Source: Mobula hypostoma (Eukaryota). From it: a stretch of DNA of 64,000 nt. A program made the translations under genes and the position numbers. The stretch is taken from NCBI RefSeq assembly GCF_963921235.1, contig NC_086107.1:103728001-103792000 (forward strand), in the 5' to 3' direction. Below are positions 1 to 64,000 of the stretch, piece by piece. Numbering within the stretch: position 1 is the first letter of the stretch; each line of letters starts with the position of its first letter. The notes beneath the pieces were generated by a model that made no database searches, had not been told where the DNA came from, and saw nothing but the letters and a program-made list of their open reading frames with translations.

Positions 1-490
1 GTCCCTTTGCATCTCAGATTTTTGGATTTTCTCCCTGTTTAGAAAATAGTCTGCACATTTATTTCTTCCACCAAAGTGCATGACCATGCATTTTCCAACT
101 TTGTATTTCATTTGCCATTTTCTTGCCCATTCTCCTAGTCTAAGTCCTTCTGCAGTCTTCCTGTTTCCTTAAAACTACCTGCCCTCCACCAATCTTCGTA
201 TCATCTTCAAACTTGGCAACAAAGCCATCTATTCCATCAACTAAGTCATTGATACACAGCATAAAAAGAAGCGGTCCCAACACCAACCCCTGCAGATCAA
301 CACTAATCACTGGCAGCCAAACAGAAAAGGATCAACCTTGATGTGTGTTGCTTGAATTTCCAGCATCTGCAGAATTCCTCGTGTTTACCTTTTATTCCCA
401 CTTGCTGCCTCCTACCAGTCAGCCAATGCTCTAACCATGCCAGTAACTTTCTTGTAATATGATGGGCTCTTGGTGATCTGACATATGGAG
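1..490 (-). mobile_element. Degraded CR1 LINE RT fragment, interrupted by a short Penelope-type terminal fragment (~338-386)
   Basis: Minus-strand remnant reading KFEDDTKIGGG (YADD-region) and similarity to the CR1 ORF2 copies elsewhere in the window; boundaries approximate. Confidence 0.7.
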
Positions 491-717
491 TTGAGTTGGT
501 ACTGGCGTTGAAGGCATTAAATTTTCTAGCTATTTGGTTGATTAGGGCAGCACATTTCGATTGGTTGAGCACCTCACTGTGAAGTGGGATGAAACTCCCA
601 TCTAGCCGGGAGTGGGAAGCCACTGGAAAGTGTTCCAGTTTTACCGAACACCGTTGAAAGAGGGTGCCGAGGGTAATCATTACTGACGTGATTGAACACT
701 GTGATTCCGCCATACAG

Positions 718-851
718 GTTATGAAGGGGCTTCCCTCGGCCTTTCACCCGCCCGTTCACATTCAGCCTGGCAAGCTCGCTGCATTGGGACTCCGAAGATC
801 CAACTTGTGGAATTCTCGGCATTCACGGAACAGCAGCGGGATCCAGAAACT
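718..851 (+). CDS. TEAD2: TEAD family transcription factor (TEAD2-like), internal coding exon, start of YAP-binding domain
   Basis: catacag|gt tat ... gaa act|gtgagt; 134 bp, phase 1 to 0; (G)YEGASLGLSPARSHSAWQARCIGTPKIQLVEFSAFTEQQRDPET matches the TEAD WQxRxxGTxKxxLVEFSAFxEQQRDP motif. Confidence 0.9.
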
Positions 852-1394
852 GTGAGTGCCTCGTGGGTAAATCCAGCCTGACAGACCAATCCAAACCGGA
901 GGCTTTCGGGAATGTACTTATGGCCCAGTGACACTACGTTTGCATAACTTGCTCTTCTCGTTACTGATCCTTTCTCTCTACTCCAGCGTTGTGCCATTGA
1001 TGGCTTGGCCCCATTTTGTTACGTTGGATTAGCTGGTGCTCACGGGTTGGGTGCAGCAGAGAGGGGAAGGGGGGGGGCTACTACTGGCACTGTTACCCCA
1101 GCAACCCCACTCTCACTGGTGTCATATACGTGACATGTCATATCAAGGCATGCATGTGATCCTCGACTGAAAGTGGGGCAGGTACATGTAGGGCATTTTC
1201 AAATTCAGATTTTATTTCTTTATTTGTCTGTTTATTTATTTACTTGTTTATCTATCTATTTAGATATACAATGCGGAATAGGCCCTTCCAGCCCTTTTCA
1301 GCAACCCCTCCCCACCCCCGATTTAACCCTCGCCTAATCACAGGGCAATTTACAATGACTAATTAACCTACCAACCGATATGTCTTTGGCCAGA

Positions 1395-1930
1395 GCAACG
1401 CAACACAAAATGCTGGAGGAACTCAGCAGGTCAGGCAGCTTCTGTGGGAAAAAATAAACAGCCAACATTTCGGTCCGAGACCCTTCATCAGGACAGGAAA
1501 AAAAAGATGGGGGGGGTCAGAGTACGAAGGGGGGGAGGGGAGGAAGAACCACCAAGGCGATAGGTGAAAGTGGGGGGGAGGGGAGTTGTGAAGTAAAGAG
1601 CTGGGAAATTGATTGGAGGAAGAGATACAGGGCTGGAGAAGGGGGAATCCGATAGGAGAGGATGGAAGGCCACGGAAGAAAGAAAAGGGGGAGGAGCACC
1701 AGAGGGAGGCGATGGGCAGGTAGGGAGATGAGGTGAGAGAGAGGAATGGTGAAGGGGGAGGCATTACCAGAAGTTCGAGAAATCAGTGTTCATGCCATCA
1801 GCTTGGAGGCTACCCAGATGGAATAAAGGGTGTTGCTCGTCCTACCTGAGTGTTGGCCTCATTGCGACAGTAGAGGAGGCCATGGATGGACATAGTGGAA
1901 TGGGAGTGGGAAGTGGAATTAAAATGGGCG
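1395..1930 (-). mobile_element. Penelope-like element 3' fragment (GIY-YIG C-terminus plus terminal repeat)
   Basis: Reverse-complement match to the GIY-YIG-coding copy at 53352-54095; contains a degenerate CTGATGA...GAAA hammerhead core near 1460-1495. Confidence 0.75.
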
Positions 1931-2277
1931 GCTACTTTGGACTGTGGGAGGAAACCAGAGCACCCAGAGGAAACCAACAGGGAGGATGTACAGACTCCTT
2001 ACCGATGGCGTTGAAATTGAACTCCGAGCTCCGACTCTAACAGCGTCGTGCTAACTGCTACTCGAGCATTATCACACGTACATCGAAACATACAGTGAAA
2101 CTCATGGACTGCGTTAACAACCAACACGCCCAAAGGCAGGCTGGGGGCAGCCGGCAAGTGTTGCCACTCATTCCGCCGCTAGCGTAACACGCACACGGAG
2201 AGCAACGCAGAACCCAACAAAGCAGGACACAGCAAGTGACTAAACAACGACAGCTGAACAAGCCCCGTTCATTCATT

Positions 2278-2281
<4 letters not shown>

Positions 2282-2331
<50 letters not shown>

Positions 2332-2335
2332 CATA
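2282..2335. repeat. (CA)n microsatellite
   Basis: Direct inspection. Confidence 0.95.
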
Positions 2336-2644
2336 CAGAGTCCTCCAACCCCAGGGCAGGTTTTCTTTGGCCTCCCGCCTCTGGGTTAGGGCAGGAGATC
2401 AGATTCGGATTTCCTTTATCACGTACAGTGACCTGACGTCATTTGCGTTGGCAACCAGCGCAGAGCCGAGGGTGTGCTGGGGGCAGCCGGCAAGTGGGGC
2501 AATGGCAACCTCTCTAGTTGGGTGAGCCTGCAATGCCATTCAACTGGAGTTCCTTTATCTCACCTTGCACCCTTCACTTTGCCCTTCCCAGCTGAGCAAC
2601 AAAACCCTCCCAGTTTCAGAACATACCAGCATTGCTCTTGAACT

Positions 2645-3130
2645 TAGACCATAAGATACAGGAGCAGAATCAGGCCATTTGGCCCATTGAGTCTGCTCTA
2701 CCATTTCATCATGCCTGATCCATTTTCCCTCTCAGCTCCAATCCCCTGCCTTCTCCCAGTCTCCCACCATGCTCTGAGTAAACAAGAACCTATCAACCTC
2801 TGCCTTAAATATACCCAAAGACCTGGCCTCCACAGCTGCCTATGGCAACGAATTCCACACATTCACCACTCTCTGGCTAAAGAAATTCTTCCTCATCTCC
2901 ATTCTAAAAGCACGCCCCTCTATTCTGAGGCTGTGTCCTTTGGTCTTAAGTTCTCCCCACCATAGGAAACATCCTTTGCATTTCCACTCTATTGAGGGCC
3001 TTTTAGCTTTCGATAGGTTTCGATGAGATTCCCCCGCATTCTTCTGAATTCCAGCATTTGCAGGCCCACAGCCATCAAACAATCCTCATTTGATAAGCCT
3101 GTCAATCCCAGAATCATTTTCGAGGGACTC
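2645..3130 (-). mobile_element. CR1 LINE 3' fragment
   Basis: ORF 2840..3082 contains the CR1 C-terminal motif KTKGHSLRIEGRAFRMEMRKNFFSQRVVNVWNSLP. Confidence 0.8.
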
Positions 3131-3311
3131 CAATTTCTCCCTCACTCTCTTAACTCCTAACCTTGTCTCGATTCATTAGCTTGTATTTTGTGCCAAGATT
3201 CCAGCATCTAAGGGCTCTTGCGTCTCGTTGCTTTCCCCAATGTGGTTTGTGTCCTGGTTTCTACTTCTTGCATTATTCCAATGCTGATGTTGCTCTATTC
3301 TTCCTTGACAG

Positions 3312-3485
3312 TTCAATAAGCACCTCTTTGTCCACATTGGCCAGTCGAGTCGATCTTACAGTGAGGGTCTGCTTGAATCCATTGACATCCGCCAAATCTA
3401 CGATAAGTTTCCGGAGAAGAAGGGGGGCTTGAAGGAGCTGTTTGAGAAAGGAACGCCAAACACGTTTTTCCTTGTCAAATTCTGG
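3312..3485 (+). CDS. TEAD2: TEAD2-like coding exon (YAP-binding domain)
   Basis: ttccttgacag|ttc ... tgg|gtcagt; 174 bp, phase 0-0; [58 protein letters not shown]. Confidence 0.97.
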
Positions 3486-4704
3486 GTCAGTACGAACGGT
3501 CCGGACATTCTGTGTTTCCCGTTTGTAACATCGTGGCTCTCTCCAAACGAACCAGAGTGATATGGCTGAAATGGCCGCACCTCAGGAGAGTTCAATTCTG
3601 CAGAGAGACTTGAATTTGCATTTCTCTCATTCACTCATTCTGTAAGTTTGAAAAATCACCATGGCAACCCTCGATGGGTGATCAGAAAATTCTCTGGAAG
3701 GCTTTAGAACCAGAGCAGGACAATGGGAGTAGGCAAATTAAATGGTTTGACTTTGACTAGATGGGCCGAAGGGCCTGTTTTTGTGCTATACTTCTCTATG
3801 ACTCTATAAGACGGATATGACTAATTTTCATGATGAAATGACTCAAAGAAAAAGGAATCTGTTTATTTTCTGTTAGCAGCACAGACAATGTTGGGAATCT
3901 GAAATAAAAAGATAAACTGCTGGAAAATCTGCAAATTTTGCAAATTCTGTGGTAGAATGTGGAGAGAGTTGATGGGGATCTGGGGAGAATAAACTGGGTT
4001 AGGGCGGGATTAGTGAGTTGTTGATGGTTACCATAGACTGGAGGCCAAGTGGCCTGCTTCTGAGCTGTGTCCTTCCCTCTGTGGTTCTCTGACTCAGAGT
4101 TCAAAGGTTCAAAGTAAATTTGTTATTGTTGTTGTTGGCATCCGTCTGTCTGGAAGGTCAATGGGTGATGTGATCATCATCACAAGCCTGGGCAGAAAGT
4201 ATGGAGATCCTGAGATGCCCAGTCATCAATATCCCCCTCTCGGCCTCACCAGTGTAGTCCAAAGGAAAGCTTATGAAGCAATACGTTTGGCACCAGCTTG
4301 GCAGCAGGAGCTGCTGGAAGGATGTTCAACGACATCCAGCTGCCTGAGGGGCTCTGCTCCAGATTTACTGTCTGGGTTTACTTGTCTCTCCTGAGGCTGC
4401 CCACAAGGCAGTGGGGCTACTTACCCCTAGCTGGGGATCTGGTTCGTGAGCACCAGGGCGTGTCCACACACCGGTGGGCCTGCGTGCTACGTGTGCAGGG
4501 TCCAGACCTCCTCCCCGTCCTCTGTAGTTCAGTTTCCGTGTGTCGCCAGCGAGGAGGCACTGCGTGAGGCTTGTTGTTGGAGAGGCTGTGTACTGTCAAG
4601 GAGAGACTCACACATTCAGCTCTCCGTTTTAACAAGACTGCCAGCCAGCAGTGGAAGCTGAAAGTGAGACGACAAGCACTACCCGCTACACTACCACCCT
4701 AGCT

Positions 4705-5335
4705 CAGGGGTCCCCAACCTTTTTTGCACCGCGGACCGGTTTAATATTGACAATATTCTTGCGGACCGGCCGACCTGGGGGCAGGGGGTGTTCAAGTAGG
4801 GTTAAACTCACCTCAACATGTCTTTTACAGTTAGGGTTGCCAACTTTCTCACTCCCAAATAAGGGACAAAAGTAGCAGTCAAATCCTGGGACACTTTACC
4901 CCTGGAAAGACTACCATGACCATGAAGCCTTGCGCGGGCACCTGTGTGCGCATGCGCGTACGTGCCGATTTCCCCTCCCCCCACAAATCGGTTTTGCCTT
5001 CATCTTCCCGACTACACTGTACATATATTATTTCTATTTCATATAGGCTGTGTATTTATCATATCATTCCTGCTTTCACTATATGTTAGTGTTATTTTCA
5101 TTTTTATGTGTTATTTGGTTCTACCTTAGCGGGGGAAATACAGGACAAGAGCGGTCCCATATGGAACAAACCAATTTAGCCCAATATACGGGATGTCCTG
5201 GCAAATATGGGACAGTTTGCAACCCTATGTTCAAGTTCAACAGTGCATGATAGGGAATGAGGAAAGGGGCAGCTGACTCATATCGTTTCCTCACGGCCCG
5301 GTACCGGTCCGTGGCCTGGTGGTTGGGGACCGCTT
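4705..5335. mobile_element. hAT (Charlie-like) MITE with a second hAT MITE nested at 4797-5227
   Basis: Outer TIRs caggggtccccaacc / ggttggggaccgct with 8-bp TSD ccctagct/ccctagat; inner tagggtt...aacccta flanked by exact 8-bp TSD tgttcaag (4789-4796, 5228-5235). Confidence 0.8.
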
Positions 5336-5389
5336 CCCTAGATGCATCACAACAACCAATTTGACACCAAATTTGTTACAGAAGTATGT

Positions 5390-5960
5390 ACGCACTCAAG
5401 GTGTATACATACTTTTTAGGGGCTTCCTGTACCTAATAAAGTGGCCATTGAGTGTAGGTTCATGGTCTTCTGCTGCTGTAGCCCATCCATTTCAAGGTTC
5501 GAGATGTTGTGTATTCAGAGATGCTCTTCTGCACACCACAGTTGTAACACATGGTGATTAGAGTTGCTGCTGACTGTCAGCATGAACCAGTCTGCCCATT
5601 CTCCTCTGACCTCTCTCATTAACAAGGCGCTTTCTCCCACAGAACTGCCGCTCACTGGATTTTTAAATTTGTTTTTTGCACCATTCTCTGTAAACTCTAG
5701 AGACTGTTGTGCATGAAACTCCCAGGAGGTCAGCAGGTTCTGAAATACTCAAACCACCCCATCTGGCACCAACAATCATTCCACAGTCAAAGTCACTCAG
5801 ATCACTTTTCTTTCCCAATCTGACGTTGGGTCTGAGCAATAACTGAACCTCGTGACCATGTCTATATGCTTTTATGCAGCATTGAGTTGCTGCCATATGA
5901 TTGGCTGATTAGATATTTGCATTAATGAGCAGGTGTACAGGTGTAATAAAGTGACTTGCA
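5390..5960 (-). mobile_element. Tc1/mariner-derived non-autonomous element
   Basis: Transposase N-terminal remnant GKKSDLSDFDCGMIVGARWGGLSISEPADLLG (ORF 5663..5896); same family at ~19390-19927, ~26120-26480 and 44691-45215. Confidence 0.75.
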
Positions 5961-6118
5961 TGTGTATGCCACCATGTACTACCCTGAGACTCATTTTCTT
6001 GCAGACATTCACAGTAGAACAAAGAAACACAATAGAATCAAAGAAAAACTGCACACGGCAGACAAATAACTAATGTGTAAAAGAAGATAAACTGTAAAAA
6101 CAAATAACAATAATAATA

Positions 6119-6440
6119 ATAGATATAGCCATTCCAAACACACATAACTTACAGGATTCAATAAGTGAAAAACAGCAGAAATATGCTGAATTAAAAGAGG
6201 AAATTGAAAGACTATGGAACATGAACAGGTTATACATTGTCCCAATAGTAATATCTACAACTGTCATCATTTCAAAGTCACTACACAACAGCATTAAACA
6301 ATTAGGTCTACACAGCAATATCTTTGTAAATCTCCGGATAGCCACAATTCTAAACACCACCAGAACAGCCCAAAAGTTCCTAGCAATTGACAGATGAGAG
6401 AGATTGGCTATTTCCATACCTCGAGTTTTACCAACTTGAG
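6119..6440 (+). mobile_element. R4/Dong-like non-LTR retrotransposon 3' fragment (restriction-like endonuclease C-terminus)
   Basis: Reads IDIAIPNTHNLQDSISEKQQKYAELKEEIERLWNMNRLYIVPIVISTT..., the D-x-A-x-P...EK..KY..L..E.. motif of RLE-type elements; abuts a (TAA)n run. Confidence 0.65.
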
Positions 6441-7309
6441 CTGGAAAACGTGTAGGTAGGTAGGTATATATAGATAAAGAAAATGATAGATAGACAGATA
6501 GATAACTCTAAGAACATAGAGTCCTTGAAAGAGGGTTCATACGTTTGTAGGTTGTGGCTCTACTGGGCAGATAACATCTATAGAAAGAAAAACAGAGATA
6601 TTACTTCACATCCTTTGTCAGAATTGGAAAAGAGAGAAGACAAATTAGTTTTAAATTGGGTCAAAGAAAAAAAATCATGAGCTGCTAGGAAAACTCAGTC
6701 GGTCAGGCAGCATCTGTGGAGGCGAAGGAATGGTCGACGTTTTGGGTTGTGACCCTGCATCAGGACTGAGAATGAGGAGGGGAGACGAGATGAAGGGGGT
6801 GGGGGGAGGGGAGCGAGGTTTGGGCTGGTGGGTGATAGGTGGATCCAGGTGTTGATTGGCAGACGGAGGGGAAGGGTGGAGAAAGCAACGGGGGATGAGA
6901 TAACGGGTGGAGGCTGCAGATGGCGAGCCCTGTTTAGAAAGGAAGGTGGTAAGGGAGAGCTGGTGGCCTGATAGGAACAGGAGGGGGAAGGGATAGGGGA
7001 CCCAGTAGATTGAGTGGGTGGTGGGTAGATGGAATCATGTGAGGGAGGGGAAAGAAACTGGGTAACAGGAAGCTGGGGTTTAGATGGGGGAGGATGTGTG
7101 AGGGGAGTCGGGTAGATCAGGAAGAGATTGGAAAGAGAGTGGGTTACCTGAAATTGGAGAATTCAGTGCTCACTGTGTTGGGTTGCTGACCACACCGGTG
7201 GAAATTAAGATGCTGCGCAGACACTGTGGGGTAGGGGGAAGGAGGGGAGGGGGGAGGGAGTGATCAGACAAAGGTAATCGCTCTGATAGGAAGAGAAGAG
7301 GATTGCAGA

Positions 7310-8200
7310 ATCACGATCAGGTTCATTACCACTGACACCTGTGGTGAAATGTATTGCTTCGTGGCTGCAAGACATAAGGTTTGCTATAAATTACAAAATA
7401 AATAAAAAGCACAAGAGACAGATAACGGCGTGAAGTTCGTGGGTTCGTGGACTATTCAGAAATCCGGTGACTGAGGGGAACGAGCAGTTCCTAAAATGAT
7501 GAGTGTGGGTCTTCAGGCTCCTGCACCTCCTCCTTGATGGTAGCAGTGAGACCAGGACAGGTCCTGGGCGGTGAGGGTTTCTAATGATGGATGCTGCCTT
7601 CTTGAGGCGCGTCCTTTTGAAGATGTCCGCGGTAGTGGGGATCACTGTGGCTGTGACGGGGATGGCCGAGTCCGCAGCCTCCTTTGATCCTGTGCACTGG
7701 AGCCTTCTTACCAGCTGGTGCTGTAACCAGTCAGAATGCTTGGTCTCCAACGTTCTGTATATCTATAGAGCTTTGCTAGAGTCTTTGGTTGCAGACAAGA
7801 TCTTCTCAAACCCCTAATGAAATGAAGCTGTTGACATGCCTCCTTCATGGCTGCATCAACGTGCTGCAACCAGGATAGATCCTGTCAGACGCCCAGAAAC
7901 CTGAAGCTGCTCACCCTTTCCATCTCCGGCCCCTCAGTGAGGACTGGTGTGTGCTCTCTCAACTTCCCCCTTCCCGAAATCCAAGCCAGTTCCCTGGTCT
8001 AGCTGATGTTGAGTGCAAGGCTGTCGTCGTGCCACTGCTCGAACCAGCCGACCTATTTCACTCTGAGATTCTGCCAACAATGGCGGTGTCATCGGCGAAT
8101 ATATAGATGGCATTTGGTCTGTTCCTAGCCACGCGGACACAAGTGTAGAGAGTGTCGAGCAGTGGGCTAGGCGTTCACCCTTAAGGCAGGCCTGTGTTGA
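7310..8200 (-). mobile_element. Rex-Babar/L2-type LINE 3' fragment, degraded
   Basis: ORF remnants KKAASIIRNPHRPG...LLPSRRRCRSLKTHT..FRNCSFPS, homologous to ORF 43489..44220. Confidence 0.7.
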
Positions 8201-8346
8201 TTTCAGCTAGCTGATTGAATCACTTTTCCAGCCTGACGGCAGTCTCCCAAGAGGAAGTCAGAATCCTAAAGCAAAGGGAATGATGATATTGGGTGGGACG
8301 ATGTGAGTCTTTGATTAAACCTAATACTTATTCTCTCCTCTTTCAG

Positions 8347-8487
8347 GCCGACCTTAGTATCAATATCCAGGACGAAACGGGCCTGTTTTACGGGGTTACC
8401 AGTCAGTATGAAAGCATTGAAAATATGACCATCACTTGCTCCTCCAAGATCTGCTCCTTTGGCAAACAAGTTGTAGAAAAGGTTGAA
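8347..8487 (+). CDS. TEAD2: TEAD2-like coding exon
   Basis: ctcctctttcag|gcc ... gaa|gtaagt; 141 bp, phase 0-0; [47 protein letters not shown]. Confidence 0.97.
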
Positions 8488-8909
8488 GTAAGTTCCCGTT
8501 TCCTTCGTTTGGGCCTACTTCATCACGATGTACAGCAGAACTGTAGGAACCCGGTATCCTGTTGTAAAGATCCCGACGGAGGCGCACGATGTCGGAATCT
8601 CGAGCAGCAAACAATCTGCCGGAGGAACTCAGAAGGTGTGGGGAGCAAAGGAATAGTCTCATGCAGGCTTTCGGCCTGAAACGGCAACAGTTCCTCTCCC
8701 CTCACAGATCCTGCCCCCAAGAGGTCCAGCACCTTGTTGTAGGGTCTGGAGGCTTGCCTACCTCAATGACCCGGAGGGCTATGTTGGCTGGGGTCAGGGC
8801 CTTGTACTTGATGCTTGGTAGAGTCACCCATGCCAAACAGGTCAAAGGGTAGAGGCCAGACTAAGAGCGGTCCACCAGTCCTCCAGGTTTGGGTGTTCAG
8901 CTCAGGGCT

Positions 8910-11682
8910 GAAGGAGGGCTGTGATTGCCAACTAAATATTCCTGGATTTAATTGCTTCAGGTGTGATAGAATCAGAGGGACAAGAGGGGGAGGTGTTGCA
9001 TTGTTTGTCAGAGAAAATATTACAGCAGCGCTCTGGCAGGATAGATTAGAGGGCTCGTCTAGGGAGGCAATTTGGGTGGAATTGAGGAAAGAGAAAGGTG
9101 TAGTAACTTTTATGGGGGTGTATTATAGACCACCAAATGGAGAGTGCGAATTGGAGGAGCAAATTTGTAAGGAGATAGCAGATGTTTGTAGTAAGCACAA
9201 GGTTGTGATTGTGGGAGATTTTAATTTTCCACACATAGACTGGGAAGCCCATACTGTAAAAGGCCTGGGTGGTTTGGAGTTTGTAAAATGTGTGCAGGAT
9301 AGTTTTTTGCAGCAATACATAGAGGTACCAACTAGAGAAGGGGCAGGGTTAGATCTCCTGTTAGGGAATGAGATAGGTCAGGTGACGGAGGTTTGTGTTG
9401 GGGAGCACTTCGGGTCCAGTGATCACAATGCTATTAGTTTCAATATAATTATGGAGAAGGATAGGTCTGGACCCAGGGTTGAGATTTTTGATTGGAGAAG
9501 GGCTAACTTTGAGGAGATGTGAAAGGATTTAGAAGGAGTGGATTGGGAGAATTTGTTTTATGGGAAGAATGCAACAGAGAAATGGAGGTCATTTAAAGGT
9601 GAAGTTTTGAGAGTACAGAATCTTTATGTTCCTGTTAGGTTGAAAGGAAAGGTTAAAAGTTTGAGAGAGCCATGGTTTTCAAGGGATATTGGAAACTTGG
9701 TTCGGAAAAAGAGAGATATCTACAATAAATATAGGCAGTATGGAGTAAATGAGGTGCTCAAAGAATATAAAGAATGTAAAAAGAGTCTTAAGAAAGAAAT
9801 TAGAAAAGCTAAAAGAAGATATGAGGTTGCTTTGGCAAGTAAGGTGAAAATAAATCCAAAGGGTTTCTACCATTATATTAATAGCAAAAGGATAGTGAGG
9901 GATAAAATTGGTCCCTTAGAGAATCAGAGTGGACAGCTATGTGTGGAGCCAAAAGAGATGGGGGAAATTCTGAACAATTTCTTTTCTTTGGTATTCACTA
10001 AGGAGAAGGATATTGAATTGTGTAAGATAAGGGAAACTAATAGGAAAGTTATGGAAACTATGATGATTAAAGAAGAGCAAGTACTGGAGCTTTTAAGGAA
10101 TATAAAAGTGAATAAGTCTCTGGGTCCTGACAGGATATTCCCTGGGACCTTGAGGGAAGTTAGTGTGGAAATAGCAGGGGCTCTGACAGAAATATTTCGA
10201 ATGTCATTAGAAACGGGGATGGTGCCGGAGGATTGGCGTATTGCTCATGTTGTTCCATTGTTTAAAAAGGGTTCTAAGGGTAAACCTAGCAATTATCAGT
10301 CTGTGAGTTTGACGTCAGTGGTGGGTAAATTGATGGAAAGTATTCTTAGAGATGGTATATATAATTATCTGGATAGACAGGGTCTGATTAGGAACAGTCA
10401 ACATGGATTTGTGCGTGGAAGGTCATGTTTGACAAATCTTACTGAATTTTTTGAAGAGGTTACTAGGAAAGTTGACAAGGGTAAAGCAGTGGATGTTGTC
10501 TATATGGACTTCAGTAAGGCCTTTGACAAGGTCCCACATGGAGGCTTGGTTAGGAAGGTTCAATTGTTAGCTATTAATATTGAAGTAGTAAAATGGATTC
10601 AGCAGTGACTGGATGGGAGGCACCAGAGGGTGGTGGTGGATAACTGTTTGTCAGATTGGAGGCCGGTGACTAGTGGTGTACCTCAGGGATCTGTACTGGG
10701 TCCAATGTTATTTGTCATATACATTAATGATCTGGATGATGGGGTGGTAAATTGGATGAGTAAGTATGCAGATGATACTAAGATAGGTGGAGTTGTGGAT
10801 AATGAAGTAGGTTTTCAAAGCTTGCAGGGAGATTTAGGCCAGTTAGAAGAGTGGGCTAAAAGATGGCAGATGGAGTTTAATGCTGATAAATGTGAGGTGC
10901 TACATTTTGGTAGGACTAATCAAAATAGGACATACATGGTAAATGGTAGGGCATTGAAGAATGCGGTAGAACAGAGGGATCTAGGAATAATGGTGCATAG
11001 TTCCCTGAAGGTGGAATCTCATGTGGATAGGGTAGTGAAGAAAGCTTTTGGTATGCTGACTTTTATAAATCAGAGCATCGAGTATAGGAGTTGGGATGTA
11101 ATGTTGAAATTGTACAAGGCATTGGTGAGGCCAAATTTCGAGTATTGTGTACAGTTTTGGTTACCGAATTATAGGAAAGATGTCAACAAAATAGAGAGAG
11201 TACAGGGAAGATTTACTAGAATGTTACCTGGGTTTCATCACCTAAGTTACAGAGAAAGGTTGAACAAGTTGGGCCTTTATTCTTTGGAGTGTAGAAGGTT
11301 GAGGGGGGACTTGACAGAGGTGTTTAAAGTTGTGAACGGGATTGACAGAGTTGACGTGGATAGGCTTTTTCCATTGAGAGTAGGGGAGGTTCAAACAAGA
11401 GGACATGGGTTGAGAGTTAGAGGACAAAAGTTTAGGGGTAACATGAGGGGGAACTTCTTTACTCAGAGAGTGGTAGCTGTGTGGAACGAGCTTCCAGCAG
11501 AAGTGGTTGAGGCAGGTTCGATGTTGTTGTTTAAAGTTAAATTGGACAGCTATATGGACAGGAAAGGAATGGAGGGTTATGGGCTGAGTGCAGGTCGGTG
11601 GGACTAGGTGAGAGTAAGAGTTCGGCATGGACTAGAAGGGCTGAGATGGCCTGTTTCCATGCTGTAATTGTTATATGGTTAT
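8910..11682 (+). mobile_element. CR1 LINE, 5'-truncated, nearly complete ORF2 (APE endonuclease + RT) with two in-frame stops
   Basis: ORFs 8815..9522, 9538..10608 and 10630..11607 share one frame; motifs GVYYRPP, GDFNFP, SDH, QHGF, DFSKAFDKV, GVPQGSVLGP, YADD, TRGH; gttatatggttat tail. Confidence 0.95.
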
Positions 11683-13324
11683 TAAAAAAAATTGTTGAGG
11701 CAACAGCGATGAAGAAAGGCTTCATGGATGCCCAAGGTGCCAGTGGTGTTACAGGTATTTGCCGTTGTACAGATGCTGCTCGGCCCCTGAGTTCCTCAAG
11801 CAGATAGTTACTTGCCATATAAAGTCCAAAAGGTTCGGAATGGTTTCACTGTTTCCCAGCCTCCCTTTAAACACAACAGGTTCCCCCGGAGAATTTATTG
11901 TACTACTGTGGTTCATGCTTATGAATGAAACCATGTTGGGGCAACGTCCAAAAATACACAAAATCTGTTCCTTCCAGCACTGTCAGTGTGCTTAGAGTGC
12001 CAGATTATTGGAGCTAGAGTGGAACAAGATGGGCCAATTTTGCAGACTATTGGATTTGTTCGAGTGATTTTGGGGTTTAGGGCATGTACATCTAGCAATT
12101 GACTTTGGCTACCAGTCTTCAGATCTGAATATGGATTGTGGATTTAATTTGGAGTGCAACTCTGAACAATGGGCTCCTCAGAACTGTGAATCCCAGTCTA
12201 GACAATGCTGATTCAAACTCGTTTGGATATCTATGGTGTAGATGTGAATCAGGAGATGTGAAGGTCATATGCAGTTTCAAAGAAAGCATTGTCCATACAT
12301 TGTGAATATGGAGTTGTCCTTTGATGTTTGGCACATAAAATATCAAGCCTCATGTTGGGCCAGCAGACCTTTCGACCAAAAGTGTCTTCATATGATGCCT
12401 GCTGTACCTTGTTTTGTTGAATGAAGAAGCTGCTTTGTGTCTCTGGTAATGTTCTCTGGTGACTTCATTCACGCAACAGCAGATATTACTCCGGTATCCA
12501 AACAACCCAAAACACAATTTTGTTTCACCTGTTATACTGAGGAAGAATTCCAGATGAGTTTAAAGGGAAGCTGGGCACCTCTGGACACCAGCTCCTGCTG
12601 CAAACCCACTGTCGTTCTTGATCCCTGGGCTTCCAGACCCCAACCCAGCTCAGGGCTCGGACCCCAGACCCACCACATCTCAGACCTCCAGGTCTGCTCA
12701 CGCACACCATCTCCTCCCTTACCTCCCCTCCCCCCAAAACTCTGGACACTCAGCTCACTTTCCAGATGAATGAGAGAACGGGATGCCAAATTTTCAGAAC
12801 AATCAGTTGCAAGGTTATAGGAGCATTTTTCAATGATTGACTTGTGGAGGAAGAAACTGTGTGGACAATTTAATCGTCTTTACACCTTTGGCACTGAAGG
12901 TCCCAATCTTGTTATTTTTTCTATTTTCTGCCCTGGTGGAAAATCTTACTGTCCGGGCAGCTTGTTATTCTTTCTTTTTAAATCTTTTTATTAATTTTCA
13001 AAATTATAAACTCAATAACAAAATTGGTACAAAGAGATTGGAATAATCTTAATCAGCATATATTAAAAGGATTTTAAGTAACATAGGTATAATAAACTTC
13101 CAAACTCATAATGAAATTAGTCATATAAAAAGAAAAAAATATATATATAAACAAAGAAAAATCCCCAAAAGAAAAAGAAAAAAAAAACCCAAAAGGAAAC
13201 AGGGCTAGACCAATATCCTGAATCAGACATGTTCAGTAATGTCGTCCCAGACAGCTTGTTATTACCTTTTCCACCTCAGTGCCCTGGGTTCTCACTGAAG
13301 GATGCCCCTGTTTATCTCCTCCAG

Positions 13325-13477
13325 ACAGAATATGCCCGGTTTGAAAACGGCCGCTTTCTGTACCGGATCCATCGTTCTCCGATGTGTGAGTACCTCGTCA
13401 ACTTTATCCACAAGCTGAAGCAACTGCCTGAGAAGTACATGATGAACAGTGTCCTGGAGAACTTTACCATTCTGCAG
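13325..13477 (+). CDS. TEAD2: TEAD2-like coding exon (contains the conserved palmitoylated Cys, RSPMCEY)
   Basis: tttatctcctccag|aca ... cag|gtacga; 153 bp, phase 0-0; [51 protein letters not shown]. Confidence 0.97.
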
Positions 13478-15194
13478 GTACGATTGTTGGCAAATAAATA
13501 AACTGAATTTAGACGAAATGATCCGACTGTCAGCAACATGCCTCTTCATGATGGTTGCTGTGATTAGCATCACTTGTGGGATCTTTTAAGGTTTTATTAC
13601 TAGTCTTAAATATACACTTGTTAAAAATTCATCGACTATTTGAAGTAACTGGCTGGTCATTGAATTTTCTTGCATTTGCAAGCTGCAGTCTGATAAAAAA
13701 TATTACTTTATTGAATGCAGGCAATTTAATGCATGGTCTGAAACGTACAACCAGAATGCTCCGTGCATTAGGTTTACAAATGTGTACATTTATACTCACA
13801 GGCATGCTGCAGGTCACTCTTACAGGAAAACTGAATACCAGAAGCTGTCCCGGCTGAAGAGAGTTTCCCCTCACTTCCACCACTCCCGAGTCTCTCTCCC
13901 CTGGGGCCCTAATCCCAGGCCTGAAGCCTGATGGATTTCCTTTGAAAATTCCACCTTGGGCCTTGTGCTGTTAAATTTCCTATGTCTGGGACCTCATCAC
14001 ATGTTTGTTGTTCAACATTGTTGTTTGTTGTACAGCACCGTACAGGCCTGTCGGCCCATGACATTGTGCCAACCTTTTAACCTACTCTAAGATGAATTTA
14101 GTCCTTCGCTCCCACTTAGCCCTCCGTTTTTCTATCATCCACGTGCCTCTCTAAAAATCCCTAATGTACCTGCCCCTACCATCACCCCGGCAATGCATTC
14201 AATGGTTCAATTTAAAATCGAAGAATGTATACAGTATGCAACCTGTAATTCTTACTCTTTTCAGACGTCCACAAACCAGAAAAAAAAATTACAAAGAATG
14301 AATGAGAGAAAGCATTAGAACCCCAAGCACCCCCCCCCCCCGCCACTTCCGGACATCCCACCTCTCCCGGAAGTTCCGGGAGTCTCCTGCATATTAATAG
14401 TGGCTCCCTGATGCCCGCAAATTATATACAATATCCCAGAAATCAATTTTTTTGAGAGCGAGAGAGCGCAAGAGCGAGAGGGAGAGCGTGAGAGAGAGCG
14501 AGCATGCGAGCGACCACGCGAGAGGGAGAGAGAGAGAGAGAGTGCGTGCTAGAGAGAGAGAGCGCGCACGCACGCTATGGGAGAGTGTTCCAAAAAAAGA
14601 AAATATAAACGTACGTCACCCCAGACTACACTAAAATGTACCCCTCCCTAATAGGGGTCAAAAATAATGACAGTGTTGCTCGCTGCGCGGTTTGCAACAG
14701 TGACTTTTCTATTGCCCATGGTGGGTTAAGACTGTAAAAGACATGTTGAGGTGAGTTTAACAGGTGCCATTCGTTCATTAGCATAGCTAACGTTATTTAA
14801 ACTAGCTGGCCAGCTGCTAAGGAGCTACTCTGTTGCAGACATCCCACCTCTCCCAGAGGTCTCCCGCAAATTGATGGTGCTACCTCCCTGAAATGAGTTT
14901 TTGCAGGGTGGGTTGTCTGCACTTCCCCCTTTGACACACAAGCAGTGGCAAAAGCATCAACCACCCGCTTCCCCACACTTGCTCCAGCAACAGCATCAGC
15001 CCCCTCCCCACCACCCACCGTGCACGAAATAGCAACGCCCCCTAGAGACGCTGATCTAGAGTCTGTGAAAATCTACTGTCTATCCCAACACTTTGGCGTC
15101 TCAAACAGGCCCTCTCCCTCACACACCTGCCACTCTGTAAAAACTTACCTCTGATATCAGCCCTACCTCCCTCCAAACAGGTTGATTCCATGCC

Positions 15195-15415
15195 TTGCCT
15201 TGTGCCCTTAACTCCTGGTGGAGTTGTCTGGGCGCCATCATGACAAGATTTTCACCAGTCTGTTCCATCTGTCGCGGTTGTGTGCCAGAGCCTGGGTCAC
15301 CGCAAATGTTTTCCCCTGTCCATTCTTTAATGTTGTCCGTCCATCTTTTCCTCTGTCTACCTCTCCATCTTTTCCCCTCCACAGTTCCCTGTAGACTGGT
15401 CTTTGCAAGGCCACA
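15195..15415 (-). mobile_element. RTE-clade LINE 3' fragment
   Basis: KTSLQGTVEGKRWRGRQRKRWTDNIKEWTG...LAHNRDRW, the characteristic RTE C-terminus. Confidence 0.75.
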
Positions 15416-16791
15416 TTTGCAAAACACGTCGATGTTATGCCATAAATAGAGGTCATAACTTTAAGGTGGGCAGTAAGAGATTTACAGTAGCTTCTGCATA
15501 TCGACCATTTAACACAATTTGGCAGTATTCGCCAAATTCTACCCCAATAATGTGAGTCCTTAGTTCTTCCATTACTTTTCTTGCTCCGATATTCTCATCA
15601 TTTTATTTCATTTAATATTTGGAATCCACAATTTAAACTGTACATAGTACTCTCATCAATACATATTCACAGTCACCCCATTATTTCAGTATTTATGTCC
15701 TACAATATCGAGGCTTCTGTTGGTCAAAGTTGACCATGGTTGTGCGTCCTAGCTGTCTAGATACACGACCCTGGACAGTACGATATGGAGGGCAAGCCGT
15801 TGCCCGAGTACCGAGCTCCCCCTCTCCACGCATCTGATGAGCCTAGAGAAACAGCAGAGACCGATATAGTTTGGCACCAGCAGCGCCACAGGAGTCAACG
15901 GTCAGTGTTGGACTCAATGTAGGGGCTCCAGCACTGGATTTTTTCCCTTGGGGTTTACTCCAAAGTGGGTGTAGCTGCAAGGCGGTGGAGGTTTGAAATC
16001 AGAGTTTTCCTTCTCTTGGATGAGCTGCCAACCACAGCTGACGAGCCCAGTCTGCCCGAAGCGGCTGGTGTTAAGGCGCCTGTAAAACGCCTTTGCCCCT
16101 TCTGGTGGAAACGGTTCCGCCAGGATTAGGAGCTAAGCCACACGTGAAGGTCAGGAATTGGACTTTGTTATCAGAAGCCATTTGAGATGCACACCATTGG
16201 GAGCATTTAATAGGTAGTGGGAACTTATCCCCATTACCACCCCCCCGGGTATAACAACTTTAAGGAACCCTACAATACAGAGCCATACTCGTTGCTTCCT
16301 CTGCCCGTGTCTAGTTGCATGGACCTGTGTGGTCACCCCATCCCAAATCTCCTCAGTTGTTCACTGCCTGGACCCCATTCAAGATTCAAGTTTATTTATC
16401 GTGTGTACGTCAAACACACAGTGAAGTTTGTTGTTGTGGTGTTCGCCGAGCTTGGCAATCAGCCTGCAGGTTTTCTCTCCGGGAGTGCTCGCGAGCTGAG
16501 CGCGTCGCCTCGACTGGCAGTGAAACGTCCGCCAGCTGGTCGCCAAGCTCGGCGAACACCGCGACATCAAATGCCTCAACCCGAGCTACCGACATTCACC
16601 GCCGTCCTAAATACAATGAAACAACCAACACACTCGAGGTGTGCTGGGGTGGGGGCAGGGCCAGCCCACACGTGTGGCTACACATCCCAGCACCAACACC
16701 GTACACCCATCACATTCCACAGCTCAACACCCTCTAACTGTGTCCTTTCTTCATTTGAATAACTATCCTGACTTTCTCTAATCTCTTCCAG

Positions 16792-16905
16792 GTAGTAACC
16801 AACAGAGATACACAGGAACTACTCTTGTGTGTTGCTTATGTCTTTGAGGTCTCAACAAGTGAACACGGAGCCCAGCATCACGTCTACAGACTCGTGAAAG
16901 ACTAA
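16792..16905 (+). CDS. TEAD2: TEAD2-like terminal coding exon
   Basis: ctctaatctcttccag|gta ... gac taa; [37 protein letters not shown]; stop at 16903-16905. Confidence 0.97.
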
Positions 16906-17364
16906 ACAAAACCTCTGCTCTAACATACTCAAGTCAACCTCCAGGTTGGGAGGTTTATTAGGTGCAGCCTTTGCATCCTGATGCATCTCCAATGAAAACA
17001 CAGTCAGGGCTCCCTAATGGGGCCGGATTTCTCTACAACACTAAAAGTTCTTGTGGCTGGATTTGCAAGGACAGCAATTGTTCTCGAAGACTTTCCAGTG
17101 TCTTTGTGAAAGCGACAGCATGTTGGACTTGGACAGATCACAACCATAACAATGGGTTGCCATGGAAGCCCAGGAGTTGTGTGTTTGTAATGAGGTCAAT
17201 CTGATCATTTGATGTTGATAAATCTTGTTCTTTACCTGCATTGCTGATTGGAAATGATGGAAGTGATGTCAAGTACTTGAACATAAAATCCAGAAAAAAA
17301 GGAATTGGCTGATCCCATAAGGACGAAGGACTAAGCCGACGTTCACCCCTCTGGAAAGGGTGAA

Positions 17365-17366
<2 letters not shown>

Positions 17367-17413
<47 letters not shown>

Positions 17414-17922
17414 TGTGTGTGTGTTTGACTCTTCCTGAAGTCAGAAGCTGGTATGGGGAAAGTAAGTGAATGCCTGACTGTGACACTCCCTCCCCACAAA
17501 ACAACATCAGCTTGATTTGACTTGTACCATTTATACCTCCCCTCCTCACTCTGTATGATAGGCTGTGATTTGGTACATGTTTCTAAACCCCTGGTCAAAG
17601 GATGATAATGTGATGTTTACAGTAGGCTCTTCAACCTTTGGGTACAATGAGCAGCGTACAAAACTGTGTCATGGGTTTTCCTCTGAAGCTTTGTGTGTGT
17701 GCGGGAGAGACCATGTGTGTACCTATGTAATTGCTTTGTAATTTACTATGTAATTACTATGTAATTGTAATTGTGTGCGTGCCTCTGTATGTTTGAGTTA
17801 TATGTATGCATCTTTTTGTCTGTATGTGTGTGTGTATCTCTGTATTCATCTGTTTGTGTGTTACATGTATCTGTGTGTGTGTCTGTAGAGTATGTGTGTT
17901 TGTCTGTGTGCATCCATGTAAT

Positions 17923-17969
<47 letters not shown>

Positions 17970-18070
17970 GTATGTGTGTGCATTTGGGTGTGTATGAGTG
18001 TGTGTATGTGTATGTACAGTATGTATCTATGTATGTGTGTGCCTGTCCATTTGTCTATGTCTCTGTTATA
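17367..18070. repeat. (GT)n microsatellites and GT-rich low-complexity tract downstream of the TEAD stop codon
   Basis: Pure (GT)n at ~17367-17423 and ~17925-17965 with degenerate GT/ATGT repeats between them. Confidence 0.9.
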
Positions 18071-18071
18071 G

Positions 18072-18320
18072 TGTGGGCACGTGGCCAAGTGGTTAAGGCA
18101 TTGGACTAGCGACCTGAAGGTCGTGAGTTCGAGCCCCAGCGAGGGAATGTGTTGTGTCCTTGAGCAAGGCACTTAATCACCTCTGTGACAACACCGGTGC
18201 CAAGCTGTATGGGTCCTAATGCCCTTCGACAACATTGGTGTCGTGGAGAGGGGGGGCTTGCAGCATGGGCAACTGCTGGTCTTCCATACAACCTTGCCCA
18301 TGCCTGCACCCTGGAGAGTG
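18072..18320 (+). mobile_element. tRNA-derived SINE
   Basis: Pol III A box tggccaagtgg and B box gttcgagcc in a tRNA-like head; an inverted copy of the same family lies at ~44375-44670. Confidence 0.75.
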
Positions 18321-20329
18321 AACATATATATATATGCGTGTGTGTGTATGTGTGTGAAAGCACATTTCTATATTTCTCACCAGTGATATACATTTCCCTG
18401 CAGTTTGACAGATGGTTTCAGACACTGCACTGATGATTTATGTTGTGAGAGCTGATCTAATGCCTGTCCACTCACACACAAACCTATCCTTTACACCTTC
18501 AAGGTAGGGATCAGAAGATGCTTGGTTCAAACATATTTATATAGCTCAAAGTACCAGCTAAAGAGGAGAAACAGGAGCAATTCATCTGGGCTAAGGAGGC
18601 CGTGAACTGTCCTTGGCGAGTAGGATTGGGTAGAATGTGAAGGCATTTTCTTTATATGTACATAAGGAGCAAGATGGTACCTAGGGAAGTGTTGGTCCAT
18701 GCAATAACAGAAAAATACCTCTCCACCACCACTACCACCCTCTGTCATCTCTCACCAAGTAGATTCTGGATCCAATTTAGCAACTCACCATGGATTCTAC
18801 ATGACTCCTTCTTCCAGACCAGGAGATCCCAACCTTTATTATGCCATTAAGCAAGGGGTCCATGCATTCCAGGTTAGGCATCCCAGATTGGGAACCCCTG
18901 TTCTAGACCACCCTACAAAGAGGGACATTTTAAAATACTTTACCCAAACCCATGTAGACACATCCTCTGCCTTGCCCTCATCCATCAATGCTTCCCTCAG
19001 AATCCTGGGATAGATCCCACCAGGCCTTCAGGACTTATCCACCTGAATGGTTATTAAGACACCCAACTCTTCCTCCTTAATATCAACATTCCTTTGATCA
19101 TCAACACCTCCCTAATCACACCACCATCCATGCCCAGCTCCTTGGTGAGTGCTCATGGGCAAAGAAGTAACTAAAAATGTTGCCAGCTCCACCTACCATT
19201 TCTCTCCTTCATTCTTGGGTGGAAGCCACCATTTCCTCGGATACCTTGTGCTCCTCAAATACATGTAAAATGCCTTGGGATTCTCCTTAAATCCAACTTG
19301 CCAAGGACATCTCTTGGCCCCTTTTAACCTTCATGATTCCTTGTTTTCCTTTTCTACTTCCTCAGATTTCAGCTTCCTAAAACTTAGAAAGTGGGCAATT
19401 TGTTAGGTACACCTGTACACCTGCTCGTCAATGCAAATATTTAATCAGCCAATCATGTCGCAGCAACTCAATGCATAAAAGCACGCAGACATGGTGACGA
19501 GGTTCAGTTGTTGTTCAGACCAACGTCAGAATGGGGGAAGAAATGTGATCTAAGTGACTTTGACCATGGAATGATTGGCTGGTGCCAGATGAGGTGGTTT
19601 GAGTATCTCGGAAACTGCTGATGAGCTGGGATTTTCACACACAACAGCCTCTAGAGTTTGCAGAAAATGGTGCAAGAAAACCAAATAAAAACAGCCAGTG
19701 AGCAGCACTTCTGAGGGCAAAAACACATTGTTAATGAGAAAGGTTGGAGGAGAATGGCCAGGCTGATTCAAGCTGACAGGAAGGCCACAGTAACCCCAAT
19801 AACCATGTATTACAACAGTGGTGTGTGTAGAAGAGCATCTCTGAACACCCAACACATCAAATGTTGAAGTGGATGGGCTACACCAACAGGAAATCATGAG
19901 CATACATTCGATGGTCACTGAGTGTACACTTTCCTTTCCTTTTTGACCAAACTTACAACACCCGGCGCCACCCAAACCTTGCCATCCCTGTCTTTCCTCC
20001 TCACTGGAAGATGCTGGACCTGAACTTTAATCAACGTACTGTCAAAAGTCTCCAATATGTCAGATGTGGATTTACCCTCAAACAGCTGCTCCATTTCCTG
20101 CCTAATACTGACATAACCAGCCTCCCACCAGTTTAGCACTCAAATCCAAAGACCACTCTTAATTTTATCCAGAATTCCTAAAACTTATGGAATTGTGGTA
20201 ATTAATTCCACGATACCCCATTATGGAAACTTTGTTCATCTGACCAGGCTCATTCCCCAGTATAAAATCAGGGACAGTCCCATACCTAGTTGGACTATCT
20301 ACACCATTTCAAGAAACCCTCCAAAGTCC

Positions 20330-21580
20330 AAAGTAGATTTATTACTAAAGCACATATCTGTCACCATATTCAATCCTGAGATTCATTTTCTTGCCGGCAT
20401 ACTTATTAAATCCAATTACTATAGTAGGATTGATGAAAGGCCGCACCAACTGGATGTGCAAAAGGCAACAAACTGTGCAAATACAAAAAGAAATAAATAA
20501 TAGTAAATAAGCAAAAAATGTTGAGAACGTGAGGTGAAGAGTCCTTGAAAATGAGTCCGTAGGTTGTGGGAACGTTTCAGTGATGGGCAAGTGATTTGAG
20601 CGTAGTATTCTCCTTTGGTTCAAGAGCCTGATGGTTGAGGGGTAGTAACTGGTCCTGAAGCTGGTGATGTGAGTCCTGAGGTTATTGTACCTTCTTCCTG
20701 ATGGCAGCAGCGAGAAGAGAGCACATCCCGGGTGGTGGGGCTCCCTGATGATGGATGCAGCTTCCCTGCAACGTTTCTCCAGGTAGGTAAGTTCAATGGT
20801 GAGGACGGTCTTACCTGTGTTGAACTGGGTCATATCCTCTACATTTTTGGATTTTCTGTTCGAGGGCATAGGTGTTTCCATACCAGGCTGCAATGCAGCC
20901 AGTCAATATACACTAACAACTTGTTAAAGAGTTTACAAATTTCATGACACACGCTGGTGATAATAAACCTGATTCCGATTCGCTACATATCTATGGAAGT
21001 TTGTCAAAGTTTCAACTGTCATGCCAAATTTTCAGAATTTGGCTCTGCTGTGTTTTCTTCGTAATTGCACATGCTCTGAAATGAGGAATTTAAAGTTACT
21101 GACCCTCTCTGCCTCTGGCCCCCGATGTGGTCTATCTCTGGATTCCTCCTCCTGAAGTCAATAATCAGCTCCCTGGGTTTTGCTGACGTTGAGTGAGAGG
21201 TTCTTGAGGCACCAGTCAGCCGGGTTTACAATCTCCCTCCTGCATGCTGGTTCATCACCACATTTGATTTGACCAGCGACAGTGGTGTCGTCAGCGAACT
21301 TGAACATGACATTGGAGCTGTGCTTAGTCACAGAATCATAAATGTCAGGTGAGTAGAGCAGGGGGCAAGGCCCACAGCCTCCTGGTGCATCTGTTCTGAT
21401 GGAGGTTGTGGAGGAAATGTAGTTGCCAATCCGAATTGACTAGGGTCTGCGTATCAGGAAATTGAGGATCCAGTGGCACAAGGAGGTATTGAGGCCAAAG
21501 TCTTGAAGCTTATTGATTAGTTTTGAGGGGACGGTGGTATTGAAGGTAGAGCTGTAGCTGTAAAGAGCATCCTGATGATG
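20330..21580 (-). mobile_element. Rex-Babar/L2-type LINE fragment, degraded
   Basis: ORF 20345..20893 REAASIIREPHHPGCALFSLLPSGRRY...FRTSYYPSTIRLLN; FADD-region remnant (aagttcgctgacgac on -) near 21290. Confidence 0.7.
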
Positions 21581-22379
21581 CTCTCCAAATGCTCCAGAGT
21601 TGAGTGTAGATCCAATGAGACAGGATGCATCTAAAGTAATGCTGCCCCATTGAAGTCCCTGGCACTAAGGGAGTCCCAGTCAATATTGGGGAAGTTAAAA
21701 CCACCCTCTAGAACAACCTTACTGTTTTCACATATTTCCAGTTTTCCCCGCCAGTTCCCACTGGCTATTGGGAGGCCTGCAGTATATAGCTAATCGTAGT
21801 GACGCCATCTTTCCACCCACATTGCCTCGCAGAATGTTCCCTCCGGGATGTCCTCTCTAAGTGCAACCATGACATTCTTCCTATCAGTAATACCACTCCC
21901 CCCCCCCCACCTCATTTACATCCTCATATTCTGTTTCGGTGGCCTCAGACCTGACAGGATAAATGTTGATTTCCCTAGCTCCCAGTAATTTCTCCCCTCT
22001 TCTTTTCCATTCGCCTTTCTGGGTCCCCTCTTACCCCTTCTCTTCTCCTCGCCCGCCTATCACCTTCCCCTAGTAGACCTGCTCCTTCCCTTTCTCCCAA
22101 AATCCTCTCCTAACAGATTCGGCCTTCTTCAGCCCTTTACCGTTTCCACCCATCAGCTCCCAGATTTTCCCTTCATCCTTCCCTCCCCGACCCACTTACC
22201 TTCCCCCTCACCTGGTTCCACCTGTCGCTTGCCAGCTTGTACGCCTTCCCCCTCCCCTCCCCTTCTAATTGTGGCTTCTTCCCCCTTCCTTTCAGGTCCT
22301 GATGAAGGATCTCAGTCTGAAGCATCAACTCTTTATTCCTCTCCATAGATGCTGCCTGACCTGCTGAGTTCTTCCTGCG

Positions 22380-22410
<31 letters not shown>

Positions 22411-23010
22411 GCTCTAGATTTCCAGCATCCGCAGAATCTCTTGTGTTTACCTGTCACATCTAAAGCATTGGTACCTAGCTCACTGAGCTGCCAGTCCTAC
22501 TCCTTTCTTGACCAAGTTTCTGTAATGACCACATGTATTCTGCACTATGTAAGTCTGTCTGCCTGAGTTGTGACACTCCTTACACTGAAATATATACACT
22601 TCAGGCTGTCTGTCCCACCATGATCTTTAACCTGGCCTTGCCTGTTGTTCCTTAGACCTCCTTGCCTTAACTCCTGTCTTCTTGGAGTGCTGGTATTGTG
22701 AGCAATTTTGGGCCCTCTATCTGAGAAGGGATGTGCTCGCGTGGGGGAGGTTCCAGAGAATGACCCTGGGAATGAATGGGTTAATATATGAGGTGCATTT
22801 GATAGCTCAGGACGTGTACTCACTGGAGCTTAGAAGAATGGCGGGGGGGGGGGTTGGGGTGGGGGCAGAATCTCATTGAAAGCTATGGAATATTGAAAGG
22901 CCCAGGCAGAGAGTGGTAAATACAAAATACTCTGCAGATGCTGGGGTCAAAGCAACACACACAACACGCTGGAGGAACTCAGCAGGTCAGGCAGCATCCG
23001 TGGAAACGGA

Positions 23011-23048
23011 CAGTCAACGTTTCGGGCCGGAACCCTTCGTCAGGACTG
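23011..23048 (-). ncRNA. Minimal type I hammerhead ribozyme motif in Penelope-like terminal repeat
   Basis: Minus strand cagtc-CTGACGA-a-gggt-tccg-gccc-GAAA-c-GTT-gactg; stem I cagtc/gactg, stem II gggt/gccc, palindromic aacgtt in place of stem III. Confidence 0.6.
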
Positions 23049-24320
23049 AAGAGGGAGGGGCCAGCCTTCTCCTACCAGCCTTGGAGAAGATGTTTCCTAC
23101 TGTGGGTTTCTTGGACACAGCCTCAGAATAAAATGACTTCGCTTTAGAACAGAAATAAGGAGGAATTTCTTTAGCCAGAGTGCGGTGAATGTCTGGAACT
23201 CATTGTCACAGATGGTATGAAGATTGTCAATGGGTATATTTAAAGCGGAGGTTGATAGGTTCTTGATTAGTATCAGAAGGCATCATTAAGTTCCCATGGA
23301 CCAGCTGGTGACAAACACTGGGTAAAGAGCATGGATCACAAGACCGTATAACCTTGTCCCGCCCTCACAAACTGCTCTAAGATATAGAATGTGGAAAGGT
23401 TGGAATCATTGAATAGCTGATAAGAAGAGGAGTGGGGATAGGAACAAGGATGGGGCAGGAACAGGAACAGGATTGGGAGCAGGAATAGAGTTGGGGACAG
23501 GGAAAGGGATGGTGGACGTGCATGGGGATGGACAAGAGGGGAGAGATTTGAGAGGAACTTGAGTGCGGGGTCGGTATATGGAATGAGCTGCCTGAGGAAG
23601 TGGCTGAGGGAGGTACATTAAACATATTTAAACCGGCACGTGGACAGGTACATCGATAAGAAGTGTTCGGGGGATGTGAGCCAAATGCAGGGACGTGGCT
23701 TGAGTAAACAAGTTGGTTAGCATGGATGAGTCGGGCCGAAGGGCCTACTGCCACGCTCTATAGCTCTGTGACCCCATGACTGGAGTGGCAGTGAAGTTCA
23801 AGAGCAGGGGTGGGGAGAGGAACTGGGACTGGGACAGGAATAGGGATGGAGCCAGGAACAGGAAGGTGAACTAGAGTAGGAACCACCTCCGGGGATTTTG
23901 ACATTTCCAGCATCACCGAGTCAAACCAACACCAGAACCGGCTGGTTGGATGAGCTGACCACCACCCAGCGTGTGGGCTGGGAGTTCTTTGTACTGGCTG
24001 GTCCAGCCCACAGGGTAGGGCACAAACACAACACAGAAAATGCTGGAAGAACTCAACAGGACAGGCAGCACAAGCGTCCCCCAAATATTAGCTGTTCATC
24101 CTTAAAAAAGCTGCCACTCCCAAAACGCTTCCAGCATTTCCTGTCTGTGTCTCAGACCTGCAGCATCTGCAGGTTTTTAGTTTCCTCGGGACACGAATAT
24201 CGCCAGCAGATGATAAGATGTGAAGGCCCAGGCTTTCGACCATGACCCAGCCCCTCATCAGCGCAATAATCATCTCCACAGACAACCCAGCACACGGCTC
24301 ACTGACACCCACCAAGTGAC

Positions 24321-24326
24321 TTTATT
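24321..24326 (-). terminator. Polyadenylation signal AATAAA of the neurotensin-like gene
   Basis: tttatt on + strand, ~65 nt downstream of the TGA at 24393-24391 on the minus strand. Confidence 0.7.
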
Positions 24327-24390
24327 GAGCGATTTGCTTTGCAAATGATTTCACGCTGTGAGTCGGGGAGCAGCAGGCCGTCGCCGGGGA

Positions 24391-24549
24391 TCAGCGGAGA
24401 GGCAGCGGAATTCCGAGGAAGCGCCACAGGATGTACGGCCACTTCTTGTTGGAGTTAAGTTGCCGCTTCAGGATGTACGGTGACCTTTGGCGGCTGGATT
24501 TCTTCAACATTCGCCTCCCGTTTTCCTTCCATGTTTCACACAGCAGGGC
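24391..24549 (-). CDS. Neurotensin/neuromedin N-like precursor, terminal coding exon (peptide-encoding)
   Basis: Strong acceptor ctaactctgcctgtttctgtccgcag|; phase 0; ALLCETWKENGRRMLKKSSRQRSPYILKRQLNSNKKWPYILWRFLGIPLPLR*. The tandem PYIL-KR-QL..NK..PYIL pattern matches the NTS C-terminus (human KRKIPYILKRQLYENKPRRPYILKR). Confidence 0.9.
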   Translation of the reverse strand, partial: ALLCETWKENGRRMLKKSSRQRSPYILKRQLNSNKKWPYILWRFLGIPLPLR

Positions 24550-25903
24550 CTGCGGACAGAAACAGGCAGAGTTAGGGACCAGAGTCCGGTGGAATCCCTG
24601 CCCGCTGGGGTTAAAGGACTGTGTATGTGCGTGGCTGGGAGGGATGATGGTTTTGTTCTATGTTGTTTCTCTCACCTTATTTCCTTACCTGCCCATCACC
24701 TCCCTCTGGTGCTCCTTCCCCTTCCCTTTCTTCCGCGGTCTTCTGTCTTCTCCTCTTCTCCAGCCCTGCATCTCTTTCACCAAGCAACTTCCCAGCTCTT
24801 TAATTCACCCCTCCTCCCTCCCGGTTTCACCTTTCACCTTGTGTTTCTTCCTCCCCTACCCCCACCTTCTAACTCTGACTCCTCATCATCTTCCTCCAAT
24901 CCTGACGAAGACTCTGTACTCTTCTCCATAGATGCCGAGTTCCTCCAGCATTTTGTGTGCATTGCGTGGGCTTGTTGTGTTGGTTTATTTATTTATTTAT
25001 TGGGATACAGTGCAGAACAGGCTCTTCCAGTCCTGCAACCCCCGATTTAATCCTAGCCTGACCTCGGGTCAGGTCACTCGTCTGAGTACTACTGGTACCA
25101 TGTAACCCAGTACTACCTGTCGCATAGTCGGGTGGTCGGCGACTAAACCGGCTCCCCCCACCAGGCTTACCCGTTGAGGAGGGTGGCTAGACATCCTGCA
25201 GGACGAAAAACAAGACCTGTCAAAGGGTGGATGAACCCTCTCGTAGGGTCAATGGCCATCTAGCAAACACGTGCCGGGAAGCGGGGAAAGGGCATCCCTC
25301 GCATCGAAGCTTGGTCTGGCCATTCACTGCAACAGAACTTCCCCCGGCCGTCTTGGACCCCACCGTGCAGCTGGATCCGGGATGGGATGTCGAGAGGGTG
25401 GGTCTGGACCTGTGCAACCCCCTACTCACCTAAAATCCACTCAAGCACACGCTGTTCCTTTCTGAGGAGTGCGGTACCACCCCACCAACTGAGTGAGAGG
25501 AACCATCATCATCCAATGGGATGGATAGCCAGAGAGAGAGAGAGAAGATCCTAGCCTAATCACAGAACAGTATACAATGACCAATTAACCCACCAACTAG
25601 TAGGTCTTTGGACTATGGGAAGAAACTGGAGCACCCGGGGAAAACATACAATCTCCTTACAGGCAGCAACGGGAATCGAACCCGGGTCACCTGTACTGCT
25701 AACCACTGCACTGCTGTGCCGACCTATGCTGGTGCCAGAATGTTTGGCAACGCTTCAGCACACCCACAGGCGTGTTGGTTTTCAACGCAAACAACACACT
25801 TTGCTGTACATGTGGCAAATATAGTTAAATCTTGAATCTTGACCAATCAGCATTCAGGAAATCTCCTGCAGACATGACGTACCAAATCGGAGAGTTAATC
25901 TAC

Positions 25904-26086
25904 CTGGGACGTTTGGCATTTTGAAGCGGGCCCTGGTCTTCGGGTGCGGTTCGAACTGAAAGGGGCAAGGTGTAGGGAGTTTGAGCTCAGTGATAGATTG
26001 TGGACAAGGCGCTGGTGAACCAATGTCAGGGAGAAGAGCTGACTAAGAGGTGTGGATGGAACACACGGACGGCTATCAGGATCTCC
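25904..26086 (-). CDS. Neurotensin-like precursor, coding exon 3 (predicted)
   Basis: ttctgatcctgtattgtcatgcgtag|gga ... cag|gtagat; 183 bp open, phase 0-0; GDPDSRPCVPSTPLSQLFSLTLVHQRLVHNLSLSSNSLHLAPFSSNRTRRPGPASKCQTSQ; TLVHQRLVHNLS weakly resembles human NTS TLLNVCSLVNNLN. Confidence 0.6.
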
Positions 26087-26544
26087 CTACGCATGACAAT
26101 ACAGGATCAGAAGGTACAACATCCAGTGAGTGGCCGTTCTGTGTGTGAAAATGCCTTGTTAGTGAGAGCGGTCAGAGGAGAATGGACAGATTGGTTCAAG
26201 CTGACAGGAAGGCGACTGTAACTCAGGTAACCTCGCATTACAACAGTCCTGAAGAAGGATCTTGGCCTGAAACGTCTATCCACTTCCGTACATGCCGCCT
26301 GGCCTGCTGAGCTCCTCCAGCATTTTGTGTGTGTTGCGTTACAACAGTGGTGTGCAGAAGAGCAGTTCTGAATGCATAACACGTCAAACCTTGAAGGGGG
26401 AGGGCTACAGGAGCAAAAGGCCATGAGCATGCTCTCAGTGGCCAATCTATTAGGTACAGGAGGTAATAAAGTGGCCAGCGATTGTACATTTGCCTTCTAA
26501 TTACATTCTCCCGCAGAGAGTGAAATCGATAAACGTATACTCAC

Positions 26545-26603
26545 GTGCGGGTTTTGCAGACCCTCACTGTAATCTTGTGTCATCACTGAAGGCAGCTGGA
26601 GTT
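26545..26603 (-). CDS. Neurotensin-like precursor, coding exon 2 (predicted)
   Basis: gtcttgttcgtttttatccag|aa ... cac|gtgagt; 59 bp; only the phase 1 to 0 frame is open: (E)LQLPSVMTQDYSEGLQNPH; size and phase resemble the short NTS exon 2. Confidence 0.7.
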
Positions 26604-28152
26604 CTGGATAAAAACGAACAAGACGTACGTCAAGGTGAGGGAGCGTTTGAATCGCACAGGCAGAGACAAGGCCTTCGACGATCTGCCGCCAGCTTTCAAT
26701 GGGTTACTTCAGACGTCTTGGCATTAGGTTTCACCAGCTCCAATCACCGGTCTGCCTGTTCTGATTCAGATTTACTTATCACGTGTACTGTACATCGAAA
26801 CATACGGTGAAATGTGTTCTTTGCATTAACAACCGCTTGGCAAAACAACACAGACAAGATTGTTTAATGCCACTTCCAGTACACAAGTGTAAAGGAGAAC
26901 AAAATAATTATTACTCCGGGTCTGATGTAGCTCCAAAAAAACACTTTCCGATAAAGAACACAATAATAGTAAAAGCTCAGGATAGCTTATATTCATAGGT
27001 AGATTGTATGTCCATAAATGACACTAGGCACAGGAGTGTCTGGGCATAATGTGTCCGACAGGAAATGATAAATAATGGTGGTGGGGTGTGTGGAGGGGTG
27101 GATTAATGGGTGGAGATGTAGATCAGCCACACTGCTCGGGGAAAGCAATTGTTTTTGTGTCTGGCGTGAATATGGTGCAGTCTCCTCCCTGATGGGACTG
27201 GGACAAACAGCCCATCAGCAGTGTGGGTGGGTGTACTATTCTATGTTCTATGAAACTAAAGAATCTTTGACTTATTTGAACTAATAGTTATTAATAAAGA
27301 ATGATATTTGTCAGGCAAAGTCACTTGCCCTTTCATTGAACTGTTCGCACCACCAATGGACTTGGTTTCAATGACTCGTCATCTCATGTCCTCAATATTT
27401 ATTGCTTATTTCCCTATATTATTGTTTCTTATTTTGTATTTGCAGTTGGTTGTCTTCTGCACTCCGGCTGATCACCCTAGTTTGGTGGCCTTTCATTGAC
27501 TCTTTTATAGTTACTATTCTATAGATGTGTTGAGTATGCCCACAAGAAAATGAATCCCAGGGTTGTATATATGTATTTTGATAGTAAAATTTACTTTGAG
27601 CTTTGAACTTTAACCAATACGTCTTTGGACTGTGGGAGGAAACTGGAGCACCCGGAGGGAACCCATGTGGTCACAGGGAAAGCATGCAAATTCCTTACAG
27701 ACAGTGGCAAGAATTGAACCCCAGTCACTGGTGCAGTAAAACGATGTGCTAACCACTATACCACCGGAGATTACCGTATGTCCTGGGTCTGTGCTGAACC
27801 AAACCAAAACAAAGACGCAAGAGACCGCAGATGCGGCCTCTCTTTTCTGCCCTTCAAGCTATGCCCACTCTGAAGAAGGCTTCCTGCCCTCTCCAACAGG
27901 AGCTCTGTGAGACCCTCTCTCACTGCTCCTCCTCTGTGGTTTCTGCTGCCGTCCTGCTCTTCGACCACACTCTCACCCAGACTCACCAATCCCGGCCCCG
28001 GTACTTGTCCAGATCCTCAACACAGGAATAGGAACAGGCCCTCGATGTCTGTGCCAAGCATGATGCCAAATTAATCTAAATCTCTTCTGCCTGCAGATGA
28101 TCTCTATCCCTCCATTCCCTGCGTATTCCCATGTCTATATAAAAGCCATTAT

Positions 28153-31100
28153 TGTTGTGTCTATTCACAACTACATATCAATTAAGTAAAAGCACGCACG
28201 CGGGAGATGGCTTTAACTGGTGTATTCGCATAGCAGCATGAGAGAGAACAATACACATGTGTAGACAACAGCACATGCGCAGACGGTAGATCAATATGTA
28301 GTGCCAGGGGGTGGGGGTGATCATTGCTCTAAAAGAAATAGATCCATACATTACACTTCCTCCCCCTTTGGATTAATGTAACGTAAACCCGATTATGTAC
28401 CAAAACAATCAATTTCCCTTTCATAAGCCAATATTCCAAATAAACGTGCTTTCACAGTAACAGTCCATAACTAACTTCACAGTTCTAAAGGTTCAGTCTT
28501 TTGGGGGGCGCTTTGTTTCTTTAAGGACATCGCCTCTGGACCAGTGGAGTGGATCAGGTTTGGTAGGTGTCTTGTCTAAGACAATGCTCTCGGTTTCCCT
28601 TGCCACGTTGCTGTCGGTGACATGATCATCACTGAGAGGTAAGTCAGTGGCTGTAATGTGTCCTTCTTGTTGGATGTAGTCGACTCAGGTGTGTTCTTTG
28701 ATTGAGCGTCCAGCATCTGGTCCACATGACGTCTTCATGTCTGATCTCCAATATTAGATTAGATTAGATTATGAGGACGTGCAGTCCTCATTTATTGTCA
28801 TTTAGTAATACATGCATTAAGAAATGATACGATGTTCCTCCGGTGTGATATCACAGAAACACAAGACAGACCAAGACTGAAACTGACAAAACCACATAAT
28901 TATAACATATAGTTACAACAATGCAAAGCAATACCGTAATTTGATAAAGAATAGACCATGGACACGGTAAAAAAAAAGTCTCAAAGTCCCGATAGCCCCA
29001 TCATCTCATGCAGACGGTAGAAGGAAGAGAAACTCTCTCCCTGCCATGAACCTCCAGCGCCGCAAACTTGCCAATGCAGCACCCTGGAAGCACCGACCAC
29101 AGCCGACTCTTGAGTCTGTCCGAAAACTTCGAGCTTCTCCGACCAGCCCTCCGACACCGAGCACCGAGCACCATCTCTGCCGAGCGTTTTGACCCCGGCC
29201 CCGGCCGCCGAGCAACAGGCAAAGCCGAGGACTTGGGACCTTCCCCTCCGGAGATTCTGGATCACACAGTAGCAGCGGCAGCGAAACAGGCATTTCAGAA
29301 GTTTCACCAGATGTTCTTCCATGCTTCTCACGTCTGTCTCCATCAAATCAGGATTGTGTATGGCATCCTACTTAACAAATAACAGATATTCATTCCGGAG
29401 TGGCAGCTGCACGCTGCGTCGCGCCGCCATCTTCTCTTCACTGTATACATCAGTGGTCCAGTTCTTATAGCTATCCCGCCAGGTATGCACTTGTCTTCTC
29501 GGTAATCATGTGCTGGGACTTCCTGTCCAATCACGAATCTCCTTGCTGGTTGTCTTAGCAACTGGCTGAGCTGTTTATTCTGCACTTCCCTCCTTAGATC
29601 TGCTTCAGGAGGTCTATGCGAGATCTCAGATGCCTGTACGTGAACAGCATTACTGGTGTTTGATTTATCATCACATGGACAGAATTCCAATACACAAAAG
29701 GAAGTTGTCCACCTTGTGCTGTAGAGAAATATCCTCCTTGTCCATTGCTTTAATGGATTTCTTGAAGGTTTAGATAAACCTTTCAGTGAACCCATTCGTT
29801 GTTGGGTGGTGAAGAGCTGATTAGAAATGTCTGAGACCATTTTTCTTCATGAACAGTCGGAGTTCTTCTGATGTGTATTGTGGTCTATTGTCACTCACTA
29901 TTTGTTCTGGTAAGCCATTTCTGGCGAAGATCATCCTCAGAGTGGAAACAGTCTTTGCTGAGGTGGTTGACTTCATTGGTATAACCTCCAGTCACTTTGA
30001 ATGAGCATCCACAATATTTCAAGATAACATTGTGTTCCTGGGGTATCTTGGAGCACTTGGTGCATTGCTCTTTGCCAAATTGCTGGAGCTGATGCGATGC
30101 CAAAGACAAGGTGATTATACTGGAACAGTCCCTTGTGAGTGTTGATTGTCAGGAACTTCCTGCTTGTCTCCTCAATCTCCATTTGCAGATAGGCTTGTGA
30201 CAAGTAAATCTTTGAAAACCTCTCCCCACCTGCCAACGATGCAAAGATGTCTTCTATTCGTGACAAGGAGTACTGCACCGTACACAGCACTGGGTTGATG
30301 CTCACCTTGAAATCCCCACATATGTGAACGGCCCCGGCCTTCCCTGTCTTGATCACCGGGACAATGGGCACAGCCCAATCTCTCCACTCAACCTTGGAGA
30401 GAATTCCAGATGCCTCTGAGCTCTGCAGTTCAGCGTCCACCTTAGGATGTAATGTGTAAGGCACGGGACATGCTTTATGCCTTGGAATCTTGGTGGTGCT
30501 GTTTCATCCAGTTCAACTCTGGTCTTCATGCCTTTGAGTTTACCAATCCCCTTCTCATCAGCATTAAGCAGTTGTTCCAGTCTCTGTTTAGTGCTACCAT
30601 TTGGGCTGCCATTGCCTGTTGATATTACACTGAGAGCTTTGATTGAGTGCCGGTGTAGGTGGATTTTTCTCAATTCACATCCAAAAAGAGCTGGCCTTCC
30701 ACCTTTCAATACATGAAGCTCTAACTGCTGTGTTTGGCCTCCATACATCACATTTACTTTCAGGTTGTCTTTGGGAGGCACTTTTTCACTTGTGTAAGTC
30801 TTTAGCGTCACTGAGGTCTTCTCTCATGGTATCTCAGAAAACAGTCTATTGTAGTCAGCCTCTGGAATTATGGACAAAGTGGACCCTATATCCAGCTCCA
30901 TTTTCAGTTTTACACCAGACACATCTATTGTGATCCGTATTATACTGTGATCTGCTTCAGTTATGCTATGCAGCTTTAGGCATGACAGCTCACCCTATGT
31001 TGTCTGATTCTGTTTTACATTCAGTAACTTTATGCATTTGCTTAGTTTTGTGTTTGAGACTTTTCTCTCAGTTGTGCTTTTTGTCTGCCTTGCACACTCG

Positions 31101-32155
31101 CTCTATGTGACCTTGTTTGTGACACTTTCTGCCTATTTTTTTTCTTTGAGCCATCAGTCTTTTGCATCATGGGAGGATTTGCCACATCAATAACGTTTTT
31201 GGCTTTTTGCACCATGCAGGGACATTTTGTACAATTCACATTCTAACTTCCTTTTCTGTAGTTCTGCCGCAGCCTTTGCTTCAGTTTCTAATCATATTGT
31301 GATGGTCAATGCCTGTTCTAAATTTAGGTCTCTTTTGGATAATAGCCTCTTTTGAGAGCTTTGACTATGCATGCCACATGCGAGCCTGTCCCTTAATGCA
31401 CCAGAAGGTCCATCTCTAAAGTCACAGTACTGTACTGGGAAAGTTTGTGCAGTTCTGCAATGTATTCAGAAGGCTTTCATCTTTTGACTGGTTCCTTTGG
31501 TAAAATCTAAATCTCTCAGTTATTACCAGCAGTTTAAGGCTCAAGTGATTTTGTAAAACTGTGACAATTCCATCGAGCGTCTTGCTTGCTGGCTTTTCAG
31601 GGGTTACTAGGCTGCATAAGAGACTGTATGCTCTTGGGCCCATTAAGCTGAGAAGTGTAGGGGCTTTCTTTCACTCCTCCACTTTGTTCATGTTACAATA
31701 CAGTTCAACCCTCTCCCAGCCTTCATTAGCGCTATCAGATTCATCAACTTTCCCGACTGAGTCCATCGCCACGTTATTTTCACTTCAAATTCAGTGCGTC
31801 TTTTGCGGTTAGTTACGTGTTCCTTTGAGAGTGTCCGTGACAGCTTTCTCGTGCTGTTTAACTCTCTCCGTTTTGTCCCATAACTGTCGGTGCAGTTTGT
31901 AATATTTCCTGACATTCAGGTTTGTACATGTCACCAATCTGTTGTGTCTGTGCACAACTACATACGTATTAAATAAACGTATGCACGCGGGAGATGGTTT
32001 TAACTGGTTGCAGCGAGCGAGCGAGAGAGAGAGAGAGAACAACTTGCATGTGTAGACAACAGCACATGCACAGACAATAGATCAATACATGGTGCTAAGG
32101 TTGGGGGGGTGGGGGTGGAGTCATTTCTCTAAAAGAAGTGGATCCATTCATTACA
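28153..32155 (-). mobile_element. Gypsy LTR retrotransposon, degraded, both LTRs present
   Basis: LTRs tgttgtgtc...cattaca at 28153-28355 and 31940-32155; 5-bp TSD attat on both sides; PBS-like tggtgaca (minus) near 31929-31936; PPT beside 28356; gag remnant (31422..31643) and RT remnant WAVPIVPV..ICGDFK..INP..FGIASAPAIWQRAM (29973..30464). Confidence 0.9.
28754..29436 (-). mobile_element. Young non-autonomous retroelement with (TCTAA)n tail, nested in the Gypsy element
   Basis: 5' end aagatggcggcgcg, 3' stem-loop gaggac...gtcctc and atctaatctaatct tail; highly similar copies at 32745-33358, 58384-59040, ~60446-60839 and ~63295-63795. Confidence 0.8.
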
Positions 32156-32744
32156 ATTATCCATCACCAGCCCAGGCAATGGGTTCCAGGCACCTAACAT
32201 ACTCTGTGCAGAAAACTGACCCCTCACATCTCCATTAGACGCAGGAGCAGAATTAGACCATTCAGCCCATCGAGTCTGCTCTGCCATTACATCATGGCTG
32301 ATCCATTTCCCTCTCATCACCTTTAAACTATTCCCCTCTCACCCTCAACCTGTGACCTGTGGTGTTTGACATTCTGCTCTGGAGATAAGACTCTCACTAT
32401 CTACATTATCTGTGTCTTTCATAATTTTATAAACCTCTCCGTCAGATTCACCCCTCAGCCTCTGATGTTAGAGAAAACAAACGAAGTTTGTCCAACCTCT
32501 TCCTATGGTTAATACTCTCCATTATAGGCCACGTCCTTGTGACCTTCTTTTCTGCCCCCTCTCCAAAGCTTCCTCAACCTTCTGGCAGTAGGGTCCAGAA
32601 CTCCACACTATGACATTAAGGTGCTGGAGGGATTGAATAAAATGGTTCTAGGGATGGGAAGCTCAGTCAATGAGGTTAGACTGGATTTGTTCTCACTGTG
32701 ACAGACAAGGAGATCAGATAGCGTTACTTAAACGGCGGGAGGAG

Positions 32745-33358
32745 AAGATGGCGGCGCGCCGTGCGTGCGCAGCTCTCCAGTGAAAAATGATGTCGTATCT
32801 GTTAAATAGGGGCCGTGGACAATTCTGATTTGATGGAGAATGGACGTGAAATCACAGAGGAACATTTGGAGAAATTTCTGAAACGCCCGTCCGCTGCTGT
32901 CGTTACTGTGTGGTCGGGAATCTTTCGGAGGGTAGGCCTCAAAGTCCCCGGTCTTGCCTGCTTTTGGCGACTGAGAAGGAGGTCGAATCGTTTGGACAGA
33001 GATGGTGCTCAGTACTCAGTGTCGGAGAGCTGATCAGAGCTCGAAGTTTTCGGATGACTCAGAGTCGGATTGTGGTCGGCATGGCAGGGAGAGTTTTTCT
33101 TCCCTCTCCCGTCTGCGTGAGATGTGGGACATTTGAGAAACTTTGAACTTTACTGTGCTCACGGACTTCTTCATCAAGTTATGGTATTGTGCAGTGTTTG
33201 TAACTATATGTTATAATTATGTGGTTTTGTCAGTTTTTTCAGTCTTGGTCTGTCCTGTGTTTTGTGATATCACACTGGAGGAAATAATGTATCATTTCTT
33301 AATACATGCATTACTAAATGACAATAAAAGGGGACTACGTGTCTTCATAATCTAAAAT
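32745..33358 (+). mobile_element. Copy of the (TCTAA)n-tailed non-autonomous retroelement
   Basis: Same 5' aagatggcggcg head and 3' gacaataaa...cataatctaa end as 28754-29436. Confidence 0.8.
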
Positions 33359-34029
33359 CATTAAGGATCTAGACCAGGGGTTCCCAGCCTTTTTGATACC
33401 ATGGACCAATAGGTCCATGGACCCCAGGTTGTGGACCCCTGGTCTACAGAGAGGAGGGAGAAGGAAACTGCTCCCATTGGGGGAGGGGGCCAGGACAGTG
33501 GGGGGGGGGGGCATAGAATGATTGTGATTGGCAAGTGACCCCTAAGTCATATGAGGAAACATTTTGATATCCTGGGAAGTGTTTGAAGTCTGGTTACACC
33601 ACCATGGCAGGTAGGAGAGGTAGATTCAATAGCAGTGTTCAAAAGGGAGCTGGAGAAACATCAGGAAGGGAGGAGTGTGCAAGGCAGGGGAGTGGGACAA
33701 TTTCCTGGAGAGAGTCAGCACTGACTTGATTCATGAAGCAACCTCTTCCATGGTACCACGCTTTTTTTAAATGTCAACTTTCTCCGCTCTAAAGGTGAAC
33801 AATCTCAGATAGTCTCAGCTATCTCGGTATGGCTCATCCTCAGATCTAATCTCTTTGCATCCTCCAGAGCACGTACGTCTTCCCTGCCGTGAGATGTTCA
33901 GATGTGGACCCAATGGTCCGGCTGGAGCCCAATTACCCAATGTGTGTGAGGCAGGGAGGCGATGTGGAAAGTGTGAACAGCCACATCACTGACTGCCAGT
34001 TAGATCTCGTGATCCTGTTCTTCACCCTT

Positions 34030-34685
34030 CCCACACTGTCTCTGCACTGGATCACTGGATCACCGGGGCACTGGATTACTGTCTCTAACTGGCTCGCCGT
34101 CCCTACACTGGGTCACTGCTCCTAAACTGTTTCAATCCTGCTTCACTGCCTCTACACTGGATAACTACCACTACGCTGGCTCGCTCCTCCAAGAGGACCA
34201 CTACCTTGTCGTAGGGTTTGGAGGCTTGGATGCCTCAGTGACCCAGAGAGCTACGCTGGCTGGAGTCAGGGCTTTATGGTTTGGCTTTTGGTAGGGTCAC
34301 CATGCCAAACGGGTCAAAGGGGAGCGGCCAGACCATGAGTGGTCCACCAGTCCTCCAGGTTTGGGGGTTGAGCTCAGGGCTAACAGCCCTGACTGGTAAA
34401 AAAGCAAAATTGTTATGGAAACAGTCCGAAGAATCCTTATACATCTGAGTGCGACTGTATGGACAGAGAGAGATGGAGGACCTTCATTGCTGCCATAAAT
34501 GCCAGCGGTGTAATGGCAGTAAGCAGACACTGGATTGGATTACTGATTCTATCCCACGCCCCTGCCTTTATACTGGCTCACTGCCCCACTCTGGATCACA
34601 GCCCCTACACTGAATCACTGCCTTTCACTGGCCCAGTACTCAGCATTTCCTCAGGAATTACACTGGTTCACTGCCCCAGTGACAG
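34030..34685. repeat. Degenerate minisatellite (ccctacactggatcactg-like units) interrupted by an interspersed repeat at ~34195-34525
   Basis: Repeated cactggatcactg / tacactgg units on both sides; the inserted repeat is homologous to ~8725-8908. Confidence 0.6.
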
Positions 34686-34992
34686 AGTCCCTGTCCAGAT
34701 GACGTCAGTGGGGAATGAAATTCAGTAGGCCGCAGCTGGGGTTTGACGTGTTACCACCTCAAAGATGAGGCTGTGGAGGGATTTACTAAAATGGTTCTAG
34801 GGATGGAACTCTAGAACCTCCAATCACCTCCACAACCTATGGCTCAGAGATGTTCACGGCCAGGCAGCTGGGAGGTAAGACCGGTGAAATGTACCCAGGT
34901 TGGTGTATTCAGAGGTTCTTGTTCCTCAGTTAAAGACCTTCCCATTTAGCCTCCCCTGCCCTGTCCCCTACAGCCCACAGCAAGGCTCTCAC

Positions 34993-35053
34993 CTGTGGAA
35001 ACTCTGAGCATTCCTGCCAAGATTCCGATCACCCACAGCGGGTAGAAATTCAT
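34993..35053 (-). CDS. Neurotensin-like precursor, coding exon 1 (signal peptide)
   Basis: Acceptor ctttgtgtttgtatttccag| at 35064, Kozak accgccATGa, MNFYPLWVIGILAGMLRVST+g, donor cag|gtgaga in phase 1, compatible with the 59-bp exon; hydrophobic core typical of a signal peptide. Confidence 0.75.
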
Positions 35054-35519
35054 GGCGGTTACACCTGGAAATACAAACACAAAGTGACCAGTCAGCCAGG
35101 AAGTTGCCAACATTCGACATTGGTATGACATTGTGGGGACCAGCGTGGCAATATCGAGGGTGTGATTCCCTGCTTGTTAAACAGCAGGACACAGGGTCTA
35201 AACTAGGTTTGTCAGAAACTTTCTGGAGCTCATCAGATTTTACTGATGAGGGACACTGGAGTTGGTAAGGACAACTTGTCCAGTCCCAACCATCACCCTC
35301 CTGGTACAGTCTGGCAGGCTCGAGACTTCACTGTGCTGAACCAGTAGATGTTCTGGGCTCACCATTGTCATTATGTGCTGTGTCAATTATTATCTATTCC
35401 AGACTATTGCATGTTATTTCTGCTGATACCTCAACACTCTTAATTCCACTTTTTCTTAACATACTGAATCCCTAAAAATTTATTTTCTAGTGAACCAGGT
35501 AAGGTGAAAGGGTAAGTTT

Positions 35520-36440
35520 CGCAACTTCCACCGTTTCCAACGGGATCACAACACCAAGCACATCTTTCCTTCCTCCCCCCCACTTTCTGCTTTCCGCAGG
35601 GATCGCTCCCTACGCGACTCCCTTGTCCATTCGTCCCTCCCCACTGATCTCCCTCCTGGCATTTATCCTAACAGCGGAACAAGTGCCACACCTGCCCCTA
35701 CACCTTCTCCCTCACTACCATTCAGGGCCCCAAACAGTCCTTCCCAGGTGAGGTGGCACTTCGCCTGTGAGTCTGTTGGGGTAATTTACTGTGTCCGGTG
35801 CTCCCGGTGTGACCCGACGTAGATTGGGACACTGTTTCACCAAGTGCCTGAAGAAGTGAGATCTCCCAGTGGCCACTCATTTTAATTCCATTTCCCATCC
35901 CCATTCCGATATGTCCATCCATGTCCTCCTCCACCGTCGTGATGAGGCCACACTCAGGGTGGAGGAACAACACCTTATATTCTGTCTGGGTAGCCTCCAA
36001 CCTGATGGCATGAACATCGACTTCTCTAACTTCTGGTAATGCCTGCCCAACACCCCCCCCCCCACCCACCCACCACCATTCCCCATCCCCATTCCCCTCT
36101 CTCACCTTATCTCCTTGCCCACCCATCGTCTCCCTCTGGTGCTCTTCCCCATTTTCTTTCTTCCATGGCCTTCTGTCCTCTCCCATCAGATTCCCCCTTC
36201 TCCAGCCCTGTATCTCTTTCACCAATCAACTTCCCAGCTCTTTACTTCATCACGCCCCCTTCAGGTTTCACCTGTCACCTTATGCTTCTCTCTCTCCTCC
36301 CTCCCCACCTTCTAACTCTGACTCCTCAGCTTTTTTTCTCCAGTTCTGCAGAAGGGTCTCGGCCTAAAACGTCGACTGTACGTTTTTCCGTAGATGCTGC
36401 CTGATCTGCTGAGTTCCTCCAGCATTTTGTGTGTGTTGCT
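35520..36440 (+). mobile_element. Penelope-like element 3' part
   Basis: Degraded GIY-YIG coding segment homologous to 53373..53666 followed by a pyrimidine-rich tract and terminal repeat. Confidence 0.8.
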
Positions 36441-36611
36441 TAAGTTGAAAGGAGCTTTGTTGTTAAATCGCAAAATCATAAGACCTAGGAGCTGAATTAG
36501 GCCATTCGGCCCATCGAATCTGCTTCACCATTGCATCATGGTTGATATATTTTCCCTCTCAACTCATCCCTGTTCTCCCCATAACCTCTGATGCCTTTAC
36601 TAATCATCATG

Positions 36612-36870
36612 GAAGTGTAGTGGTTAGCACAGAGCTTTACAGTACCAGCGACCCAGGTTCAATTCTGGCCACTGACTGTTAGGAGTTTGTACGTTCTCCC
36701 CGTGACCACGTGGGTTTCCTCCGGGTGCTCCGGTTTCCTCCCACAGTCCAAAGACATACCGGTTGGTAGGTTAATTGGTCATTGTAAATTGTCCCGTGAT
36801 TAGGCTAGGATTAAATTGCTAGGCAGCACAGCTCAAAGGGCCAGTAGGGCCTACTCCACACTGTATCTCT
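36612..36870 (+). mobile_element. tRNA-derived SINE (V-SINE/HE1-like)
   Basis: gtagtggttagcac...ggttcaattc A/B boxes and core gtgggtttcctccgggtgctccggtttcctcccacagtccaaagac; relatives at ~27610-27765, 38615-38910, 41320-41530, 50228-50480. Confidence 0.7.
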
Positions 36871-37974
36871 ATAGATAATAATAAATAAATAACCAAAAAT
36901 CTATCAACCTACATTTAAATGTATCCAATGACTTGGCCTCCACAGCCGTCTGTGGCAATGAATTCACCACCCTCTGGTTAAAGAAATTCCTCCTCATCTC
37001 TCTTCTAATAGGACGTCCTCTATTCTGTGTCTGTGCCTTCTGGTCCTAGACTCTCCCAGTACTGGAAATATCCCCTGCACGTCCAACCAATCTAAGCATT
37101 TCAATATTCGTCAGCTTTCCATAGTGAGTTAACAGGGAGAGTTGTAAACAGTACTTGGTGAGCCATCCGAAGAGTTGGACAGCAAATTTTTGCAAACAGA
37201 AGAGATTCTGCAGATGCTGGAAGCCCAGAGTAACACAAACACAAAATGCCAGAGGAACTCAGCAGGTCAGGCAGCATCCATGGAGAGGAATAAGGAGCCA
37301 ACATTTTGGACTGAGACCATTCAACAAATTACCACAATTTTTACTGTACTCCAATTTGCTGTTCCCTCTAAGTTGAGTGGGTAATGGCCACGCAGTAACA
37401 GAAATGCTCCCACGCACATAGCCTTTGTTGCCATGCAGATGGAATTTTATTTTATATAATGTCAATATAATTTTGAAATTATTGTTAATATAATTAAGAA
37501 GTACCCTATAATTAATTACGTTAATAGAATTTTATTGTCATTGCTCAAGACAATGATACGGAAGTGTAACTGCAGTCCATGCAAAACATGTATTTACAAT
37601 GCATGCAGTATGGTTTAATTTTTTTAAATCCTCATATTTACATGCAACAAGTTACTTTGATAGTCCAAAACACTCAAAGGCCATTGGCAAGCTGGGGTGT
37701 AGCTACACAACAGTCCTCGGGAAGAAGATGTTTTTCAGTCTTACTGTCTTGGTGTTTCTGTATCTTGTACCCGATGGCAGGAGATTGAACAGACAGTGTC
37801 CGAGATGGGATATGTCTTTAATAATGTTACGAGCATGCCATAGGCATCAAGAGTTGTAATGAATATGTAATACATAAATTTTCTAAATATTACACGTACT
37901 GCAACCTTTATTTTGAAACATGTTAGACCTTCAACATACTTACATCGTCAGTATTTCAAGTTACAACCCTGTTA

Positions 37975-38290
37975 CAAATTGTAATAATAAACACAGAATG
38001 GAATTCGACATCTCATTGTTAATAAATCACTGGCCCATTGAACGCCAATGCATTTTACAAAAAGAAGAACGCATTTAAAGTGCTGTACAGTTTTCAGGCC
38101 ATGTAAGAGTTTCCTGCTCAGATCAATGATTGCAAATTGTAACAATACCCACAGAATGGAAGTCGACGTCTCATTGTTAATAAACTGCTGGCCCACTGAA
38201 CGGCAACACATCTTACAAAAAGAAGAACACATTTAAAGTGTGGTACAGTTTTCAGGCCATGTAAATATTTCCTGCTCAGAGCAATGGTTG
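37975..38290. repeat. Tandem duplication, two diverged ~158-bp units
   Basis: caaattgtaataataaacacagaatgg... (37975) and caaattgtaacaatacccacagaatgg... (38133) align over their full length. Confidence 0.85.
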
Positions 38291-39632
38291 GTCTGCACAG
38301 CTATAAAAAGAATTAGAAGGAACATTCCTCCAATTCCAGCCCCCTGACTCTCCCAGTTGTTACAGCCCATTTCCCAGGATTTCCCAATTTAGCCTCATAT
38401 CATTTGAACGGGAGAGGGAACACATATTAACTGTCGGGTGTTCAAAGCAACTATACAGCCATTGTGTGTAGATTGAAAGCTCATTCCCCTTTCATTCCCT
38501 CTACCCTAGAGCCACTTGGTATTGTGTAGGGTCTCTCCGCTTTAGTAGAATATCTCTCCCTAGTCCAAGGATGTTACATGAGGAAGTTCAGCTAAAGATT
38601 ATACACAATGACACAGGTAGTAGGGCTGCTGATGCTCAGTTTCAGGGAGACGGGTTCAATCCTGACCACTAGTGCTGTCTGTGTGGAGTGTGCAGGTTCT
38701 CATTGTGGCCGTGTGGCTTTCTCTTGGCTTCCCGCATCCAAAAGACAAGCTGGTTGATGGGTTAGCCAGTCACTGCAAATTATCCTGCCCATTGTAGGTG
38801 GCTGATAGGAGAATAAGGGGGTCAATGGATATGTGAGGAAGTATATGCATCAGGGATATGTGAGAGATTGGGACTGCTAGTATAGACTCGATGGGCCAAA
38901 TGGCATCATTCTACGTTGCTCAATATGGTGCCAGCAACCAATGCTACCAACAGCAACATCCTGCAGATAGTTCACAAACCTGCTTCTTCTTTTAAATACC
39001 CTTTTACTACTAAACTGTGTGCGATTGGAGCCTGCGATTTAAACTTTGTTGATGTTTTTTGGCCGACTGAGCAATCTGGCACTTTTGCTGTCCACGGGTC
39101 AGTTCGGCGAGGTTGAGAGCAGAGTGTGCAGCCTAGAAGCTGAGCGCGAGCCCGTGATCAGCCCCATTGAGCAAGAGTGAAATCGACGAGGACAGGAGTA
39201 GAAGGCGAGCGGGTGCTCAGATCCATCAGCCTGGGCTTGTCTGGCCTCGCTCTCCCTCTCCATCGCCGCTGACAGAGGAAGGTGCAGAAGTCTTGGGTCC
39301 CGTGCTGCAAGGTTTGATCGGCGCGGCTCGTGGCTGTGGATTCGTTTTTGGAGGACCCTGTGACTCATATTACATGTGTTAATGGATTCTGGTTGCTACT
39401 TTGTGAGATTTGATCGGGCGCTTTGGTGGAGACTGGTCTGCGGCCTGCAGTCACTGAACGACACAGCACGAGACTGAACTGAACTGAACTAGACTGCTTC
39501 AAGGACTCTTCTGTTTGATGTTACATGCTCACTTTTTGCTGTTGGCGAGATTTGTTCTTTTGTTGCACATTGGGTGTTTGATGTTTTCTTTGAACGGGTT
39601 TCATGGCCTTTCTTTGTTTCGTGGCTGTCTGC

Positions 39633-39920
39633 GGGAAGATGAATCATATACAGTACTGTGTACATACAGTACTGATGATCATATGATCATATACTGTATA
39701 TATACAGTACTGCAGGAAGATGAATCATATGCTGTCTACATACAGTACTGATGATCATATAATCATATATGGTATACATACAGTGCTGCAGGAAGATAAA
39801 TCATATACTGTATACATACAGTACTGATGATCATATAATCATATACTGTCTATATACAGTACTGTGCAAAAGTCTGAGGCAAATATATAGCTAGATACCT
39901 AAGGATTTTACACAGTACTG
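39633..39920. repeat. Three ~76-82 bp tandem units of palindromic tacagtactg motifs ending in a small MITE-like inverted repeat
   Basis: Units begin ggaagatgaatcatat; followed by tacagtactgtgcaaaagtc...ttttacacagtactgta. Confidence 0.75.
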
Positions 39921-42613
39921 TATTTGTCGACATGGAATGGAGAGCGTGCTTGTAAATCCTGCGGGAGCAAGGGATGTTAGGAATGGCGAGGGTGGAGCAG
40001 GTGGCAGAAAAGGAGAGCTGAGGGCGGGGGGGTGGCGTGGATGTGGGACACGTTCATCACTGAGACACCAGGCAAGGTCATTTGATTCCAAATAATTGGT
40101 TTATCGATCATTACAGAATGTCCCTCTGGTACTTTCTGCTCCCTTCCCTCTCCCTTCCCCTTTTCCCAACCACGCTTCCCCTCTCCCTGCCCCCTTCCCA
40201 CTCTCAGTCCATAACAGAGACCCATATCAGAATCAGGCTTATCATCACTCACATATGTCATGAATCTTTAAAACCGAGAGAAAATTTACAGATGTTGTCG
40301 AAGTTTGTTTTGTTTTTGCGGCAACAGTACAGTGCAATACATAAAATTACTACAGTATTGTGCAAAAGTCTTGGGCGCACTCGCGCGCTCTCTCTCTCCC
40401 TCTCTCTTTCTCTCTCACACACTCATCCCATCAAACCCCACCTCTCCAAATTCTGACTCTCCCTTAAAACCTCCAACACCATCGTTTAAGCCCCTCTCGT
40501 CAACACTCCGACTCCTTAATAGTAGTCCCTTTCCCTGAAAGCTCAGCTCCCCAAATCACAGTGCTTCCTGCTAACGACGCCAGTCCCCGAGCCCACAGTG
40601 ACTCTAATGCCTGTTCTAAATTCACACTTCATCTGGATTATTAGTCCTGGCTTGCATTCAGCAACTTTCTGAATTTGTTAAAAAATGCCATATAGAGTGT
40701 GATCCGATAATGGGGCCCTTTAATATTTCCTTTCTTTTGACCGTGCTTTTAAACTGTTCTGCTGTGGAATCATCCCCATTGTTCAAAACTCCACCCCTGC
40801 CATCTATTCCACCTCCCTTGACTGCTAGTTAGAACCCACTAACGAACACACGGCCAACAATATAATTATACACGTTGTACTCAGTACTTTGAAAAATGTT
40901 TTATATTGCTTTGAAGAGAGGATGTGCATTTATGTAGCACCCTTCGTATTTCCTGATGTCTAAAATGTCTTCCTGCCTGATGCCATTGAACAGGACATAG
41001 ACAACCTATTCTCTTCATTCTTACACAGTGGATTTCCTTCATGAGAAACTAATCCATTTTGTGCTGATGACTTTCAGTCTTACTTCTCCATGCACGACGA
41101 GTATGAAGTAACGTTTTGTAACCTTCCGGGAACTGTAACTCAACTGTAACTGTAGCCCTGAGCTGCAGAGTGGGAGTCTTAACGTGGACACAAGAGATTC
41201 TGCAGGTGAAGGAAATCTAGCTGTTTGTCGTATATTGATCACCAGATCATCAATAAAGTGATTGCCTATTTACAGAATCAGCTCGGAATAGCCCCGTCTG
41301 ACCCTTCCAGCCAGCAACCCACCTGTTTAACCCTAGCCTAACCGCAGGACGATTTACAACGACCATTTAACTTACTGACAGGTACGTCTTGGGGCTGTGG
41401 GAGGAAACCAGAGCACCCGGAGGAAACCCTCGCGGTCACGGGGAGAACGTATTAACTCCCTCCAGACGGCGCCAGATTTGAACTCTGAACTCAGCGCCCC
41501 AATCTGTGATAGTGTCACAGTAACGACTGCATTACCCCAGCGCCCCATTAACAGATGGTGGCCCCTAGCCAACATCTTCCCAGCTCTTTACTTCACCCTT
41601 CCCCCTCTCCCGGTTTCACCTATCACCTACCACCTTGTACTTCCTCCTCCCCTCCCCACACCCTCTTGCTCTAACCTCTCAAACATGTTCCAGATGTTGG
41701 GGGAGTACAGAACCAGAGGCCACAGTTTAAGAATAAGGGGTAGGCCATTTAGAACGGAGTTGAGGAAAAACTTTTTCACAGAGAGGGTTGTGGTTCTGTG
41801 GAATGCTCTGCCTCAGAGGGCAGTAGAGGCTAATTCTCTGGATTCTTTCAAGAAAGAGTTAAATAGAGCTCTTAAAGATAGTGGAATGAAGGGATATGGG
41901 GAGAAGGCAGGAAAAGGGATTGTGGATGATCAGCCATGATCACAGTGAATGGTGGTGCTGGCTCGAAGGGCTGAATGGCCTACTCCTGCACTTATTGTCT
42001 ATTGTCTCTCATCTTTTTTCTCCCCCAGTCCCGATGAAGGGTCGTGACTGTTTACTCTTCTCCATAGATGCTGCCTGACCTGCTGTGCCTGTAGTTTACA
42101 ATGATGGGATTCGAACGCACACGTACATGGACTAGCAGTCCAATGCCTTAACCTCTCGGCCACCTTGCCAACGATCAACAATATCTCAAACAGTATTTCC
42201 ATCCAGAGGCCATTCAGTCCTCTAATGCCGAGCTATCCCACTCCCCGCCACCACCCTACCCTCCCAGAGTTGTGCACTCACCTACACCCTAGGAGCAAAT
42301 TACAGTGGCCAGTTACCTTACCAGGTTGCATGCCTTTGTGCAGTGAGAGGAGCCCGGAGCAGCAGGCACGGGTGGGAAACTACACAGCCACCGGGAGACG
42401 GTGCAAACAGGACCGGAGGTCAGGCTCGAACCCGGGTCTCTGGCGCTGCGAGCTGAGGGAGCTCGACAAGCCGAGCCACTCCCGTCACCCCAAGGCCGGT
42501 CAGCCCGACAGCACCCTCCGTCCACGTGCAGTGGGAGCGAGGACGGAAGACCTGTAGCTCAGTGAGCAGCACCCTGTGAGCCGCAGCTTTGGGGAAAACA
42601 GAACAACTGTTAC

Positions 42614-42680
42614 CTTCGTGTGTTGAAGAGGATCTGAATGGTCGGCTCCCCCCTCCTGGGATTCGGGCTGTGGCTCGTTT
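42614..42680 (-). other. Candidate non-coding first exon (5'UTR) of the neurotensin-like gene
   Basis: Lies just downstream of a TATA-like box on the minus strand, has no ATG and ends at donor cgaag|gtaaca; the signal-peptide exon has a splice acceptor, so an upstream exon is required. TSS approximate. Confidence 0.5.
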
Positions 42681-42689
42681 TGGACTGGG

Positions 42690-42795
42690 GCGGCGCTATT
42701 TATTTAGAAAGGCGATGACCAATCAGGGGGTGGGGAAAACTCTGTCAGAGGCGGGACCTCTCAGCAGCTGCCGGGCAATCACGATGCAAATCTGG
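42690..42795 (-). promoter_or_regulatory. Candidate Pol II promoter for the minus-strand neurotensin-like gene
   Basis: taaataaata (minus, 42706-42697), NF-Y-type gaccaatcag (CCAAT 42719-42723), ggggtgggg (42727-42735), gaggcgggac (42748-42757) and octamer atgcaaat (42784-42791) in non-repetitive, CpG-containing DNA. Confidence 0.5.
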
Positions 42796-43229
42796 ATGAT
42801 GCTCCCTGCCTGTTGTCTCAGCTCTGCGTTCCTTCCACACCACAAATCCCCCAGAACTCCTCCCCGTGATGGTTCTGCCTTCTTCCCCCTTCCTCTCCAC
42901 TCCTAATAAAGGGTCTCGACCGGAAATGTCGACACTTGATTCCTTCCCGTAGATGGTGCCCGCCTTGCCGAGTTCCTCCAGCATTTTCTGGGTGTCCCCC
43001 TGCTATAAACTCTCTGGGACTGGGTGAATGACACCATCAAGCGGAGGAGCAGAGATCATATCCTCGCTGTCGAAATTCTGAAGGTAGGAACCTTACGCCA
43101 GCAACCAGTCACACAGCAGAGTGCTCCCAGGGACATACACTGGGTCAACAATTGACCACTGCCAGAAGATCATTCTCCTGGTGAAAAAACACTGTTCGAT
43201 CCACTCGAAACTTGTTAATCTTCCAGCCC

Positions 43230-44100
43230 AGAATCAGAATCAGGTTTATTATCACCGGCCCGTGTCATGAAATCTGTTAACTTAGCAGCAGCTGTTCAAT
43301 GCAATATATTATATGGGAAAAAAAGTAAAAATAAATAAGTAAGTAAATCAATTACAGTCTACCTATATTGGATAGATTAAAAATCGTGCAAAAACAGAAA
43401 TAGTATATATTAAAAAAGTGAGATAGTGCTCATGGGTTCAATGTCCATTTAGGAATCAGATGGCAGAGGGGAAGAAGCTGTTCCTGAATCACTGAGTGTG
43501 TGCCTTCAGGCTTCTGTATCTCCCACCTGATGGTAACAGTGAGAAAAGGGCATGTCCTGGGTGCTGGAGATCCTTAATAATGGATGCTGCCTTTCTGAGA
43601 CACCACTCCTTGAAGATGTCCTGGGTACTTTGTAGGCTAGTACCCAAGATGGAGTTGACTAGATTTACAACCTTCTGCAGCTTCTTTCGGTCCTGTGCAG
43701 GAGCCCCTCCATACCAGACAGTGATGCACCCTGTCAGAATGCTCTCCACGGTACATTTATTGAAGTTTTTGAGTATTTTTATTGACATACCAAATCTCTT
43801 CAAACTCCTAATGAAGTATAGTCGCTGTCTTGCCTTCTTTATAGCTGCATCAATATGTTGGGACCAGGTTAGATCCTCAGAGATTTTGACACCCAGGAAC
43901 TTGAAGCTGCTCACTCTCTCCACTTCTGATCCCTCTATGAGGACTGGTGTGTGTTCCTTCGTCTTACCCTTTCTGAAGTCCACAATCAGCTCTTTCGTCT
44001 TACTGACATTGAGTGCCAGGTTGTTGCTGTGACACCACTCCACTAGCTGGCATATCTCGCACCTGTACGCCCTCTCATCACCATCTGAGATTCTACCAAG
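43230..44100 (-). mobile_element. Rex-Babar (Rex1-like) LINE 3' portion
   Basis: ORF 43489..44220: WCHSNNLALNVSKTKELIVDFRK...FKFLGV.ISEDLTWS.H...KKARQRLYF...ESILTGCITVWYG...; tail gattctgattctg on the minus strand. Confidence 0.85.
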
Positions 44101-44690
44101 GTGCCTAAGAAATCTGTAGGGGAATACTGCTGACCGACATCCCAGGCTGCAGGAGTACGTGCTGAGGGGCACACTGAAGCTCGGGGCAGCCACCACAGAA
44201 GTTCTCTGGGGAAGAGGCACAGATTAGTCTCCTGCTACCACAGGACACTGACGAGCTGGGCTCTGTGTAACAGACTCTTAGACACCTCACGTGCACTAAC
44301 GTATTGCAAGATAACACTATATTGAGTTAATGGTATAATGAATGTCGGTAAAGATGTGTATTGATCACATTATAGGCATCCGTTAGTCTCGTAAGACCAT
44401 GGATTTGCGCCTTGGAAGGTTTCCAGGGCACAGGCCTGGGCAAGGTTGTATGGAAGACCAGCGGTTGCCCATGCTGCAAGTCTCCCCTCTCCATGCCACC
44501 AATGTTGTCCTAGGGAAGGGCATTAGGACCCATACAGCTTGGCGCCGGTGTCATCGCAGAGCAATGTGTGGTTAAGTACCTTGCTCAAGGACACAACACG
44601 TTGCCTCAGCTGAGGCTTGAACTAGCAACCTTCTGATCACTAGACCGACACTTTAACCACTTGGCCAACACATTAACTATACAGTATTTA

Positions 44691-45215
44691 CACACAGTGA
44701 TCACTTCATTAGGTACCTCCTGTATCTAATAAAATGGCCACTGAGTGTATGTTCATGGTCTTTGCTGCCATAGCCCATCCACCTCAAAGTTCGATGTGTA
44801 GTTTGTTCAAAGATGCTCTTCTGTACATCACTGTTGTAATGCATGGTTATCTGAGTTACTGTCGCCTTCCTGTCAGCTTAAACCAGTCTGGTCATTCTCC
44901 TCTGACCTCTCTCACTAACAAGGCATTTTCACCCTCAGAACTGCCGCCCACTGGAGACATTTTTGTTTTTTACATCATTCCCCATAAACTCAAGAGACAC
45001 TTATGCGTGAAAATCCCAGGAGTTCAGCTGTTTCTGAGATACTCAAACCACCCCATCTGGCACCAGCAATCATTCCACAGTCAAAGTCACATGGATCACA
45101 TTTCTTCCCCATTCTGATGTCTGGTCTGAACAACAACTGGGCCTCTTGACCATGCCCGCATGCTCTTATGCATTGAGTTGCTGACAAATGTACCTAATAA
45201 AGTGGCCACTGAGTG
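44691..45215 (-). mobile_element. Tc1/mariner-derived MITE with both TIRs
   Basis: ta|cacacagtgatcacttcattaggtac ... gtacctaataaagtggccactgagtg|ta; transposase remnant MGKKCDPCDFDCGMIAGARWGGLSISETAELLGFS. Confidence 0.8.
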
Positions 45216-47384
45216 TATAATGAATGGAACATACTGTATTCTTTTTTTTAAATGTAGAGCTATTAGAGTCGTATATCTTGATGCAGTGTTTCAACCCCAT
45301 TATTGAGAATATTTTCAAAAAGCAGTGTGCCTCAAGAAGGCAGCATCCATCGTTAAGGACTCTCACCAACACAGCCATGGCCTCTCCTCTCTGCCCTTAG
45401 GGAGGAGGTACAGGAGCCTGAAGATCCAAACTCAGTGTTTTCAGATTAGCTTGTTCCCCTCTGCCATCAGAGATCTGAACAGTCATGAACTCACGAGCAG
45501 TACCTCACTATCCCCCCTTTGTACGCTTCACTCCTGTACATTGACGCAGTACAAGGGAAATCATTAACAATGCAGAATAAAGTGTTACAATTCATAAAGA
45601 AGGGTGTAGATCAATCATCTCTTTCATGTGCAATAGCCTCCCCACCACCGAGGACATCTTCAAACAGCGGTGCTTCAAGAAGACAGTATCCATCATTAAG
45701 GATCTTCACCATCAAGACATTTCCTGTTCACCATCAGGGAGGAGGTACAGGGCCTGAAGACCCACCCTCAACATCTGAAGAACAGTTTCTTCCCCTCCAT
45801 CTGCATTATTCTTCCTCTTTTCCATTTTTTTTGTTGTAAATTACAGTAATTTTTTTACATTTTGCACTGTAGTGCAAAGCAGTGTATACAGCCCATTGAA
45901 TCACGGGTAAAACCCTCCCCGCCACTGGGCACATCTACATGGAATACTGTCGCAGGAAAGCAGCAGCCATCATCAGGGACCCCCACCACCCTGGACACCC
46001 TCTCTTCTCACTGCTACCATCAGGAAGAAGGCACAGGGACCTCAGGACCCACACTAGCAGGTCCAGGAACATCAGCCATCAGGGTCCTGAAACAAAGGAG
46101 ATGACGACACTCAACTTCACTTGTCCCATCATTGAAGAAACTATTGGACTCACTTTCAAGAACTCTTCATCCCACATTCTCAATGCCTATAGCTTATTTA
46201 TTTATTTTTTATTATTTCTTTCTTTTTTGTATTCGCACAGTATGTTGGCTTCTGCACTTTGGTTGAACACCCAAGTTGGGCAGTCTTTTATTGATTCTGT
46301 TATAGTTACTCTTCTGTAGATTTACTGAGTTTGGCCACAAGAAAATGAATTTCAAGGTTGTATATGCTGACACGTATGTACTTTGATAATAAATCTACTT
46401 TGAAATTTGAACTTTTGAACTTTGTACTGATGCCACAACACTACAAATTCCATGACATACGTCAGCAATAATAAATCTGATTCTGAGATTAACTCAAGTT
46501 CAAGTTCAAGTTTAATTGCCATTCAACCTTACATGAATACTCATGAACACAGCCAAACTAAACTGTGTTACTCTGGAGCCAAGCTGCAAAACACATTACC
46601 AACAGTCTCACACACAGCACAAGGCACATGTAACACATAACAAGACAGCAAGCACATATAAGATATCAGCAAAATGCAATCAAGCAAAACCAAAAATTCC
46701 AAGTCCCTGAGTCCATCAATGTTGCAGCAATCTGCAGTCGAACACAATACAGCTTGTCTTCTGCCGAGCGAACACTAGGGGGCAGCACCAATTACAGCAC
46801 GGACGCAGCGCCACGTCACCTCCGTCACTCTAATGCAGTCTCCAACCCCCCCCCGCCCCCCGCAAGCGGCTGCAAACAGGCGACACCACAGCTTTAGGCC
46901 CAGTCCTCACTTTGACTGGGGCCACCCACCCCATTCGCCAATAAACCAACGAGTTGGACCGGCAACATTCCACACCCCCGACGTCCAGCACCACAAGAGA
47001 AGCGACAAAGACGATCACTCCGCTGTTAGACTGCACATCTCGCCTGCGCACCGACGCGTCTCTGACACCGGCAGCACGACGACTCATGATGAGTCCAGCT
47101 CCTTCAGTTTCTCCACTAATGAGCAACTCGCGGATATGACGTAAACCATAAGACACGGGACTCAGAATCAGAACCAGGCTTATTATCGCTGACATAGGTC
47201 ATGAAATTTGTTCTACAGTGCAAGATATAAAAATTATTATAAGTTACAATAAAAGATAAATAGTATCAAAGAGGAATAGAGGGGTAGTGTTCATGGGTTC
47301 ATGGGCTCAATTAGATTGGAAAATAGCAAACACGGTCACTTAATTCTAAGAGGGAGAGAGAGTAAAACAAGACTCTACTATGTT

Positions 47385-47845
47385 TTTCATCTCCTAAGTT
47401 ACAGAGAAAGGTTGAACAAGTTGGGTCTTTATTCTTTGGAGCGTAGAAGGTTGAGGGGGGACTTGACTGAGGTGTTTAAAATTATGAGGGAGATTGATAG
47501 AGTTGACACGGATAGGCTTTTTCCATTGAGAGTGGGGGAGATTCAAACAAGAGGACATGAGTTGAAAGTTAAAGGACAAAAGTTTAGGGGTAACACGAGG
47601 GGGAACTTCTTTACTCAGAGAGTGGTAGCTGTGTGGAACGAGCTTCCAGCAGAAGTGGTTGAGGCAGGTTCGATGTTGTCGTTTAAAGTTAAATTGGATA
47701 GATATATGGACAGGAAAGGAATGGAGGGTTATGGGCTGAGTGCAGGTCGGTGGGACTAGGTGAGAGTAAGAGTTCGGCATGGACTAGAAGGGCCAAGATG
47801 GCCTGTTTCCGTGCTGTAATTGTTATATGGTTATATGGTTATATG
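47385..47845 (+). mobile_element. CR1 3' fragment, same young family as 8910-11682
   Basis: Near-identical to ~11235-11682; (ggttatat)n tail. Confidence 0.9.
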
Positions 47846-50800
47846 TGTGTCACAGGGTAAAGTTTAGACACCTTTTTAAAGAGGTAATGGCAGGAACATG
47901 TAAAGTTCAAGGTCATTAGGCAAAGTCAGCAGAATTTTCTGATAGGGATCAATCATAGATACATATATGTAGCTAGGGTGCCTAAGACTTTTGCACAGTA
48001 CTGTAGTAATTTTATGTATTGCACTGTACTGCTGTCATACAGAAAAAAACAATTTCATGACATATGTGAGTGATGATAAACCTGATTCTGATATGGGTCT
48101 CTATTGTGGACTGAGAGTGGGAATGAGGCAGGGAGAGGGGGATCATGGTTGGGAAAAGGGGAAGGGAGAGAAGAGGAAGTGGGAAGCACCCCTAGAGAGG
48201 CATTCTATAATGATCAACAAACCAATTGTTTGGAATCAAGTGCCCTTGCCTGGTGCCTCAGGGCAGGGTGTGCCTGCCACCTCCTCTCCCCTGGCACTCC
48301 TTCTGTGCCACCTGTCCCACACCCTCCTGCAGCCCTCCACCCTCACCATTCCCAACGTTCTTTCCTCCCGCCAGATTTAGAAACTCGCTCTCCGCTCCAC
48401 TTTGACGAATACAGTACTGTGCAACAAAATCACAGGCACGAAGATTCAGACAGCACACGGTACACAGGGTCATTCGGCAAAATGACCCTGTTGGCCCTCA
48501 GAGTCTGCACCCAACTCAACCACCCATCTACACTAATTGTCCATTACTTTTTATCTTCCCCACATTCCTATTATTCCTCAGCCCCCACCCCCACAGATTC
48601 TTCCGCTCACATACAGATTAGGTGTAAATCAACCTACCAATCCACAGGTCTTAGTTACTTGGGAGGGAACCAGAGCACCCGGAGGAAACCTACACAGTCA
48701 CAGGGAGAGCGGGCAAACTCCACACAGACAGCGCCTGAGGTCAGAATGGACCTGTGTCTGTAATGAGCACTTCGGGCTTCGGCAAGGAGCCGGAGACTGT
48801 TGGGCTCTGGGGTCTTTAGAGCTCCTGAATTGGTTAATTGTCGTTTTATGAGAGCCGTTAATTGCTTAGAGTCCCTTGTGCTGACTCGCCCTTTGAAGTG
48901 TGATCTCCTGGTCATTCCTGTTTAAGTTTGTAAAGTTTATTTTGATAGGCTTGGGGATCCTGTGAATTGTTCTTCTTTTGTGCTGCATTGAATCCACAGC
49001 AGCCATTTTTTCATTCGCCTTTATACGTGTGTACTGGAAATGACATGAAGCAATCTTGGATCTTGAATAACAATAGACAGTAGACAATAGGTGCAGGAGT
49101 AGGTCTAGTAGGAGTAGTGAAGAAGTGTACTGGCCGCTACATGCATAGGTTGATCCCACGCCCACAGAGACACCAGGCACGGAGGTGTCTGTACATAAGG
49201 TAACTGTCAGGAAATGATGAAGTCATGGTGGTGGAGGGTGTGGAGGGGTGGATTAAGACCATAAGGTTATTAGATATAGGAGCAGAAGTAGGCCATTCAG
49301 CCCATTGAGTCTGCTCCACCATTCAGTCATGGGCTGATCCAACTCTTCCAGTCATCCCCACTCCCCTGCCTTCCCCCCATGCCCTTTGATGCCCTGGCTA
49401 ATCAAGAACCTACCTAGCAGGTGGAGGTGTTGATCAGCCTGACCACTTGGGGAAAGTAACTGTTTTTGAGTCTGGTGGTCCTGTTGTGGATGCTACATAG
49501 CCTCCTCCCCAGTGGGAGTGGGACAAACAGGCCATGAGCAGGGTGGGTGGGATCCTTCACAGTGTTGCTGGCCCTCTCCCGGCACCTTTTTGTGTTTATG
49601 TCTTTTATGATGGGCAGGCTGGTGCTGGTGATGCGTTGGTCAGTTTTGACTACCTGTTGTGAAGCTTTCCTGTCCACCACAGTTCTGTGTCCATACCAAG
49701 CACACCATTTCACTCTGCTTCGTTACAGTTTTACCTCGTTGTACAATAGCTTCCTGTAATGATTTGATCTGTACAAACAATATCTTGGTACACTATCTTG
49801 ACAATAATAAACCAACAGCGATAGCAATGGGAGAATGGGTACAGGTGATGTTCCTATAGTGGATGGTCATGGGTGTAGATCCCAATTCACTGGTGTGAAC
49901 ATGTTTACTCCCAGAGAAAGTGTGTTGAATTTGCCCACTGCGCAGAAACCCTTTACCTGCTCTCTAGATATGCCTTACGATGTTGCCAACGTCATCTGAA
50001 GGTACCTCATGCACACTGAAGGGTCAGCAGCCATGTACAGGCTCAAGCAATGTCGTTCCTGCCACAGGGAGGAGAGGGGGAGGTCAGGGAGTTTTAGAGA
50101 AGCATTAAAGGGAATCTGGAGGCAGATACGTGGGAATAGAAGCATGACCACGGGGGAAGAAATTAAACTTCAAAGGACCCTCACTGAGAGAGGGATTTTA
50201 ATTGGTTTATTGCTGTCACAGGTACCGTGGGCCAGCACGGTGGCATAACGGTTAGCACAACGGTTTACAGTACCGGTGACCCGGGTTCAATTCCCGCCGC
50301 TGCCTGGAGTTCGTACGTCCTCCCTGTGGAATGCGTGGGTTTCCTCCAGTCTCTGCCCACAGTCCGAAGGTGTACCGGCTGGTAGGTTAATTGGTCACTG
50401 TCGATTGTCCTGTGATTAGGCTCGGGTTACACTGGGGTTTGTTGGGCAGTGCGGCCTCGAAGGGCCGCTAGGGTGTATTCTGAGGCTGTGCCCCCTGCTC
50501 CTAGACTTGCCCCACAGCATCCTCTCCACTCTCTATTCCTCCTGTAATTTATACATTTGATCCCATTGCTATCTGTGAAGCAGTAGTGTGACTGATCTCC
50601 AAAAGAGAAAGGAACATGTTAACCACCGAGGCGGGTACTGTGCACGTAAACGGTTAACACTTCCTTCTGCATCTCAATGCGGCTTCAAAGCCAGCCCTTG
50701 ACAAGGAGATTTGGAACACATGAATAGGCATCTGAGAGCCACAAGTGGGGGCCGCAGGTGTGCCAACTGAACGGAATAATCTGCCGGGATTTCAGGGGGT

Positions 50801-51889
50801 CTCTTATGTTGGAGGGACCCACCTGGGTCCTGGTACCTCTCAATGCCTCCTAATACATTTCAAAGCTGCGATCCTCTCTCCGACACTTCAGCCGGACTCT
50901 GTCATCTCACTTACCGTCCCACGTCTCAGTAAACAGGAGACGAGTCATCGGCGCCCGGAACCGTGCAGAACAAAGTGTTGCTGCCTCTTCATGTTAGTGC
51001 AACAGCTTCTCCAAGCTTCACTGCCCGCAAATATCCCTGTTGCATTAAGCGGAGCCCATTCATTGCTGACTAATTTTCATACTCGAGGAATAAAGCAAAA
51101 TCATCCCCTAATCAACTCAAGTAACTATTTATCTAAACGTTGGATTGTACTGCGCTTTTGAAATCTTCAATAGTTCAATAGTTCCATTTAATATCAGAGA
51201 ATGAACACAATCTACAATCTGAAATTCTTGTTCTTCACAGACATCCACGAAAACAGAAGAGTGAGTGACAGTAAAAACGTTAGAACCCCAAAGCCCCCTC
51301 TACTCCCCCCCTCCCACGCACAAGCATTGGCCCTCCCCCTTATCACACACAAACTGCCAGAGGAACTCAGAAAGCCAGGCAGCATCTGTGGAAAAAAGTA
51401 CAGTCGACGTTTCGGGCCGAGACCCTTCGGCAGGACTCCCACTCCCCACTTCCTTCAGCAAAATGCATCTGCACCCTCCACCCACCAGTCTTGAGGACAA
51501 CATGCAAAAGGGTCACCTACCCCCAGACACCCACCCTCCAACTCCCACCCCGGGAGAGGTGAAGGTGCCACATTTCTCCCTGGGTTCCGTTCCTGAAAGA
51601 ATCCTGCGATCCTAGAGAGAATGTCTGAGCGAAGTAGGTTTGCCCTGACGACGGTTCTCGGGCTGAACTAGCCATTGTTTATTCCGCTCAGACGCTGCCT
51701 GAGCTGCTGAGTTCCTCCAGCACTCTGCGTGTGTTGCACGGTTTGGAAGAGGTGGGTAGAGTCGCTGACTCACGGCGCCAGAGACCAGATGTTCGATCCT
51801 GACCTCCGATGCTGTCTGTGTGGGGTCTGCACGCTCTCCCTGTAACCGCAGGGTCCGGTTTCAGACCATAAGGTATAGCCCTGGGGATT

Positions 51890-53350
51890 TATCCACCCTA
51901 ATTCGCCTCAAGACAGCAACACCTCACCATCTGTAATCTGTATGGAGTCCATGAAGTTGATGTCGCTTTGCCTCCCTTCAATAGACAGAGTAAATACAGA
52001 TGCAAAAAGTTTATTTAAGATCTCTTCTTGCTCCACACATGGATTACCTTTCCGATCTTCCAGAGGACCAATTTTGTCCCTTGCTACCCATTTGCTCTGA
52101 ACCTATCTGTAGAATCTCTTAGGATTCGCCTTCACCTGCGAAGGAAACCTCGTGCCTTCTTTTAGCCCTCTTGATTTCCTTCTTAAGTGTTCTCTTGCAT
52201 TTCTTGTGCTCTATAAGCACCTCATTTGCTGCTACCTGTCTATAACTGCAAAGAGCCTCCTGTTTTTTCTTAACCAGGGCTCCCCTGCACCTGTTATCTT
52301 TACCTTTTATTCTGATGGGTGCATACAAGTTTTACTCTCAAAATTTCACTTTTGACGGCCTCTCACTTACCAAGTACACCTTTGCCAGAAAACAGCCTGA
52401 AGGAATCCACACTTGCCAGATCCTTTCTGATACCGTCAAAATTGGTCATACTCCAATTTAGAATCTCAACCTGCAGACCAGACCTACCTTTTTGTATATT
52501 TACTTTGAAACTCATATCATTGTGATCACTGGTTGCAAACTGTTCCCCTACACAAGCTTCTGTCACCTGTCCTGTCTCATTCCCTAATAGCAGATCAAGT
52601 ATCACACGCTCTCTTATTGGGACTTCTAAGTACTGATGAAGGAAACTTTCCTGAACATATTTGACAAACTATCCCATCTAGTCTTTCTACAGTATGTGAG
52701 TCCCAGTCAATATGTGGAAAGTTAAAATCACCTACTATAACAACTTTATACTTTATTGTCACCAAACAATTGATACTAGAGCGTACAATCATCCCAGCGA
52801 TATTTCATTCTGCTCTTCGTGCTCCTTGGAGTACAAATCGATAGTAAATATTAAAAATTTAAATTATAAATCGTAAATAGAAAATAGAAAATGGAAAGTA
52901 AGGTAGTGTGAAAAAAAAAAGAGGCAGGTCCGGATATTTGGAGGGTACGGCCCAGATCTGGGTCAGGATCCATTCAGCAGTCTTACCACAGTTGGAAAGA
53001 AGCTGTTCCCAAATCTGGCCGTACAAGTCTTCAAGCTCCTGAGCCTTCTCCCAGAGGGAAGAGGGACACAAAGTCTGTTGGCTGGGTGGGTCGTGTCCTT
53101 ATCAATCCTTAACAACCTTATCTTTCTCACAACCTCTACAACCTCTCTATAAATTTGTTCCTCTAAATCTCTGGGATTGTTGGGTGGTCTGTAATATAGC
53201 CCCATTAACATAGTCATACCTTTCTTATTTCTCAGTTCCACCCATAGTGCCTCACTAGTTGAGTTCACTAGTCGGTTCTGACGGAGCACTGCCGTGACAT
53301 TTTCCTTGACTAGTAATGCCACCCCTCCTCCTTTAATCCCTCCTGCTCTG
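51890..53350 (-). mobile_element. Degraded CR1 ORF2 fragment, interrupted by a Rex-type fragment (~52745-53105)
   Basis: Remnants GGGVALLVKE, LWVELRNKKG, GLYYRPP, GDFNFPHIDW, LDLLLGNETGQV, SDHN. Confidence 0.8.
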
Positions 53351-53351
53351 T

Positions 53352-54095
53352 CACATCGGGAGCATCGGGAGGGTGATATACTGCGTCCGGTGCTCCCGAT
53401 GTGGCCTTTTATATATTGGCGAGACCCGACACAGACTGGGAGACCGCTTTGCTGAACATCTACGCTCTGTCCGCCAGAGAAAGCAGGATCTCCCAGTGGC
53501 CACACATTTTAATTCCACATCCCATTCCCATTCTGACACGTCTATCCACGGCCTCCTCTACTGTAAAGATGAAGCCACACTCAGGTTGGAGGAACAACAC
53601 CTTATATTCCGTCTGGGTAGCCTCCAACCTGATGGCATGAACATCGACTTCTCTAACTTCCACTAAGGCCCCACCTCCCCCTCGTACCCCATCTGTTACT
53701 TATTTTTATACACACATTCTTTCTCTCACTCTCCTTTTTCTCCCTCTGTCCCTCTGAATATAGCCCTTGCCCATCCTCTGGGTCCCCCCTCCTTGTCTTT
53801 CTTCCCGGACCTCCTGTCCCATGATCCTCTCATATCCCTTTTGCCAATCACCTGTCCAGCTCTTGGCTCCATCCCTCCCCCTCCTGTCTTCTCCTACCAT
53901 TTTGGATCTCCCCCTCTCCCTCCCACTTTCAAATCCCTTACTCACTCTTTCTTCAGTTAGTCCTGACGAAGGGTCTCGGCCTGAAACGTCGACTGTACCT
54001 CTTCCTAGAGATGCTGCCTGGCCTGCTGCGTTCACCAGCAACTTTGATGTGTGTTGCTTGAATTTCCAGCATCTGCAGAATTCCTGTTGTTTGCT
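53352..54095 (+). mobile_element. Penelope-like element: GIY-YIG endonuclease ORF end plus terminal repeat
   Basis: ORF 53373..53666 IYCVRCSRCGLLYIGETRHRLGDRFAEH...VATHFN...RLEEQHLIFRLGSLQPDGMN is a PLE-type GIY-YIG domain. Confidence 0.9.
53958..53995 (+). ncRNA. Minimal type I hammerhead ribozyme motif (intact core) in Penelope-like terminal repeat
   Basis: agtc-CTGACGA-agggtctcggcct-GAAA-c-GTC-gact: conserved CUGANGA and GAAA cores, GUC cleavage triplet, stem I agtc/gact, palindromic acgt instead of a full stem III. Confidence 0.7.
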
Positions 54096-54708
54096 TTTAA
54101 TTCCTGACTTTGAGGTCTTAACTCGTACCTGTACTTGCTGGCATTTAGGAAAATGAGTGGGAGAGGAATCTCATTGAAACCAACTGCATACTGAAAAGCC
54201 TAAACAGAATGGATCTCTCCTATAGTGGGGGAGTCTAGGACCAGAGGATGCAAGTATTGCCATGCTTCCAGCACCATCATTGCATAGCCTCAACTCACGG
54301 ACCCTCACCCATACTGCTTTTCCTGGGCGACACAGTCACAGTCAAATCGGTGCAGGAGACCCCATGCAAGGGGAAATAAAAATAAGACAGGGATATGTGG
54401 AGCGGCCATTGTGTGAGTGGGCCAGTGCCAGAGTGCGGTATCTTTGTCTCATCAGATGTGGGCAAGGTAAGTATCTTTATTCTTTGTTAGTGCATTGTTA
54501 GAGCAGTGAGAATGGCTCAGGGGCAGCGCTGGGTCCTTTGTGTGAGATGTGGAAGTTCTGGGAATCCTCCAGCCTCTGAGAAAACCGCATCGACACCAGG
54601 TACACCCTGCTGCAGCTCCTCACAGAATTTGTTAAAGAACTGGAGCTGCAATGCAGTGACCTGCAGCTCATACAGGACACTGAGTAGATGATGGATGGGA
54701 GCTACAGG

Positions 54709-57700
54709 AAACATAGAAAACATAGAAAACATAGAAAATAGGTGCAGGAGTAGGCCATTCGGCCCTTCAAGCCTGCACCGCCATTTATTTGATTATGGCT
54801 GATCATCCAACTCAGAACCCTGCCCCAGCCTTCCCTCCATACCCCCTGATCCCCGTAGCCACAAGGGCCATATCTAACTCCCTCTTAAATATAGCCAATG
54901 AACCGGCCTCAACTGTTTCCTGTGGCAGAGAATTCCACAGATTCACCACTCTCTGTGTGAAGAAGTTTTTCCTAATCTCGGTCCTAAAAGGCTTCCCCTC
55001 TATCCTCAAACTGTGGCCCCTCGTTCTGGACTTCCCCAACATCGGGAACAATCTTCCTGCATCTAGCCTGTCCAATCCCTTTAGGATTTTATACGTTTCA
55101 ATCAGATCCCCCCTCAATCTTCTAAATTCCAACGAGTACAAGCCCAGTTCATCCAGTCTTTCTTCATATGAAAGTCCTGCCATCCCAGGAATCAATCTGG
55201 TAAACCTTCTTTGTACTCCCTCTATGGCAAGGATGTCTTTCCTCAGATTAGGGGACCAAAGCTGCACACAATACTCCAGGTGTGGTCTCACCAAGGCCTT
55301 GTACAACTGCAGTAGTACCTCCCTGCTCCTGTACTCGAATCCTCTTGCTATAAATGCCAGCATACCATTCGCCTTTTTCACTGCCTGCTGTACCTGCATG
55401 CCCACTTTCAATGACTGGTGTATAATGACACCCAGGTCTCATTGCACCTCCCCTTTTCCTAATCGGCCACCATTCAGATAATAATCTGTTTTCCTATTTT
55501 TGCCACCAAAGTGGATAACCTCACATTTATCCACATTAAATTGCATCTGCCATGAATTTGCCCACTCACCCAACCTATCCAAGTCACCCTGCATCCTCTT
55601 AGCATCCTCCTCACAGCTAACACTGCCGCCCAGCTTCGTGTCATCCGCAAACTTGGAGATGCTGCATTTAGTTCCCTCATCCAAGTCATTAATATATATT
55701 GTAAACAACTGGGGTCCCAGCACTGAGCCTTGCGGTACCCCACTAGTCACCGCCTGCCATTCTGAAAAGGTCCCGTTTATTCCCACTCTTTGCTTCCTGT
55801 CTGCTAACCAATTCTCCACCCACACCAATACCTTACCCCCAATACCGTGTGCTTTAAGTTTGCAACTAATCTCCTGTGTGGGACCTTGTCAAAAGCCTTT
55901 TGAAAATCCAAATATACCACATCCACTGGTTCTCCCCTATCCACTCTACTAGTTACATCCTCAAAAAATTCTATGAGATTCGTCAGACATGATTTTCCTT
56001 TCACAAATCCATGCTGACTTTGTCCGATCATTTCACTGCTTTCCAAATGTGCTGTTATCACATCCTTGATAACTGACTCCAGCAGTTTCCCCACCACCGA
56101 CGTTAGGCTAACGGGTCTATAATTCCCCGGTTTCTCTCTCCCTCCTTTTTTAAAAAGTGGAGTTACATTAGCCACCCTCCAATCCTCAGGAACTAGTCCA
56201 GAATCTAACGAGTTTTGAAAAATTATCATTAATGCATCCACTATTTCTTGGGCTACTTCCTTAAGCACTCTAAGATGCAGACCATCTGGCCCCGGGGATT
56301 TATCTGCCTTCAATCCCTTCAATTTACCTAACACCACTTCCCTACTAACATGTATTTCGCTCAGTTCCTCCATCTCACTGGACCCTCTGTCCCATACTAT
56401 TTCTGGAAGATTATTTATGTCCTCCTTAGTGAAGACAGAACCAAAGTAATTATTCAATTGGTCTGCCATGTCCTTGCTCCCCATAATCAATTCACCTGTT
56501 TCTGTCTGCAGGGGACCTACATTTGTCTTTACCAGTCTTTTCCTTTTTACATATCTATAAAAGCTTTTACAGTCCGTTTTTATGTTCCCTGCCAGTTTTC
56601 TCTCATAATCTTTTTTCCCTTTCCTAATTAAGCCCTTTGTCCTCCTCTGCTGAACTCTGAATTTCTCCCAGTCCTCAGGTGAGCCACTTTCTCTGGCTAA
56701 TTTGTATGCTTCTTCTTTGGAATTGATACTATCCCTAATTTCTCTTGTCAGCCACGGGTGCACTACCTTCCTTGATTTATTCTTTTGCCAAACTGGGATG
56801 AGCAATTGTTGTAGTTCATCCATGCAACCTTTAAATGCTTGCCATTGCATATCCACCGTCAATCCTTTAAGTGTCATTTGCCAATCTATCTTAGCTAATT
56901 CACGTCTCATACCTTCAAAGTTACCCCTCTTTAAGTTCAGAACCTTTGTCTCTGAATTAACTATGTCACTCTCCATCTTAATGAAGAATTCCACCATATT
57001 ATGGTCACTCTTACCCAAGGGGCCTCTCACAACAAGATCGCTAATTAACCCTTCCTCATTGCTCAAAACCCAGTCCAGAATAGCCTGCTCTCTAGTTGGT
57101 TCCTCGACATGTTGGTTCAAAAAACCATCCCGCATACATTCCAAGGAATCCTCTTCCTCAGCACCTTTACCAATTTGGTTCACCCAATCTACATGTAGAT
57201 TGAAGTCACCCATTATAACTGCTGTTCCTTTATTGCACACATTTCTAATTTCCTGTTTAATACCATCTCCGACCTCACTACTACTGTTAGGTGGCCTGTA
57301 CACAACTCCCACCAGTGTCTTCTGCCCCTTAGTGTTACGCAGCTCTACCCATATCGATTCCACATCTTCCCGGTTTATGTCCTTCCTTTCTATTGCGTTA
57401 ATCTCTTCTTTAACCAGCAATGCCACCCCACCTCTCCTTCCTTTATGTCTATCCCTCCTGAATATTGAATATCCCTGAACGTTGAGCTCCCATCCCTGGT
57501 CACCCTGGAGCCATGTCTCTGTGATCCCAACTATATCATAATCATTAATAACAATCTGCACTTTCAATTCAACCACCTTATTACGAATGCTCCTTGCATT
57601 GACACACAAAGCCTTCAGGCGCTCTTTTACAACTCTCTTAGCCCTTGTACAATTATGTTGAAAAGTGGCCCTTTTTGATGCTTGCCCTGGATTTGTTGGC

Positions 57701-58170
57701 CTGCCACTTTTACTTTTCTCCTTAGTACTTTTTGCTTCTACCCTCATTTTACACCCCTCTGTCTCTCTGCACTGGTTCCCATCCCTCTGTTGTGAACTAA
57801 CCTCCTCACGCCTAGCCTCTTTAATTTGATTCCCACCCCCCAACCATTCTAGTTTAAAGTCACCTCAGTAGCCCTCGCTAATCTCCCTGCCAGGATATTG
57901 GTCCCCCTAGGATTCAAGTGTAACCCGTCCTTTTTGCACAGGTCACGCCTGCGCCAAAAGAGGTCCCAAAGATCCAAAAACTTGAATCCCTGCCCCCTGC
58001 TCCAATCCCTCAGCCACGCATTTATCCTCCACCTCATCGCATTCCTGCTCTCACTGTCGCGTGGCACAGGCAGTCATCCCGAGATTACTACCTTTGCGGT
58101 TCTTTTTCTCAACTCCCTTCCTAGCTCCCTATATTCTCCTTTTAGGACCTCATCCCTTTTCCTACCTAAC
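54709..58170 (-). mobile_element. CR1 LINE, near full length: ORF1 esterase (SGNH-like) part plus ORF2 with two frameshifts
   Basis: ORF1 ...WRINAWLRDWSRGQGFKFLDLWDLFW...DGLHLNPRGT (57849..58067); ORF2 pieces 55804..57843, 55439..55828, 54812..55411 with APE and RT motifs; (tttctatgt)n tail at ~54709-54738. Confidence 0.95.
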
Positions 58171-61100
58171 CTCAGGCAGTCACCCCTAAGATGCAGGAGG
58201 CAGGAAAACGGGCAACTATCAGGAGAGGGAAGGGAAATAGGAAGCCAGTACCCTGTGGCCATTCCCCTCAATAATAAGCATACCATTTTGAGGGGGACAA
58301 CCTACTGAGGGGTGGGGGGAACCCACAGCAAATGAGTCTCTGGAACTGAGTCTGTCACTGAGGTTCGGAAGGGAAGGGGAAAGAAGATGGTGGCACGACT
58401 CAGCTTGCAGCGACCACTCCAGTGATGAATATCTGTTCTCTGTCCAAGTAGGGTGCCGTGCACAATCCTGATTTGATGGAGACAGACGTGACCGCACGGA
58501 GGAACATCTGGTGAAACTTCTGAAATGCCTGTTTCGCTGCCGCTGCTACTGTGTGATCCAGAATCTCCGGAGGGGAAGGCCCCGAGTCCTCGGCTTTGCC
58601 TGTTGCTCGGCTGCCGGGGTGGGGTTGAAGCGCTCGGCAGAGATGGTGCTCGGTGCTCGGTGTCGGATGGCAGGTCGGAGGCTTGAAGTTTTTGGACGGA
58701 CTCAGAGTCTGCTGCCTCCAATGCACCGGCAAGTTTGTGGCGCTTGGAGGTTCATGGCGGGGAGAGTTTCTCCCTTCTACTGTCTGCGTGAGATGACGGG
58801 GCTATCGGGACTTGAGACTTTTTTTTTACCGTGCCCATGGTCTGCTCTTTATCAAGTTACGGTATTGCTTTGCACTGTTATAACTATATGTTATAATTAT
58901 GTGGTTTTGTCAGTTTTAGTTTTGGTTTGTCCTGTGTTTCTGTGATATCCTTCTGGAGGAACATTGTATCATTTTTTAATGCATGCATTTCTAAATGACA
59001 ATAAACGAGGACTGAGTGTCCTCATAATCTAATCTAATCTAAAAAAAAGAAGAGGACTGCAGTAATGATTGGTGATTCTATCTCAGAGGTGTAGACACAA
59101 GATTCTGTGGACATGATAGAGACACCCTGATGGTATGTTGCCTCCTAGGTGCCAGGGTTGGGGATCGGGTCCCCAACATTCTAAAGAACGAGGCGTAGCC
59201 AGAAGTCTTGGTACCTTTGGTACCAATGACACAAGTAGGAAAATCGAGGAGATCCTGAAAGGAGAATTTAGAGAGATAGATAGAAAGCTGAAAAGCTGGA
59301 CCTCCAGGGTAGTAATCTCTGGATTGCTGCCTGTGCCATGTACCAGTGAGAGTAAGAATAGGGTGATTTAGCAGATGAATGTTTGGCTGAGAAACTGGTT
59401 CAGGAGGCACAATTTCAGATTTCTAGATCTTTGGGATCTCTTCTGGTGAAAGGTATGACCTATACAAAAGGGACCAGTCACTCCTGAACCTGAAGGGGAC
59501 CAATATCCTTGCGGGCAGGTTTGCTGGAGCTGTTCAGGAGGGTCAAAACTAATTTGGAAGGGCATGGGAACTGGAATGATAGGGCTGTTGGTTTACAAGC
59601 AGAGGCAGTATGTAGTAAGACTGTCAGGAAGGACAGGCTGATGATAGGGCAAAATTACAGTCGGAGGGATGAGTTGCAGGGTAAAAGGGGACAAAATCGA
59701 TGGATAGAGGTCTGAAAGTTTTATATTTGAATGCACACAGTTTATGAAATAAAGTAGATGATCTTGCAGCGCAGTTAGAGATTGGCGGGTATGATGTTGT
59801 GGGCATCACTGAGTCGTGGCTGAAAGATTATAGTTAGGAGCTCTAAGTCCAAATGTACACATTGTATCGAAAGGACAGGCAGGTAGGTAGAGGGGGTGGC
59901 ATGGCTGTAATGGTAAAAAATAAAATCAAATCCTTAGAAAGGGGTAACACAGGATAGGAAGATGTAGAAAACTTGAGGGTAGAGTTCAGAGACTGCAAGG
60001 GTACAAAAACCCTGATGGGAATTATACAAAGGACTCTGTACAGTAGCCAGGATGTGGGCTACAAAGTACAACTGGAGAGAGAAAAGGCATGTCAAGAGGG
60101 CAATGTTTTGATGGTCATGGGGGATTTCAATATGCAGGTAGATTGGGAAGATCAGATTGGTGCTGTTTCCGAAGAGAGAGAATTTGTAGAATGCCTGCAA
60201 GATGGCTTTTCAGAGCAGCCTGTGGTTGAGCCCACTAGGGGATCAGCTGTTCTGGGGTCGGCTGTTGGGTGAAAGACACTGAAGTTCGGGTGTGTCGGGA
60301 GGCAAAAGTGAGTGCAGTTGCTATTAGTAGGGATAGCTTGGGAAACTGAAAGGTAGATAAGCCACCTGGACCAGATGAACTACACCACAGGGTTCTGAAA
60401 GAGGTAGCCGAAGAGATTGTGGAGGCATCAGTAATGATCTTTCCAGTATCGGAGGCTCGAAGTTTTCGGACTGACTCAAGGGTCGGCTGTGGTCGGGTGC
60501 TTCCAGGGTGCTGCATTGGCAAGTTTGCGGCGCTGGAGGTTCATGGCAGGAAGAGAGTTTCTCTTCCTTCTACTGTCTGCGTGAGATGATGAGACTTTCG
60601 AGAGACTTTGAGACTTTTTTTTACCGTGCCCATGGTCTGTTCTTTATCAAATTATGGTATTGCTTGCTCCGTTGTAACTATATGTTATAATTATGTGGTT
60701 TGTGTCATTTTTTTTTAGTCTTGGTTTGTCTTTTGTGTCTGTGATATCATTCTGGAGGAACATTGTATCATTTCTTAATGCATGCATTACTAAATGACAA
60801 TAAAAGAGGACTGCGTGTCCTCATAATCTAATCTAATCTCTAGATTCTGGAATGGTTCTGGAGGACTGGAGAATTGTAAATGTCACTCCATTCCTCAAGA
60901 AGGGAAGGAGGCATTAGAAAGGAAATTATAGGCCAGTTAGCCTGACTTTAGTGGTTGGGAAGATGTTGGAGTTAATTGTTTGGGATGTAGTTTCAGGGTA
61001 CTTGGAGGCACAGGATAAGACAGGCCAAAGGTAGCATGATTTCCTTAAGGGAGAATCTTGCTGGACAAATCTGTTAGAATGCTTTGAGGAAATAACAAGC

Positions 61101-62160
61101 AGGATAGACAAAGGAGAATCGATGGATTTTGTGTACATAGATTTTCAGAAGACTGTTGACAAGGTGCCACACGTGAGGCCACTTAACAAGAGGCCACGGT
61201 ATTACAGGAGAGATACTAGCATGGGTAAAGCATTGGCTGGCGGGCAAGAGGCAGACTGGGAATAAAGGGAGGTTTTGCTGCTTGGCTGCAGCTGACTAGT
61301 GTTCTGCAGAGGTCAGTGTTGGGACCACTTCTTTTTACATTGACTGATTTGATGGCTTTGTGGCCAAGTTTTCAGATGATATGAAGATAGGTAGAGGGGT
61401 AGGTAGTGTTGAGGAAGCAGAGAGGCTACAGAAGGACTTTGATTAGGAGAGTGGGCAAAGAAGTCGCAAATGGAATAACAAGTCAGAAAATGTATGGTCA
61501 TGCATTTTGGTAGAAGGAATAAAGACATAGTCTCCAGCCCCTTGGTTAGGCCCTCAGAGACCTTGGTATGAACATAGAATTCTCCAACTTCTGGTAATTC
61601 CCTCCCCCTCCCTTTCCCTATCCCTCGTCACTCTGCCCCCTCCCCCAGCTGCCTATCACCTCCCTCATGGTTCCGCCTCCTTCTACTACCCATTGTGTTT
61701 TCCCCTATTCCTTCTTCACCTTTCCTGCCTATCCCGTCCCTGCTTCCCCTCCCCCACCCCTTTATCTTTCCCCTTACTGGTTTTTCACCTGGAACCTACC
61801 AGCTTTCTCCTTCCCACCCTCCCCCCACCTTCTTTATAGGGCCTCTGCCCCTTCCCTCTACAGTCCTGACGAAGGGTTCCGGCCCAAAACATCGACTCAT
61901 CGTTTCCACGGATGCTGCCCGACCTGCTGAGTTCCTCCAGTGTGTTGAGAGTGTTGCTAAAAACATAGACTATTTTCTAAATGGGGAGAAAGTTCAAAAA
62001 TCCAAGGTGCAAAGAGGAGGGAGTCCTCGTGCAGGATTGCTGAAAGTTTGATTTGCAGGTTGAGGTGGTGGTGAGGAAGGCAAGTTTAATGTTAGCATTC
62101 ATTTCGAGAGGACTTGAATATAAAAGCAATGATATAATATTGAGGCCTGATAGATGTTTA
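58171..62160 (+). mobile_element. Older degraded CR1 (5' part at ~54400-54707), invaded by younger elements
   Basis: ORF1 remnants GTNDT.RK..EIL..EFRE..RKLKS.TSRVVISGLLPVP and ORF2 remnants GDFNM.VDW; interrupted at 58384-59040, ~60446-60839 and ~61530-61957 (Penelope-like). Confidence 0.8.
58384..59040 (+). mobile_element. Copy of the (TCTAA)n-tailed non-autonomous retroelement
   Basis: aagatggtggc head, aatctaatctaatct tail, apparent short TSD aaagaag(a). Confidence 0.8.
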
Positions 62161-63294
62161 TTAGATTAAGAAGGGCATGGACAGGGTTGAAATGTCATAC
62201 TAGAGGGCATGCATTTAAGATCAAGGGTCTACCAACCTCTGCCCTAAATATACCCAATGACCTGGCCTCCACAGCCACCTGTGGAAACAAACTACCCTCT
62301 GGCTAAAGAAATTCCTCCTCATCTCTGTTCTAAATGGACTTCTCTCTATTCTGAAGCTGTGCCCTCTGGTCCTAGACTTCCCCACCATAGGAAATATCCT
62401 CTCCACATCCACTCTACGAGAGGCTGGTCAGCCTCTCAAGAATTCCCAACTCACAGCATTCCCATTTTACAGCAACCTATCTCTTTCACTTGCTGATCAA
62501 CATGACAGACAACTCCTCTGGTCTACAGGCTGTCTCCAGGGACGCACAGGGAGACAAACGTCAAGTGCTGACGGCAGATTATCATCTCAGTGAAAGACAC
62601 CCCTGGGTCGGGACAGTTTACAACGACCAATTAGTACGCCTTTGGACCGTGGGGGGGGGGGACCGGAGCACTCGGAGTAAACCGATGCAGTTACGGGGAG
62701 AACGTACAAAGTCTTTAGAGGCAGCGACGGGAATTGAACCCAGGTCGCCTGTACTGTAAACCACTGTGCTAACGTGCCACCCGTTGATGAAAACATTGAC
62801 TATGAACGTAAAGAATGAAAAGGTTTATTGCAATTTTTTTAAATTTTGAATAAAGTTTATTGTGTTTTTTTAAAAAATGCTAATAATCCTTCTTCTCATT
62901 TACATCAGAGGCAATCTACAGCGGAGGAAATGAGAGAGCAGCCAGGGAGGCTCAAATGGTCACAGCGAGAAGGTACAATCTTCACACAGGCAGTGACGGA
63001 GGTCAGGATTGAACTTGTGTCACTGGAGCACAAAGCAGTAACTACACCCCCCCCACCACCTCTTTAGCCAATTCCGATTTCGATTCAGAGATGCAGCACA
63101 GTGACAGGTCCTTCTGTCCCAATGAGCCCGCATCGCCCAATTACATGTATGTCTTTGGAAAGTGCGAGGGAACCCACACGGTCATGGGGAGAACAAACTG
63201 TTGTGTATTTAATATTTAAGTAATATTTGAGTAACTTTGTATATATGTTGGTTGATGAAGCATTCCTGTTCATTTAAATAATTAATTACGAGTT

Positions 63295-63795
63295 ATTAGA
63301 TTAGATTATGAGGACACGCAGTCCTCTTTTATTGTCATTTAGTAATGCATGCATTAAGAAATGATACAATGTTCCTCCAGAATGATATCACAGAAACACA
63401 AGACAAACCAAGACTGAAAAACTGACAAAAACCCCATAATTATAACATATAGTTACAACAGTGCAAAGCAATACTGTAATTTGATAAAGAACAGACCATG
63501 GGCACGGTAAAAAAAAGTCTCAAAGTCTCTCGAAAGTCCCAACATCTCACGCAGACGGTAGAAGGAAGAAAAACTCTCCCTCCCATGAACCTCCAGCGCC
63601 GCAAACACCCTGGAAGCACCCGACCGCAGCCGACTCTGAGTCCGTCCGAAAACTTCGAGCCTCTGACCAGCCCTCCGACACCGAGCACCATCTCTGCTGA
63701 GCGCTTCAACCCCGGCCCCGGCAACAGGCAGTAGGCAAAGCTGAGGATCTGGGGCCTTCCCCTCTGGAGATTCTCGATCGCACAGTAGCAACGGC
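63295..63795 (-). mobile_element. 5'-truncated copy of the (TCTAA)n-tailed element
   Basis: ttagattagattatgaggacacgcagtcctc... matches 28754 onward. Confidence 0.8.
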
Positions 63796-64000
63796 ATGTG
63801 TTATATGCATAAATACATGAATGGCATATGACATGACGCTACCACGTAAAGCGAGCATGGCTCACTAAAAGCAAAACACGTTCCCTGGACACCTGTGTCC
63901 TCCTTTGAACTATTTTAATGTTTTGAAGTTGCAGAACATAACTCGTACAAACGAGTGGGAATGAACCCGGGTTGCGGTACTGGAACAGCGTTACGCTGAC

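Follow-up and report, generated by a model that had tools for sequence, protein, structure and literature searches.

The window, a stretch of 64,000 nucleotides of the Mobula hypostoma genome, carries on its minus strand a locus that is best explained as a genuine gene, transcribed and present once in the genome, whose product would be a secreted prepropeptide of the neurotensin/neuromedin N family. On this reading, to which we assign a probability of roughly 0.68, the gene is an old and strongly diverged paralog of canonical neurotensin (NTS), most likely originated in the early vertebrate genome duplications and probably acts through a neuromedin-N-like product. Its orthologs are listed in databases only as "uncharacterized" or "hypothetical".

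Gene Structure and Transcription

Four minus-strand coding exons join to 462 nt, which encode a protein of exactly 153 amino acids, and the lengths of the first three (61, 59, and 183 nt) give intron phases of 1, 0, and 0. This is the structure that the initial annotation had claimed, and all of it is present in the sequence: each exon is bounded by an AG acceptor and a GT donor (GTGAGA, GTGAGT, and GTAGAT), with pyrimidine-rich tracts upstream of the acceptors. The exon with the start codon (34993..35064, coding 34993-35053, 61 nt from the ATG at 35053-35051) begins at an acceptor at 35064/35065 (AG 35066-35065), ends at the donor GTGAGA and encodes a hydrophobic, signal-peptide-like N-terminus. 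Coding exon 2 (26545..26603, 59 nt) is entered in phase 1 and left in phase 0. Predicted coding exon 3 (25904..26086, 183 nt, phase 0/0), which would supply the pro-region, has an open frame with AG/GT sites. The coding part of the last exon, stop included, occupies 24391..24549 (159 nt) and is followed by the 3' UTR and transcript end (24310..24390). The strong Kozak start, hydrophobic N-terminus and polyadenylation signal described previously are likewise borne out, with G at -3 and A at +4 of the ATG and AATAAA (24326-24321) 65 nt past the stop. A genome search found the gene in single copy.

Exon 3 is regarded as predicted only, because it has no detected counterpart in either Pristis or Chiloscyllium (BLASTP not significant; identity to Pristis at 11 of 59 aligned residues) and because a direct join of exon 2 to exon 4 is likewise in frame. 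Further upstream, a candidate non-coding 5' exon lies at 42614..42675 on the minus strand (5' end approximate), with its promoter placed just upstream. Residues 79-110 of the Pristis model align to 42700-42614 (tblastn; 44%, E 0.13), a donor AAG/GTAACA stands at 42614/42613, and the upstream frame is closed by an in-frame TAA, downstream of which no ATG occurs. Ahead of this exon are a TATA-like TAAATAAATA (42706-42697) and an inverted CCAAT (42723-42719), and the exon and its promoter region show conservation with Pristis. The gene probably comprises four coding exons and this non-coding one.

Contigs from three public runs belonging to two studies, whose RNA nature is a guess, match exon 4 with 0-1 differences (X1, 397 nt; X2, 302 nt; X4, 299 nt). 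The matches of all three break off at 24548, the exon-4 acceptor, beyond which 162, 63, and 102 unlike letters follow, respectively. At their other end, X1 and X2 stop just past the AATAAA, at 24314 and 24310. Other contigs are colinear with intron 1 (X2 at 26577-26903, X1 at 31228-31458), so the runs contain some unspliced RNA or DNA. Of the splicing originally proposed, departure from the genome at the exon-4 acceptor is thus seen, but no splice joint involving predicted exon 3 appears among the run contigs displayed.

The Peptide Exon and Family Membership

Translation of exon 4 gives RSPYIL-KR-QLNSNKKWPYIL, that is, on the minus strand, a neuromedin-N-like RSPYIL (24469-24486), the pair KR (24463-24468), a neurotensin-like QLNSNKKWPYIL (24427-24462) and an uncleaved tail, WRFLGIPLPLR (24394-24426). 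Tandem neuromedin-N-type and neurotensin-type PYIL peptides split by Lys-Arg within one exon are a feature of the family, as are four coding exons with phases 1, 0, and 0, a count that in the window gene includes predicted exon 3. The same order of peptides is found in Pristis and, as far as its model reaches, in Chiloscyllium.

Comparison of exon 4 with the Pfam family Pro-NT_NN (PF07421) gave 23.2 bits (E 7.8e-5, profile positions 133-158), below the gathering cut-off of 25.3 bits. The family falls under this cut-off in all three species (18.9 and 19.6 bits in the orthologs), and in a genome-wide search the window exon reaches just E 1.1. The profile search suggested in the initial annotation therefore returned Pro-NT_NN at a sub-threshold score but as the only relevant match: it is the sole Pfam match of both orthologs, and the window exon has one other, at chance level (E 0.16). 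The hydrophobic N-terminal core is kept in the alignment of all three species, and the Chiloscyllium ortholog bears the UniRef name "Secreted protein".

The neurotensin copy itself is remodelled. Its PYIL stands between KW and WR in the window gene and between KW and WP in Pristis, the RR pair and the dibasic site being absent; with KW for RR and W-R/W-P for the downstream KR, this copy keeps its 11-residue tail. The first peptide has no clean dibasic at its N-terminal cut site, which varies among species.

Orthologs in a Sawfish and a Bamboo Shark

A protein of the sawfish Pristis pectinata, of the ray lineage (XP_051898809.1, "uncharacterized"), matches exons 1, 2, and 4 at 79%, 89%, and 79% (tblastn), and one of the bamboo shark Chiloscyllium punctatum (GCC21428.1, "hypothetical") matches the same three exons, in agreement with the earlier expectation of conserved orthologous exons. 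Exon 1 shares 16 of 20 residues with Pristis and 10 of 20 with Chiloscyllium, and exon 2 gives the same two counts. In exon 4 the shark and ray orthologs are identical at 21 of 36 residues, a [R/K]SPYIL-KR-QL core is kept across lineages, and the stop position is the same in Pristis; the Chiloscyllium model is truncated. The suggestion that the gene might be unannotated holds in so far as these proteins had not been recognised as neurotensin-like, although gene models for the orthologs do exist. Protein searches recovered only the Pristis and Chiloscyllium proteins and found no relatives outside elasmobranchs. We infer that the gene is older than the shark-ray split.

The Canonical Neurotensin Gene and the Chromosomal Setting

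The same genome holds a second, canonical locus, on a chromosome (contig C36) other than that of the window (C45). Its last exon, at C36:11193371-11193508, scores 57.8-59.8 bits against Pro-NT_NN, and a single-exon MGAT4C-like gene lies 33 kb away. Linkage to MGAT4C and RASSF9, the mark of an NTS ortholog, is not seen at the window gene; MGAT4 has no match on C45, and RASSF9 was found at neither the C36 nor the window locus. The separate canonical NTS that had been anticipated near RASSF9 and MGAT4C thus exists, with the second of these neighbours only. The canonical exon beside an MGAT4C-like gene supports the earlier view of the window gene as a paralog of NTS rather than a relocated NTS or the only NTS-like locus.

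Between the window exon and the C36 exon 15 of 36 residues are identical, PYILKRQ included. No similarity was found outside these approximately 36 residues, in line with the earlier remark that the pro-region is barely alignable, and the C36 gene is missed when the genome is queried with the window exon. Counting from a phase-0 acceptor, which for C36 was picked by eye, codon 24 is the P of the first PYIL in each gene, so that 23 codons appear to separate the last intron from that motif in the two genes. A preprint on chordate NTS, in the part available, describes four exons with phases 1, 0, and 0, a single one of which encodes the two peptides, and so backs the gene structure that the initial annotation had assumed for NTS.

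NTS (PF07421) and the window gene have in common a poorly conserved pro-region, four coding exons (predicted exon 3 included) with phases 1, 0, and 0, a last intron apparently equally far from the first PYIL, and a last exon that encodes a short xPYIL peptide, KR, and a Q-initiated 12-13-mer ending PY[IL/VL]; the hydrophobic N-terminus of the window protein would be the counterpart of the NTS signal peptide. They differ in that the window gene is a locus of its own by TEAD, not MGAT4C, with a sub-threshold Pfam score and an unalignable pro-region, and in that its neurotensin copy has KW instead of RR, W-R/W-P instead of KR, and a retained 11-residue tail.

The neighbour is a TEAD gene on the plus strand that starts before the window and has its last exons, encoding the YAP-binding domain, at 3309..13498 (domain matches in open reading frames at 3309-3557, 8287-8676, and 13151-13498). 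A TEA-domain exon is present 19 kb ahead of the window. The TEAD gene and the peptide gene are arranged tail to tail. The former had been named as TEAD2; a TEAD gene it is, and synteny suggests the TEAD2 ortholog, but in a PDB comparison its exons are closer to human TEAD1, TEAD3, and TEAD4 than to TEAD2.

SLC6 genes lie near both the NTS and the window loci, with homologous exons that are 73% identical; a third copy, on contig C52, gives 75% and 85%. The three best L27 (LIN7-like) matches are at 14.16 Mb on C36 and at 90.28 and 25.15 Mb on C45, and Tubby genes are at 31.1 Mb on C36 and 104.3 Mb on C45. Blocks on C36 and distal C45 thus share SLC6, L27/LIN7-like, and Tubby paralogs, as expected of ohnologs from the two early vertebrate genome duplications (2R). 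The shared paralogs are spaced at 0.2-20 Mb and spread over 14-20 Mb. We name the blocks after human 12q21 and 19q13.33, which we take to be the corresponding human map positions.

Origin of the Gene

Since the window gene and NTS lie in paralogous chromosome blocks, an origin in the early vertebrate genome duplications is most likely. Had NTS instead duplicated later, on the stem of elasmobranchs or chondrichthyans, and the copy then diverged fast, family and function would be unchanged. This is an unlikely alternative that deserves some weight: the only relatives recovered come from a single species of the ray lineage and a single shark, the pro-region changes very fast even among orthologs, and well-annotated bony vertebrates are not known to have a copy. 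Such an insertion at random into 3.5 Gb would, however, hardly be expected to hit a region where the NTS-linked SLC6, LIN7-like, and Tubby genes have paralogs as well. The paralogs are also much further apart (15/36, and nothing elsewhere) than shark and ray orthologs are from each other (21/36 in exon 4 and 10/20 in each of exons 1 and 2).

Descent from NTS could itself be questioned, as the likeness is limited to a short motif that is sub-threshold in Pfam, and an unrelated secreted-peptide gene might have converged on PYIL in the manner of venom and parasite mimics. Preprints, as far as their accessible text goes, document such neurotensin mimics in hookworms (ancylotensins), octopus (octotensins), and cone snails (Conus contulakin-G), with PYIL-type C-terminal motifs, like that of the window gene, that engage the receptor NTSR1. 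The same sources indicate that these are non-vertebrate genes of unrelated structure, in contrast to the window gene, which shares with NTS the number and phases of coding exons, the peptide order with KR-Q between, the last-intron position, and a paralogous chromosomal setting. Convergence is accordingly improbable. We consider slightly less probable still that the locus is a decaying relic of an NTS duplication, its transcript non-functional and its frame open by luck. The loss of the RR pair and C-terminal cleavage site from the neurotensin copy, the unconstrained exon 3 and the truncated Chiloscyllium model would fit such a relic, but the frame is open, the splice sites are intact, spliced contigs terminate at the polyadenylation site, and the putative signal peptide, [R/K]SPYIL-KR-QL core, and stop position are kept across lineages that split roughly 250-300 million years ago.

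Predicted Processing and Implications

For the favoured NTS paralog, the exon 4 sequence allows a processing route to be proposed. After removal of the putative signal peptide, prohormone convertases would cut at the conserved KR that follows [R/K]SPYIL and carboxypeptidase E would strip the KR, to leave an N-terminally extended neuromedin-N/LANT-6-like peptide that ends in -R-S-P-Y-I-L with a free carboxyl end and may act on NTSR1. This peptide is probably the active product of the gene. Judged by its sequence, the QLNSNKKWPYIL copy with its tail is probably not a classical NTSR1 agonist, as the Arg-Arg pair and downstream dibasic site are lost and it is fused to a conserved 11-residue tail.

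Neuromedin N and LANT-6 are the mammalian and chicken hexapeptides of the type [K]-x-PYIL. The predicted first peptide of the window gene shares with them [R/K]-S-P-Y-I-L followed by KR; unlike them it has no dibasic directly before it, its candidate upstream cut sites vary by species, and N-extended products of 10-14 residues are likely.

No description of a second neurotensin gene or a neurotensin 2R paralog was found in literature searches, and two 2026 preprints, in the portions consulted, treat neurotensin as one chordate gene and do not use the word "paralog". Published work, as far as excerpted, does report that cartilaginous fishes keep extra 2R neuropeptide paralogs, such as CRH2 and multiple prosomatostatin genes; the window gene resembles this pattern of hormone ohnologs that chondrichthyans have and that mammals have lost or are not known to possess. 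The more specific proposal of an "NTS2", a 2R ohnolog beside TEAD2/SLC6A16 that was kept in elasmobranchs and lost or overlooked elsewhere, is tentative, with the odds slightly against it in full. If true, vertebrates would have started out with two or more neurotensin genes, and this one would provide a second endogenous, neuromedin-N-like ligand of NTSR1 and a new 23-residue, C-terminally extended peptide, possibly with a different target. Cartilaginous fishes seem to have lost NTSR2, according to the available part of a preprint, and one may then ask how the products of two ligand genes share one G-protein-coupled receptor. With a second precursor of such ancient divergence the neurotensin hormone family would gain a member, and nature would have run an experiment, retaining the neuromedin-N copy while remodelling the neurotensin copy.

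Gene structure and predicted peptides

The minus-strand gene at 24391-35053 adds a new member, as yet without a name, to the neurotensin precursor family. There is good evidence for its being a paralog of the neurotensin gene (NTS) that is real, conserved and transcribed. Its ancient age is moderately supported, and its products and receptor are predicted. When the four minus-strand coding exons proposed in the initial annotation are joined in a script, namely exon 1 from the ATG (34993-35053, 61 nt), exon 2 (26545-26603, 59 nt), exon 3 (25904-26086, 183 nt) and exon 4 with the stop included (24391-24549, 159 nt), the 462 nt yield precisely the 153-aa protein that it had quoted. The splice sites were also as described, with AG acceptor and GT donor at every exon, as were the intron phases 1, 0, 0 of the joined ORF and the polyadenylation signal, AATAAA at 24326-24321, 65 nt 3' of the stop. 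A preprint describes the same layout for the NTS family: four coding exons, phases 1, 0, 0, and a last exon that encodes both peptides. Neurotensin mimics arose convergently in hookworms, octopus and Conus, and gene structure separates them from NTS, according to preprints on them.

The translation of exon 4 reads ...KKSSRQ-RSPYIL-KR-QLNSNKKWPYIL-WRFLGIPLPLR-stop. Its sole Pfam match of note is to Pro-NT_NN, the family proposed for the protein (E 7.8e-5, 23.2 bits, profile positions 133-158), at a score below the cut-off of 25.3. Pro-NT_NN is likewise the sole Pfam match of two orthologs, from Pristis pectinata (ray lineage) and the shark Chiloscyllium punctatum, with scores of 18.9 and 19.6 bits. 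All three species share an unchanged core, [R/K]SPYIL-KR-QL, and the alignment shows a hydrophobic N-terminus in each of them.

The first peptide follows the neuromedin-N/LANT-6 pattern ([R/K]-x-PYIL, then KR) in all three species, and its processing would leave -PYIL as a free C-terminus. A candidate N-terminal cut site, KK, is found in the two ray-lineage species; other candidates are RR or KR 14 residues upstream (window gene and shark), and also a lone Arg or Lys. The second peptide carries KW where NTS has RR, followed by WR or WP in place of KR; without KR after it, it would stay a peptide of 23 residues whose hydrophobic tail is conserved, and a neurotensin-like action is unlikely. The PYIL C-terminal motif engages NTSR1, as reported in a preprint, and cartilaginous fishes seem to be without NTSR2, again according to a preprint, which would make NTSR1 the obvious candidate receptor.

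Orthologs and the 5' end

Similarity searches for the gene used single exons, rather than the joined protein, as queries. In a collection of 5.8 billion sequences, exon 4 matched one protein at 79% identity, XP_051898809.1 of P. pectinata ('uncharacterized protein LOC127585424'). An exhaustive search with HMMER, run over 1.84 billion representatives, returned five matches, two of them genuine, and provided the second ortholog, GCC21428.1 of C. punctatum ('hypothetical protein chiPu_0019899', and 'Secreted protein' in UniRef). The remaining matches, three bacterial proteins with repeats of the GASRSTPYVV type, were discarded as spurious. Word-indexed searches for further orthologs with the precursor part of the Pristis protein and with the shark protein recovered the queries alone.

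Conservation is concentrated in exons 1, 2 and 4. The Pristis protein aligns with the window by tblastn at 79% in exon 1, 89% in exon 2 and 79% in exon 4, and it shares the position of the stop codon. In the three-species alignment, identity to the window protein is 16/20 for Pristis and 10/20 for Chiloscyllium in both exon 1 and exon 2, and 41/52 and 21/36, respectively, in exon 4; in exon 3 it is 11/59 for Pristis, Chiloscyllium being not comparable there. Exon 3 has no significant BLASTP match, and the shark model is much shortened in its middle part. Skipping exon 3, so that exon 2 joins exon 4, leaves the ORF in frame; because of this, and because exon 3 is not conserved, it is only a plausible candidate for the pro-region exon.

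The Pristis RefSeq model begins 114 residues before the conserved Met of the predicted signal peptide. Residues 79-110 of this model align by tblastn with window positions 42700-42614, where the window has a donor of good match (AAG|GTAACA), with TATA-like and CCAAT-like elements directly upstream. The aligned window frame contains an in-frame stop followed by no ATG. From sequence comparison, this region may contain a conserved non-coding 5' exon and, as the corresponding window frame is closed by a stop, the Pristis extension is probably a longest-ORF artefact in which 5' UTR has been read as protein.

A canonical NTS and the age of the duplication

The window gene is single-copy in the Mobula hypostoma genome. 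A whole-genome search with the Pfam model found a stronger NTS last exon on another contig, C36, at 11193371-11193508 (57.8 bits; 59.8 bits as an ORF). This exon reads ...KR-RYPYIL-KR-QARVEKTRRPYVL-KR-..., the canonical neuromedin N and neurotensin pair, and at a distance of 33 kb there is a single-exon MGAT4 gene (319 bits). The separate canonical NTS near an MGAT4-type gene that had been anticipated for a paralog is thus present. We take this arrangement to mirror the human MGAT4C-NTS pair. A RASSF9/10-type gene, the other expected neighbour, was recognised at neither locus: none was found in 200 kb around the C36 NTS (26 ORFs scanned), nor among 30 ORFs scanned in the 50 kb that follow the window, a stretch that is largely 33-bp satellite. 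That satellite (about 280 copies, 83% matches, at 103792706-103802000 and beyond on C45, the contig of the window) begins 700 bases past the window end; in every frame it produces long, spurious ORFs that give 'Mucin-like' Pfam matches.

The two genes differ greatly. A genome search with window exon 4 did not recover the C36 gene, and 36 residues of the window protein are alignable with it, 15 of them identical, PYILKRQ included. The peptide region was the sole match when the window protein was compared by tblastn with 200 kb of C36, and a Pfam scan for upstream exons of the C36 NTS, covering 105 minus-strand ORFs in 10 kb, gave exon 4 alone. In each gene, 23 codons separate a phase-0 acceptor from the P of the first PYIL, the C36 acceptor having been picked by inspection, with a second candidate, also phase 0, three codons upstream. 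The genome therefore holds an ordinary NTS plus a second, very divergent gene.

The window gene lies tail-to-tail with a TEAD gene, which has its TEA exon 19 kb before the window and YBD exons at 3309-13498. The initial annotation called this neighbour TEAD2, a label that similarity does not back, since TEAD2 scores lowest for both YBD exons compared with solved human TEADs: one gives 103.8 bits for TEAD3, 101 for TEAD4, 99 for TEAD1 and 88 for TEAD2, and the other 80 for TEAD1, 71 for TEAD4, 62 for TEAD3 and 59 for TEAD2. Further markers were placed relative to the canonical NTS (C36, 11.19 Mb) and the window (C45, 103.73-103.79 Mb), with a third contig, C52, included. SLC6 genes, B0AT-type by best PDB match, lie at 12.12-12.15 Mb on C36, 103.95-103.96 Mb on C45 and 25.49-25.52 Mb on C52; their exon boundaries are common, and identity is 73% for C45 and C36, 75% for C45 and C52, and 85% for C36 and C52. 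The three best matches for L27 (LIN7-like) are at 14.16 Mb on C36 and at 90.28 and 25.15 Mb on C45, with none on C52. Neurotrophin genes adjoin each of the C45 matches (90.32 and 25.03 Mb) and were found on neither C36 nor C52. Tubby genes occur at 31.1 Mb on C36 and at 104.3 and 41.8 Mb on C45, with none on C52, and single-exon MGAT4 genes at 11.16 Mb on C36 and 44.56 Mb on C52, with none on C45. These within-genome facts alone show that both neurotensin-type genes sit in paralogous blocks. The C36 block presumably corresponds to a human 12q21-like region (MGAT4C, NTS, SLC6A15, LIN7A), and we assume that the distal C45 block fits a 19q13.33-like region (NTF4, LIN7B, SLC6A16, TEAD2, TULP2).

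A lineage-specific copy would be the alternative to an ancient ohnolog. The divergence between the window gene and its C36 paralog is far above that between the shark and ray orthologs; together with the paralogous blocks, this favours, without proving, an ancient ohnolog.

The TEAD, neurotrophin plus LIN7-like, and Tubby genes are present twice on C45, one set at 3.4, 25.0-25.15 and 41.8 Mb and the other at 90.3, 103.7 and 104.3 Mb, which gives the impression of two paralogous 2R blocks fused on one chromosome. The second TEAD is the one at 3.4 Mb; a third lies on contig C5 at 120.4 Mb, adjoining another Tubby gene. The MGAT4C-like gene on C52 (44560631-44561323, 316.8 bits) is a second single-exon copy, and the SLC6 gene of that contig is a third of SLC6A15/17 type.

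Transcription

Six small sequencing runs from two studies, their RNA type guessed rather than recorded, were considered, and four were compared with the window. Contigs from three public runs (X1, X2 and X4) match exon 4 and the 3' UTR with 0-1 differences, and all of these matches break at 24548; the letters that follow, 162 in X1, 63 in X2 and 102 in X4, do not resemble the intron. At the other end, the contigs of X1 and X2 stop at 24314 and 24310, immediately past the AATAAA. A leftmost-placed GT-AG joint would give a break at 24548 rather than at 24549-24552, since exon 4 and the intron begin with the same base.

Other contigs are colinear with intron 1, one from X2 at 26577-26903 (which includes 27 nt of exon 2) and one from X1 at 31228-31458, so that unspliced RNA or DNA is also present in the runs. 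The X2 contig breaks at 26577, exactly 30 letters from where an exon 1-exon 2 join would diverge, which would fit the presence of another path, a spliced one, in a k=31 graph. No joints of exons 1-3 were among the 15 of 408 joints listed. One of 30 bins (33742-34108) is without cover in all four runs, and the remaining bins are repeat-dominated. Estimates of exon 3 use from k-mer shares are ambiguous, as intron repeats could yield equal numbers.

Intron 3 contains a tRNA-like, SINE-looking element (25600-25760, minus strand), and a short motif recurs in the introns of the gene, for example at 24950-24990 and 26300-26340. RNA-contig depths over these stretches are in the thousands; they therefore belong to abundant, transcribed repeat families.

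Novelty and other features of the window

A full-text literature search, with closed bioRxiv supplements outside its reach, turned up no account of a neurotensin paralog; the papers on the topic that it covered contain none of the phrases 'neurotensin paralog', 'second neurotensin' or 'neurotensin gene duplication'. The word 'paralog' is absent from the accessible parts of two 2026 preprints on neurotensin mimics. The database names of both orthologs are uninformative.

Pfam scanning of the window's ORFs, 323 in all (150, 150 and 23), gave TEAD exons and retroelement pieces alone. LINE-type endonuclease and reverse-transcriptase ORFs are found at 8812-11604 (plus strand), in a TEAD intron; at 29976-30503 (minus), in intron 1 of the peptide gene; and at 55442-57864 (minus), a 686-aa open frame upstream of it. 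ALKBH8_N matches occur at 43492-44223 (minus) in the window and at 8951-9571 (minus) in L023, with E values of 2.1e-8 and 3.6e-4, and these ORFs probably belong to a repeat, not to a host gene.

Follow-up and report, generated by a model that had tools for sequence, protein, structure and literature searches.

A divergent, spliced gene of the neurotensin family in sharks and rays, likely a second copy, with a predicted neuromedin N-like agonist in one peptide slot and an altered peptide in the other

Neurotensin is usually treated as a single-gene system. Convertase cleavage of such precursors is followed by carboxypeptidase trimming, there are rules for cleavage at a single Arg, and the extended or "large" form of neuromedin N is active. 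The neurotensin precursor is processed by prohormone convertases (PMC8876516, PMC5339424). NT(8-13) is described as the minimal active fragment, with charges at positions 8 and 9 that are important, and the carboxylate of Leu13 forms a salt bridge with Arg327 (PMC7291367, PMC7840143). Neuromedin N is an endogenous agonist that is weaker than neurotensin at NTS1 and equal to it at NTS2 (PMC13242166). Xenopsin and contulakin-G illustrate that a short C-terminal motif on another scaffold suffices for agonism at neurotensin receptors (PMC3731216, PMC8859281); both arose independently of the neurotensin gene (NTS) and so are convergent mimics.

A profile search, in which 6 of 231 candidates passed E 10 (including two orthologs that we describe below), recovered canonical precursors from sturgeon, echidna, a galaxiid fish, and platypus, at E values of 1.3 to 3.9. 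With a second platypus record that was found separately, this gives a canonical set of five (including sturgeon XP_058883873.1, echidna XP_038612704.1, and platypus XP_007668279.2). All five read KR-KSPYIL-KR-QLH...RRPYIL-KR: a neuromedin N slot (slot 1) and a neurotensin slot (slot 2), each followed by KR.

The locus lies in a 64,000-nucleotide stretch of the genome of the ray Mobula hypostoma (hereafter the window). A first-pass annotation, made from the letters alone, had noticed a rewired cassette of this kind. The cassette is on the minus strand, which had not been given earlier, and it reads exactly as was stated, from 24516 to the TGA at 24393-24391. It belongs to the last coding exon (exon C) of a gene whose precursor has three coding exons and 92 residues and is of the neurotensin/neuromedin N type (Table 1). 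With slightly more belief than doubt, we read this as a divergent, spliced member of the neurotensin family in sharks and rays that is likely a second copy; its slot 1 is predicted to yield a neuromedin N-like agonist, and its slot 2 would no longer activate neurotensin receptors.

Table 1. Positions of the peptide gene's features and of the neighbouring gene, counted from the first letter of the window.
Feature	Positions	Strand	Evidence
TEAD transcription factor gene, 3' exons	3312..16905	+	Pfam YBD, last exon with TAA, PDB matches
AATAAA polyadenylation signal	24321..24326	-	Sole AATAAA on the minus strand between 23000 and 24500
Coding part of exon C (52 codons, then the stop), with both peptide slots	24391..24549	-	Translation, Pfam, sawfish match, contigs
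W-R replacing the final KR, and a hydrophobic tail of nine residues, the last of them Arg	24394..24426	-	Sequence
Slot 2, 12-residue former neurotensin, one residue shorter than canonical	24427..24462	-	Sequence; K-W-PYIL common to sawfish
KR convertase site between the slots	24463..24468	-	Invariant in 8 of 8 sequences
Slot 1, neuromedin N-like hexapeptide RSPYIL	24469..24486	-	Sequence comparison
RQ replacing the canonical KR before neuromedin N; candidate single-Arg cut	24487..24492	-	Alignment
Upstream basic pairs RR (24516-24511) and KK (24504-24499)	24499..24516	-	Sequence, ortholog alignment
Exon B (59 nt, phase 1 to phase 0), pro-region	26545..26603	-	tblastn with sawfish protein, splice sites
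Exon A: ATG at 35053, hydrophobic signal-peptide-like segment, phase-1 donor	34993..35064	-	tblastn with sawfish protein, splice sites

The closest relative of this gene is in a sawfish (Pristis pectinata LOC127585424, XP_051898809.1; NCBI's name for it is "uncharacterized"). The second ortholog is from a bamboo shark (Chiloscyllium punctatum chiPu_0019899, GCC21428.1, a "hypothetical protein" of 95 residues) and was found at E=1.4e-9 by a HMMER scan of 1.84 billion representatives, which gave four hits in all, two of them further long proteins at E 4e-5 and 9e-4. A word-indexed homolog search with sawfish residues 115-265 returned only the sawfish protein itself (1 of 68 candidates), and ESM Atlas searches with both orthologs gave no usable match. 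Both orthologs are gene predictions, and they were compared as protein only.

All 52 residues of exon C align to the sawfish protein, with 79% identity (E=2.9e-18). All 14 positions of slot 1 and its flanks are identical, as are 9 of 15 in the preceding spacer, 3 of 6 where slot 2 begins, and 15 of 17 between K-W and the stop, with one change in the nine-residue tail. The sawfish protein thus shares K-W-PYIL-W, the length of the tail, and the position of the stop, but it has Pro instead of Arg after the second Trp (W-P rather than W-R) and no KK within slot 2. Its model also has about 60 additional residues in the middle and an N-terminal extension of 114 residues, and neither was found in the window. 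The bamboo shark protein keeps the leader, the segment encoded by exon B, and RQ-KSPYIL-KR-QL, so that S-x-RQ-[RK]SPYILKRQL is preserved there as well, but its middle has about 18 additional residues, and it stops after the seventh residue of slot 2. Further upstream, the KK that is common to the window and sawfish reads KE in bamboo shark, and the position of RR reads KR in bamboo shark and KQ in sawfish. The bamboo shark stop falls on the position of the Trp in one alignment and is shifted by one residue in another. We dropped the idea that this stop proves an ancestral Trp, as an Arg codon is also one change away from a stop and the alignment is ambiguous.

The upstream exons are conserved too. 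By tblastn, exon A is 79% identical to the sawfish protein over 24 amino acids and exon B is 89% identical over 18, and the two are 46-50% identical to the bamboo shark protein; this closer likeness to sawfish points to a ray as the source of the window. GT-AG splice sites with phases 1 and 0 join exons A, B, and C into one frame of 92 residues; the acceptor of exon C has a pyrimidine tract and CAG/G at 24550/24549. Residues 1-20 of the precursor have a hydropathy of 1.3-1.9, as a signal peptide would, and UniRef labels the bamboo shark ortholog a "Secreted protein". There is a good acceptor 11 nt before the ATG (35054-35064, minus strand), and the sawfish model extends in frame upstream of this point; both hint at another 5' exon beyond exon A. 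The first intron of the peptide gene also contains broken reverse transcriptase and integrase pieces of a retroelement (29824-30503, minus strand).

Between exons B and C, the sawfish model has about 60 residues and the bamboo shark model about 18 where the window has none (24550-26544). In all six frames of the window, the middle residues of the sawfish model have no counterpart (the best local score is 49, on the other strand), and this 2-kb intron holds no in-frame middle exon of 20-300 nt. Intron candidates at 25955-25904, 25955-25883, and 25625-25594 were rejected: they are out of frame, and 486 of 1000 shuffles reach their likeness score (the splice-site weights were approximate). Nor did an apparent resemblance between the sawfish middle segment and canonical exon 3 hold up against shuffles (1949 of 2000 and 558 of 2000). 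Either a middle exon was lost in the window's lineage, or the sawfish and bamboo shark models include intron sequence. Both models have a Gln just before the last exon, as a read-through of the acceptor's CAG would give.

The cassette is more than a chance resemblance. Exon C matches the Pfam family Pro-NT_NN (PF07421) with E=7.8e-5 and 23.2 bits, which is under the gathering cut-off of 25.3 bits (the full sawfish protein scores 18.9 bits); it has the sawfish match; and SPYILKRQL is invariant in all eight aligned sequences (the window, the two orthologs, and the five canonical precursors). The word PYIL alone is cheap, as it occurs four times in the six frames of the window. As had been observed before, both PYIL motifs use the same codons (CCG TAC ATC CTG). 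The probability of this is about 0.03 from local codon use, which is mildly unusual but was noticed post hoc, and each of the codons is the commonest for its residue in this gene, so we give the identity no weight.

Public contigs also cover exon C. We examined contigs from four of the seven matching public runs (X1, X2, X3, and X5), which come from three studies, with X1 and X2 belonging to one study; no run is recorded as RNA, and our labelling of them as RNA is a guess. On exon C, X1 shows no differences over 235 letters, X2 none over 239, X3 one over 197, and X5 11 over 173, at low depths of 3.5 to 14, which are a poor measure of expression. Three of the four contigs break at the acceptor of exon C: X1, X2, and X3 leave the genome at 24548, after which come 162, 63, and 102 letters that do not match the intron, as expected of spliced RNA. 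Because joint tables were dominated by repeats, the join of exon B to exon C was deduced from lengths, assuming contig words of 31 letters. A direct join predicts 3+59+1=63 letters before 24548 and a branch end at 26577, and both match in X2, which supports the join in that run. Another X2 contig, over 26577-26903, contains the end of the intron and the first 27 nt of exon B with 0 differences; it represents either unspliced RNA or DNA in the run. At the other end, X1 and X2 finish 7 and 11 nt past the AATAAA, although contigs cannot prove where an RNA ends. To the extent that these runs are RNA, which is our guess, the contig breaks show a spliced gene.

These data also bear on the two Trp codons that flank PYIL in slot 2. 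The first-pass annotation had allowed that orthologs might retain RRPYILKR and that the Trp codons might be peculiar to this species or be assembly errors. The sawfish protein has K-W-PYIL-W and the same tail, so the Trp residues are not species-specific. Nor are the codons assembly errors, given that public contigs carry exon C and break at its acceptor.

How does this gene compare to NTS? Both encode a hydrophobic leader and, in the last exon, a tandem cassette with SPYILKRQL and a second PYIL. The layout of the last exon is similar: 21 residues precede the hexapeptide in the window, as compared to 22 in platypus (counted from the exon-skip junction). NTS has a middle exon of 75 codons between exon 2 and the last exon, for which the window's gene has no counterpart; there are annotated NTS records without this 75-residue segment, namely a platypus record of 93 residues and a sturgeon record that is similar in length (91). 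The pro-region of NTS does not align with the elasmobranch gene. Before neuromedin N, all five canonical precursors have KR, while all three elasmobranch sequences have RQ. Canonical neurotensin has 13 residues and ends in basic-basic-PYIL followed directly by KR, whereas slot 2 of the window has 12 residues and ends in K-W-PYIL followed by W-R (W-P in sawfish). And whereas chicken NTS sits between RASSF9 and MGAT4C (excerpts of PMC9498448), the gene of the window adjoins a TEAD gene. Because it departs from NTS in six features (a score under the Pfam cut-off, the loss of two KR sites, the altered motif of neurotensin, the lack of the middle exon, and another neighbourhood), we do not file it as NTS proper. 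Nor do we consider it to be a mimic: because the two-slot cassette and the KR-QL junction are kept, it is a homolog.

Slot 1 has a basic residue, any residue, and PYIL, and then the dibasic KR (RSPYIL-KR), which allows a free C-terminal Leu. It is the only slot that keeps its C-terminal KR, and, as the first-pass annotation held, only this slot can give a free PYIL-COOH; slot 2 has no downstream KR. The same annotation considered slot 1 to be intact, which we accept in part. The hexapeptide is intact, because neuromedin N of the canonical species normally has Ser before PYIL (the hexapeptide is KSPYIL in bamboo shark and in the canonical precursors that we retrieved). But slot 1 is rewired on its upstream side, because the canonical KR reads RQ in all three elasmobranch sequences.

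From these features, we would expect slot 1 to be processed as follows. The N-terminal hydrophobic segment would take the precursor into the secretory pathway, a prohormone convertase would cut at the invariant KR, and a carboxypeptidase would trim the product to ...[RK]SPYIL, whose carboxyl would be free. With RQ in place of the upstream KR, the product should not be the six-residue neuromedin N. Its N-terminus might be set by a cut at KK, which would give a ten-mer in rays; or the pro-region might stay uncut, which would give a long form; or a cut after the invariant Arg might give a seven-mer that starts with Gln and could cyclise to pyroglutamate. The pyroglutamyl seven-mer is our own proposal and draws on R and Q being invariant in three sequences. 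It is a point against the seven-mer route that, three places upstream of the single-Arg site, the rays have a basic residue but bamboo shark has none. Our best reading is that the working ligand would be an N-terminally extended or pyroglutamyl [RK]SPYIL.

The cut at KR would also free slot 2, as a 23-residue peptide that starts with Gln, or with 22 residues after loss of the last Arg. As was noticed at the outset, Trp replaces the Arg before Pro in this slot; its codon (TGG, 24441-24439) corresponds to neurotensin position 9, which therefore has no charge. Given this Trp, and because PYIL is buried before an extension of ten or eleven residues, slot 2 should not act as an agonist of neurotensin receptors. 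It had been suggested that cleavage after W-R could expose a shorter peptide, but this is weakened by the W-P of sawfish. There is also an extra KK within slot 2 (24447-24442, minus strand), directly before the first Trp, that could free a short peptide starting with Trp; sawfish reads NK there, so this KK is not conserved. Slot 2 would then be a co-released by-product under at most moderate constraint, and the elasmobranch gene probably produces a single signal of the neurotensin type together with an altered second peptide.

It is possible, if on the whole unlikely, that slot 2 of rays has instead been selected for a new job, as a ligand for another receptor or as a membrane-active peptide. 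It would be a pyroglutamate-capped Trp peptide of 22 or 23 residues, with a hydrophobic, Pro-rich tail, and it would be released together with the slot-1 agonist. One argument for this is that the 15/17 identity from K-W onward, with the same stop in the window and sawfish, exceeds the 9/15 of the spacer and is poorly explained by a mere by-product. If nucleotide differences of 10 to 25% are assumed, the neutral probability of that identity lies between 0.27 and 0.002. Also, the KR-QL that would release the N-terminus is invariant, and slot 2 appears without any difference in X1 and X2 (the single difference of X3 is within its 197 letters). A receptor might be found in the orphan clade near GPR39/NTSR that has been reported in gar, other fishes, coelacanth, and amphibians (excerpts of PMC6504862). 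On the other hand, the bamboo shark model ends within slot 2, which we count as a sign that the slot is dispensable. Charge and amphipathicity also differ between the two rays: the peptide of the window has a net charge of +4 and a hydrophobic moment of 0.62, as compared to +2, 0.37, and four prolines in sawfish. So the cationic, amphipathic character, which had been raised as a possible function, is not conserved between these two sequences, and this argues against a conserved role of that kind. Finally, cartilaginous fishes have a slow substitution rate, and two sequences cannot separate selection from slow substitution.

A more elaborate proposal, which strikes us as rather improbable, is that an ancient NTS duplicate of sharks and rays had both of its slots rebuilt. 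Slot 1 would give a pyroglutamate-capped, seven-residue neuromedin N via the new single-Arg site, and slot 2 of rays would be a new Trp-containing hormone of 22 residues with its own receptor, perhaps an orphan that is NTSR/GPR39-like. The homolog searches did not find such a duplicate in bony vertebrates.

Returning to our preferred reading, the sequences suggest that this gene is likely a second, divergent copy that is distinct from the main neurotensin gene. The precursors of sturgeon and platypus share 58% identity from end to end; the bamboo shark protein has no BLASTP alignment to sturgeon neurotensin outside of the cassette. The neighbourhood is different as well. The peptide gene ends tail to tail with the TEAD gene, which has Pfam YBD matches at 3309, 8287, and 13151 and a stop (TAA) at 16905. 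The TEAD gene is itself divergent, and its exons match different human TEAD subtypes best: depending on the exon, the best PDB match is TEF-3, TEF-1, TEF-5, or TEF-4. A stretch of 20 residues, picked post hoc, favours TEF-4, and the last two exons carry TEAD2-like residues, so the neighbour may be the elasmobranch TEAD2. TEAD and RASSF paralogs share duplicated chromosome blocks, which would fit an origin of the second copy by whole-genome duplication.

We scanned frames of at least 55 codons against Pfam below 24300 (150 of 199 frames), above 45000 (150 of 159), and on the plus strand between 24300 and 45000 (81 of 81), as well as minus-strand frames of at least 45 codons between 24500 and 45000 (116 of 117). 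Besides TEAD, the matches above the cut-off were to reverse transcriptase, endonuclease, and integrase domains, with one match to ALKBH8_N. Among the scanned frames, to the end of the window, there was no RASSF9 or MGAT4C, although short exons could escape such a scan and the 5' neighbour is beyond the window. LINE-type endonuclease and reverse transcriptase frames lie at 8812-11607 (plus strand), inside a TEAD intron, and at 55442-57864 (minus strand).

If this were instead the sole true neurotensin ortholog of elasmobranchs, which moved beside TEAD, diverged strongly, and signals by neuromedin N-like peptides only, then other neurotensin genes should be missing from these fishes. We strongly doubt this. 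Neurotensin genes are annotated in cartilaginous fishes, which counts against relocation, and NCBI did not give the sawfish gene a neurotensin name. It is true that our homolog searches found no canonical chondrichthyan neurotensin, but all of them were seeded with the divergent gene and barely reached the canonical precursors, so their silence means little. The immunoreactivity for LANT-6, a hexapeptide related to neurotensin, in Squalus brain (excerpts of PMC12417487) would also fit a relocated ortholog. We would be equally surprised if the whole gene were a slowly decaying duplicate that is still transcribed but gives no useful peptide: the gene has kept just one of the three canonical KR sites, rays have an altered slot 2 and bamboo shark a truncated one, the sawfish middle segment has no counterpart in the window, and contig depths are low, but the frame, the splice sites, and the hydrophobic leader are intact, slot 1 with its flanks is unchanged from sawfish, SPYILKRQL survives in a shark, and exons A and B are highly similar to those of sawfish.

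Full-text searches on neurotensin in cartilaginous fishes, or on its paralogs, in a literature that covers few subscription journals, gave no description of such a gene, although supplements of genome papers could mention one. The excerpts of PMC12714231, PMC13311285, PMC8876516, PMC12343078, PMC5339424, and PMC2698874 have nothing on a shark neurotensin gene or on the rules of single-Arg cleavage. The nearest report is the LANT-6 immunoreactivity in Squalus, and such staining does not tell which gene is the source. What is new, judging from the sequences, is a conserved, divergent and still unnamed member of the neurotensin family that sharks and rays carry, in which both slots are altered.

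If slot 2 merely drifts, then the value of this finding is reduced to that of a new annotation. Otherwise, the gene offers a natural case of a two-peptide precursor with one slot that is kept and another that is altered in one lineage and cut off in another. It also supplies short, cheap peptides for elasmobranch receptors and their orphan relatives. And if sharks and rays do have a second precursor, then it would be a new member of the neurotensin family and would bear on how the ligand followed the duplications of its receptors.
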